Made by a program: the position numbers and the translations under genes. The notes beneath the pieces were generated by a model. The model saw only the letters and a list, made by a program, of their open reading frames with translations, had not been told where the DNA came from and made no database searches. From an uncultured Candidatus Saccharibacteria bacterium (GTDB lineage: Bacteria; Patescibacteriota; Minisyncoccia; Phycocordibacterales; UBA2100): DNA of 39,380 nt. Positions 1-39,380 of this stretch are shown here, one piece after another. The stretch lies in assembly GCA_964359415.1 (NCBI GenBank), contig CAYHST010000001.1, forward strand, positions 1 through 39,380. Reading direction: 5' to 3'. Every line of letters starts with the position of its first letter. Positions within the stretch are counted from its first letter, which is position 1.

Positions 1-139
1 CGTCGCTATGCTGCTTGAAACGCTTCCGTAAATCGTTTGTTGAACCTGTATATGTCTCACGGTCCTTCAAGCTCAGGAGAACGTATGTATACCAACTTTT
101 TTCATCTCTAACGGGATACATACCCTGGTTTGCTGGAAA

Positions 140-1402
140 CTACTTCGACATTTCTCTAACCTGTCCATTCCCGCGCACAATCCATTTATAACTCGTAAGC
201 GCATCAATGCCCATAGGCCCGCGTGCGTGTAGCTTTTGCGTGCTGATGCCGACTTCAGCCCCCATGCCGAATTCCCCGCCATCTGTAAATCTGGTGGATG
301 CGTTGTGCATCACGACAGCCGCGTCAACCGAGTTCAAAAACACGCGCGCGTGTTCCGCGTTCTCCGTAAGTATCGCTTCGGTGTGCGATGAAGTGTGTTT
401 TTGCACGAAAGCGAGGCCTTCCTCAAAGTTTTTCACTGTTTTCACCGCCATCTTCAGCGAAAGAAATTCACGCCCGAAATCGGCAGGACTCGCTTTTTTG
501 AGAAGTCCCGGCGGGAGAACGCTCTTTAGTATCTTGAATGCCGGAGGGTCGGCAAAAATCTCAACGCCGTACTTGGAAATGGCTTTCGCGAAAGAGGGCA
601 AAAGGCGAGGCGCGATTTTCTCATGTACCACGAGCGCGTCGAGCGCGTTGCATACGCCGGGGGCTTGAACTTTCGCGTTGACGATGAGCGGGACCGCTTT
701 TTCCACATCGCACGATTCATCCGCAAGTATGTGGCACACTCCCGCGCCGGTCTCAATAATAGGTATGCGCGCATTTTCCCGCACAAATGATATTAACCCG
801 GCGCCGCCGCGCGGCACAAGCAAATCTATGAGGCCGCGGGCATTCAGCAATTCTTTCTTCCAGCCGCTCTTCGGGTCCACCAAAAGAACTGCATCTCGAG
901 ACACGCCGTGCGCTTTCAAAACATTTTGAATACAGCCGGCAATCGCGCGATTGGTGAGATAACTTTCCTTTCCGCCTTTTAACACGATGGCGTTTCCAGT
1001 TTTGAGCGCGAGCGCAACGAGGTCAATTGTTACCTCTGGCCGTGATTCATATATGACCCCTACAACTCCGAGCGGCACGCTCACCTTTTGTATGCGGAGG
1101 CCATTCGGCCTCGTTCTTTCGTCCAGAACATTCCCTAAAACATCCGGAAGCTTCGCGACGTCCTCTACGCCTCGTACGTACTTCTCCAACTTTTCTGCTC
1201 CCAACTCAAGTCTTTGCCGCATGGCATCATTTCCCTTGAAAGCGGAAATATCGCGCGCGTTTGCCGCGATTATTTCCCCGCGCGCGCCCCGCAGAGCCTG
1301 CGCGACATCGCGTAGAATCGCGATGCGTACCGCGTGGCTCAAGAGGCCCAGCTGTACGCTTGCCGTCTTCGTTTTCTTGAATTGTGAGATATTACTCTTC
1401 AT
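140..1402 (-). CDS. proA: gamma-glutamyl phosphate reductase
   Basis: 420-aa ORF with GPR/ALDH-type blocks VIYESRPEVT, the catalytic-Cys block APGVCNALDALVVHE and ASTRFTDGGEFG. It overlaps upstream proC by 11 nt. Confidence 0.9.
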   Translation of the reverse strand: MKSNISQFKKTKTASVQLGLLSHAVRIAILRDVAQALRGARGEIIAANARDISAFKGNDAMRQRLELGAEKLEKYVRGVEDVAKLPDVLGNVLDERTRPNGLRIQKVSVPLGVVGVIYESRPEVTIDLVALALKTGNAIVLKGGKESYLTNRAIAGCIQNVLKAHGVSRDAVLLVDPKSGWKKELLNARGLIDLLVPRGGAGLISFVRENARIPIIETGAGVCHILADESCDVEKAVPLIVNAKVQAPGVCNALDALVVHEKIAPRLLPSFAKAISKYGVEIFADPPAFKILKSVLPPGLLKKASPADFGREFLSLKMAVKTVKNFEEGLAFVQKHTSSHTEAILTENAEHARVFLNSVDAAVVMHNASTRFTDGGEFGMGAEVGISTQKLHARGPMGIDALTSYKWIVRGNGQVREMSK

Positions 1403-2177
1403 TCAATTCTTGAGCGCGGTTATGCGCCGCTTTAGCCGCTTCTTCTACAATGCGCGAGAGTCCGTTCTTCTCAAAGACACGAAGTGCGGCTTCCGTCGTT
1501 CCGCCCTTGGAAGCCACTTTATTTACAAGCTCTTTGTAACTCGCTCCTTTTTGCAACGACGCGGAGGCGGAAAGAGTTTTTTCTACCAGAGCGCGGGCAT
1601 CTTTCTCGCCAAGCCCGAGGGCTTTGGCTGATTTCTCCAGAGCTTCAGCGAACAAAAAGAAATACGCGGGACCGCTTCCGGAAATTGCTGTTACGGCATC
1701 AATTAACTCTTCTTTGCTCACCTCAAAATTCTCGGAAAGGTCATCTAAAAACTTCCGCGCGATTTTTCCATCGTCGGATGACAATCCGGAACTTTTCCAC
1801 GCGGAGATGCCCTGCCCCACGGATAGCCCGATGTTCGGCATAACTCTAACAATTTTATCGCGCCCGAATAGTTTCTTGATTTTGGCGATAGTTACTCCGG
1901 CCGCGATTGAAACGAGAATGGCATTTTCCGAGATTAGTCCCTTGGTTTCTTCCGCCACCGTTGTCAAGTCCTGCGGCTTTACCGCGATAATGACAGCATC
2001 CGCGTCCTTGAGATTGACATACGCGCAATCGGGCGTGACAGACAGTGCGGACGCTGCCTTCTCTAAACCGGCGGTATCGAGACTGGATGCGGAAATATCG
2101 TAGCGCGATTGAGAACCGCGCAAAGATTGCGCGATTGCCTGCCCCATATGCCCGAAACCTATTATAAATATTTTCAT
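1392..2177 (-). CDS. proC: pyrroline-5-carboxylate reductase
   Basis: 261-aa ORF with an N-terminal Rossmann motif IIGFGHMGQAI and a C-terminal P5CR block SKGGTTEAAL. Confidence 0.9.
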   Translation of the reverse strand: MKIFIIGFGHMGQAIAQSLRGSQSRYDISASSLDTAGLEKAASALSVTPDCAYVNLKDADAVIIAVKPQDLTTVAEETKGLISENAILVSIAAGVTIAKIKKLFGRDKIVRVMPNIGLSVGQGISAWKSSGLSSDDGKIARKFLDDLSENFEVSKEELIDAVTAISGSGPAYFFLFAEALEKSAKALGLGEKDARALVEKTLSASASLQKGASYKELVNKVASKGGTTEAALRVFEKNGLSRIVEEAAKAAHNRAQELNEE

Positions 2178-2221
2178 AACCTTTGCTTCCTAGTATAGCT
2201 TTTACCTCGCTCACAGCAAAT

Positions 2222-2250
2222 GAAAACCACCAGCAAGGCCGGTGGTTTTC
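2222..2250 (-). terminator. intrinsic terminator-like hairpin downstream of the csp gene
   Basis: 10-bp stem, gaaaaccacc (2222-2231) paired with ggtggttttc (2241-2250), with a 9-nt loop. On the minus strand the stem is followed by a T-rich ATTT tail. Confidence 0.55.
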
Positions 2251-2268
2251 ATTTCAGACAATTAAGTC

Positions 2269-2472
2269 TTAAGCAACCTTGCTGACCTTGACCGCGTTCG
2301 GCCCTTTCGGGCTGTCCGCGACTTCAAAAGTCACCTTGTCGCCTTCGCGAAGTTCGTCGAACGTAACGCCGACGAGCTCGTTGGAGTGGAAAAAGAGATC
2401 TCTCTCCTGACCCTCTCGCTTGATGAACCCGAATCCCTTGTCGGTAAGACGGGCAATTGTTCCTGTTTGCAT
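2269..2472 (-). CDS. cold-shock protein (CspA family)
   Basis: 67-aa ORF with the RNP1-like motif KGFGFI and an overall CSD pattern (GTIARLTDKGFGFIKREGQERDLFFH). Confidence 0.9.
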   Translation of the reverse strand: MQTGTIARLTDKGFGFIKREGQERDLFFHSNELVGVTFDELREGDKVTFEVADSPKGPNAVKVSKVA

Positions 2473-2571
2473 AGCAATGAGAAAAATTACGTAATTAATG
2501 TATCAAGTGCAGTAAGCTGGAGTGGAAGCTCGATCCTCACTTCTCTGGATCAGCGCTGATTTGATTGCACG

Positions 2572-2600
2572 AGTGTAGCATGTCTGAAATCCGATGTCAA
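2572..2600 (-). promoter_or_regulatory. sigma70-like promoter for csp with a leader of about 100 nt
   Basis: On the minus strand: TTGACA (2595-2600), a 17-nt spacer, then TACACT (2572-2577). A long 5' UTR is typical of csp mRNAs. Confidence 0.5.
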
Positions 2601-2625
2601 TCGACGTTTGACACCGATTGCTTGA

Positions 2626-3846
2626 TTATTGCACGGCCGCAAAAGCGTTCACGAGTCCTGCGCCGTAAAGAGGGTCGGCCCCTGTTGCGCCAAGATCGGT
2701 CGCAGTGCTCTGGAGGCGCGCTTTAATTTCTGCCGGCTCCCACTTGCCGTTCGTGTTCGCGTCTTCCGAGGGACGAATGGTGCGATTCATCAGGAGCGCC
2801 GCGGCCGCCGCGACATGAGGAGAAGCCATAGAGGTGCCCGAAAGCGTCGCATATCCGCTCCCTTTATAAGTAGAGTAGATAGAGACACCCGGCGCAGCTA
2901 GGTCTACCTCCGGCCCGCGGCTAGACCATGACGCAATCGTATTTGTTGAATCCGTCGCGCTCACTCCGATGACTTCGTTATACGCTCCGGGATAGTTTAC
3001 CGCCCCGCCACTGTTGCCGGCCGCCGCGACTACTGTTATGCCGGCATTATTCGCACGGATAACGGCATCATGGAATGACTGCACGTCGGCAGTCGTGCCT
3101 AAACTCATGTTAATTACATTGAGCTTCTTAAAAATCGCCCAATCAATACTCTCAATAACGTCCGAGAGATAGCCGGAACCGGAGGCGCTAAGAGCTTTGA
3201 TGGCATAGAGGTCGGCTTGTGGCGCTCCCCCGACGACTCCCGCCGTGTTGTTGAGCGCCGCAACAATGCCTGCCACATGAGAACCGTGGCCGTTGTCATC
3301 ATTTGCAGAGCGTTTCGTGCTGATGGCGTTGTACGACCCTTTGATATTTGATGCGAGGTCAGGATGCGAAAGCGAGATGCCGGTGTCAATGACGCCAACC
3401 TTGATTGGGTTCGCGCTGTTCCCCGTCAGCCAAACGAGTTCTGCGTCTATGCGGTCTATCCCCCATGGGAGCACTTGCGCGGCCGCGACTCCAACTTGCG
3501 AACCGCCTTTTGCGAGCTCTTCGGTACGCGAGAGCGCGTATACGATGACATCGTTATCAATGCGCTTCACTTTTGGATTCTTTGCAAGTTCACCAAGCTT
3601 GCTTGCATCGGCGTTCTCAAGCACGTCTGCCGAAAGCGCCCGCGTCAAGCGTTTGATGCGATTTTGAGACAAGGCGCCAAGCACGGCATCCTTCTCGCTA
3701 TCTGAAACGCCCTCTTTGAAAACGACGATTTTGCGGTTGGAAGCATTCTCACCCTCCCCTTGCGCCACGCCCACAAACGCGAACGCGCCCACTCCCGTAA
3801 AAAGCACAAGCACAGCCAACAGTCCCCCAAATGTTTTGTAATTCAT
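2626..3846 (-). CDS. secreted subtilisin-like serine protease (S8 family) with an N-terminal signal/TM segment and propeptide
   Basis: 406 aa with the catalytic triad blocks VIDTGIS (Asp), HGSHVAGIVAA (His) and GTSMASPHVAAAAAL (Ser). The N-terminus is hydrophobic (LLAVLVLFTGVGAFAFVGVA). Confidence 0.88.
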   Translation of the reverse strand: MNYKTFGGLLAVLVLFTGVGAFAFVGVAQGEGENASNRKIVVFKEGVSDSEKDAVLGALSQNRIKRLTRALSADVLENADASKLGELAKNPKVKRIDNDVIVYALSRTEELAKGGSQVGVAAAQVLPWGIDRIDAELVWLTGNSANPIKVGVIDTGISLSHPDLASNIKGSYNAISTKRSANDDNGHGSHVAGIVAALNNTAGVVGGAPQADLYAIKALSASGSGYLSDVIESIDWAIFKKLNVINMSLGTTADVQSFHDAVIRANNAGITVVAAAGNSGGAVNYPGAYNEVIGVSATDSTNTIASWSSRGPEVDLAAPGVSIYSTYKGSGYATLSGTSMASPHVAAAAALLMNRTIRPSEDANTNGKWEPAEIKARLQSTATDLGATGADPLYGAGLVNAFAAVQ

Positions 3847-3855
3847 ATGCGCATT

Positions 3856-3883
3856 ATTATAACGTATTGAATAAGTCTTGCAA
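3856..3883 (-). promoter_or_regulatory. promoter giving a near-leaderless protease mRNA
   Basis: On the minus strand: TTGCAA (3878-3883), a 16-nt spacer, TATAAT (3856-3861), then 9 nt to the ATG at 3846. No SD motif. Confidence 0.4.
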
Positions 3884-3953
3884 GGCTACTTAATGTCGTG
3901 TTCATGCCCGTAGTATCTCATGTTTCTGTAGATTCAAGCTTCTGCCGTATTTC

Positions 3954-4580
3954 TTACCTCTTACCCGCGAGCAATTCTTTTACCTCCGCGTCTTCAACCT
4001 GTTCAAATTCAATATAGTGCGAGCCGACAGCGCCCAAAAACTCTTCGGGAGGTTCCAGGACGACGACCTCATCCGCTTCTTTAAGTAAATTCTCAACCGC
4101 TTCGGCTGACGCGACGGGAGCCGCGATAACGACGCGCGCGGGGTGCTGCGCTCGCACGGCTCGCGCCGCGAGCCGTATCGTAAGACCTGTCGCGATTCCA
4201 TCGTCAACGATAAGCGCGGTTTTGCCGGAAATCGCTATCGGCTTCCGTCCTCCCCTATATACCCTGACGCGCCGCAGAGCTTCATTTTCCTGCCGTTCAA
4301 TTTCGCGCCGAAGCCACTTCTGGTCAATAGATGCCGTCGCGGCGTCATTCAAAATTGTCATACCCTTATCGTCAACCGCGCCAATCGCATATTCGGGCGA
4401 GAGAGGGTGCCCAATTTTCCTGACAACTACGATATCAAGAGAGAGTCCGAGCATTTTTGCTATCTCGCACCCGGTCACGACGCCTCCGCGCGGGAGCGCG
4501 AGTACCACTGCATCTTGGCCGCGATATTTCGCGAGTTTCTCCGCGAGTTGCCTTCCGGCGTCTTCTCTGTCTCTGAACAT
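3954..4580 (-). CDS. phosphoribosyltransferase-family protein
   Basis: 208 aa with the PRPP-binding loop ALIVDDGIATGLT and an N-terminal FRDREDAGRQLA pattern typical of stand-alone PRTase-like proteins. Confidence 0.75.
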   Translation of the reverse strand: MFRDREDAGRQLAEKLAKYRGQDAVVLALPRGGVVTGCEIAKMLGLSLDIVVVRKIGHPLSPEYAIGAVDDKGMTILNDAATASIDQKWLRREIERQENEALRRVRVYRGGRKPIAISGKTALIVDDGIATGLTIRLAARAVRAQHPARVVIAAPVASAEAVENLLKEADEVVVLEPPEEFLGAVGSHYIEFEQVEDAEVKELLAGKR

Positions 4581-4602
4581 ATCTGGCTATCCCCCCTAGA
4601 CA

Positions 4603-4743
4603 TTACTTCTTGCGCGGATTTTTCTTCTTGCGGACTGGGTTCATCCCCGCATTTTTTGCCCTGCCCTCGAGTCGTGGCGGACGCGTAAGGCGGTCGGTCT
4701 CACGCAAGAGCTTCTTCTTATCCATCGGGGCGGGCTTTTTCAT
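4603..4743 (-). CDS. small, highly basic hypothetical protein (46 aa)
   Basis: Hand translation gives MKKPAPMDKKKLLRETDRLTRPPRLEGRAKNAGMNPVRKKKNPRKK. It fills the gap between two minus-strand genes and lies below the ORF-track length cutoff. Confidence 0.3.
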   Translation of the reverse strand: MKKPAPMDKKKLLRETDRLTRPPRLEGRAKNAGMNPVRKKKNPRKK

Positions 4744-4750
4744 ATGGTTG

Positions 4751-5647
4751 TTAAAAATTCAAGTCGCGCACGACTTCCGCGTCTATTTCGCTGAAATTGG
4801 TTTGCCGAATTCCGCCGTAGAACCTCACCGTGTCCCCCGCCACGAATCGCGTGAGACTTGTGGGTTTCTTACTGCTGTTCAACACGCTGGCTCCTTCGGC
4901 AAGATAAACAGTGTAATCCGCGTTGCCCACTCCTACGACAAGAGTCGCCGGCAAAGTGGTAGCGGAAATGCTTTTGAGCGTTCCCTGAAAATTGCGCGGC
5001 ACGAATATGCTTTTATCTTGATACACCTCTATGAGCGATGCCGAGAAAATGTTTCTGGAATAGTCGTAATTGCCCGAAGCCGAAAGTATTCTGTCTCCTT
5101 TAGATATTTCGCGGATACCGATGATGCGCACGCCCTTTTGAATGAGCGTGGATGTCGCTAGCATGACAGTCGTTGTCGCGCCAAATCTGGTATTGGCAAG
5201 GACAAGCGACGAATTTTCGGGACTAACGCTCGCGACCGTGCCGGAAATGGTTTTGGACTCAACTTGGAGCGACGTGTCGCGGATGCGGGTGGCGTTTATT
5301 ATCAGAACCCCCTCTCCGGAGGAAAGCCTGCCTTCCACATCTAGGATGTCTTTTTCTTTGATATCACTGGCAGTTGCCGGCTCGCCGTGAGCTTTGGTTA
5401 TCGCCGTGTCTTTCTGCGCGAGAACCGTAATGCGGACATACACATTATTCCCCCATGTCACGCGGGAAAAGAAATTCGAGGTTCCGGCTTTTTGGAATAC
5501 AACAACATTGGTCGCGTAGAACTTGCCGTCTGGACTTATGCGAAGCTCCGATGGCGAGGCGGCATATGCGGCGGTGGCGCCAAGCGCAAGGAAGAAACCC
5601 GCCCCCAGGCCAAGGATTGGCACCAAGAACATCTTAAAAACAGACAT
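4751..5647 (-). CDS. secreted hypothetical protein with repeated beta-rich modules
   Basis: The start is placed at the internal Met of the 332-aa track ORF because MSVFKMFLVPILGLGAGFFLALGATAAYA is a signal peptide and TATAAT (5655-5660) lies 7 nt upstream of this ATG. Confidence 0.6.
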   Translation of the reverse strand: MSVFKMFLVPILGLGAGFFLALGATAAYAASPSELRISPDGKFYATNVVVFQKAGTSNFFSRVTWGNNVYVRITVLAQKDTAITKAHGEPATASDIKEKDILDVEGRLSSGEGVLIINATRIRDTSLQVESKTISGTVASVSPENSSLVLANTRFGATTTVMLATSTLIQKGVRIIGIREISKGDRILSASGNYDYSRNIFSASLIEVYQDKSIFVPRNFQGTLKSISATTLPATLVVGVGNADYTVYLAEGASVLNSSKKPTSLTRFVAGDTVRFYGGIRQTNFSEIDAEVVRDLNF

Positions 5648-5703
5648 GGTATGGATTATACACAAAAAAGAGAATTCCCCACTGATGGCCTCTCGGGAGG
5701 ATT

Positions 5704-6264
5704 TTATCCCTTGAATTTGATGGAACATCCGAGCGACGGATTGAACCACGGCTCTATCGGTTTTCCAGCAAGGAGCTTCCGCATGTTCTCGCGCATGGTG
5801 CGTTCTTTCACTTCCTCTTGCGGCTCTAGAGCATCAACGAGACGGCCATGAAATACCAGCTTCGCGTTCTTGTCGAAAAGAAACGGGTCGGGCGTGCATG
5901 TCGCGCCGTATTTTCTAGCGACACTGCCGTCTTCATCCATAAGATACGGGAACGCGATGCCGCCTGCCTGCGCAGGCAGGCGCTTTTTCGCGAACGTTTT
6001 CATATTCTCCATCCCCTCGCCCGGATACTCCGGGTCGCTTGAGTTGATGCCGAAGAAAGCAATGTGCCGACCAAATTCTTTGTGAAGCGCCACGACTTCG
6101 TCCATCCGCACTTTCACATACGGGCAGTGGTTGCACATAAAAAGAATGAAAATCCCGCCCATTCCGGGCGAAAGCGAGGCGGTGCGCCCATCAATGCTCG
6201 GCAGTGCAAAATCCGGCGCCATGTCGCCTTTTTTCAATCGCGTGATGGATTCCGTCTTAACCAT
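5704..6264 (-). CDS. thioredoxin-fold thiol-disulfide oxidoreductase (AhpC/TSA-redoxin-like)
   Basis: 186 aa with the redox motif CNHCPY and a redoxin-like N-terminus (GDMAPDFALPSIDG). Confidence 0.8.
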   Translation of the reverse strand: MVKTESITRLKKGDMAPDFALPSIDGRTASLSPGMGGIFILFMCNHCPYVKVRMDEVVALHKEFGRHIAFFGINSSDPEYPGEGMENMKTFAKKRLPAQAGGIAFPYLMDEDGSVARKYGATCTPDPFLFDKNAKLVFHGRLVDALEPQEEVKERTMRENMRKLLAGKPIEPWFNPSLGCSIKFKG

Positions 6265-6319
6265 GCATTAAATCATCCCACAATTTTATATTTTGGGGAA
6301 CAGATGCGAGTCGGCGTCG

Positions 6320-6360
6320 TTGCAGTCTTTTGCCCGCCTCTGGCGGGCAAAAGACTGCAA
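6320..6360. terminator. perfect 19-bp hairpin; possible terminator or boundary element
   Basis: ttgcagtcttttgcccgcc (6320-6338), loop tct, ggcgggcaaaagactgcaa (6342-6360). There is no U-tract on either strand. It lies between the small ORF at 6488-6655 and the thioredoxin-like gene. Confidence 0.45.
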
Positions 6361-6487
6361 TAGCGGATACCTGACATCATTCCCACTTTGTTATACTACG
6401 ACACGATTTTTTGCTTATTTGCGTGCCTGACAATTTTGACCCCAATTTTGCTGGGTAGGAGCAGTTTTTGGACTTTCGCACCACCAC

Positions 6488-6655
6488 TCAATCGTCTTCG
6501 TTCGCTCGCAACCGATCTTTTGCAGTTTGTAGCAAGTCTTTATGGCCGTACCCTGAACGAGCACTTGCACTTTCTCCCGTCTCTTTGTTCGTGACGGTGA
6601 CCTTTTCACCGAATATTGACTCTGTCCGCTTAACCTCATATTTATCTTTAGACAT
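6488..6655 (-). CDS. small hydrophilic hypothetical protein (55 aa)
   Basis: Hand translation gives MSKDKYEVKRTESIFGEKVTVTNKETGESASARSGYGHKDLLQTAKDRLRANEDD. It is preceded by TTGACA (6685-6690), a 17-nt spacer, GATACT (6662-6667) and 6 nt to the ATG, which is the leaderless promoter geometry. Confidence 0.4.
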   Translation of the reverse strand: MSKDKYEVKRTESIFGEKVTVTNKETGESASARSGYGHKDLLQTAKDRLRANEDD

Positions 6656-6857
6656 GGCTGAAGTATCTATCCGCTTTTCTAAATTGTCAACTCCCAGATG
6701 TTATATTATTATCGTTATCCACAGCCCACTTAATGAGTCTTTTTGTGAGCTTTTGCTCGCCCTGAGCAAAGTCGAAGGGTTTACCCCGCCCGCCCGCCGT
6801 AGCTTCAGCAGAGGAGGGAGCTTGTCGAATGGGCATAGCTCAATTGTACCAAAAGCT

Positions 6858-6885
6858 TGCTGGAGGTCTGGGACGATGTTGGAAC
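6858..6885. repeat. 28-bp direct repeat, copy 1
   Basis: tgctggaggtctgggacgatgttggaac, identical to 7523-7550. Confidence 0.95.
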
Positions 6886-6919
6886 TATATGACATGGGAA
6901 TGCTACCTACTCATTCATC

Positions 6920-7519
6920 TCAACCATTTAACCAATAGGCACTGCTCATGGTGGGAGATATGCCCAATATATATTGCTTAGGAACATGGTTTATTTGTTC
7001 CGATTCAAGTTTTTTTAGGGCAAAGGCGACTGCTCTATGGTTACCTTCAAGCACTGTGTATGGGCCCGTTAGCCCTGATGAGATTAATATTATTCGTTCC
7101 TTGAACTCAGTGCGTCCAACGTTATTTTTCATGTCCAATATTTGTGGAAAGTTTACACCCCATTCATCTGGCAGATTTTTTTGAACAGCCTCTGCTACTT
7201 CCATTAAATTTTTACGCTCGCCAAATGTTCGATTCCAACCATGTTCTCGAATTACTCTTATGTGCTCAAACTCTCCGGCATCCAATCCGATTACATGCCA
7301 TTGAATATTGAAAGGTAGCTGTGCAAGAAGCGGTGCTCTCAATCTCCATAATAATTCCTTCCGCCAGTAATTTTGCTCCCAATTGGATATGTCCGGATTT
7401 GTAACTATTTCATTAAACTGAGCTCGAACGGAATCATAAAAATCCTTATGCCATTCAGAACTCAGAAATTCTAGCTCAAATTGCGGTTCACTGATTTGAC
7501 TGACTACTTTCATAGACAT
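6920..7519 (-). CDS. hypothetical protein with a C-terminal ParB/Srx-like motif
   Basis: 199-aa ORF. GPYTVLEGNHRAVAFAL resembles the Y-x-(I/V/L)-x-(D/E)-G-x-H-R core of ParB/sulfiredoxin-fold domains. The locus is low-GC. Confidence 0.55.
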   Translation of the reverse strand: MSMKVVSQISEPQFELEFLSSEWHKDFYDSVRAQFNEIVTNPDISNWEQNYWRKELLWRLRAPLLAQLPFNIQWHVIGLDAGEFEHIRVIREHGWNRTFGERKNLMEVAEAVQKNLPDEWGVNFPQILDMKNNVGRTEFKERIILISSGLTGPYTVLEGNHRAVAFALKKLESEQINHVPKQYILGISPTMSSAYWLNG

Positions 7520-7522
7520 TCA

Positions 7523-7550
7523 TGCTGGAGGTCTGGGACGATGTTGGAAC
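7523..7550. repeat. 28-bp direct repeat, copy 2
   Basis: Identical to 6858-6885. It lies between the stop of the membrane-anchored ORF (7562) and the start of the ParB-like ORF (7519). Confidence 0.95.
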
Positions 7551-7561
7551 CGTTCTCCACA

Positions 7562-8167
7562 CTATTCATTTAAATTAGCCGGAAAGGTTGGACGGAAAGG
7601 AACTGCAACGGAACCTTCCTTGTAAAGAATCCTTGCTTGTTCTTTTGAAGAATCGGTAATCTTTAATATAAGGGTGGATTCTTTCTTTATTGCTTCTGCT
7701 GGTAGAGTTAGCTTAAAACTAACTGTCTGCCGCGGATCGAGTGCCCTGATGAATACAATTAGATTAGACCTCCCCTTAGGGTCATTCACTCTTAGTATCA
7801 AGTAATCCAGTCCCGCCACATAGGTGTCCTTCGAACTGTCCACGGGTTGAGACAGTGTTGACTGGTTAAAAGGTTCTATCTCCAACTGCGAGAAATCTGT
7901 ATCACTCTCCTGTGGGATAGCCCATAGTTGGATTTGGTATAGCGGGTCCGAACTATTATTGGTTACCTTGATTTCTTGCACCACTCCCCAACTTGGCGAG
8001 AGTCTAATCATTTTGGGGCTTAATATTATTAGAGTCGATTCTTTGGAAAACTCGCCGAGAAGAAAAGGGATCTTTAGGTGGAATGCGTAACCAAAGTCAG
8101 CCGCAGCCTTGAAACCAAAAAAGGCTGCTATGCAAAGGAAAATAATTGTGATTATTAAATTTACCAT
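7562..8167 (-). CDS. membrane-anchored hypothetical protein (N-terminal TM plus a beta-rich ectodomain)
   Basis: The track ORF (7562-8218) overlaps tRNA-Gln, so the start is moved to the internal Met (MVNLIITIIFLCIAAFFGF, a TM helix). That ATG lies 2 nt after the tRNA 3' end. Confidence 0.55.
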   Translation of the reverse strand: MVNLIITIIFLCIAAFFGFKAAADFGYAFHLKIPFLLGEFSKESTLIILSPKMIRLSPSWGVVQEIKVTNNSSDPLYQIQLWAIPQESDTDFSQLEIEPFNQSTLSQPVDSSKDTYVAGLDYLILRVNDPKGRSNLIVFIRALDPRQTVSFKLTLPAEAIKKESTLILKITDSSKEQARILYKEGSVAVPFRPTFPANLNE

Positions 8168-8169
8168 TG

Positions 8170-8240
8170 CTGCCGGACTTGGACTCGAACCAAGATGACG
8201 ACCTCCAGAGGGTCGCATCCTACCGTTAGATGATCCGGCA
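8170..8240 (-). tRNA. tRNA-Gln (anticodon CTG)
   Basis: Hand-folded cloverleaf: acceptor TGCCGGA/TCCGGCA (U1-A72, discriminator G, as in bacterial tRNA-Gln), anticodon stem CGACC/GGTCG, anticodon loop CTCTGGA, T-arm CTTGG-TTCGAGT-CCAAG. CCA is not encoded. Confidence 0.9.
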
Positions 8241-8433
8241 ATGACTAGCTTCTAGCTTCCAGCGGCTAGCTTCCAGCTTGTAGAGAATACTTTAGAAACA
8301 GCCATTATTCAACTGGGCACGCCCCGACACTAAACTTCGGCATCGTTTTGCGAAAGTATTTTGACAGTCTGTCTCATCGCGCAAACAAATATGAGTAACC
8401 GGTTTACTGAAATATAATCTCGGCAAAACATTG

Positions 8434-9510
8434 TTATGTCGAAGTTAGTACGGGGCACGTCCGGCGGTCGCTCTCCAGACGGACAGGAATTTCTTTGACT
8501 GACGCGACTCCGTTTTGGTCAAATGTGACCGAGAGCAATAGCCCGTTTCTCACATCCTCGCTGAAATACTGGTCAAAGATGAAATTGCCGAGCGAGTAAT
8601 AAATTCGCTTACCTTTATACTCTTCCCTCTCTTGCACTACATGCGGATGAGAGCCGATAACAATCTCCGCGCCGGCATCCACGAAACTATGGGCTAATTC
8701 GCGCGAATTAGCCGATGAGGTGGTCGCGTATTCCACTCCCCAGTGCGTGTAAACGATTGGGAGGTACCCGCTGGCGCGGGCATTTTGGATTTGAAATATT
8801 GTCGTTGACGACATACCAACATTCTCAAGTATGTTGGTATGTTCTGCGGGAGCGAATTCGTTGTAGTTTATGAATGCCAGCGAAACGCCATGTACTATAC
8901 TGGTAGAAACTGCCCGCATCAGCTCGCCGCCCGCCTTTGCCCATCCTTCGCATGAAGCTTCAAAGGGGCAGGCGGCGGTTCCTACCTGCGCTAAAGCTTC
9001 TGCCGATATAATCTCTGGCTGGCCGAAATATCCAATGCTCGCGTCTTTTAGAAACCGCGCGGTCAGCTTTGCTCCAACATTTCCAAAATTCAGGATGTGA
9101 TTATTTCCGAGATTCACCATGCGAATATTGTGCGCTTGCAAGAGTGCCGCGGTTGATGGAGGAAACGTAAACGTGAAATTATTCTCGTCGCCCGGAGCCG
9201 ACGACGCGCTGATAGAGGCAGATTCCGTTATCGGCCCTTCAAGATTCGCGACCACTAAATCGGCATCTTTTAGAATCGAGTCAATGCAAGAAAAAACAAA
9301 GTCTTCGCCTTTTTGGTCTATTGCCGCGCGGATTGAACGGTCAAACAGCATATCGCCGCCGAAAATAATTGTCGCGAGTTTCGGCCTCTCCGGCCGCGCA
9401 TAGTTAATTGCCGACTGAATATGCATCGCATATTTATCGGCAAGAACGAAAGAAAGCACCGCCGCGATAAGCGTAAAACCAAGGACAGCTGCTTTTATTA
9501 AACCCGACAT
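8434..9510 (-). CDS. CapA/PGA_cap-family metallophosphatase-like protein (membrane anchored)
   Basis: 358 aa with an N-terminal TM segment and the blocks GGDMLFDR, VANLEGP, NLGNNHILNFG and GSHPHVVQ..YSLGNFIFDQ. Confidence 0.85.
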   Translation of the reverse strand: MSGLIKAAVLGFTLIAAVLSFVLADKYAMHIQSAINYARPERPKLATIIFGGDMLFDRSIRAAIDQKGEDFVFSCIDSILKDADLVVANLEGPITESASISASSAPGDENNFTFTFPPSTAALLQAHNIRMVNLGNNHILNFGNVGAKLTARFLKDASIGYFGQPEIISAEALAQVGTAACPFEASCEGWAKAGGELMRAVSTSIVHGVSLAFINYNEFAPAEHTNILENVGMSSTTIFQIQNARASGYLPIVYTHWGVEYATTSSANSRELAHSFVDAGAEIVIGSHPHVVQEREEYKGKRIYYSLGNFIFDQYFSEDVRNGLLLSVTFDQNGVASVKEIPVRLESDRRTCPVLTST

Positions 9511-10557
9511 CTACTCAATAATACCAGCGAGAGAATGTGGTTTTCCTTCTGTTATTGAGGCGTTCGTAATGCGGGTGAATTTGGCCTTTTTGTGGAATTC
9601 TTTGAGATTTCGCGCGCCGACATAGCCCATTCCGACTTGAACGCCGGAAACAAGGGTGGCTACAACATCCGCGACCGGCCCTTTGTACGACACCAGTGCT
9701 TCAACTCCCTCCGGCACGGCTTTGCGTCCGTGAGTAAAGTAGCGCTCCTTCCCCGCCGCGCTTTCAATGACCGACTTCGAACCCATCCCGCGATACTCTT
9801 TGTATTTCCCGCCGTTCTTCCCGACAATCTTGCCCGGTGTCTCGTCTGTGCCGGCCAAAAGATTTCCGAGCATGACCGCCGAAGCGCCGGCGGCGAGAGC
9901 TTTCGCGATGTCGCCCGATGTGCGGATTCCTCCATCCGCGATAACCGGCACGCCTTTCTTTTCTGCAACCGACACAACTTCTAGTATTGCGGAGAGTTGC
10001 GGTACGCCTACGCCCGAAATAATGCGCGTCGTGCAGATGCTCCCGGGCCCCACGCCAACCTTGATTGCATCCGCAAATTTGCACGCCTCCTTGGCGGCTT
10101 CTGCCGTCGCGATATTCCCGTAAATCATTTTTGCGTGCTTTAGAGACTTTTTTATTTTCTTCGCGCTTGCTACGACATTCAGATTATGTCCATGCGCGCA
10201 ATCAATCACAATCACATCGCACCCGGCGTCGTCTAGCGCTTTCGCGCGGTCCGCGGCAAATGGCCCGCAGGCGGCGGCGACTCGAACTCCGGAGGATTTT
10301 ACTTCTTTCACCATTCTCGATTGCTCTTCAATGGAACAATTGCGATGGAGAACTCCAAGCCCTCCGAGCTTGCCAAGCGCGGCCGCCATTGGCACTTCCG
10401 TAACGCGGTCCATTGCGGCCGAAAGGAACGGCACCGCGAGATTAATGCCGCAAATGCTTGTTTGGAGCGACGCTTCCGCAGGCTCCATGGCGGAGGCGGA
10501 AGGGCGGATGAGTACGTCGTCAAATGTAAAACTCCTGTTTAGAATCTTTATTGCCAT
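9511..10557 (-). CDS. IMP dehydrogenase/GMP reductase-family enzyme lacking the CBS (Bateman) insert
   Basis: 348 aa with FDDVLIRP, the catalytic loop [31 protein letters not shown] and YRGMGS. No roughly 120-aa CBS subdomain follows the HRN..IEEQ block. Confidence 0.85.
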
Positions 10558-10562
10558 GGCCT

Positions 10563-10590
10563 ATTATAGTTGCCAAAGTGGAAAAGTCAA
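10563..10590 (-). promoter_or_regulatory. near-consensus promoter giving a leaderless IMPDH-family mRNA
   Basis: On the minus strand: TTGACT (10585-10590), a 16-nt spacer, TATAAT (10563-10568), then 5 nt to the ATG at 10557. Confidence 0.55.
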
Positions 10591-10937
10591 AAAATGATTG
10601 GTTTTCTATCTATCGATATAGACTCGACCCATCGAACGTCCGCTTTTCTATTTTCCGAGTAGTACACAATTATCAATCTGCTTCCGACGTGAAAACTAAG
10701 TTCGTGCCAACCACGGCGCGCTCTTTTTCTACCCAATACAAGGCGATGTTCAAGATGCTTCGCAACCGCATCGTACACATCTACGAACAACTGCTTTGCG
10801 TTTCCGCGAACGCCTTCAAGGATTATTTCTTCGCTCCACAAACCAGAGTCGCTATAGAGCTCGAGAAAAGCATCTTCGTAGTGAAATACAAATGAGCGCA
10901 CATCGGCAAGCGCCGATTCCTTAAACCGTAGCTCCAT
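10587..10937 (-). CDS. RelE/ParE-superfamily toxin (putative)
   Basis: Start placed at the internal Met (MELRFKESALADV), giving 116 aa. The C-terminal HELSFHVGSRLIIVYYSE..VRWVESISIDRKP pattern is ParE/RelE-like. It overlaps the upstream small ORF by 17 nt. Confidence 0.5.
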   Translation of the reverse strand: MELRFKESALADVRSFVFHYEDAFLELYSDSGLWSEEIILEGVRGNAKQLFVDVYDAVAKHLEHRLVLGRKRARRGWHELSFHVGSRLIIVYYSENRKADVRWVESISIDRKPIIF

Positions 10938-11085
10938 GACGTACGTTCCGCGCGCCTGTTTTTTTCCACGCCGCCCGTAAGCGTTTGCGCAGACGATCAA
11001 CTGATTCGTCTATCATACGGTCCGTGATGACGCGCATTTCGGAGAGTGAATATCCCTCCGTTATTTTTGCCTTTTTCCTTTTCAT
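10921..11085 (-). CDS. putative antitoxin (54 aa)
   Basis: Hand translation gives MKRKKAKITEGYSLSEMRVITDRMIDESVDRLRKRLRAAWKKTGARNVRHGATV. Its stop overlaps the toxin start. It is preceded by TTGACA (11115-11120), a 17-nt spacer, GATAGT (11092-11097) and 6 nt to the ATG. Confidence 0.45.
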   Translation of the reverse strand: MKRKKAKITEGYSLSEMRVITDRMIDESVDRLRKRLRAAWKKTGARNVRHGATV

Positions 11086-11127
11086 GTCACTACTATCGCG
11101 CGGTTGGCCATGCTTGTCAATTTCACG

Positions 11128-11880
11128 CTACGTTTTTGAAACTGTCGCGACGAGCGCGCAGTGGTCGCTTAATCCCGAAACCATTTTGGCATCGGAAACC
11201 TTATACGCGGGCGTAGAGAATAACCCGTCAACCATGAAATTAAGATGTCCAGCGCGATGAAAATTGCCGTCAATGGATGCAGTGTAATGCGCCGGCACGT
11301 TGTCCTTATATTTGTCCGCAAGCATCGAGAAGATTTCTCCGCCGCGCGGAGCATTGAAGTCTCCGGTAAATACTATTTCATTATGTGTGCCGAGTGTGCC
11401 AAGAAGTTTCTTCAGATGTATTCGTTGCTCCGAGGTAGTCTCGCCATTTGGAGACCATGTAAAATGCGTCGTCCCTATGTTGAACAAGCTTCCATCTTTC
11501 TCAACCGCTAACGTTACGAGCGCGCAATTCATTGTGTGTCCATTCCCTATCTCTTCAGAAGGACGGTGCTTTGGAATATCATTCGCATTTCCAACATAAT
11601 ATTGAACCTCCTTACGAACAACGCGGAGACAAGAAAATATTGCTTCTCCAACGATTGGATTGCCCTGTTCTTCCATATGCCGAAGCAAGGGCGCAAACAC
11701 ATACTCCGCTTCCCCAAGTATCGAGGCGAATCGCGCGGTATCATTCTCGAGAATTTCCTGAACGCAAACAATTTCTGGCTTTTCTTTATCAAGAAAAGAG
11801 AGGGTAGTACCGAGATGCTTGGCTCGCTCAATGTTGAGCGAAATTAGCTTGATTGACGCCGACTCCCTGGAATCTTTCAT
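11128..11880 (-). CDS. endonuclease/exonuclease/phosphatase (EEP) family protein
   Basis: 250 aa with LISLNIER..PEIVCVQE at the N-terminus, and FTGDFNAP and SDHCALV at the C-terminus. It overlaps pyrG by 4 nt. Confidence 0.8.
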   Translation of the reverse strand: MKDSRESASIKLISLNIERAKHLGTTLSFLDKEKPEIVCVQEILENDTARFASILGEAEYVFAPLLRHMEEQGNPIVGEAIFSCLRVVRKEVQYYVGNANDIPKHRPSEEIGNGHTMNCALVTLAVEKDGSLFNIGTTHFTWSPNGETTSEQRIHLKKLLGTLGTHNEIVFTGDFNAPRGGEIFSMLADKYKDNVPAHYTASIDGNFHRAGHLNFMVDGLFSTPAYKVSDAKMVSGLSDHCALVATVSKT

Positions 11881-13523
11881 TTCGCTTTACCGCGCACAAT
11901 CGCCGCTTTGATGAAAGCATTGAACAACGGATGCGGGGAAAGCGGGCGGGCGCGGAACTCCGGGTGGAATTGAGTTCCGAGGAAGAACGGATGAACGCTC
12001 TTCGGCAATTCCGCTATTTCCATAAGCACCCCGTCCGGCGATTTGCCGGAGAAGACTAGTCCGGCTTTTTCCAACCTTTCGATATATTTCGGATTAACCT
12101 CGTATCGGTGCCTGTGTCTCTCGGAAATCGCTTCCTTGCCGTACGCTTCGTTCGCAATCGTCCCTTCTTTCAATTCGCACGGGTACGCGCCCAAACGCAT
12201 CGTGCCTCCATAATCCTTTTTTGCGAGCTTTTCCACCTGTTCGGGCAAAATAGCGATAACCGGATGCGGCGTTTTTGCGTCAATTTCCGTCGTGTGCGCG
12301 TTTGCCAATCCCGCGACATTTCGCGCGAATTCAACGGTCATCAACTGCATGCCGTAGCAAAGGCCGAAATACGGTATTTTGTTTTCTCGCACATATTGTA
12401 TGGCTTTGATTTTCCCGTCAATCCCGGTTTCGCCGAATCCTCCTGGAACAAGTACGCCGTCGTATTCAGAAAGCTTCTCAAGATTCTCTCCTTTCTCAAA
12501 CTGTTGAGATGAGGTGTAATCAATGACAGGTTTAACCCCCGATGCATAGCAGGAATATTTTATCGCTTCAAGAACGGAAATATAGACATCGGAAAGCACG
12601 AAGTCTCCTGAATCAAAATATTTGCCGACGACTGCGATTTTCAGTTCCTTTCCCCCGTTTTTTGAGCGGAGAACAAAATCTTCCCAATCCTTGAGGTTAG
12701 CCGTTGTGGAGCATTTTTTCATCTTCAGTATCTCGCATAGCTGTGCCGACAAATTGTCTTTTTCAAAGTTGAGCGGTACGTCGTAGATACTCTTAACATC
12801 GGGCGCCGATATGACATGCTCCGGCTTCACGTTGCAGAAGAGAGCGATTTTCTGCCGGCGTTTCTCATCGAGCGCGATTGGAGCGCGCGCGATGATTATG
12901 TCCGCGAAGACGCCGGCGCCATTCAATGTGCGCGCCGCGTACTGCGTCGGTTTTGTTTTCATCTCTCCGATTGAATTTGGCACGGGAAGATAGCTCACCA
13001 AGACAGTGGCAACATCATCGGGGCGCTGGGTTTTCATCATGCGTATAGCCTCGAGGAAAAGAATGTTCTGGTACTCGCCCACCGTCCCGCCGATTTCAAT
13101 CGTCGTGACATCCGCCCCAGCGCCCTCGGCCGCTTTTTCAATGCGAGAAATGACTTCCAGCGGAATATCGGGTACCACCTCAACGCACCGCCCCTCATAT
13201 TCCAAATTGCGCTCGCGCTTGATGACGGAGAGATAGACGGAACCTGTCGTCATGTAATTGATAGAGGGAATATCTTGATTGAGGAAGCGTTCATAATTGC
13301 CCATGTCCTGGTCAGTCTCCATGCCGTCTTCCAAAACAAACACCTCGCCGTGAACCGTCGGATTCATCGTGCCGGCGTCAACGTTTATGTACGGGTCAAT
13401 CTTGAGTGAAGTTACTTTGAGTCCTCGCGCCTTGAGTAAGGTAGCAATTGACGAAGAAGCGATTCCTTTGCCGACGCCGGACATCACTCCGCCCACGACG
13501 AAAATGTATTTATGCCCCGTCAT
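11877..13523 (-). CDS. pyrG: CTP synthase
   Basis: 548 aa with the N-terminal synthetase block KYIFVVGGVMSGVGKGI and the C-terminal GATase blocks GLCYGMQ and HRHRYEVN. Confidence 0.95.
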   Translation of the reverse strand: MTGHKYIFVVGGVMSGVGKGIASSSIATLLKARGLKVTSLKIDPYINVDAGTMNPTVHGEVFVLEDGMETDQDMGNYERFLNQDIPSINYMTTGSVYLSVIKRERNLEYEGRCVEVVPDIPLEVISRIEKAAEGAGADVTTIEIGGTVGEYQNILFLEAIRMMKTQRPDDVATVLVSYLPVPNSIGEMKTKPTQYAARTLNGAGVFADIIIARAPIALDEKRRQKIALFCNVKPEHVISAPDVKSIYDVPLNFEKDNLSAQLCEILKMKKCSTTANLKDWEDFVLRSKNGGKELKIAVVGKYFDSGDFVLSDVYISVLEAIKYSCYASGVKPVIDYTSSQQFEKGENLEKLSEYDGVLVPGGFGETGIDGKIKAIQYVRENKIPYFGLCYGMQLMTVEFARNVAGLANAHTTEIDAKTPHPVIAILPEQVEKLAKKDYGGTMRLGAYPCELKEGTIANEAYGKEAISERHRHRYEVNPKYIERLEKAGLVFSGKSPDGVLMEIAELPKSVHPFFLGTQFHPEFRARPLSPHPLFNAFIKAAIVRGKAK

Positions 13524-13693
13524 AGATATTCTTTACGAATGAAATGAGTAATTAGAGAATCATGACCCCTCCCCAATTTAGTATCCGTTTTCATGTGATA
13601 ATCTTCTCATTTTGTTGAGACCGTCTCAACAGTATATCAAATGTGAGATGCGGTTGTGGGATACTAAATTGGGGAGGGATTAACGAAATTATA
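13524..13693 (-). promoter_or_regulatory. structured leader element A (upstream of pyrG)
   Basis: TATAAT (13688-13693). A perfect 20-bp outer helix pairs 13567-13586 with 13659-13678. The inner palindrome is GTTGAGAC-C-GTCTCAAC (13614-13630). A second hairpin (13528-13560) ends 4 nt before the ATG. Confidence 0.5.
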
Positions 13694-13706
13694 GTCGCTG
13701 TGCTCC

Positions 13707-14636
13707 TTAATTTCGTAAATATCTTCTTACTGCCAAATAGCTTGATAACGCTCCAAGCGCGATGCCGGAAGCCATAACAACAAAGAAAATCGCAGGGAAC
13801 GAACTGGCATAGTATGCGAACGCGTTAAACGTGCCCAGAAAACGCTGCAGGGGCGCGCTTATATACAGCGTGATTGGATAAAGCAATATCAACACGATAA
13901 GACCGGAGACAAACCCGTATAGGATGCCGGCAATCATAAAAGGCCCGCGGACGTACCACCTCCCCGCGCCTACGATATTCATCACTCCGATTTCATCCCG
14001 CGATGTATAAATAGCAAGCCGGATAGTGTTAAAAGCTATCAGAACAGACGCGAGCCCCATAATTATGGCGATTATCGTCCCCAACCGCTTTGACGTATCA
14101 ATGATGCTCGTAAGCCGGTCTATGGCAGTCTTGTTCTGGTAGAAATTAACCTTGTCAATCGCGGAGCCGGCGCTCGTTCCGCTCGATTGTTGTGTCCCCA
14201 GGAATTTCGCTATCGCTTCATATTGGGAAGTCTGCTTGGCTCTCACTTCAAGCGAGGCGCCCAGAGGGTTGTCCTTCAATTCGTCGAGTGCCTGAAGCGT
14301 AAGCTGGTCGTTCTTATGCCTCTCGCGAAATTGCGCGAGCGCGTCGTCGCGGCTCACGAACGAAACAGTGGCAACTTCAGGAAGCGCCTCAAGCATTCTT
14401 TTGACATCCGTAATCTGGGCATCCGTCGCGTTGGTCGTGAAGTACACGTTCACATCAACCTTTTGCGTTAATTGAGCGAGAGTCGCATCAAGCGCCGCGC
14501 CGAAAATCATCAGACCAGAAATTACAAAGAGGGTCAGAGTCATTATTGAAACGGCCGCGAGAGAAACAAATCCGTTGCGGATAAATCCGATAAGCCCGTA
14601 CCTCGCGACTCTTTTTGTGTTTAGCCAGAGGGACAT
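13707..14636 (-). CDS. ftsX: cell-division ABC transporter permease-like protein FtsX
   Basis: 309 aa with an N-terminal TM segment, a periplasmic FtsX-ECD-like region (VDVNVYF..SFVSRDDALAQF) and three C-terminal TM helices. It lies downstream of ftsE. Confidence 0.85.
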   Translation of the reverse strand: MSLWLNTKRVARYGLIGFIRNGFVSLAAVSIMTLTLFVISGLMIFGAALDATLAQLTQKVDVNVYFTTNATDAQITDVKRMLEALPEVATVSFVSRDDALAQFRERHKNDQLTLQALDELKDNPLGASLEVRAKQTSQYEAIAKFLGTQQSSGTSAGSAIDKVNFYQNKTAIDRLTSIIDTSKRLGTIIAIIMGLASVLIAFNTIRLAIYTSRDEIGVMNIVGAGRWYVRGPFMIAGILYGFVSGLIVLILLYPITLYISAPLQRFLGTFNAFAYYASSFPAIFFVVMASGIALGALSSYLAVRRYLRN

Positions 14637-14808
14637 GTTAGATTTTGTTAGTGAGCGAAGCGAGCTTAGAAAATCTTACACCCAGCACCATTTTGACATC
14701 CGTACTCATGTGTCCATTGTACGACGTTGTTGAGACTGTCTCAACGATATCTGGTGGTCGAGAGGAAGTAGCGGGATGCCAAAATGGTGCTGGGTCCTTG
14801 AAATTATA
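14637..14808 (-). promoter_or_regulatory. structured leader element B (between ftsE and ftsX)
   Basis: TATAAT (14803-14808). The outer helix pairs 14680-14701 with 14774-14795 at 21/22 positions; the exception is G-U on the minus-strand RNA. The inner palindrome is GTTGAGAC-T-GTCTCAAC (14729-14745). A second hairpin (14641-14675) ends 4 nt before the ATG. Confidence 0.5.
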
Positions 14809-14827
14809 CTCCCTTTGGTCGTTAATT

Positions 14828-15508
14828 TCATAGGACATACTTCCCCTCCTTGTCATCGCGTATCAACCTCCCCTGGTCCATCGTTACCACGCGCTTGCCG
14901 CCGGCGTCTACGACCGACCTATTGTGTGTCGCGAGCAATACCGTCGTCCCAAGATTGTTTATCTTCTTCAAGATTTCCAAGACATCGTGCGTGTTTATCG
15001 GGTCCAGATTTCCTGTCGGCTCGTCGGCAAGGAGTACGGCCGGCTGATTCACTATGGCGCGCGCTATCGCGACCCTTTGCTGTTCGCCTCCGGAAAGCTC
15101 CCGCGGAAAACTCCACATCTTATCCGCGAGCCCTACCAGCTCGAGTACGTGGGGAACATCGGCCTTTATATCGTCATCGCTCTTGCCGGCCACCTCGAGC
15201 GCGAAGGCGATGTTTTCATATATTGTTTTTGTCGGCAAAAGGCGGAAATCCTGGAAAACCGTCCCTATATTGCGCCTCACTTTCAGAAGCTCCGAATTTG
15301 AGAGTTCGCCTATTGAGCGGGAATCGAAGTACACCGAGCCGGAGGTTGGGAGTACTTCGGCAAACAACATTTTCAGGAGCGTCGTTTTCCCGGCGCCAGA
15401 ATGTCCGACAATGAAAACGAATTCGCCCGCGTCAATGGAAAGAGTAATGTCCTCAACCGCATGCTGGCCGCCGTTGTACACTTTTGTAACTTTGTCGTAG
15501 TGAATCAT
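14828..15508 (-). CDS. ftsE: cell-division ATP-binding protein FtsE
   Basis: Start placed at the internal Met (MIHYDKVTKVY). Walker A GHSGAGKTT, ABC signature LSGGEQQRVAIARA, Walker B LLADEPTGNLD. Confidence 0.9.
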   Translation of the reverse strand: MIHYDKVTKVYNGGQHAVEDITLSIDAGEFVFIVGHSGAGKTTLLKMLFAEVLPTSGSVYFDSRSIGELSNSELLKVRRNIGTVFQDFRLLPTKTIYENIAFALEVAGKSDDDIKADVPHVLELVGLADKMWSFPRELSGGEQQRVAIARAIVNQPAVLLADEPTGNLDPINTHDVLEILKKINNLGTTVLLATHNRSVVDAGGKRVVTMDQGRLIRDDKEGKYVL

Positions 15509-15663
15509 GTGCCGGTTTTGTCTACGAGTGCAGCGAGTAGGTACAAAACCGAGTACCCAGCACCTTTTCAAGCAAATTAGATTTCATAATCATTGAGGTC
15601 AATTCTGGCAATTGTATCACGAAGATAACCATCGCAAAAAAGGTGCTGGGTTAGGCATTTCTA
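15509..15663 (-). promoter_or_regulatory. structured leader element C (upstream of ftsE)
   Basis: A -10-like TAGAAA (15658-15663). The outer helix pairs 15555-15568 with 15638-15651 (14 bp) and shares the ACCCAGCACC arm with element B. The inner palindrome is ATTGAGGTCAAT (15592-15603). A second hairpin (15512-15551) ends 3 nt before the ATG. Confidence 0.45.
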
Positions 15664-15667
15664 ACTC

Positions 15668-15683
15668 TCCGCCAACCGGCGGA
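15668..15683. terminator. small GC hairpin TCCGCC-AACC-GGCGGA just after the prfB stop
   Basis: 6-bp stem with a 4-nt loop. The same hairpin recurs at 16632-16647. No U-tract. Confidence 0.35.
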
Positions 15684-15685
15684 TC

Positions 15686-16603
15686 TTAAGAACCGCCTAA
15701 ATCTTTTTCGGCGTCTACGAACGATTGGATGCCGCCGTCCAGCACTTTGTCCGTATCGCGCTCTTCATGCTCGGTGCGGTGGTCTTTCACGAGCTTGTAT
15801 GGGTGCAGAACGTATGAGCGAATCTGGCTTCCCCACTCAATTTTCGTTGTCGCGGCAACGGAAAAACCCCGCGATTCCTTTGTCTGCGCTTCCTCGCGCA
15901 TCTTAAAAAGTTTTCCGCGAATCATTTCCAGAGCTTTCTCGCGATTCTGTGCTTGACTGCGCTCCGAGGTAACTTGGACGGAAATACCTGTCGGCTTGTG
16001 CGTCATTCGCACCGCTGTGTCGCGCTTGTTTACATTCTGCCCGCCGGGGCCGCCGGAGCGAGCGACAGAAACTTCAATTTCCGCGTCCGGAATGTGCATT
16101 TCGCCCGCGTCCGGCAACTTGGGAAGCACTTCAACCATTGAAAAGCTTGTCTGCCGTTTCCCCGCCGCATTGAACGGCGACATGCGCACAAGCCGATGTA
16201 CTCCCGCTTCGTTTTTTAGTGTTCCGTACGGGCCCGCCGTAGCCTTGACGGAGGCGGGAGCGCCACTACCCAAGACCTCAAAAGAAACGCTTCTGTATCC
16301 GCCGACTGAATTTTCATTTGCCGAAAGAAGCGACGTGCGCCAACCCCTGCTAGCGACATACTTGCTGTACATGCTGAAAAGTATCCTTGAGAAATCCTCA
16401 GCATCGTCCCCGCCAGCGCCGGAGATTATTGAAATAATCGCGTCACTTTTATCGTGTGAACCTCCTCCCGCGAGCTTCTGCTTAAGCTCCTGATACTCCT
16501 TGAGCGCGCCTCTGGCCTTTTCTTTATCAGCCCAAAAATCAGGGCTAGCCATCGCCGTTTCAATATCCACTATCCGTTCCTTAATTTCTTCTTTCGATTG
16601 CAT
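15686..16603 (-). CDS. prfB: peptide chain release factor 2 (shortened domain 1, no frameshift site)
   Basis: 305 aa with the SPF tripeptide ([15 protein letters not shown]), GGQ (GPGGQNVNK) and [11 protein letters not shown]. It is a single uninterrupted ORF. Confidence 0.9.
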
Positions 16604-16631
16604 TGTGGCAGTATATTCTGAATACTAGGCA

Positions 16632-16647
16632 TCCGCCAACTGGCGGA
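16632..16647. terminator. small GC hairpin TCCGCC-AACT-GGCGGA after the MFS gene stop
   Basis: A near-identical copy of 15668-15683, lying between the MFS stop (16664) and the prfB start (16603). Confidence 0.35.
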
Positions 16648-16663
16648 GGCACTGGACAGAATG

Positions 16664-17926
16664 CTATTTTGAGACAATGTTTTTATTTTCCCCTATCTCA
16701 ACTTTTCGCAACAAAAATAATCCTATTGCGGCAAAGACTGCCATGAAACAGGCGGCTATTCTGTAGCGCGTCGGGCCAAGGCCGACAAAGAGAGTTGTTA
16801 TCAGACCCCAGGAGAGCGGCCCCACGAGCGTGGACACCCTCTCGGCAAGAGTGTAAAAGCTGAACCCGAAGTTGAGCTTGTCTTTCGGACAGAGAGCTGT
16901 CATGGCGGCGCGAGCGACCGTCCATGTCGCGCCGAAGAAAAATCCCATGAGTATGGACATCGCAACAAAAACGGAAAAGTTAGCCGCGGTTCCGAGAAGC
17001 GGGAAAATAACAATCCAACTTCCGAGTATTATGACTAGAGTCCGTTTCAATCCGATTTTGTCCGCTACCCAGCCTGACAAAAGCGCGCCTACCGCCGAAG
17101 TAACAAGAATGCCGCCAAGAAGCGCTGATTTCGTGCTGTCTGCGGCGGCAAATACATTTTGCATGTAGATGGGAAAATTATTCGCGGCTGTGATTATCGC
17201 ATCGTTGAAAAAGAAATAGGAAAGCAAAAACATGCCCATGTGCGGAACCTTAATCAGTTCCTTGAATTTTGACCACTGGCTTCTGTATTCTTCCCTCCAA
17301 TTTATTTTATCTGCGGGCTGGCCGGGGTCTTCTGTTTTGGACAATCTGAAAAATAAAAGCATGGGGAGCGCGAGCAAGAAGAAGGCAATGGCCGAGGGGA
17401 GAAAGGTCTGCGCCCGCCCCGCTTCACCAAAGAGGTACACTGCGCCGCTGGCAAATGGAATGGTGATGAGAATTCCGGCAATTTGTCCGAGCCAATTTCC
17501 CGCCTGTCCCACTCCGGAAATCCTTCCCCATTTTTCTCGCGGTGCCAGAAAATGCAGAAGCGCGTTATAAAATACGAAAGAAAATTGATAGAAGTAATTT
17601 GCCAGAAGGAAAAAGAGCATCGCCGTGAATACGTGCTTTGAGTAAAAAAGCGCCACGAGAGATGCAAGCAGGAAAAATACGAAAGCGATAACAGTGATGC
17701 GATTCAGGTACTTTTGCTGGCGACCATTTCTGTCGGCGATGCTCCCCAGAACCGGAGCCGTGAGGAGAAGAAGCAGGGAGCCGATACTAAACGTCAGGTT
17801 GTACCACAAATCAGACACCCCCTTATCAACGACAAGCCATTGCGAAAAATACAGAAAGAAAACGACGATAACGATGGAATTCGCGAAATCGTAGAGAGTC
17901 CAGAAAAAGATGTTCTTTCTGTTCAT
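16664..17926 (-). CDS. MFS transporter (UMF1/Atg22-like)
   Basis: 420 aa with about 12 predicted hydrophobic helices, an N-terminal WTLYDFANS motif typical of the UMF1 family, and a GSIADRNGRQ loop. Confidence 0.85.
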   Translation of the reverse strand: MNRKNIFFWTLYDFANSIVIVVFFLYFSQWLVVDKGVSDLWYNLTFSIGSLLLLLTAPVLGSIADRNGRQQKYLNRITVIAFVFFLLASLVALFYSKHVFTAMLFFLLANYFYQFSFVFYNALLHFLAPREKWGRISGVGQAGNWLGQIAGILITIPFASGAVYLFGEAGRAQTFLPSAIAFFLLALPMLLFFRLSKTEDPGQPADKINWREEYRSQWSKFKELIKVPHMGMFLLSYFFFNDAIITAANNFPIYMQNVFAAADSTKSALLGGILVTSAVGALLSGWVADKIGLKRTLVIILGSWIVIFPLLGTAANFSVFVAMSILMGFFFGATWTVARAAMTALCPKDKLNFGFSFYTLAERVSTLVGPLSWGLITTLFVGLGPTRYRIAACFMAVFAAIGLFLLRKVEIGENKNIVSK

Positions 17927-17929
17927 TTG

Positions 17930-18002
17930 AGCCGCCTCGGAGATTCGAACTCCGGACCCCGTCTTTACGAAAGACGTGCTCTACCAACTGAGCTAAGGCG
18001 GC
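17930..18002 (-). tRNA. tRNA-Thr (anticodon CGT)
   Basis: Hand fold: acceptor GCCGCCT/AGGCGGC, D-arm GCTC-AGTTGGTA-GAGC, anticodon stem CGTCT/AGACG with loop TTCGTAA, T-arm CGGAG-TTCGAAT-CTCCG. CCA is not encoded. Confidence 0.9.
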
Positions 18003-18089
18003 AAGCAAAACTGAATATATCATTTTTGCGACAAACGTGCTTCTTTCGCATATATCTTCAAGAATTGCACCAACTCTCACAGAACACAC

Positions 18090-18116
18090 CAACATTCTCA
18101 AGTTTGTAAGTATGTT
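18090..18116. repeat. 27-nt palindromic repeat S1
   Basis: ccaacattctcaagtttgtaagtatgt, matching S2 (18423-18449) at 25/27 positions. It sits immediately 3' of the ArsR-family gene. Confidence 0.9.
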
Positions 18117-18401
18117 TCAAACGTGTTGAAATGATTTTAGGAAACGAACAAATAGTTTGCCGTATGGAGATAAGGTATGCTCTACAAATTTGCCGCGATA
18201 TTTTTTGTTGATGAGTCCGCTATTGTGAAGCCGCCGCGTGTGTTCACCAAGTGTTTTTTCATTTGCGCCAAGTGCCTCTACAATATCCTCAAGCGTTATT
18301 CCGCCACTTTCGGCTACTAGGAGCAAAATCTCTATCCGGTAATGATTCGCCATCCCCTTCAAATGCCGCTCCATCTGCTTCGCGGTTTTGACTTTTTTCA
18401 T
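18117..18401 (-). CDS. ArsR/SmtB-family winged-helix transcriptional regulator
   Basis: 94 aa with ANHYRIEILLLVAESGGITLEDIVEALGANEKTLGEHTRRLHNSGLI, the HTH_20-like pattern. Confidence 0.8.
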   Translation of the reverse strand: MKKVKTAKQMERHLKGMANHYRIEILLLVAESGGITLEDIVEALGANEKTLGEHTRRLHNSGLINKKYRGKFVEHTLSPYGKLFVRFLKSFQHV

Positions 18402-18422
18402 ACGTTCATTATATAACTCATT

Positions 18423-18449
18423 CCTACATTCTCAAGTTTGTAAGGATGT
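18423..18449. repeat. 27-nt palindromic repeat S2, overlapping the arsR-family promoter
   Basis: cctacattctcaagtttgtaaggatgt. On the minus strand it contains TTGAGA (18430-18435), followed by a 16-nt spacer, TATAAT (18408-18413) and 6 nt to the ATG at 18401. It also directly follows the ribD stop. Confidence 0.85.
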
Positions 18450-18451
18450 GT

Positions 18452-19579
18452 TTATATCACTTTCGAGGATGCAGCCATTGCGCAGGAGGAGCAATCAGTT
18501 CTGCTGGCAATTACGAGAACATCCTCACCAAAACGCCTTACCGACACATGTTTAAAGCGCAAGGCCTGTGCGATTTTCTGAACGCCCTTACCGCCGATAG
18601 AACGTGCCTCTTCCCCGCCCACCAAGATTGGCGCGCAAAAAATGTAGGCCTTATCGGCGATTTTGGCATCAATAAAACTGCCAAGCATCTCTCCTCCTCC
18701 TTCCACAAAAACGCTTATAATTTCTATTTTCCGCAATTCAGAAAGAAGCTTCCGTATAGAAACTCGCGCACCCTTGAACACGAGAACGCGTATGCCTCGC
18801 TTTTCCAAATCTCTAATTTTTTGTTTTGGAGCGCCAGAGGTCGTCGCGATAATGACATTTACATCTCGAAGTACTCGCGCATTTCTTGGAATGCGAAGGC
18901 GCGAATCCGCGATTATTCGCACCGGGTCTTTCTTTCCTTTTGTTCTCGCTCCCAAATGCGGGTTGTCGCGAATGACCGTATTCACACCAACGAGTATCGC
19001 TTGGTGCGTGGTTCTTAATCCCCTGGCAAAACTTCTGGCCTCCTCGCCGGTAATCCATTTTGAGTCGCCAGTTCTCGTTGCAAGTTTGCCGTCCAAGCTC
19101 ATCGCGAATTTGAGAGCGACGAGTGGCCGCTTCTTTTCGTGGAAAACAAAAAAGGCTTCATTGAGGGCGCGCGCCTCCTCGCTCCTCACGCCGACCGAAA
19201 CGGAAACTCCAAATTGTTCGAGTCTGGCGACACCCCGTCCGCTCACCTGCGGGTTGGGGTCAATCGCGGAACAAACAACTCTTTTTATTCCCGCGTTGAT
19301 GAGCGCTTCAATGCACGGCGGAGTTTTCCCGAAATGAGCGCATGGCTCAAGGTTGACATATAAAGTGGCGCCGGAGGCGCTGGCACCCGCCTCGGCAAGC
19401 GCTTCAATTTCCGCGTGCGGGCCGCCTGCCCTTCTGTGATACCCCTGCCCGATAATTCTCCCGTTCTTAACAATCACTGCTCCAACCATGGGATTGGGGT
19501 TGGTCCAGCCGGCGCCCTTTTCGGCCAGCTTCAGCGCCTCATCCATGAACTTGTCGTCCTGTGTGTGGGCATTCCTCAT
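18452..19579 (-). CDS. ribD: bifunctional riboflavin-biosynthesis deaminase/reductase
   Basis: 375 aa with the CMP/dCMP deaminase zinc motifs HAEIEAL and LEPCAHFGKTPPC, plus a C-terminal RibD_C reductase domain. Confidence 0.95.
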   Translation of the reverse strand: MRNAHTQDDKFMDEALKLAEKGAGWTNPNPMVGAVIVKNGRIIGQGYHRRAGGPHAEIEALAEAGASASGATLYVNLEPCAHFGKTPPCIEALINAGIKRVVCSAIDPNPQVSGRGVARLEQFGVSVSVGVRSEEARALNEAFFVFHEKKRPLVALKFAMSLDGKLATRTGDSKWITGEEARSFARGLRTTHQAILVGVNTVIRDNPHLGARTKGKKDPVRIIADSRLRIPRNARVLRDVNVIIATTSGAPKQKIRDLEKRGIRVLVFKGARVSIRKLLSELRKIEIISVFVEGGGEMLGSFIDAKIADKAYIFCAPILVGGEEARSIGGKGVQKIAQALRFKHVSVRRFGEDVLVIASRTDCSSCAMAASSKVI

Positions 19580-19584
19580 AAGAG

Positions 19585-20907
19585 CTAAACGTTTTTCAAC
19601 TTATGGCCGAGCCTCTTTTTCTTCGCAGAGAGATACGCGGCGTTTATTTCATTATGATAGATTTCTAATGGCACACGCTCCGCAATTTTTATCCCAAAAG
19701 AAGAAAGCTGTTTCTCTTTCTCCGGATTATTGGTCAGCAGTTTTATTTTCTTCGCGCCCAAATCTTTTAATATAAGCGCGGAAACTTCGTAATCCCGCGC
19801 GTCTGCGGAGAATCCAAGCGCGTGGTTCGCGTCTACCGTGTCATACCCTTCGTCCTGAAGCGCGTAAGCTTTTATCTTATTCCCAAGCCCGATGCCGCGC
19901 CCCTCTTGATTCAAATACACGATGATTCCGCTCCCTGCCTTTTTTATTATTTCCATGCTTGCCTGAAGTTGTTCTCTGCAATCGCACCGAAGAGAACCGA
20001 ACGTGTCCCCTGTAAGGCATTGCGAGTGAACCCTGACGAGTACCGGCATTTTTTTAATGTCGCCGCCTGCCTGCGCCGCGGGCGCGGCAGGCAGGTGTAT
20101 GAGCGCGACATGTTCCAGGTCGTCAAAAGTAGAAGTGTAGACGATGACGCGAAACGTTCCGTACCGCGTGGGAAGCGTGGACTCCGAAAATCTCGCGACT
20201 CCGTGCGGAGAACGCAGCGCGGGGAGAGGATGCGCGCGCAGGTATCGCACTACGTCTTTTATCGCGATAATCTTTATCTTGAGTTCTCGCGAGAAGCGCG
20301 CGATTTCGGCGCCTCTTGCCATGCGGCCATTTTTCCCGACTATCTCGCACAAGACGCCCGCTGGGTGCCTGCCCGCAAGACGGGCCAAATCCACCGCCGC
20401 CTCGGTATGCCCTTCCCGCTTCAATAATCCTCCGGCTCGCGCGACGAGACCGAACACATGGCCCGGCTTTACGATGTCCTCCGCGCGCGATTTCGGGTTT
20501 GCGAGTATGCGGATTGTTTTCGCCCTGTCGTACGCGGAAACTCCGGTCGTAATGCCTTTTTTCGCGTTTACCGAGACAGTAAAATTCACGCCCGTTTTTT
20601 CGGTATTCTGGCTCAAAGGAACCATCGCGGAAAGCCGGAGATTGTGCGCTTGCAGGGGAGTAATCGCGGTGCAGACAATGCCGCCGCCGTACTTCAACAT
20701 GATGTTGATGTTTTCTCCGGTCGCGGCATCTGCTGGAATATATAAATCAGCCTCGTTCTCGCGCTCCGGACTATCAACGACAATAAGCATCTTGCCCTTT
20801 TTAATCTCCTCTATCGCTTCCGGCACTGTGCAGAAGTTTTTCGCGGCTTTTTTCACCCCGTTAGAGGCAGGGCGCGTTCGTGTGGATTCTTTAACAATTG
20901 TTCTCAT
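19585..20907 (-). CDS. ribBA: bifunctional 3,4-dihydroxy-2-butanone-4-phosphate synthase / GTP cyclohydrolase II
   Basis: 440 aa with the DHBP synthase block VVDSPERENEADL and the GCH-II blocks VRVHSQCLTGD..CDC and NQEGRGIGL. Confidence 0.95.
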   Translation of the reverse strand: MRTIVKESTRTRPASNGVKKAAKNFCTVPEAIEEIKKGKMLIVVDSPERENEADLYIPADAATGENINIMLKYGGGIVCTAITPLQAHNLRLSAMVPLSQNTEKTGVNFTVSVNAKKGITTGVSAYDRAKTIRILANPKSRAEDIVKPGHVFGLVARAGGLLKREGHTEAAVDLARLAGRHPAGVLCEIVGKNGRMARGAEIARFSRELKIKIIAIKDVVRYLRAHPLPALRSPHGVARFSESTLPTRYGTFRVIVYTSTFDDLEHVALIHLPAAPAAQAGGDIKKMPVLVRVHSQCLTGDTFGSLRCDCREQLQASMEIIKKAGSGIIVYLNQEGRGIGLGNKIKAYALQDEGYDTVDANHALGFSADARDYEVSALILKDLGAKKIKLLTNNPEKEKQLSSFGIKIAERVPLEIYHNEINAAYLSAKKKRLGHKLKNV

Positions 20908-20974
20908 AACAATTTACTAATTATTTAAAAGCTATTCCCTGCTAGTTTCGTGCGACCGCGGCCTCTAACGGGGT

Positions 20975-21418
20975 TCATACTTCAGAAATGAGTTTAATCA
21001 TCGCGAGCGCGGTTTCCGCGGCTTCAACGCCTTTGTTCTCAACTTTTCTTGTCGCGCGCTCCATGGCATCCGCCAAGCGATAAACCGCGAGTACCTCAAA
21101 TATCACTGGGATTTCGTATTGAAGCGACACCTCGGCGCATCCGCGCGCGCATTCGTTCGCGATTTGCTCAAAATGATATGTTTTCCCTTTTACAATCGCG
21201 CCGAATGTTATCAGAGCGTCGTATTTCTTCTGCTTTGCCATTTTCTTGGCAATGAGCGCAACTTCCAGAGCGCCCGGCACGCGCACCATCGTTATATGAT
21301 TCTTTGAAACCCCATGAGCCAGAAGCGTCGCGACACAGCGCTTTTCAAGCTCTCGCGTAACATCCTCGCGGAATGAAGTTCCGATAATTCCTATTCGTAT
21401 CTTTTTTATCGGCTTCAT
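20975..21418 (-). CDS. ribH: 6,7-dimethyl-8-ribityllumazine synthase
   Basis: 147 aa with VPGALE, the lumazine synthase pattern GAIVKGKTYHFE, and EVL. Confidence 0.95.
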   Translation of the reverse strand: MKPIKKIRIGIIGTSFREDVTRELEKRCVATLLAHGVSKNHITMVRVPGALEVALIAKKMAKQKKYDALITFGAIVKGKTYHFEQIANECARGCAEVSLQYEIPVIFEVLAVYRLADAMERATRKVENKGVEAAETALAMIKLISEV

Positions 21419-22002
21419 ACTTTGCTATTAACGAGTAACCTTTTAACGTACTTGGCGATAACATCCACTTCTATATTGACCTTTGCCTTCAGCTTCAACG
21501 TGTGGAACATGGTTGATTTCCAAGTATGCGGAATGATGCCGACTGAAAAACTGCTAGGCCGTGCATTAATAACAGTAAGAGAAACACCATTCACGGTGAT
21601 AGAACCTTTGGAAACAATGTAGCGAGAAATCTGCTTCGGAACGGAAATGGAGAGTGTGAATTGATTGCCGTTCTTCCTGATTTCTTTCACTGTTCCCACC
21701 GCGTCAACATGTCCCTGCACGATGTGCCCGGAAAGAAATGTTTTCGGAGTTGCCGACAATTCAAGATTGACCGCATTTCCATTTTTGAAAGTCTCGAAAT
21801 TTGTTCTTTTAAAAGTCTCCGGCATGACATCGGCGGAGAAAGAATCTTTGGACTTCGCAGTAACCGTGAGGCACACGCCGTTAACTGCGATACTTCTGCC
21901 TTTCTTTAGCGCGCGCAAAATCTCGCGCTCTGCACGAATAGCGAGCGTGGTCCGCGTTTTCTCCGTGACAGTTCCTGTGTACGTGATGATTCCGGTGAAC
22001 AT
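21415..22002 (-). CDS. ribE: riboflavin synthase alpha chain
   Basis: 195 aa. It starts MFTGII and has the duplicated lumazine-binding repeats (S.AVNGVCLTV and SITVNGVSLTV). Confidence 0.95.
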   Translation of the reverse strand: MFTGIITYTGTVTEKTRTTLAIRAEREILRALKKGRSIAVNGVCLTVTAKSKDSFSADVMPETFKRTNFETFKNGNAVNLELSATPKTFLSGHIVQGHVDAVGTVKEIRKNGNQFTLSISVPKQISRYIVSKGSITVNGVSLTVINARPSSFSVGIIPHTWKSTMFHTLKLKAKVNIEVDVIAKYVKRLLVNSKV

Positions 22003-22007
22003 ACAAC

Positions 22008-22034
22008 AAAAAATCCCCTCATCTCTTCGGGGAT
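22008..22034 (-). terminator. intrinsic terminator forming the FMN riboswitch expression platform
   Basis: On the minus strand: ATCCCC-GAAGAGATGA-GGGGAT followed by TTTTTT, ending 6 nt before the ribE ATG. Confidence 0.75.
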
Positions 22035-22060
22035 AAACGGCACCGTTAGTACATCGGTAC

Positions 22061-22243
22061 GGTTTCCTTCTTTCATCCCGACTATACGGTCGGTCGCGGA
22101 ATCTAACCGCAGTCGTGCCCTGATAAATACCAGAACTCGCGGACTCGCTTGCCCTCCATAGCCTTGGCGAAGGAGGACGGGCTTTACCGCCGATTGGGAT
22201 TTTGCTCGTACCTCACGAACATCACCCTACCCCGAAGGAAGTT
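22061..22243 (-). ncRNA. FMN riboswitch (RFN element) aptamer
   Basis: Conserved RFN blocks on the minus strand: UUCGGGGUAGGGUGA, AAUCCCAAUCGGCGGUAAAGCCCG and GAUUCCGCGACCGUAUAGUCGGGAUGAAAGAAGG. P1 pairs CUUCCUUC with GAAGGAA. It lies directly upstream of the rib operon. Confidence 0.85.
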
Positions 22244-22245
22244 TC

Positions 22246-22272
22246 ATTATACACCGCTCCTCACTTTTGCAA
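22246..22272 (-). promoter_or_regulatory. rib operon promoter
   Basis: TATAAT (22246-22251) lies a few nt upstream of riboswitch P1. The candidate -35 is TTGCAA (22267-22272), but the spacer is only 15 nt. Confidence 0.4.
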
Positions 22273-22301
22273 CATTCACGCACCTCTACACACAAAACAT
22301 T

Positions 22302-22326
22302 CCAACATTCTCAAGAATGTTAGAAT
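22302..22326. repeat. palindromic repeat S3
   Basis: ccaacattctcaagaatgttagaat matches S1 at 21/25 positions. Its core AACATTCT-CA-AGAATGTT is an 8-2-8 inverted repeat. It sits just 3' of the aminotransferase stop (22335). Confidence 0.8.
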
Positions 22327-22334
22327 ATTTTCAA

Positions 22335-23432
22335 TTACAGCAACTTCTTGAGTGCATCGGTAACGATTATATTCGTTGTTTTATCTTTCACAGCTATACG
22401 GATAAAATCATCATGAAACTGTTTACTGATTGAGTCGCAGTTGCGTAGATATATGTTCTTTTTGCGCAGTTCCTCAACTATATTTCTTGCGCTCAATCCT
22501 GCACCGGTCAGATTGACAAGGAAAAAGTTTGCAACTGAATTAAATATTTTCACAGACGGCATTTGCAAATCTTGCATCATCCCTTCTCGAAGCGACTTAG
22601 TTTCTGCGTATTTTCGCAAATAATATTTCTTGTCTTTAAGTGCTTCAACCCCTGCAATCTGCGCGACTAAACTGACTGGCCACGGAGGAATGAATTGAAA
22701 GATTCTTTCAATTATTGAAACAGGGGCGGTGAGATAAGCAAGGCGTACGCCACTTAATCCGTACACTTTGGACATAGATTTGATTACAACGAGATTGGGG
22801 TGTTTTGCCACGTCTCTTTCCACGGTTTTTTCTCCCCCGACATAATCTATGTATGCTTCGTCCACAACAAATGTTACGTCGGAAAAAGTCTTTGCAAGTG
22901 TAAGAATGTTTTCTCTGTCCCAATACTGTCCAGTCGGGCTATTCGGATTTACCAAGACCGCCATCACGGGATTAACCTGAGTAATGTTTTTAGTCAGCAA
23001 GTCATAGTCAAGCACAAAATCTCGTTCCTTATCCAATGCATGTCGGAACAGTTCCACGTTGATAACATCTTCTAAAATATGCGAATATTCGCCATACATC
23101 GGGTCAAGTATCAGAACTTTATCGCCTTTCTTTACAACGTGCGGGAAAAAAGCAAATATTAAATTTGATGAACCACTACCGACAATAATATTCTCCTGCG
23201 GTATATCTCGTTGTTCGGAAATAGTTCTTATCAATCCTTCGCAATGCGTCGGTGGAGAAGTTTTCAAAGCGAATGATAAATACTCCCGGATTTTCTCGAT
23301 TACTTTGGGAGAAGGGTCAAACCAAGCATCCAATACATCTGCGCTGATTACTTTTGTTGAATTTTCCAACGTAGAGAAGTCGTTACCAATAGCATTGAAA
23401 AACGCTCCGCCGTGATACGCCTGTTTTGACAT
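22335..23432 (-). CDS. class I/II PLP-dependent aminotransferase (HisC/CobD-like)
   Basis: Contains VNPNSPTGQ and the PLP-Lys block SMSKVYGLSGVRLAY. The start is placed at MSKQAYHGG because TTTACT (23463-23468), a 17-nt spacer, TATGAT (23440-23445) and 7 nt precede it. The track ORF extends to 23501. GC is about 37% in a hand-counted 100-nt sample. Confidence 0.8.
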   Translation of the reverse strand: MSKQAYHGGAFFNAIGNDFSTLENSTKVISADVLDAWFDPSPKVIEKIREYLSFALKTSPPTHCEGLIRTISEQRDIPQENIIVGSGSSNLIFAFFPHVVKKGDKVLILDPMYGEYSHILEDVINVELFRHALDKERDFVLDYDLLTKNITQVNPVMAVLVNPNSPTGQYWDRENILTLAKTFSDVTFVVDEAYIDYVGGEKTVERDVAKHPNLVVIKSMSKVYGLSGVRLAYLTAPVSIIERIFQFIPPWPVSLVAQIAGVEALKDKKYYLRKYAETKSLREGMMQDLQMPSVKIFNSVANFFLVNLTGAGLSARNIVEELRKKNIYLRNCDSISKQFHDDFIRIAVKDKTTNIIVTDALKKLL

Positions 23433-23503
23433 TAGGGCTATCATAGTTGTCGTTACGAAGAAAGTAAATGTGTCGTGAAGTCGTAGTAAAATAGACTGCA
23501 TTT

Positions 23504-23537
23504 CCTATGCTAGTGTTTTGCAAAACACTAGCATAGG
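23504..23537. repeat. perfect 34-nt palindrome
   Basis: cctatgctagtgttttg|caaaacactagcatagg (17+17). It lies between murC and the aminotransferase, next to S4. Confidence 0.9.
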
Positions 23538-23553
23538 AGAATCCGCATCTGCT

Positions 23554-23593
23554 AAAAACATCCTTACATACTTGAGTATGTAAGGATGTTTTT
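23554..23593. terminator. palindromic repeat S4 / bidirectional terminator-like hairpin after murC
   Basis: aaaaacatccttacatact-tg-agtatgtaaggatgttttt, with 19-nt arms flanked by an A5 run on one side and a T5 run on the other. The core is related to S1-S3 and it overlaps the murC stop codon. Confidence 0.65.
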
Positions 23594-24872
23594 ATTGCTC
23601 AATTATCTGCTCGGCGACTTTATAGATGTCCCCTGCTCCCATCGTGATGATTACGGCATCGTCTTTTTCTTTTAGCAGAGCGTCGCGGATTTCATCAAAT
23701 GAATCAAGGGCGCGGGCATTTCCTCCATTCTTGACGACCGCTTCAGCGAGCGCGCGGTTTGTTACGCCTTGAATCGGCTCCTCGCGCGCCGGGTAAATGG
23801 GCGCGACAATTACTTCGTCTGCATGTGCCAACGCCTCGCCAAAATCTTTCATCAAATCCCGCGTCCGCGAATAGAGGTGCGCGTGAAATGCGACGACGAT
23901 TTTCTTGCCGGGGAATTTCTCACGAACTGCATGCAGAGTCTTTTCAATCGCTGTCGGATGGTGCGCATAGTCATCGTAGACTTGCGCCCCTTTAGGTGTT
24001 TCGCCTTTGTATTCAAACCGGCGCCAAGAACCCTTGAAATTCTTGAGCGCATCGTCCGCAACAGACTCGATAACGTCGGGAAATGCCGCGCGCGCGGCGG
24101 CTTTCGCGGCGCGGGCGTTTTCACGGTTAAATTCGCCAAGCAATTTGAGCGCGGGTACTGTTTCTTTCGTGTAATCAACCACGCGCGCTGTTACGCCTTT
24201 TAAGACAATGCCCATATTCTCGCCGTTCGGAGCCGCAACGACAACTCCATGTTTTGGAATAGCGCGCGCGGCCTTTCCGAACGATTCAAGCATTTTGTCG
24301 AGCGTCGGGAAATAATCCGTGTGGTCCCACTCGGCGTTGGTAATCACAAGTATTTCAGGGAGAAGTTTCAGCATGTGGTCTTTGTATTCGCACGCCTCAA
24401 CGACAAGAAGGTCATCACGACCTTCCAGATAATTAGAACCGAAGTCTGAAACTATGGAACCGACGATAGCGCTCGGATTCTTTCCCGCGTGTTTTAATAT
24501 CGCAGCCAACATTCCCGTCGTCGTGGTTTTTCCGTGAGTCCCCGTCACAGCAAGAGTCCTCATATTTTTCGAAACCTGGCCTAGCGCCTCAAAGTAGGAC
24601 ATCTCGGGGATTTTCATTTCTTTCGCGCGCGTTCGCTCCGGATTATCCGGCCACACGGCATCGCTGTATACAAGAAGCTCCGTATCCGGTGGTATGAGAC
24701 AGCCATCATGGCCGATTGAAACAGAAATGCCTTTTTCTGCGAGCAATTTCGTCGTGGGCGATTCTTCTCTATCCGACCCGCTAACCTGCTTGCCTTGATG
24801 CACAAGAAGCTGTGCCAAAGCCGACATCCCTATACCTCCAACTCCAACCATGTAAATATTCTGTGGAATCAT
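23592..24872 (-). CDS. murC: UDP-N-acetylmuramate--L-alanine ligase
   Basis: 426 aa with VGVGGIGMSALA, the Mur ligase P-loop GTHGKTTTT, and DDYAHHP. Confidence 0.95.
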   Translation of the reverse strand: MIPQNIYMVGVGGIGMSALAQLLVHQGKQVSGSDREESPTTKLLAEKGISVSIGHDGCLIPPDTELLVYSDAVWPDNPERTRAKEMKIPEMSYFEALGQVSKNMRTLAVTGTHGKTTTTGMLAAILKHAGKNPSAIVGSIVSDFGSNYLEGRDDLLVVEACEYKDHMLKLLPEILVITNAEWDHTDYFPTLDKMLESFGKAARAIPKHGVVVAAPNGENMGIVLKGVTARVVDYTKETVPALKLLGEFNRENARAAKAAARAAFPDVIESVADDALKNFKGSWRRFEYKGETPKGAQVYDDYAHHPTAIEKTLHAVREKFPGKKIVVAFHAHLYSRTRDLMKDFGEALAHADEVIVAPIYPAREEPIQGVTNRALAEAVVKNGGNARALDSFDEIRDALLKEKDDAVIITMGAGDIYKVAEQIIEQ

Positions 24873-24884
24873 AATTCACTTCGA

Positions 24885-25025
24885 GCATACCCGGTTAGTA
24901 CAATGTGGCATAGTTTCTGTCGCTACACAATTCACCGCACCAACATTTTTCTGTTGGATAAGCAGATTGATTTTGTCGTAAGAAACCGCAACCAAGACAA
25001 TGCCACATTGTCCTACCGGGCATAC
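24885..25025. repeat. MITE-like inverted-repeat element D (long hairpin upstream of murC)
   Basis: The arms are ccggttagtacaatgtggcat (24891-24911) and atgccacattgtcctaccgg (25000-25019). They are flanked by exact 6-bp direct repeats gcatac (24885-24890 and 25020-25025). The inner hairpin is ccaaca-tttttc-tgttgg. Confidence 0.5.
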
Positions 25026-25064
25026 CACCCTATCAATCCACTCCAAAAGGTCTACAATGGCACT

Positions 25065-25340
25065 GTGAAAGATTCGCGCAAAAAAACAAAGTTCAATTTT
25101 GAGGAATTAAAAACAGCCGCGACAAGCGAGAACGCCGTGGTGCGGAAAAAAGTCTTCGAAGAATACTTCGAGCAGTTCGAGGAATTCCCGTCGTACCTAT
25201 TCGACAATACCGACGGCATTGACAGCAAACTCTCGGAAACTATCCGCGACATTGAGAACGACCCCGAGACATCGGCAAGAATGCGCAAAGGAATCGTTCA
25301 GATGCTTAATCGGCTTCCGGCAAGATCGGAGACAACTTGA
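25065..25340 (+). CDS. small acidic helical hypothetical protein (possible GTG start)
   Basis: This is the C-terminal part of track ORF 24795-25340. The protein-like sequence is FEELKTAATSENAVVRKKVFEEYFEQFEEF...DPETSARMRKGIVQMLNRL. The upstream part of the ORF runs through element D and murC. Confidence 0.35.
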   Translation: MKDSRKKTKFNFEELKTAATSENAVVRKKVFEEYFEQFEEFPSYLFDNTDGIDSKLSETIRDIENDPETSARMRKGIVQMLNRLPARSETT

Positions 25341-25341
25341 A

Positions 25342-26769
25342 CTAACCGCGAGTTCCTCGCGCGCGCGCAAGTTTCATAAATTGATTGCCTCTGTCAAATT
25401 CGTTCGCAAAATATTTCCCAAACGAGGAAAACGCCGGACTGTACAAAACGCACTCGCCGGCAACCGCAACGGAAAACGCGCGATTAACTGTTGCCGACAG
25501 TCCTTTTTCTTCGTATACATCAACACCGGCGGACGAGAGTCCGAATATCTCGTCGCGGATGCGTTCGGTTCCGCGCTCCTTAAAGAGAACAACTTTGGAA
25601 CACCATTTCGGGATTTCCGCAAGCAGTTCTGACATTGGAAGATTCTTTTCATCCCCGCCCAAAATCAAAACAACTCTCCTCTTCTTTTCATCTCCAACTG
25701 CCCGCAGTGCGGCAATAGTCGCTTCGGGCGTTGTCGCGCTCGTGTCGTTGTACACGCTGACTCCCTTAACTTTGCCGACAAATTGAAGCCGGCCCTCAAG
25801 ACCCGAGAATGACTCGATTCCGCTCTGAATATCCGGCTCCGAAAGACCGAGACTGCGCAATGCCGTCACCGCGAGCGCGGCATTTTGACGGTTGTGTACA
25901 CCAATGATTTTCAATTTCCAATCAGTTGGAATCTCTGGCGGCACAATCGCCCTAATGGGCGGTTGTGCCCCCTGAACCTTCTGCAAAATACTTTCTCCGA
26001 CGAAAAGCGCGCCTTTCTTCCCCGACGCTACGGTCGGGGTCCCGACCCAAGGGCGTCGGGATTGATATCGAAAAATATTCGCCTTATCTTCAAAATACGA
26101 TTCCATATTCGGATAATAATCCTGATGGTCAGGAAAAAGATTTGTAAATATAGAAACATGCGGGCTAATTTTGATATCCCCAAAACCCTGTAACTGCCAT
26201 GAGTCCAGTTCCAAAACCGCGATGTCGCCCTTCTGCACGTCGGGTAGCATAGCGAGTGTGGATACGCCACGAACATTCCCGCCTAAGAATACAGAGACAG
26301 TACGCTTGTCCGCCGAAGCTTTAGCGAAGGCGGAAATAAGACAATGGTGAATCATGTGTGTTATCGTAGATTTTCCACGAGTGCCTGTTACACCAACGAT
26401 AACTACTCCATCTTGCATCGCGTATTTTGCGAAAAGCGCGGTGGACATCACGACCGGAACTCCGGCTTTTTTCGCAGCCGCAATATATGGCGAGTCCAGC
26501 GGAGTCTTCGCCCCCTTGATAACAAGGTCGCTATTTATGAAATCACGCTCATCGTGTCCGCCGAGCTTGAAAGAAACATTTTTGTACTGCTTTAATTTTT
26601 TGACGGACTCCGCAAGCTCCTTCTCGCTTTTCTTGTCCGTCACGAGCACGTCCGCCCCGCATTTCGCGAGAAACTCCGCGTCGCCCATACCGCGGCCAAG
26701 CAAGCCGAGACCGAGTACGGTAATCTTTTTTCCTTCAAACAATTCCCTATAATTCAACATGCGCTTCAA
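25342..26769 (-). CDS. murD: UDP-N-acetylmuramoylalanine--D-glutamate ligase
   Basis: 475 aa with N-terminal VLGLGLLGRG and the Mur ligase P-loop GVTGTRGKSTIT. It overlaps the upstream aminotransferase by 4 nt. Confidence 0.9.
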   Translation of the reverse strand: MKRMLNYRELFEGKKITVLGLGLLGRGMGDAEFLAKCGADVLVTDKKSEKELAESVKKLKQYKNVSFKLGGHDERDFINSDLVIKGAKTPLDSPYIAAAKKAGVPVVMSTALFAKYAMQDGVVIVGVTGTRGKSTITHMIHHCLISAFAKASADKRTVSVFLGGNVRGVSTLAMLPDVQKGDIAVLELDSWQLQGFGDIKISPHVSIFTNLFPDHQDYYPNMESYFEDKANIFRYQSRRPWVGTPTVASGKKGALFVGESILQKVQGAQPPIRAIVPPEIPTDWKLKIIGVHNRQNAALAVTALRSLGLSEPDIQSGIESFSGLEGRLQFVGKVKGVSVYNDTSATTPEATIAALRAVGDEKKRRVVLILGGDEKNLPMSELLAEIPKWCSKVVLFKERGTERIRDEIFGLSSAGVDVYEEKGLSATVNRAFSVAVAGECVLYSPAFSSFGKYFANEFDRGNQFMKLARARGTRG

Positions 26770-27848
26770 TACTCCCGATATTCAGTCTTAAGGAATTTCT
26801 TCAATCTCCGCAGGCCCTCTTTTATCTTGGAGGCATCAAGCGCGTAGCTGAATCTCACGTGGTCGGGCGCGCCGAACCACGCCCCGTCGTAAGTAATCAT
26901 TCTGTACTTGTAGTAGAGGTCGGAAACAACGCGTCCTGAATTCTTTAACTTTGGCAGAACATAGAACGCGCCTTCCGGTTTCCACAACTTGAGTCCGAGT
27001 TCTAACATGCCCGCGTAGAGCATGTCGCGCCGCTCTTTCCATATTTTCACGTGTTTTTCCACGTACGACGCGGGCACGCGCAAGGCCGCGAGAGCCATGA
27101 TTTGCGCCGCGACGCTCGTATTCATTGATGTGTGCGTTTTCATTTCAATCACTTTTGAAACAAGCTGCGCGTCTTGCGAATAGAGATAGCCGACGCGAAA
27201 CCCGCACATCGCGTACGTCTTGGAGAACGAATTCACGGTAACAACATGCTTGCCATGCAGGAGATAATTTTCTCTGTCGTAAATGAGGTCTTTGTACACC
27301 TCGTCGGAAATGATATATAGCCCCAACTTGTCGCAGAGCGCCTCCACTTTTTCCAGCGTTTCAATATCCTGGACCGTGCCGGTCGGGTTGGACGGCGAAT
27401 TTATGAAAACCGCGCGGCATCCGGGAGCGACTTTCTCAAATTGCTCGTAGTTAATCTTCCCACCTTCGGCAAGGTCGTAATAAACCGGGGTCATGCCGGC
27501 ATACATGACATCGAAAGGATACGAGTAGTAATACGGGCGTGGCAGAAGAACTTTGCCGCCGGGTTTTGAAATCGAGCGCAGAACAAGGTCAATGGCTTCC
27601 GACGCGCCGTTCGTAATGACAAAATGTTCCGGCATAGCGGCAGGATATTCTTCCGCGAGCTTCGCGCGCAGAGGCTCCTCGCCTTGTATTAAGCCGTATT
27701 TGAAACCCTTGTATTTTGTGAGTGCGTCAAAAGCCTCCGGCGGAGGCGGCAAATCGGGCTGGCCGGAACCGAACGAAATGAGGCCGTTATCGTCACCTTT
27801 TCCAATAAAAAACGAAGGTCCTGGAATGAGTTTCGGCTCATTTGGCAT
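26766..27848 (-). CDS. class I PLP-dependent aminotransferase (AspC-like)
   Basis: Contains NSPSNPTG and the PLP-Lys block NSFSKTYAMCGFRVGY. The start is placed at MPNEPK because TACAAT (27857-27862) lies 8 nt upstream. The track ORF extends to 27866. Confidence 0.85.
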   Translation of the reverse strand: MPNEPKLIPGPSFFIGKGDDNGLISFGSGQPDLPPPPEAFDALTKYKGFKYGLIQGEEPLRAKLAEEYPAAMPEHFVITNGASEAIDLVLRSISKPGGKVLLPRPYYYSYPFDVMYAGMTPVYYDLAEGGKINYEQFEKVAPGCRAVFINSPSNPTGTVQDIETLEKVEALCDKLGLYIISDEVYKDLIYDRENYLLHGKHVVTVNSFSKTYAMCGFRVGYLYSQDAQLVSKVIEMKTHTSMNTSVAAQIMALAALRVPASYVEKHVKIWKERRDMLYAGMLELGLKLWKPEGAFYVLPKLKNSGRVVSDLYYKYRMITYDGAWFGAPDHVRFSYALDASKIKEGLRRLKKFLKTEYREY

Positions 27849-27892
27849 AGTTACGCATTGTACCACCGGCCATGATTATGTGGAAAACGACG

Positions 27893-27920
27893 TTGCATTC
27901 GCTTATGCCGCATGTATAAT
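27893..27920 (+). promoter_or_regulatory. promoter of the cobalamin-riboswitch operon
   Basis: TTGCAT (27893-27898), a 16-nt spacer, TATAAT (27915-27920). Confidence 0.55.
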
Positions 27921-27934
27921 TCCGTTCCTGCTTT

Positions 27935-28154
27935 CTGTGGAAGTTGGGTTCCCCATTCTTCGTCAAGACTTCGAAGGGCAAGGGATTCCCGCACTGTGCC
28001 GCAACGGTAAAACGCTGGAAACTGGATGCCGGATACTGGAAACTGGAAACCAAAGTTTTGTGTTTTCTAGCTCCTAGTTATCTAGCTTCCTTGCTCTAGA
28101 GTGAGTCCGGTCTTCAGAAAGCGGATATCCCGAGCAGGAGACCGTGTACCGCAG
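27935..28154 (+). ncRNA. cobalamin (B12) riboswitch, probable
   Basis: Core-like blocks are AAGGGCAAGGGAUUCCCGCACUGUGCCGCAACGGUAAAAC and GCCGGAUACUGGAAACUGGAAACC, with a B12-box-like GAGCAGGAGACCGUG (28132-28146). The candidate P1 pairs CUGUGG (27935-27940) with CCGCAG (28149-28154). The downstream genes encode DUF4430 proteins. Confidence 0.6.
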
Positions 28155-28174
28155 TTGCGTCGCACGCATTCAAT

Positions 28175-28198
28175 ATCTCTGCTCTGGGCAGAGATTTT
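28175..28198 (+). terminator. terminator-like hairpin (riboswitch expression platform)
   Basis: atctctgc-tctgg-gcagagat followed by ttt, ending 5 nt before the ATG at 28203. Confidence 0.45.
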
Positions 28199-28202
28199 GC
28201 GT

Positions 28203-28607
28203 ATGAAAAAATACATAGCACTATTCATCACAATCGTCGCACTCGGCGCGGGTTCGTATTTTACCGAGCAATCTTTTAGAACTTCCTTTCCGCGAACAGA
28301 GCCTCCGCTCGCATCTGCGATATCTACTGCAACTCTCATTGCTGGAAAAAATCAGTACGAGATTTCGGCGAGTGATGGAACTGTCCTACAAGCGATGCAA
28401 AGACTTGCATCTACAAGCAATTTTGCATTCACTGGGAAAGATTACCCCTCGCTCGGATTTTTTGTTGAATCCATAAACGACAAGAAAAACGCTGGGGGGT
28501 TCTATTGGATTCTGTATTTGAATGGCAAAGCTTCTGATTTGGGAGCCTCACAGGCGAAAATCCATGCGGGAGACGAGATTGAATGGAAATACGAAAAAGG
28601 TTATTAG
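28203..28607 (+). CDS. DUF4430-domain protein (transcobalamin beta-domain-like), membrane-anchored or secreted
   Basis: Start placed at the internal Met MKKYIALFITIVALGAG (signal/anchor). The DUF4430 pattern is GTVLQAMQRL...GFFVESINDKKNAGGFYWILYLNGKASDLGAS..IHAGDEIEWKY. Confidence 0.8.
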   Translation: MKKYIALFITIVALGAGSYFTEQSFRTSFPRTEPPLASAISTATLIAGKNQYEISASDGTVLQAMQRLASTSNFAFTGKDYPSLGFFVESINDKKNAGGFYWILYLNGKASDLGASQAKIHAGDEIEWKYEKGY

Positions 28608-28632
28608 CAGTCATTGACAAAATGATATACAA

Positions 28633-30630
28633 TTGGATTGTATGAGGTACCTATTTCGACCATTTATTGTTGCAATCATTGCCCTTTTTCTGGTTTCAAC
28701 GGGAGAGATAAAAACGGTTTTCGCGGATGTCGCGCCTCCTCCGCCTCCGCCGGGCGAAAGCGCGACAATAACCATCCGTAACGGCGCAATAATTATTTCA
28801 AGCGGTTCCGCGGCACTTCCAGCGATTGGCTCACCTGATGTCGCCATAACTCCCTCAGCCGGAGGCGGTTCTCACAATGTTCCAGCCCAAAGCGTTTTGG
28901 CCGTTCTCAAGGATATTGAATCAGCAACAACAACATTTTCCTTATCAGACCTGCAATATTCAAATGCGTATAGCTCGTTTTATCTCAACTGCATAACGGC
29001 GCCCGCAGACCCCGCAAGCCCTCTCTGCGGAAATTGGCAGTACGTGGTGAACGGCGCAAGCCCAGGCGTCGGCATGGATGCAAAAACTCTCTCCGATGGG
29101 GACATCGTGTATTTATATTTCGGTCCATCGCGCCGTATAACGCCAAGCTCGTCTAACGTAACCATAGGAGTTCCGTTCACCGTTCTAGCAGAATCATATG
29201 TCGCCTCCTCAAATTCGTGGACACCGGCGACCAGCCTTACAATGAGAATCCTTCAGGGCGATCCGTTCGGAAGCCCGACAATCATTTCCTCCGCCACAAC
29301 CGGAGCAGACGGAAGGGCAACATTCACTATTAATACTGCCGGCGCATATACGGCCGGTCTCGCGGAAGATTTTTATTTTCCAAATGCACCGATAACGGCA
29401 TCGGCCACGCCGCAACCTCCTGCCTCGTCTTCTGGCGGAATGCTAGCGCGTCCAGAATTTGATATTCCTCTTGCGCTCGCTTATCTCGTTGGGCATCAGC
29501 GCGCGGACGGCTCATTTTCCACCACGCTTCTTTCCGATTGGGCTTCAATCGCCTTCGCAGGCGGAGGCGCGGGAGACGCGCGAGAAAAATTGCGAGGATT
29601 TTTTTCCTCCGCAACAACAGCGCTTGATACCGTCACCGATTACGAACGGCACGCGATGGCGCTTCAAGCGCTCGGGATTAATCCCTACTCTGCCGCTGGA
29701 ATTGATTACATAACGCCTATCGTCAAAGCTTTTGATAAAACGCAGGTTGGAGACCCCGCGCTTGTGAACGACGACATTTTTGCTCTGTTTCCGCTGATGC
29801 ACGCGGGGTATGGCGCAAACGATGAAATAATACGGAAAATCACCGCGTTCATTATCTCCAAACAGAAAGCTGGAGGTTCATGGGAAGAAAGCGTTGACAT
29901 GACCGCCGCGGCCATACAAGCTCTCGCGCCGCTTCATTCTCTGCCGAATGTCCCGTCCGCGCTTTCTTCAGCGAAGAGCTATCTGCACGAACAGCAGAAA
30001 ATAAATGCCGGATTCGGCCCAGGAGACGGGAACAGCTTTTCAACAGGCTGGGCTATTCAGGCAATTTACGCGCTCGGTGACTCCATTTCAAACTGGACAA
30101 AAAATACCCTTTCTCCGATAGATTATCTATCCGCACAGCAGGACAGAGACGGCGGTGTTCCAAAAAACGAAGTCAGCGGGAATACCCGCGCGTGGGCGAC
30201 CGCGTACGCGATTCCCGCGGCAGAGAGAAAAACGTGGCATTCGCTTCTTTCCTCGTTTGAGAAACCGGAAACTGTCGCGCCAAAAGTACAAGAGCCGGCA
30301 ACGACGACAGCTTCCGTAATCGCGCCGGCGCCGGTAGAGCCTTTAGACGCGCCTGAAAGATTGCCGAGCATTGCGGCGCAAAAACAAAAACAAGAAGTGT
30401 TCGTGGAACAAGCGCCGGAAGCGCCCGTTCCAGAACCCGCTACGAACACGGAAGCGACAACGACGCTGGCAAGTATTTCTCCGCCATTCGTCCAGACAGC
30501 GGCCATAGCTATCGTTGATTATGGAATCTCGAACTTGTGGAAATGGATTTTGGCCATTCTGCTCTTGCTTGCATTTATTGCCGGCTTCGCGCGCGGATTC
30601 CGCAAGCGCAAACAACCGCAAAAAAAGTAG
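28633..30630 (+). CDS. surface protein with DUF4430, Ig-like and prenyltransferase/terpene-cyclase-like alpha/alpha-toroid domains and a C-terminal TM anchor
   Basis: 665 aa. Signal peptide, a PPPPPP linker, and the DUF4430 block (SVLAVLKDI..GNWQYVVNGASPGVGMDAKTLSDGDIVYLYF). The toroid repeats are HQRADGSF, SKQKAGGSWEE and QQDRDGGV. The C-terminus is hydrophobic (WKWILAILLLLAFIAGFA) followed by RKRKQPQKK. Confidence 0.8.
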   Translation: MDCMRYLFRPFIVAIIALFLVSTGEIKTVFADVAPPPPPPGESATITIRNGAIIISSGSAALPAIGSPDVAITPSAGGGSHNVPAQSVLAVLKDIESATTTFSLSDLQYSNAYSSFYLNCITAPADPASPLCGNWQYVVNGASPGVGMDAKTLSDGDIVYLYFGPSRRITPSSSNVTIGVPFTVLAESYVASSNSWTPATSLTMRILQGDPFGSPTIISSATTGADGRATFTINTAGAYTAGLAEDFYFPNAPITASATPQPPASSSGGMLARPEFDIPLALAYLVGHQRADGSFSTTLLSDWASIAFAGGGAGDAREKLRGFFSSATTALDTVTDYERHAMALQALGINPYSAAGIDYITPIVKAFDKTQVGDPALVNDDIFALFPLMHAGYGANDEIIRKITAFIISKQKAGGSWEESVDMTAAAIQALAPLHSLPNVPSALSSAKSYLHEQQKINAGFGPGDGNSFSTGWAIQAIYALGDSISNWTKNTLSPIDYLSAQQDRDGGVPKNEVSGNTRAWATAYAIPAAERKTWHSLLSSFEKPETVAPKVQEPATTTASVIAPAPVEPLDAPERLPSIAAQKQKQEVFVEQAPEAPVPEPATNTEATTTLASISPPFVQTAAIAIVDYGISNLWKWILAILLLLAFIAGFARGFRKRKQPQKK

Positions 30631-30642
30631 GAGTTTCTCCCG

Positions 30643-30665
30643 AAATCAAGGACTCCCCTTGATTT
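30643..30665. terminator. bidirectional terminator hairpin between convergent genes
   Basis: aaatcaagg-actcc-ccttgattt (9-bp stem) with a T-run. It sits between the + gene end (30630) and the - gene end (30665). Confidence 0.55.
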
Positions 30666-31357
30666 TAAGCGAATAATGAACGATACATGTCGTACTTGCG
30701 GGCGATGCGCAACTCTTTCCGGTTGACCCTCTCGCAGAATTTAACAGGCGTGTTTTCTATGACAGCGAGCGGCTGACGCTCATTCCCCTCGCCCATCACG
30801 ACGGTCGCCACGGTTGCGAGAGAATCCGCGATATTGGTTTGAGTTACTTTCAGCTTCCGCCCGAATATATCCTTATCGCCGCGATAATCTTTCACACCCT
30901 TGAAACCCGCGTAACCTAGAGCAACGCCAGTCACGCCTTCGCGCAAGGCGCTTGTCCGGCTGTCGGTAATGACGATGCCCAGCTGTTTGATTTTGTATCT
31001 CTTTTTTAATTTCGTGCGCAACTCAATCGCCGACTTAAAACTATCCTTCGGCAATAAAATTGTTTTCCCATCCGCGTTTGAATCATCCAGTCCCGCGTTT
31101 ACGACAACCGTGCCGTCGCGCACCGTGAGCCACCACTCCGGCAAAACTTTCAGTTGCCACTCGCTTTCCGCGCGAATTAACTTTTCCTTTTCTTTCTTAT
31201 TCTTAAGTTGTACAACACGACCCTCCGCCAGCGCGACAATTTTGGATGTTACCGCGAGAATCGCCCCGTCCCTCAATTTTGGAATATGAGCAACGATAAA
31301 ATCCGCGAGATTCTCGCCCTCTTTAAAAATGCGGGTTCTTATTGGTTGCACTTTCAT
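30665..31357 (-). CDS. CofE/FbiB-N-like (F420-0:gamma-glutamyl ligase family) protein
   Basis: 230 aa with ILAVTSKIVALAEGR, NAGLDDSNA, ITDSR and VMGEGNE, the blocks typical of the F420 ligase fold. Confidence 0.78.
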   Translation of the reverse strand: MKVQPIRTRIFKEGENLADFIVAHIPKLRDGAILAVTSKIVALAEGRVVQLKNKKEKEKLIRAESEWQLKVLPEWWLTVRDGTVVVNAGLDDSNADGKTILLPKDSFKSAIELRTKLKKRYKIKQLGIVITDSRTSALREGVTGVALGYAGFKGVKDYRGDKDIFGRKLKVTQTNIADSLATVATVVMGEGNERQPLAVIENTPVKFCERVNRKELRIARKYDMYRSLFA

Positions 31358-31359
31358 AT

Positions 31360-32097
31360 TTAGCGAGTTCTTTGTAACGGCATCCGTGGGCGGTTAACTC
31401 GTAGTTGATAACTCTCAACCTGGTCCGAGTAGAGATATCCCCCTGTCTTGAGAAGTTCTTTCGCCATATCAATTATTTCATTAGGGTAAGGAGCATACAT
31501 ATGCACTTTCGCCTCAGGGATTGGACCGATTATATGTTCGGTCACCAAATCAAAATTGCCTCCCGTCGCTTTTTTTAGGATAGCCACTGCTCCTTTCATA
31601 GAAAGGTCAGTGACTATGTGTCCATCTATCTTTTCCTTGGCTATGGAATCTATGCCTTCCGCATCAACAGTGTACGATTGCGCACCAAGTGCGTGTGCAA
31701 CAATTGCAAAACTTGGTATGCGACCACTTCCAAGATCGATGATGCGCAAACCGCGAAGAACCTTTTGATCTCTCCACTTTTGAATTACATCTTTTGGTCG
31801 CTCAGATAAATTAGTTTGTGTTAATTGCGCGGCAACGGGTGATATCGAAAGAACGAAGGCAAGTTGAAGAATGGTTAAGAATGTATTCTCATATTCTCCT
31901 GCTCCTAATGGTTCAGGCAGGATATCGTCAAATCCTTCCAGGCCAAGGTTAGTAATTTGATTACTCTTATCCGACATAACAACCATGCCCATTAATAAAG
32001 CTTTGATATTCTGAAAGGACTGAGGTTCCGAGACGTACTCTAAGTGTGCCGGCGTAGATTCTATACCATGTCCCAAGCTAGGCGATTCATTCATCAT
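31360..32097 (-). CDS. class I SAM-dependent methyltransferase with a unique roughly 110-aa N-terminal region
   Basis: 245 aa with motif I LRIIDLGSGRIP, followed by VDAE (motif II-like) and LLKTGGYLY. Confidence 0.65.
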   Translation of the reverse strand: MMNESPSLGHGIESTPAHLEYVSEPQSFQNIKALLMGMVVMSDKSNQITNLGLEGFDDILPEPLGAGEYENTFLTILQLAFVLSISPVAAQLTQTNLSERPKDVIQKWRDQKVLRGLRIIDLGSGRIPSFAIVAHALGAQSYTVDAEGIDSIAKEKIDGHIVTDLSMKGAVAILKKATGGNFDLVTEHIIGPIPEAKVHMYAPYPNEIIDMAKELLKTGGYLYSDQVESYQLRVNRPRMPLQRTR

Positions 32098-32210
32098 AGT
32101 GATGCAAAATCATGCTACCACAATATCGGTTACTGTTTCTGCTGGACATTTATCCCCACATGTTCATTGACAACTCGTCGATGGCGCGTATACTCGCAAT
32201 GTCCTTCGGA

Positions 32211-32234
32211 AACGCCACGCGCAAGCCTGGCGTT
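32211..32234. terminator. hairpin between the NYN gene and the methyltransferase gene
   Basis: aacgcca-cgcgcaagcc-tggcgtt (7-bp stem). A T-run is present on the plus strand only. Confidence 0.35.
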
Positions 32235-32247
32235 TTCATTTTATCTT

Positions 32248-32871
32248 TCATAACGCGTCAATATCTTTCTTGATTAATTCTTTCCATCGAGCAATATCGA
32301 TAATTGCAACAGATTCGGGGTGGTCCGCGACAAGCTCGCGAAGTCTTTTCGAGAAACGTGTCTGTATTTGGCCTGCTTTATTCACATAGCGTTTGGGATG
32401 CGAGACTATTTTGACTGTTGCCCCTTTGTTTAGGGCTTTTCTCATTAGACATTCGAAGTCTCCGTCCGCTGTGAATATCATAAGGTCGGTATTCCTGTTC
32501 ATGAGTTCCATGGCGTCTATCGTTAATTCAACGTCGCAGTTGGATTTTTTTCTATAGCCCATATCAATGACTTTCACGCCATCGGTATTACAGTTCGGGC
32601 ATTTATAGGGAATGGTCTTATCAGGATTTTTGTAGGCCATAATGGTTTTTGTTCGAACGACGCATCCATGGTCGTGATCGAGAGCCGCAAATCCTTCAGC
32701 GGTCGTCGTGTCTCCAATCTCAATGCCGGAGTAAAGATATATGCGGTCGCAGTTCCAACGCTTTTTATCTTTTAAGAGAGCGCATAATTTGGCCCAGTCG
32801 ATAACGAACCCGCACATTCTTTGCGTCGTGCTGGCGGTATTTTGCGCGTCAATGAAAGCGTATCGCTTCAT
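32248..32871 (-). CDS. NYN/LabA-like (PIN-related) domain protein with an inserted Zn-ribbon-like CxxC pair
   Basis: 207 aa with AFIDAQN at the N-terminus, CDVELTIDAM, IFTADGDF, and an inserted CPNC plus upstream HDHGC. Confidence 0.72.
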   Translation of the reverse strand: MKRYAFIDAQNTASTTQRMCGFVIDWAKLCALLKDKKRWNCDRIYLYSGIEIGDTTTAEGFAALDHDHGCVVRTKTIMAYKNPDKTIPYKCPNCNTDGVKVIDMGYRKKSNCDVELTIDAMELMNRNTDLMIFTADGDFECLMRKALNKGATVKIVSHPKRYVNKAGQIQTRFSKRLRELVADHPESVAIIDIARWKELIKKDIDAL

Positions 32872-32990
32872 AGTATGCGAACAATATCATGAAAAATGAG
32901 TCCACAGAAAAAGATGCCTCCTGCTTCCGCTGATACTGTAATCAGGATATGGGCGGATAAAAAGGGACATATTCCAACATGTTTCTCTCT

Positions 32991-33019
32991 TTGACATCTT
33001 CTCCGGCACTTGATAACGT
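32991..33019 (+). promoter_or_regulatory. promoter giving a leaderless thrA mRNA
   Basis: TTGACA (32991-32996), a 17-nt spacer, TAACGT (33014-33019), then 7 nt to the ATG at 33027. No SD motif. Confidence 0.5.
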
Positions 33020-33026
33020 CCACTAA

Positions 33027-35492
33027 ATGCAGGGCACAAAAATCCTAAAGTTCGGCGGCGCATCAATGAATACGCCGGAGACTATCAAACAAGTGCTAAA
33101 TATAGTGAAGAAATCTCGGAGAGATTCTCATGTCCCCGTGGTCGTCGTGTCGGCCATGCGCGAGGTAACAAACCAGTTAATTCAGGTCGCAGAACTGGCT
33201 TCCGGAAAGAAAGAATCGTACAAAAAACTTCTACAGAGCATTGAAAAGCGCCACAAAGATGCCATAAAATCACTTCTCGGAAAGAGGACACAACAAACAT
33301 CTCTCTTAAAAATCGAGACTTCGTTCGTCGAGCTGAAGCAGTCCGCGCATGAAGTATTTCTGGCTGGTGCGCTGAATGGGGACGCCAAGGACGAAATTAT
33401 GAGTTTTGGAGAACGCCTTTCTGCGCAAATGCTGGCAGATGTTTTGAATGACAGAAAGATACCGTCCGAATATCTGGACACGCGCTCCATCATCGTGACC
33501 GATAATAATTTCGGCGCGGCGGCAGTTGATTTCGAGAAAACAAATAGCAACATAAAAAAACATTTACAAACACACGCAAAATTCCAAATCGCAACGGGTT
33601 TCATCGCGGCGACTCGCGAAAAAGAAACAACTACAATCGGGCGCGGCGGGAGCGATTACACAGCCTGCATTTTCGGAGCAGCATTAAAAGGAAAAATCAT
33701 TGAAATGTGGGCAGGCGTCGACGGAGTCATGACAGCCAACCCGCGAAAAGTAAAAGACGCCCAGCTCATCCGTTCCCTGTCCTATGAAGAAGCGGCTGAA
33801 ATATCGTATTTTGGAGCGAAAGTTATTCATCCTGCAACCATGCGCCCCGCTTTTGAAAAGAATATTACTATCCACATTAAAAATATCTATGACCAGAAAG
33901 GGGCCGGCACTATCATAATCAGGAAACCAGCATCGGACGGCAACCTCATCAAGGGAATCTCGGCTGTAAGCGGTATTGCCATGCTTTCGCTTCGCGGCAT
34001 CGGAATGGCTGGCGCAACAGGAGTTTCCGGACGGTTATTCGGCGCGCTTGGCAGAGAAAAAATAAACGTGATACTCATCACGCAGGCATCATCGGAGCAT
34101 TCGATTTCCATCGCCGTGGCTTCATCGGACGCGGAGAGGGCAAAATCGGCAATCGAGAAAGAATTCGCGCCCGAACGCGCGGCACGCTCTATTGATGACG
34201 TGCTTATTGAACGGGAGCTTTCCATTATCGCGATAGTCGGCGAAGGCATGCGGCATCAACGCGGTCTTGCGGGACGCTTTTTTCAGACGCTTGGCAGGAA
34301 TGGAATCAATGTCGTCGCAATAGCGCAAGGTTCTTCCGAATTAAATGTGTCCGCGGTGATAAATCAATCGGAAGAAATAAAAGCTCTGAATGCGGTACAC
34401 GCGGCATTTTTCTCGCCAGAACAAAAAGTGATAAACATCTTTCTGGTGGGGGTCGGACTCATCGGCAGTACTCTTTTGGAGCAAATCCATGAACAGAAAG
34501 CTTCGCTGGCGCGCGAACACGGTTATGCTATCCGCCTCGCGGGAGTCGCGAATACGCGCGCTTTTGTTTGCTCTCCCGACGGTGTCGCGACCGGTTCTTG
34601 GCGCAAGACGCTGGAAAAGTCTCGGACAAAGATGAACATCAAAGATTTCGTTGAAACGATGAAGAAGATGGGATTGCCGGAAAGCGTATTCGTTGATTGC
34701 ACGGCGAGCGAGGATGTGGCTTCTTGCTATTCAGATGTGCTTCGCGCTGGAATATCAGTCGTCACGCCGAATAAGCGTGCGAACTCCGGTACATACGAAC
34801 AGTACATGGAAATGAAACGGCGCGCGCTGAAGCACGGAGTGAAATTCTTGTACGAAACGAATGTCGGAGCTGGATTGCCGGTCATCAGCACGCTCAACGA
34901 CCTCCGGCTTTCGGGAGACAAGATTATAAAAATTGAGGCGGTACTTTCCGGTACGTTAAGCTACATTTTTAATCATTATTCCGGCGACAAGAGCTTCAGC
35001 GAAATTGTTGTGAAAGCGCGCGAGCTCGGATACACGGAGCCGGACCCGCGAAGCGATCTAGACGGCATGGATGTCGCGCGGAAAATATTGATATTGGCAA
35101 GAGAAGCCGGATTCCCTCTTGAACTTAAAGATGTCAAAGTTAAGGGACTGTTAAATCCAAAATTGCAAAAAGCGAAATCTATCGATGACTTTTTCATCAA
35201 ACTCAAAAAGGAAGATTCTGCATTTGAAAAGAAAATGCTAGCCGCTGAAAACAATGGCCAGGTTTTGCGATTCATAGCAACGCTTGAAAAGGGTAAAGCA
35301 ACTGTATCTTTGCAGGCGGTCGGAAAAACACATCCGTTCTATTCCCTTTCAGGCAACGACAACGTCATAGCGTTCACCACAAAGCGATACAGCACAACGC
35401 CAATCGTCATCAAAGGCCCCGGCGCCGGAGCAAAGGTAACTGCCGCCGGAGTCTTCGCGGATATTCTCCGCATTCCTTCGCGCGTTGCTTAA
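33027..35492 (+). CDS. thrA: bifunctional aspartokinase / homoserine dehydrogenase
   Basis: 821 aa with an N-terminal amino-acid kinase domain (ILKFGGASM), tandem ACT regions and a C-terminal homoserine dehydrogenase (LVGVGLIGSTLL, GTLSYIFN, GYTEPDPRSDL). Confidence 0.93.
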   Translation: MQGTKILKFGGASMNTPETIKQVLNIVKKSRRDSHVPVVVVSAMREVTNQLIQVAELASGKKESYKKLLQSIEKRHKDAIKSLLGKRTQQTSLLKIETSFVELKQSAHEVFLAGALNGDAKDEIMSFGERLSAQMLADVLNDRKIPSEYLDTRSIIVTDNNFGAAAVDFEKTNSNIKKHLQTHAKFQIATGFIAATREKETTTIGRGGSDYTACIFGAALKGKIIEMWAGVDGVMTANPRKVKDAQLIRSLSYEEAAEISYFGAKVIHPATMRPAFEKNITIHIKNIYDQKGAGTIIIRKPASDGNLIKGISAVSGIAMLSLRGIGMAGATGVSGRLFGALGREKINVILITQASSEHSISIAVASSDAERAKSAIEKEFAPERAARSIDDVLIERELSIIAIVGEGMRHQRGLAGRFFQTLGRNGINVVAIAQGSSELNVSAVINQSEEIKALNAVHAAFFSPEQKVINIFLVGVGLIGSTLLEQIHEQKASLAREHGYAIRLAGVANTRAFVCSPDGVATGSWRKTLEKSRTKMNIKDFVETMKKMGLPESVFVDCTASEDVASCYSDVLRAGISVVTPNKRANSGTYEQYMEMKRRALKHGVKFLYETNVGAGLPVISTLNDLRLSGDKIIKIEAVLSGTLSYIFNHYSGDKSFSEIVVKARELGYTEPDPRSDLDGMDVARKILILAREAGFPLELKDVKVKGLLNPKLQKAKSIDDFFIKLKKEDSAFEKKMLAAENNGQVLRFIATLEKGKATVSLQAVGKTHPFYSLSGNDNVIAFTTKRYSTTPIVIKGPGAGAKVTAAGVFADILRIPSRVA

Positions 35493-35523
35493 AGTTAGAA
35501 AGAGGATTGAGTTCCTAATGGTG

Positions 35524-35607
35524 TGCCGCGGGGGAGACTCGAACTCCCAATCCCTTGCGAGAACTAGCTCCTGAAGCTAGCGTGTCTACCAATTTCACCA
35601 CCGCGGC
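35524..35607 (-). tRNA. tRNA-Leu (anticodon CAG), class II long variable arm
   Basis: Hand fold: acceptor GCCGCGG/CCGCGGC, anticodon stem CTAGC/GCTAG with loop TTCAGGA, a long variable arm, T-arm GGGAG-TTCGAGT-CTCCC. CCA is not encoded. Confidence 0.9.
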
Positions 35608-35635
35608 ATTTAGCACGATGTAAATATACCAGTTT

Positions 35636-36340
35636 CTAAGTTTTTGGCAGGTATTTGTATCCTTCTGGCACAACGAGGCTCTTTTGATTTTCCCCGTCCC
35701 ACGCAATCTCGCCGCGGACAACCATGTTGGTTATCTTCGGCTGCCACTCGTGTTCTGCCGCGCGAACTGTCTTTTCTATATCATCGGCCGTTACTCCCTT
35801 TTGTAGCGGTATGCGATATTCGAAAAAAGCAGGGCCGCGGTCCAGTTCGTCGGTAACAAAGTGCATGGTAAATCCTAATTCGGTTATTTCTCCTGCATCT
35901 AACGCGGTTTTTACTGCTTCGTGAACGTGTTGTCCGTACATTCCGTGTCCGCCGAAGCGACCATCAAGCTGTGAAAGAAGCGCGGGGTGGATGTTGAACG
36001 TACGTTGCGGGTCCAGTCCTTTTACCTGCTTCAACCACCCGGAAAGAGCAGTCCAATCTATTCTGGTGTTTTGCAAAACACTGGAATAGTGCTCGGCATC
36101 ATATGGCCCGGGGAAAAATATAAATGGAACCCCGAGACGGTCCGCACGCTCGCGCACACCGCCATGCTCGTGGTTGGAAACGACAGCAACGACATCCGCA
36201 TCCAATTCGCTATGCTGGAGCGAATTGTCCCGAGCGGAGGCGAGGGATAGTCCATTTCGGCTAGCCGCGACAAGGTTCTCAAAACCGGAACCGCCGCCAT
36301 CTTTAGTTCCAGAAGCGAAGATTATGAGTTTTGGCTTCAT
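35636..36340 (-). CDS. purN: phosphoribosylglycinamide formyltransferase-like (formyl_trans_N family)
   Basis: 234 aa with IIFASGTKDGGGSGFENL, NIHPALL, and FTMHFVTDELDRGP (the catalytic Asp region). Confidence 0.8.
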   Translation of the reverse strand: MKPKLIIFASGTKDGGGSGFENLVAASRNGLSLASARDNSLQHSELDADVVAVVSNHEHGGVRERADRLGVPFIFFPGPYDAEHYSSVLQNTRIDWTALSGWLKQVKGLDPQRTFNIHPALLSQLDGRFGGHGMYGQHVHEAVKTALDAGEITELGFTMHFVTDELDRGPAFFEYRIPLQKGVTADDIEKTVRAAEHEWQPKITNMVVRGEIAWDGENQKSLVVPEGYKYLPKT

Positions 36341-36343
36341 GAG

Positions 36344-37642
36344 CTATTCCACCGCCTCCACAGACGCCCCGAGTTCTTGTAACCGTTCGTGCAGACGCTC
36401 GTACCCGCGGTTTATCGGGTACACGTTGCGAAGGATTGATTCCCCTTCCGCCGCAAGCATGCCTATCAAAATAATCGTCGCAGGGCGAAGCGCGGGCGGA
36501 GCTTCAATATCCGCCGCGTGGAGCGGTGTCGGGCCATCTATGAACACGCGGTGCGGGTCGGCAAGAAGCATATTCGCTCCGAGCTTTTTCATTTCCATGT
36601 AGTAAATCGCGCGGTTCTCGTAGACCCAATCGTGGATGAGCGTCCTCCCTTCTGCCTGCGTTGCGACAGGCACAAAGAACGGCAGGTTGTCTATGTTGAT
36701 GCCCGGATACGGGCGGGGCGCGATTTTCTCGGGCGGAGCAGTGAGCTTTGAGGGAAACATTGTTACATCAGCGAGAACCGTCCGGCCGTTGTCGGCGAGG
36801 TACTTCGCACCGTATTTGTACTTCTGACTCATTTGCCCGAGCGTTACGAGTTCCAATTCAAGAAAATCCATCGGACAGCGCTTTATCGTAAGTTCCGAGC
36901 CGGTCGTCGCCGCAAGTGAGATGAAGAACATGGATTCAATCGGGTCCTCGCTCGGATAAATGACCACATCTCTATCAATCTCATCAACACCGTAAACCGT
37001 GAGCGTGGAAGTTCCGATGCCCTCTACTTTCACTCCGCACACTTCCAGAAACGTGCAGAGGTCTTGCACCATGTAATTGGCGCTTGCGTATTTGATGATT
37101 GTTTTCCCGGGAATCTTCGCCGCCGCCATAAGGACGCTCTCCGTCCCCGTATCGCTGGATTCGTACATTGCAATTTCTCCGGATGTCTTCTCTTTTGAAT
37201 AGACCTTGTACATGCCGTCCGAGCCTTTCTGTATCTGAATTCCCAAAGCGCCGAGCGCCTGTATGTGAGGCATCATTGTCCTCCCGCCCAAATTGCATCC
37301 GCCGGGGAGCGGAAGTTCAAACGTTTCAAACAAGTGCGCGAGAGGTGCAGTAAAAAGCACGGTGCTTCTGGTCTTCCCCGCGGCTACTCTGTCCATCTTT
37401 TCAGGAGTAAGTATTTTCGAAGGATGTATTATTACGTCGCCATTACTCCACCAAACTTCAGCGCCAATACTTTTCAATACCTCTATTATGCGGTTAGCCT
37501 CTTCTATTTTCGGTACACGCTTTATCGTCGTCGTCCCGCGATTCAAGAGCGAAGCGGCGAGCAAGGCGACCGTTGCATTCTTTGAGATGTTCGTGGTAAC
37601 CGAACCCGAAAGCTTTTTACCGCCTGTGACTTTGTAGTTCAT
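36344..37642 (-). CDS. murA: UDP-N-acetylglucosamine 1-carboxyvinyltransferase
   Basis: 432 aa in the EPSP/MurA fold, with G(G)KKLSGSV, KNATVALLAASLL, and the active-site loop LPGGCNLGGR, which contains the catalytic Cys. Confidence 0.95.
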   Translation of the reverse strand: MNYKVTGGKKLSGSVTTNISKNATVALLAASLLNRGTTTIKRVPKIEEANRIIEVLKSIGAEVWWSNGDVIIHPSKILTPEKMDRVAAGKTRSTVLFTAPLAHLFETFELPLPGGCNLGGRTMMPHIQALGALGIQIQKGSDGMYKVYSKEKTSGEIAMYESSDTGTESVLMAAAKIPGKTIIKYASANYMVQDLCTFLEVCGVKVEGIGTSTLTVYGVDEIDRDVVIYPSEDPIESMFFISLAATTGSELTIKRCPMDFLELELVTLGQMSQKYKYGAKYLADNGRTVLADVTMFPSKLTAPPEKIAPRPYPGINIDNLPFFVPVATQAEGRTLIHDWVYENRAIYYMEMKKLGANMLLADPHRVFIDGPTPLHAADIEAPPALRPATIILIGMLAAEGESILRNVYPINRGYERLHERLQELGASVEAVE

Positions 37643-37760
37643 CCCGTTAGAAGTAGGAAGCTCGCGCTTCCGACTTGAAAATTAGGGTTTGAATATATGC
37701 GACCGTGAGAAACATATGTGGAGTATAAACTACATCTGAACTTCCGCGACTTCTAACGGG
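37643..37760 (-). promoter_or_regulatory. long-hairpin leader element E abutting the murA start codon
   Basis: A perfect 12-bp outer helix pairs cccgttagaagt (37643-37654) with acttctaacggg (37749-37760). The inner hairpin is ggaagc-tcgc-gcttcc. CATAAT on the minus strand lies 12 nt upstream. The 3' arm ends at position -1 of the murA ATG. Confidence 0.45.
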
Positions 37761-37863
37761 ATTCACTCGGATATTATGCCCTACTTCGCCCTGACGGGCT
37801 ACGAAGGGCTACTTCGCTGGGGTGTCTGCACTTCGAAGCCCTCCTTTCTGGAGAGCGAAGTAG

Positions 37864-37935
37864 TGCGCGTACTTGGAATCGGACCAAGGACCTCGTCGTT
37901 ATCAGCGACGCGCTCTACCACTGAGCTACACGCGC
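37864..37935 (-). tRNA. tRNA-Ile (anticodon GAT) with a non-canonical T-loop
   Basis: Hand fold: acceptor GCGCGTG/TACGCGC (G7-U66 wobble), anticodon stem CGTCG/CGACG with loop CTGATAA, T-arm CTTGG-TCCGATT-CCAAG (C at position 55). Confidence 0.82.
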
Positions 37936-37997
37936 GTATGAGCGATAGTATCAAAAAATTCTCCTCCCTCCAACCACCTTGATATCACTACCAGAAG

Positions 37998-38069
37998 TCC
38001 GACGCTCACGCCTGCGCCGAGGTTTCGGCGGGCAGGTCGGCCGGACTCCGACCACTGCGTGCGTCGGAG
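37998..38069. other. GC-rich compound hairpins in the divergent tRNA-Ile / speH control region
   Basis: ctccgac-N10-gtcggag (38046-38069), plus an irregular long hairpin at 37998-38045 containing cgccga-ggtt-tcggcg. No coding potential. Confidence 0.3.
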
Positions 38070-38132
38070 TTATGCACAGTTTTCACAAAAGGTATATACA
38101 TTTGAAATCAAGTGTGTATTATAGCGTCAGTG

Positions 38133-38163
38133 CCGCAAAAAAGATTAGGAAACTTTTTTGCGG
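38133..38163 (+). promoter_or_regulatory. promoter-proximal 11-bp stem-loop in the speH leader
   Basis: ccgcaaaaaag-attaggaaa-cttttttgcgg. TATTAT (38117-38122) lies 10 nt upstream, and the ATG at 38197 lies 33 nt downstream. Confidence 0.4.
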
Positions 38164-38196
38164 ACATTGTCAGCTAATTAATTATGAACATCAAAG

Positions 38197-38598
38197 ATGG
38201 AAACAACACAGAAAGATTTGCGGGTGCGTGAGGAATACAAACTCATCGACGCTTGGGGTCTGCATGCCGGCATTGATTTGCACGGGTGCAATGCGGAAAC
38301 TATCCGCGATGCGGAAAAGATAAAACAGTTCGTCGTTGAATTGTGCGATAAAATCGGGATGAAGCGATTTGGTGAATGCACCGTCGTTAATTTCGGCGAA
38401 GATGAGCGCGTGGCGGGATTTTCAATGACTCAACTCATTGAAACGTCGCTTGTTTCGGGACACTTCGCGAACCAGACAAACACGGTGTACCTGGATGTTT
38501 TCTCCTGCAGGTACTACAATCCGTACGTAGCGGCCGATTTCGCAAAGGAATTCTTTGAGGCCAGTGACTACAACTTGCATTACAATCTGCGGAAGTAA
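38197..38598 (+). CDS. speH: pyruvoyl-dependent S-adenosylmethionine decarboxylase proenzyme (small bacterial/archaeal type)
   Basis: 133 aa with the self-cleavage region MTQLIETSLVSGH (E-S processing site) and YLDVFSC, typical of class 1 AdoMetDC. Confidence 0.8.
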   Translation: METTQKDLRVREEYKLIDAWGLHAGIDLHGCNAETIRDAEKIKQFVVELCDKIGMKRFGECTVVNFGEDERVAGFSMTQLIETSLVSGHFANQTNTVYLDVFSCRYYNPYVAADFAKEFFEASDYNLHYNLRK

Positions 38599-38634
38599 CC
38601 GCAAAACGCAAAAACGCTTCGGAGGCGGTTTTTT
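38597..38634 (+). terminator. intrinsic terminator after speH
   Basis: A GC stem (cgcttcggaggcg, or aaccgc...gcggtt) followed by TTTTTT (38629-38634). Confidence 0.5.
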
Positions 38635-38671
38635 GCTTGACAATAAATCGTACCAGAAGTAGTATTCGAGG

Positions 38672-38965
38672 ATGAATACCACACTCACTATAAAGACTCC
38701 CAAAAAGTTGCGCGACGACGCGAAGAAGACGGCGCAAGCGATGGGCGTGCCTCTCACTACGGTAATGAATTCAATGCTGAAACAGTTCGTACGCGACCGA
38801 AGGCTCGTGCTCGAAGCGGAATGTCCTTTTCCGAGCCATACGCCGAACGCGGAAACGCGGAAAGCAATTCAAGAACTTCAAGCGTATAAAGCCGGGAAGC
38901 GCGGAACAGTGAGGAGTTATGCGACTGCAAACGAAATGTTTGCAGACATTCTCGGAAGGAAGTGA
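38672..38965 (+). CDS. RelB/DinJ-family (ribbon-helix-helix) antitoxin
   Basis: 97 aa. TLTIKTPKKLRDDAKKTAQAMGVPLTTVMNSMLKQFV is an RHH pattern. It overlaps the downstream toxin by 4 nt. Confidence 0.7.
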   Translation: MNTTLTIKTPKKLRDDAKKTAQAMGVPLTTVMNSMLKQFVRDRRLVLEAECPFPSHTPNAETRKAIQELQAYKAGKRGTVRSYATANEMFADILGRK

Positions 38966-39246
38966 TAATTAAAGGCATGAGACGCGCTCTTCCGCTTGGC
39001 AAGTTCAGAAAGGATTTGAAGCGTATAGCCAATCGCGGCTGGAATATTGAAAAACTGAATGCGACAATTTTGCTGCTACAATCTGGCATCCAACTGCCGG
39101 ATAATGCGTATCCGCACAAACTGTCAGGCAAATACGAAGGCCTGTGGGAAGCCCATATCGGCTACAACTGGCTCTTGATTTACGATATTACCGACAAAGA
39201 AATCTTCCTCGTCCGTACGGGTTCGCACGCGGATTTGTTTGAATAG
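38962..39246 (+). CDS. YafQ/RelE-family mRNA interferase toxin
   Basis: 94 aa with FRKDLKR, HKLSGKYEGLWEAHI and LLIYDITDKEIFLVRTGSHADLF, the YafQ signature ending. Confidence 0.8.
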   Translation: MIIKGMRRALPLGKFRKDLKRIANRGWNIEKLNATILLLQSGIQLPDNAYPHKLSGKYEGLWEAHIGYNWLLIYDITDKEIFLVRTGSHADLFE

Positions 39247-39274
39247 AAAAACGGTACCTGAAAAACGGTACCTG
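39247..39274 (+). repeat. tandem 14-nt repeat (2 copies)
   Basis: aaaaacggtacctg repeated twice immediately after the toxin stop codon. Confidence 0.9.
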
Positions 39275-39284
39275 ACACCATTTA

Positions 39285-39380
39285 TCTCATATCAGCTACG
39301 ATTGGATTTTGATTTACGATATTACCGACAAAGAAATCTTCCTCGTCCGTACGGGTTCGCACGCGGATTTGTTTGAGTGA
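39285..39380 (+). pseudogene. 3' fragment of a second YafQ-like toxin gene
   Basis: 39309-39376 is 68/68 identical to 39175-39242. It encodes ..SHISYDWILIYDITDKEIFLVRTGSHADLFE*, has no start codon, and has an in-frame TGA at 39273. Confidence 0.65.

Follow-up and report, generated by a model that had tools for sequence, protein, structure and literature searches.

ORF-less, MITE-like copies of a palindromic GIY-YIG cassette as the probable nature of three structured spacers at a prfB-ftsE-ftsX-pyrG locus

Patescibacteria have tiny, densely packed genomes in which almost no promoters or leaders have been mapped experimentally. In the window analysed here (the whole stretch of 39,380 nt), the genes for RF2, FtsE, FtsX and CTP synthase (products assigned by Pfam) are separated on the minus strand by three spacers, namely element C (prfB-ftsE), element B (ftsE-ftsX) and element A (ftsX-pyrG), and the question is what these spacers are. 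The earlier note described them as paralogous, promoter-proximal structured leaders. All of its coordinates hold on the minus strand, the elements are indeed paralogous, and all three spacers share one layout, in which a -10-like box is followed 6-9 nt on by a long helix and then by a second hairpin just 5' of the ATG. The features are as follows.

13679..13720, minus: upstream P-hairpin of element A (stem arms 13708-13720 and 13679-13691; inverted repeat of 13 nt, 92%)
13688-13693, minus: TATAAT, -10-like box of element A
13567..13678, minus: outer helix of element A (arms 13659-13678 and 13567-13586, 20/20 paired; interior 72 nt)
13520..13594, minus: mini-ORF of element A, 24 codons, spanning the 3' arm and hairpin 2
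13525-13561, minus: hairpin 2 of element A, an inverted P-hairpin (12-mer CTCATTTCATTC at 13537-13548)
14803..14830, minus: upstream module of element B (ftsE stop TGA, AATTAAC, motif, TATAAT)
14810-14820, minus: degenerate motif GACCAAAGGGA of element B
14803-14808, minus: TATAAT, -10-like box of element B
14680..14795, minus: outer helix of element B (arms 14774-14795 and 14680-14701, 21/22; interior 72 nt)
14729-14745, minus: palindrome in the interior of element B
14744-14716, minus: promoter-like TTGAGA-17-TACAAT in the interior of element B (promoter scan)
14638..14709, minus: mini-ORF of element B, 23 codons, ATG 6 nt 3' of TACAAT
14640-14676, minus: hairpin 2 of element B (12-mer CTCGCTTCGCTC at 14653-14664)
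15652..15683, minus: upstream module of element C (GC hairpin, then GAGTTAGAAAT)
15668-15683, minus: GC hairpin TCCGCC-GGTT-GGCGGA of element C
15658-15663, minus: TAGAAA, -10-like box of element C
15555..15651, minus: outer helix of element C (arms 15638-15651 and 15555-15568, 14/14; interior 69 nt)
15611-15619, minus: TGATACAAT, extended -10-like, in the interior of element C
15592-15603, minus: palindrome ATTGACCTCAAT in the interior of element C
15522-15593, minus: mini-ORF of element C, 23 codons, stop 16 nt 5' of the ftsE ATG
15514-15550, minus: hairpin 2 of element C (12-mer CTCGCTGCACTC at 15526-15537)

The gap between -10 box and helix is 9, 7 and 6 nt in A, B and C, respectively. The outer helices of A and B, which the earlier note took to be unrelated in sequence though compensated, are identical at 14 of 20 positions, and all six differences are compensated; those of B and C have ACCCAGCACC in common, and the sole exception in the B helix is a G-U on the minus strand. 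The arm class of A (ATCCCTCCCC) is found again in L006 and L126. Elements A and B hold the only two copies in the window of the central palindrome GTTGAGAC-N-GTCTCAAC, of which 0.06 were expected; the interior of A carries the palindrome GTTGAGACGGTCTCAAC at 13614-13630. Folded from helix to ATG, elements A, B and C give -52.1, -58.2 and -49.8 kcal/mol (z = -6.0, -6.2 and -5.0), and none of 200 shuffles folds as well. The Rfam search proposed in the earlier note returned nothing for the three elements at gathering thresholds, and a permissive search gave only far sub-threshold matches to plant miRNA precursors, which are typical of any long hairpin.

In the P-hairpin of element A a degenerate GGAGCACAGCGAC motif forms the loop, the 5' stem strand takes in the final codons of ftsX together with its stop, and relatives read TTAAGGAGCG[AG]AGCGACTATAAT at this position. 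For the element B module the promoter scan gave ATGAAA-17-TATAAT at 14831-14803; scan matches as a whole were not above the shuffle count. Where the element C module has GAGTTAGAAAT, L007 reads GAGCGAAGCGAGTTAGAAAT. In the interiors, a block of B (GTTGAGACNGTCTCAACAANGTCGTACAAT) is kept in L005, L007, L031 and L108, and TG[AG]TACAAT of C is kept in L005, L006 and L007. The mini-ORF of A ends in a TGA that overlaps the pyrG ATG (ATGA), and that of B terminates as TAA-C-ATG(ftsX); the latter is open in L031 and L108, and in L005 even across a 78-nt nested insert.

The apical 12-mer of the second hairpin does not stand as a free-standing loop motif, since CTCGCTTCGCTC is the reverse complement of GAGCGAAGCGA, the motif beside the upstream TATAAT. 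Relatives show the same relation, the motif that directly precedes their -10 box (GAGCGAAGCGAG) being CTCGCTTCGCTC in reverse complement. The unit of about 180 nt is thus one nested palindrome. The nhmmer profile built from the copies aligns to its own reverse complement with E = 2e-11 over profile positions 20-192 of 205. Hairpin 2 of element C has swapped its stem strands in L034, L005 and L006 (CGGTTTTGT/ACAAAACCG to CGAAAAACA/TGTTTTTCG) with the loop unchanged.

The history of the junctions is visible in relatives. The prfB-ftsE-ftsX-pyrG synteny is found in about 60 related metagenome-assembled genomes, most of the spacers being 1-35 nt, and in most related Kaiserbacteria the four genes are 1-20 nt apart. 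The window and L006 have 183 nt between ftsX and pyrG. In L034 and L007 these two genes are 16 and 12 nt apart, respectively, and both relatives lack element A although their FtsX is 88-91% identical to that of the window. Given these short spacers, and the absence of element A from even close relatives, the elements are insertions rather than conserved leaders: the units were inserted into junctions originally 1-20 nt long, and they are whole palindromes. Close relatives vary at the locus in the presence of a cassette and even in its type, and the old stop-codon context is retained downstream of the insert in L005, L115 and L178. A-type inserts in L115 and L178 have TA or TTA on both sides, and inside the B copies of L005, L007 and L023 lies a further palindromic insert, of 78 nt, with TA at both flanks. 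Around A, B and C themselves there is no clean target-site duplication, the whole spacer from stop codon to ATG being replaced by the cassette.

The ends of these units are shared with cassettes that bear a nuclease, one of them at the same ftsX-pyrG junction. Full-length versions carry, between the helix arms, a gene for a single-domain GIY-YIG nuclease of 82-91 aa; arms of the same classes enclose such ORFs (PF01541, E = 1e-8 to 1e-16) in L107, L106, L074 (twice), L170, L199, L200, L201 and L202. L170 has the order ftsX, P-hairpin, arm, GIY-YIG, arm, inverted hairpin, ATGA-pyrG, and L199 has the same design between pheS and the next gene; together with L107 they share P-hairpin, arm class and inverted hairpin with the ORF-less units. 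Aligned with the GIY-YIG ORFs of L170 and L199, the 3' part of element A is collinear with their 3' ends and has an identical ATGA overlap. GIY-YIG relics lie within helices of L155 and L139. The nuclease gene is sporadic between conserved genes, at ftsX-pyrG (L170), pheS-next gene (L199), ABC ATPase-permease (L194) and mraY-ftsW (L196), and hairpin-forming repeats, which also occur dispersed, lie on both sides of it in L106, L107, L074 (twice), L170, L194-196 and L199-202. PF01541 is the sole above-threshold catalytic-domain match of the proteins, the other Pfam matches there being weak (T5orf172/MUG113); Pfam gave only this catalytic domain of about 80 aa and no separate DNA-binding domain, an NCBIfam search found nothing above cut-offs, and the sole PDB relative is the UPF0213 protein 1ZG2 (E = 6e-4). 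No transposase or homing enzyme is known that consists of a single GIY-YIG domain of 85 aa.

Three further features of this kind lie elsewhere in the window.

1..121, minus: N-terminal part of a small GIY-YIG nuclease gene, clipped by the window edge (tblastn, translation, Pfam PF01541 E = 1.9e-8)
20855..20974, minus: ORF-less inverted-repeat element ACCCCGTTAGAGGC...GCCTCTAACGGGGT (14/14, interior 92 nt)
37636..37767, minus: ORF-less inverted-repeat element ATCCCGTTAGAAGT...ACTTCTAACGGGAT (19 nt, 89%, interior 94 nt)

The start region of the nuclease gene (ATGTATCCCGTTAGAGAT) has the same arm class as the two ORF-less elements, all three sharing the arm sequence CCCGTTAGAG. The element at 20855-20974 lies between ribH and ribBA in a rib operon under FMN riboswitch control, and its arm class (CCCCGTTA) recurs around or beside GIY-YIG genes in L106 and L142. 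The murA ATG adjoins the 3' arm of the element at 37636-37767, and L027 has the same arrangement upstream of pyrG, with an ATG at both ends.

A motif scan of the metagenome found at least 120 stretches with TTAANGAGCGRAGCGANTATAAT. In 66 of the 120 a helix starts 4-12 nt past the -10 box (shuffled controls 3-5/120; offset control 10/120), with a mode of 7 nt, so that the set distance between box and helix noted at this locus reappears among helices found via the motif alone. Half of these helices (33/66) begin ACCC, the first base is usually A, and pairing is retained despite sequence change. Flank positions 4-6 of the P-hairpin are paired in 82%, 87% and 60% of copies versus 44%, 33% and 39% with permuted partners. 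The motif is directed at a downstream gene far more often than away from one, with 69 sense-only copies versus 6 antisense-only. In an ftsX-seeded set, chosen without the motif, TATAAT is retained at the upstream end and the start-proximal end reads TTAGAA. The interiors of ORF-less copies cluster at 59-81 nt and are unrelated in sequence. Copies lie upstream of ribosomal-protein, EF-G, tRNA, ftsX and pyrG genes, as well as GroEL-like and pilin-like genes, and the suggestion that the element is special to division and envelope genes does not survive.

We propose that A, B and C are probably ORF-less, MITE-like copies of a modular palindromic GIY-YIG cassette widespread in Parcubacteria/Paceibacteria. 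They are short non-coding units with terminal inverted repeats (arms of 14-22 nt plus inverted outer hairpins), and dispersed copies are many, with filled and empty orthologous sites. The earlier note had named a simple MITE family with target-site duplications as the finding that would count against its leaders; since the module precedes many gene types, the spacers are not conserved and the units are full palindromes with nuclease-bearing relatives, a MITE-like family is largely what is seen, without the clean duplications at A-C. The complete cassette consists of a P-hairpin (xAAAATTAA-N-GAGCGAAGCGA-N-TATAATTTTx, with pairing flanks), about 7 nt, an inverted-repeat arm starting ACCC, an interior, a partner arm with a GGGT end, an inverted P-hairpin copy (hairpin 2) and a few nt before the host ATG; the interior holds the nuclease gene in the full-length form and is reduced to about 70 nt in A, B and C. 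The small nuclease may act on hairpin or inverted-repeat DNA, much as Ssn nucleases act on flanking repeats, and so promote copying through recombination or homing between conserved flanking genes, after which the gene would decay and leave the inverted-repeat shell. Compensatory changes would then be the upkeep of the element's inverted repeats.

The cassettes also seem to bring with them a promoter, a stem-loop for the 5' end and coupling at the start codon. The upstream P-hairpin could provide a sigma-70-type -10 box directed at the downstream gene, and transcription starting at the helix base would give a fully paired 5'-terminal stem-loop. The reading frame of the nuclease, or that of a leftover mini-ORF of 23-24 codons, would extend across the 3' arm and hairpin 2. 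By stopping on or beside the start codon of the host gene (ATGA in A, TAA-C-ATG in B) it would couple translation of genes that lack a Shine-Dalgarno sequence. The mini-ORF is missing from about half of the full cassettes, so such coupling cannot be general. Several observations weigh against the cassette reading: besides the missing target-site duplications, tblastn detects no GIY-YIG similarity within the A, B and C interiors, the unrelated interiors of 59-81 nt are not obviously predicted by random deletion, the promoter scan is no better than shuffles, some metagenome helices have loops of 3-4 nt, and some P-hairpins stand alone, with no helix or inverted copy. The last two imply that the promoter hairpin may be a host signal with which nuclease cassettes merely associate.

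This thought leads to a rival that we consider unlikely but serious, namely that the signals are owned by the host, the P-hairpin being an ordinary strong promoter and the ACCC...GGGT helix a 5'-terminal mRNA stabiliser, so that A, B and C are promoter-leader modules gained at junctions and the GIY-YIG genes are secondary invaders of a stem-loop. The lone P-hairpins fit it well, standing 3' of terminators and upstream of rplJ-like, tRNA and pilin-like genes, as do the short loops and the A with which the helix begins at the expected +1, 7 nt past TATAAT; many downstream genes are of highly expressed types (L10, L20, L24, EF-G and GroEL-like, from translations), and the 69:6 orientation bias fits as well. 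However, arms of the same classes surround GIY-YIG genes that lack a P-hairpin altogether (L074, L200-L202), and they overlap nuclease start and stop codons (L106, L200-L202); neither covarying flanking stems nor an inverted self-copy against the start codon is a requirement of a promoter, and the tail of element A is collinear with that of a nuclease ORF. Dedicated cis-acting RNA leaders (a 5' stabiliser, processing stem or protein-binding translational operator) evolved for ftsE, ftsX and pyrG without Shine-Dalgarno sequences, the proposal of the earlier note, would explain the strong, non-random folds, the compensated A-B differences, the hairpin-2 stems that swap strands around a constant loop and the 17 of 120 motif-seeded matches at this very locus (in lineages with FtsX 39-89% identical to that of the window). 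The excess of G-U over A-C mismatches on the sense strand (21:9) bears out its argument for a sense-strand RNA and also suits host signals. The compensatory changes are real, but inverted repeats of an element of this type should show them anyway, and taken alone they are no proof of an RNA function. Leaders of this kind are improbable in view of the 1-20-nt spacers of most relatives, the variation in presence and cassette type among close ones, the many unrelated genes preceded by the same module, the fully palindromic unit whose profile matches both strands, and two uncompensated mismatches in the L006 copy of the A helix. Classical MITEs mobilised in trans by a DDE transposase (e.g. IS630/Tc1-like, with TA duplication), with GIY-YIG genes as unrelated passengers, could account for the palindromic architecture, the dispersed copies and the TA or TTA flanks in L115, L178 and around the nested insert, but are very improbable because no transposase gene adjoins a copy in the inspected loci, A, B and C lack the duplication, and discrete arm classes match the flanks of nuclease genes.

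Returning to the GIY-YIG cassette, its parts may be joined into a bolder picture, which we offer tentatively and hold to be rather unlikely as a whole: a new IS-like element class in Parcubacteria whose sole protein is a bare GIY-YIG nuclease of about 85 aa, bounded by inverted repeats and inverted promoter hairpins, which inserts exactly between the stop and start codons of consecutive essential genes, donates a promoter and couples its own translation to the host gene, with ORF-less derivatives such as A, B and C now working as promoters and leaders of housekeeping operons. If the cassette proposal is right, it would offer a candidate promoter motif and a recurrent 5'-UTR design for an uncultured radiation, and it suggests that cell-division and nucleotide-synthesis operons are repeatedly split and rewired by small palindromic inserts. 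It would also warn that perfect compensatory changes in intergenic helices can stem from an inserted element's inverted repeats rather than from a regulatory RNA, and nucleases of this kind are of interest as tools for cutting single-stranded DNA.

By analogy, the closest known system is that of the Ssn nucleases with their NTS/SRM hairpin repeats (Chenal et al., Nat Commun 2025, PMC11893778), whose authors likened the gene-repeat architecture to an insertion sequence. The Neisseria Ssn nuclease is a small single-domain GIY-YIG protein of 94 aa (PMC11893778) versus 82-91 aa in the cassettes, A, B and C encoding none, and in both systems hairpin-forming inverted repeats lie on both sides of the gene and in many copies near genes. 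The repeats themselves differ: the SRM motif HGTCWYN(0-2)YYVSBRHN(0-5)WNVSBRGN(0-2)RNCYNB had no match within 400 nt of 13 GIY-YIG genes or in the window, and 11 matches over 1.39 Mb versus 2-9 in shuffles. So does the layout: the cassette arms pair with each other across the gene and are flanked by a second, promoter-like hairpin module with TATAAT, and the units fit precisely between one stop codon and the following start codon; ORF-less derivatives of about 110-180 nt are common, and the hosts are Patescibacteria. The cassettes would thus extend the pairing of a tiny GIY-YIG nuclease with hairpin repeats to a new phylum, in units whose behaviour is more clearly that of mobile elements. REP/BIME and REPIN elements with RAYT transposases are also discussed in that work (PMC11893778). 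The cassette enzyme is of the GIY-YIG type and not an HUH Y1 transposase, no Y1_Tnp (RAYT) gene was found in the few loci with Pfam listings, and the units carry a TATAAT box strongly oriented toward downstream genes. The likeness lies in short hairpins that conserve a motif while their stems vary, single or in inverted pairs forming a larger hairpin, often directly after stop codons, and in a nuclease gene flanked by repeats.

Neisseria Correia elements are promoter-carrying MITEs, and A-C resemble them as intergenic palindromic insertions of about 100-180 nt with terminal inverted repeats, variable presence among relatives and -10-like boxes able to drive neighbouring genes, and in being transcribed as long hairpins, as predicted for A-C. 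They differ from them in sequence, in lacking the TA duplication, in nested hairpin modules specific to this family and in having no known DDE transposase partner, the coding partner being a GIY-YIG nuclease. Free-standing GIY-YIG homing genes, such as seg and mob of phage T4, also lie between conserved genes, sporadically among relatives and with their own promoters, and decay of the ORF after fixation is expected of them; to our knowledge, the known homing enzymes have a separate DNA-binding domain and exceed 200 aa, whereas the cassette proteins are bare catalytic domains of about 85 aa between inverted repeats. The ompA 5' UTR hairpin and the Bacillus 5' stabilisers are 5'-terminal stem-loops that stabilise mRNA, a fully paired 5' terminus shielding it from 5'-end-dependent decay. 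For the cassette helix, too, the first paired base is predicted to coincide with the transcription start, which would leave no 5' nucleotide unpaired; it differs from these stabilisers in that its start site is a predicted one and in that it is formed by an inserted element's inverted repeat, mirrored on the opposite strand.

Elements A, B and C, which occupy the spacers ftsX|pyrG, ftsE|ftsX and prfB|ftsE, are paralogous copies of one modular cassette, an insertion that is palindromic throughout. The cassette family is widespread in Parcubacteria, and in its full-length members the same arms enclose a bare GIY-YIG nuclease gene, in one instance likewise at ftsX|pyrG. The surrounding genes were assigned with Pfam; all genes of the region are on the minus strand:

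11877-13523, minus strand, CTP synthase (pyrG)
13707-14636, minus strand, FtsX
14828-15505, minus strand, FtsE
15686-16603, minus strand, RF2 (prfB)

On re-reading of the sequence, the coordinates assigned to the three elements in the earlier note are all correct, as are the -10-like boxes (13688-13693, 14803-14808 and 15658-15663) and the pairing of the inverted-repeat arms into an outer helix (20/20 positions in A, 21/22 in B and 14/14 in C). The fold z-scores from helix to ATG are -6.0, -6.2 and -5.0 for A, B and C, respectively, and none of the shuffles folds as well. The palindrome GTTGAGAC-N-GTCTCAAC is confined to A and B, with 0.06 expected by chance. The outer helices of A and B had been described as unrelated, which is wrong, as 14/20 positions are identical; the compensatory changes claimed for them hold, all six helix differences being compensated. 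Rfam bears out the impression that A, B and C belong to no known family: nothing is returned for them at gathering thresholds, and a permissive search gives only plant miRNA-precursor models far below threshold, as with any long hairpin. The interiors are of about tRNA length (59-81 nt), and a tRNA-like content was considered and rejected, since the tRNAs that ARAGORN reports all lie in tRNA-Gly units at other loci and none in A-C. Target-site duplications of the classical type were looked for at A, B and C, and none were found.

In relatives (metagenome and related loci compared with the window, numbered with L), the sequence 5' of and through the -10 box reads (A)ATTAA-N-GAGCGAAGCGA-N-TATAAT. 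The apical 12-mer of element B, CTCGCTTCGCTC, is the exact reverse complement of this motif 5' of the box, and an nhmmer profile built from 14 copies also hits their loci on the other strand (E = 2e-11, covering profile positions 20-192 of 205). The second hairpin before the host ATG is therefore an inverted copy of the upstream hairpin that carries the motif and TATAAT (P-hairpin), and the 12-mer, formerly taken for a stand-alone motif, belongs to the larger palindromic symmetry of the unit. The whole cassette reads P-hairpin, ~7 nt, arm, interior, partner arm, inverted P-hairpin and host ATG. Among 95 distinct copies, positions 4-6 outside the AAA/TTT core of the P-hairpin pair in 82%, 87% and 60%, and with permuted partners in only 44%, 33% and 39%; a promoter alone would not need such covarying flanks.

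A metagenome scan with TTAANGAGCGRAGCGANTATAAT recovered at least 120 stretches; the copies were selected on the motif alone, and the genes downstream were identified from translations and a tRNA scan. Among the matches listed, the motif stands upstream of L10-, L20-, L24-, EF-G-, GroEL- and pilin-like genes, tRNAs, ftsE, ftsX and pyrG. Motif-seeded helices were located by complementarity, so a covariation count would be circular and they were assessed by occurrence against shuffled and offset controls. A helix begins 4-12 nt past TATAAT in 66/120 distinct copies among the matches listed, most often at 7 nt (34 cases) and with an ACCC start in 33, compared with 3-5 after shuffling and 10 when the search is offset by +150 nt. 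Within these helices, positions 5-12 show three or four Watson-Crick pair types apiece and are 91-100% paired, and the loop lengths concentrate at 59-81 nt. A common interior sequence was rejected, the interiors being unrelated except in the Kaiserbacteria A/B cluster.

The modules of the cassette are separable, some P-hairpins having no helix, as at the rplJ site (L095 versus L075 and L085). In four loci (L076:1209-1281, L100:1638-1710, L111:1640-1713 and L132:1190-1261) the helix after the P-hairpin encloses a tRNA-Gly(CCC) gene, whose 5' leader pairs with the 3' trailer over ~16 bp like a processing stalk, and in L107 a full cassette stands at nearly all junctions of a co-directional gene run. 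GAGCGAAGCGA is also the loop of hairpins that lie directly 3' of tRNA genes in L018, L019 (minus strand, near 5023), L032 and L069; these lack TATAAT, and in their stem the 3' end of the tRNA pairs with an inverted copy of that end. Just past tRNA 3' ends in L084:1236-1300, L086:6499-6560, L116 and L128, the outer stem of a P-hairpin is likewise built from the tRNA end and an inverted copy, and is followed by a REP-element-like GTAGGATG-hairpin-GCCACA unit.

About 60 species retain the gene order prfB-ftsE-ftsX-pyrG. Hainich groundwater contigs encode an FtsX identical to that of the window, and relatives of this protein come from Candidatus Kaiserbacteria and other Parcubacteria metagenome-assembled genomes. 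Spacers at this locus form two groups, most of 1-35 nt and a minority of 100-270 nt. The closest relatives, with an FtsX 88-91% identical, differ in the spacer between ftsX and pyrG: L006 equals the window at 183 nt, L005 has 157 nt, and L034 and L007 have only 16 nt and 12 nt, respectively; the old stop-codon context (…GTTCGTGATATAAC…) is retained 3' of the insert in L005, L115 and L178. At the ftsE|ftsX junction of close relatives, the P-hairpin cassette is replaced by a second palindromic type with tandem-heptad arms (e.g. AGCTTCT... paired with ...CTAGAAG), a TGTTATAAT-type box in the loop and a C/A-rich, G-poor arm abutting the ATG. This type occupies spacers of L034, L006, L008, L009, L014 and L049 (e.g. 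L008:2291-2422) and two places in the window:

8219-8433, heptad-arm cassette
27867-28100, heptad-arm cassette

The two-group spacer lengths, the retained stop context and the cassette swaps together indicate that A, B and C are insertions into compact, fast-turnover junctions. About 17/120 of the motif-seeded matches listed fall at prfB-ftsE-ftsX-pyrG, in lineages sharing 39-89% FtsX identity with the window (L081, L100, L102, L104, L105, L108, L115, L130, L149, L157, L159, L170, L171, L177, L178 and L192), and the locus looks like a recurrent cassette hotspot.

The ORFs inside some helices encode GIY-YIG proteins (Pfam PF01541, E = 1e-8 to 1e-16) of 82-91 aa, consisting of a single catalytic domain and nothing else. 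No NCBIfam name scores above the cut-offs for this small nuclease, and its only PDB relative is a weak UPF0213 match. The arms in L107 (ACCCAGCACCTTGTTTGTTTA / TAAACAAATAAGGTGCTGGGT) are of a class common to window B and C; those of the GIY-YIG gene in L106 belong to the CCCCGTTAAAT class. L074 holds the unit twice, with ACCCCAGCACTAACTTTGG arms and, inside them, TTGCTATAAT-6 nt-ATG, and the same promoter-like spacing recurs in L200, L201 and L202, where …CCAGCCCTCTA or …CCCGCCCTCTA is paired with TAGAGGGC…. The key case is L170, in which ftsX is followed by the P-hairpin, arm ACCCAGCCCTCTCCAAA, a GIY-YIG ORF, the partner arm, the inverted hairpin and pyrG; the ORF stays open across the 3' arm and hairpin, and its stop overlaps the pyrG start as ATGA. 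In L199 a cassette of the same design separates pheS from the gene after it. Element A contains a 24-codon mini-ORF (13520-13594) with the same terminal ATGA overlap with pyrG, the 3' ~60 nt of which are collinear, column by column, with the 3' ends of the ORFs in L170 and L199. By tblastn, GIY-YIG relics are absent from the A, B and C interiors, though they are detected within the helices of L155 and L139 (E = 3e-4). Elsewhere in the window, the arm sequence CCCGTTAGAG is common to the start region of a truncated nuclease gene and two elements without an ORF:

1-121, truncated GIY-YIG gene, start region ATGTATCCCGTTAGAGAT
20855-20974, ORF-less inverted-repeat element between ribH and ribBA
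37636-37767, ORF-less inverted-repeat element abutting the murA ATG

The 20855-20974 helix is probably transcribed by read-through, because it lies inside the rib operon, ahead of which an FMN riboswitch (Rfam 79.8 bits) is found at 22061-22243.

The window has further palindromes. One intergenic, near-perfect family, ACATCCTTACA-N-ACT(T/C)(G/A)AG(T/A)ATGTAAGGATGT, could represent terminators or operator-like sites:

8811-8842, ACATCCTTACA-type palindrome
about 18080-18116, ACATCCTTACA-type palindrome
about 18417-18451, ACATCCTTACA-type palindrome
about 22290-22331, ACATCCTTACA-type palindrome
23553-23594, ACATCCTTACA-type palindrome

Two related perfect palindromes are centred on GTGTTTTGCAAAACAC (23503-23538 and 36058-36089), with arm pairs TCCTATGCTAGTGTTTTGC/GCAAAACACTAGCATAGGA and CTATTCTGGTGTTTTGC/GCAAAACACTGGAATAG. 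A long inverted repeat at 24891-25020 (33-nt arms, 76% complementary, 64 nt apart) starts with CCCGG, ends with CCGGG and stands 18 nt before the murC ATG; this repeat is a possible further member of the same inverted-repeat superfamily.

Copies of the exact motif show a strong orientation bias: among the matches listed, 69/98 distinct copies have only a co-oriented gene start downstream, and 6/98 occur solely in the inverted position next to the start. The set seeded with ftsX rather than by motif mostly keeps TATAAT at the upstream end, with TTAGAA or worse at the inverted end. When helices are oriented by the gene downstream, G-U mismatches exceed A-C mismatches 21:9, related copies included, which points weakly to a host function. 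The interior of element B contains TTGAGA-17-TACAAT followed 6 nt later by the ATG of a mini-ORF, the spacing of the putative leaderless nuclease promoters in L074 and L200. This block is kept in L005, L007, L031 and L108; a promoter scan gives two sites in spacer B, no more than in shuffles. The mini-ORF is open in L031 and L108, and a nested 78-nt (26-codon) insert leaves it open in L005, its length being divisible by three and its sequence stop-free in the mini-ORF frame. The insert is a palindrome (TGCCAAAGGCATATCGTGTCT...AGACACGATA) lying in B-type copies between GGGTGTA and AGATTTT with TA on both sides (L005:3709-4009, L007:3709-4009 and L023 about 3880-3960). An ORF ends at the host ATG in 42% of 26 full cassettes, related copies being in the sample, versus 18% of shuffled sequences; roughly half the set lacks such an ORF, and upstream-ORF coupling was rejected as a general rule and kept as a local feature. 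A 72-codon open frame (14638-14856, minus strand) starts inside the ftsE 3' end and crosses all of spacer B, and in spacer C an ATG-started 36-codon frame shares the stop of the mini-ORF; these frames may be chance or the remains of a former nuclease ORF.

The main rival to an inserted cassette reverses the derivation, so that a host promoter and stabiliser would have come first and the nuclease would be a later invader. P-hairpins standing alone keep it alive and very short helix loops likewise favour it; on the other side stand the nuclease genes between the same arms and the P-hairpin flanks. A dedicated division-gene leader, as the earlier note had it, is of the readings the least consistent with the comparative data. 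For the inserted cassette, we propose that the predicted nuclease takes part in its spread, that the upstream hairpin is a putative promoter from which transcription would begin at the helix base, and that mini-ORFs may couple translation to the host start codon.

Other small GIY-YIG genes also bear signs of mobility. One group comprises near-identical genes for 89-aa proteins, bounded by an inverted repeat of another class, CCTGTTCACACGAAATGACC / GGTCATTTCGTGTGACAGG (L194:10001-10270, L195:3001-3270 and L196:3001-3270, of which one belongs to a complete Kaiserbacteria genome, CP066682.1). Each insertion falls precisely on the start codon of a host gene and has TATG on either side; the gene pairs separated in this way are mraY/ftsW and an ABC ATPase with its permease. 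Three further genes adjoin tRNAs (L058:1451-1699, L197:3001-3246 and L032:696-959), with the tRNA 5' part duplicated on the other side, the hallmark of site-specific integration at such genes.

Literature searches on the motif, on MITEs in the Candidate Phyla Radiation and on Patescibacteria promoters returned nothing relevant, with neither the motif nor elements of this kind in Patescibacteria described in any paper found. Of the systems described, the Ssn family comes closest: hairpin repeats (NTS/SRM) flank a single-domain GIY-YIG nuclease of 94 aa and are additionally scattered in hundreds of copies, and the enzyme cleaves single-stranded DNA beside its repeats (PMC11893778). The Parcubacteria cassettes share this architecture in outline. 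The published SRM motif has no matches near 13 GIY-YIG genes or in the window, and, unlike in Ssn, the arms of the cassettes pair across the nuclease gene, an extra promoter-like hairpin module is present, the insertions are located at stop-to-start junctions, and ORF-less derivatives are common.
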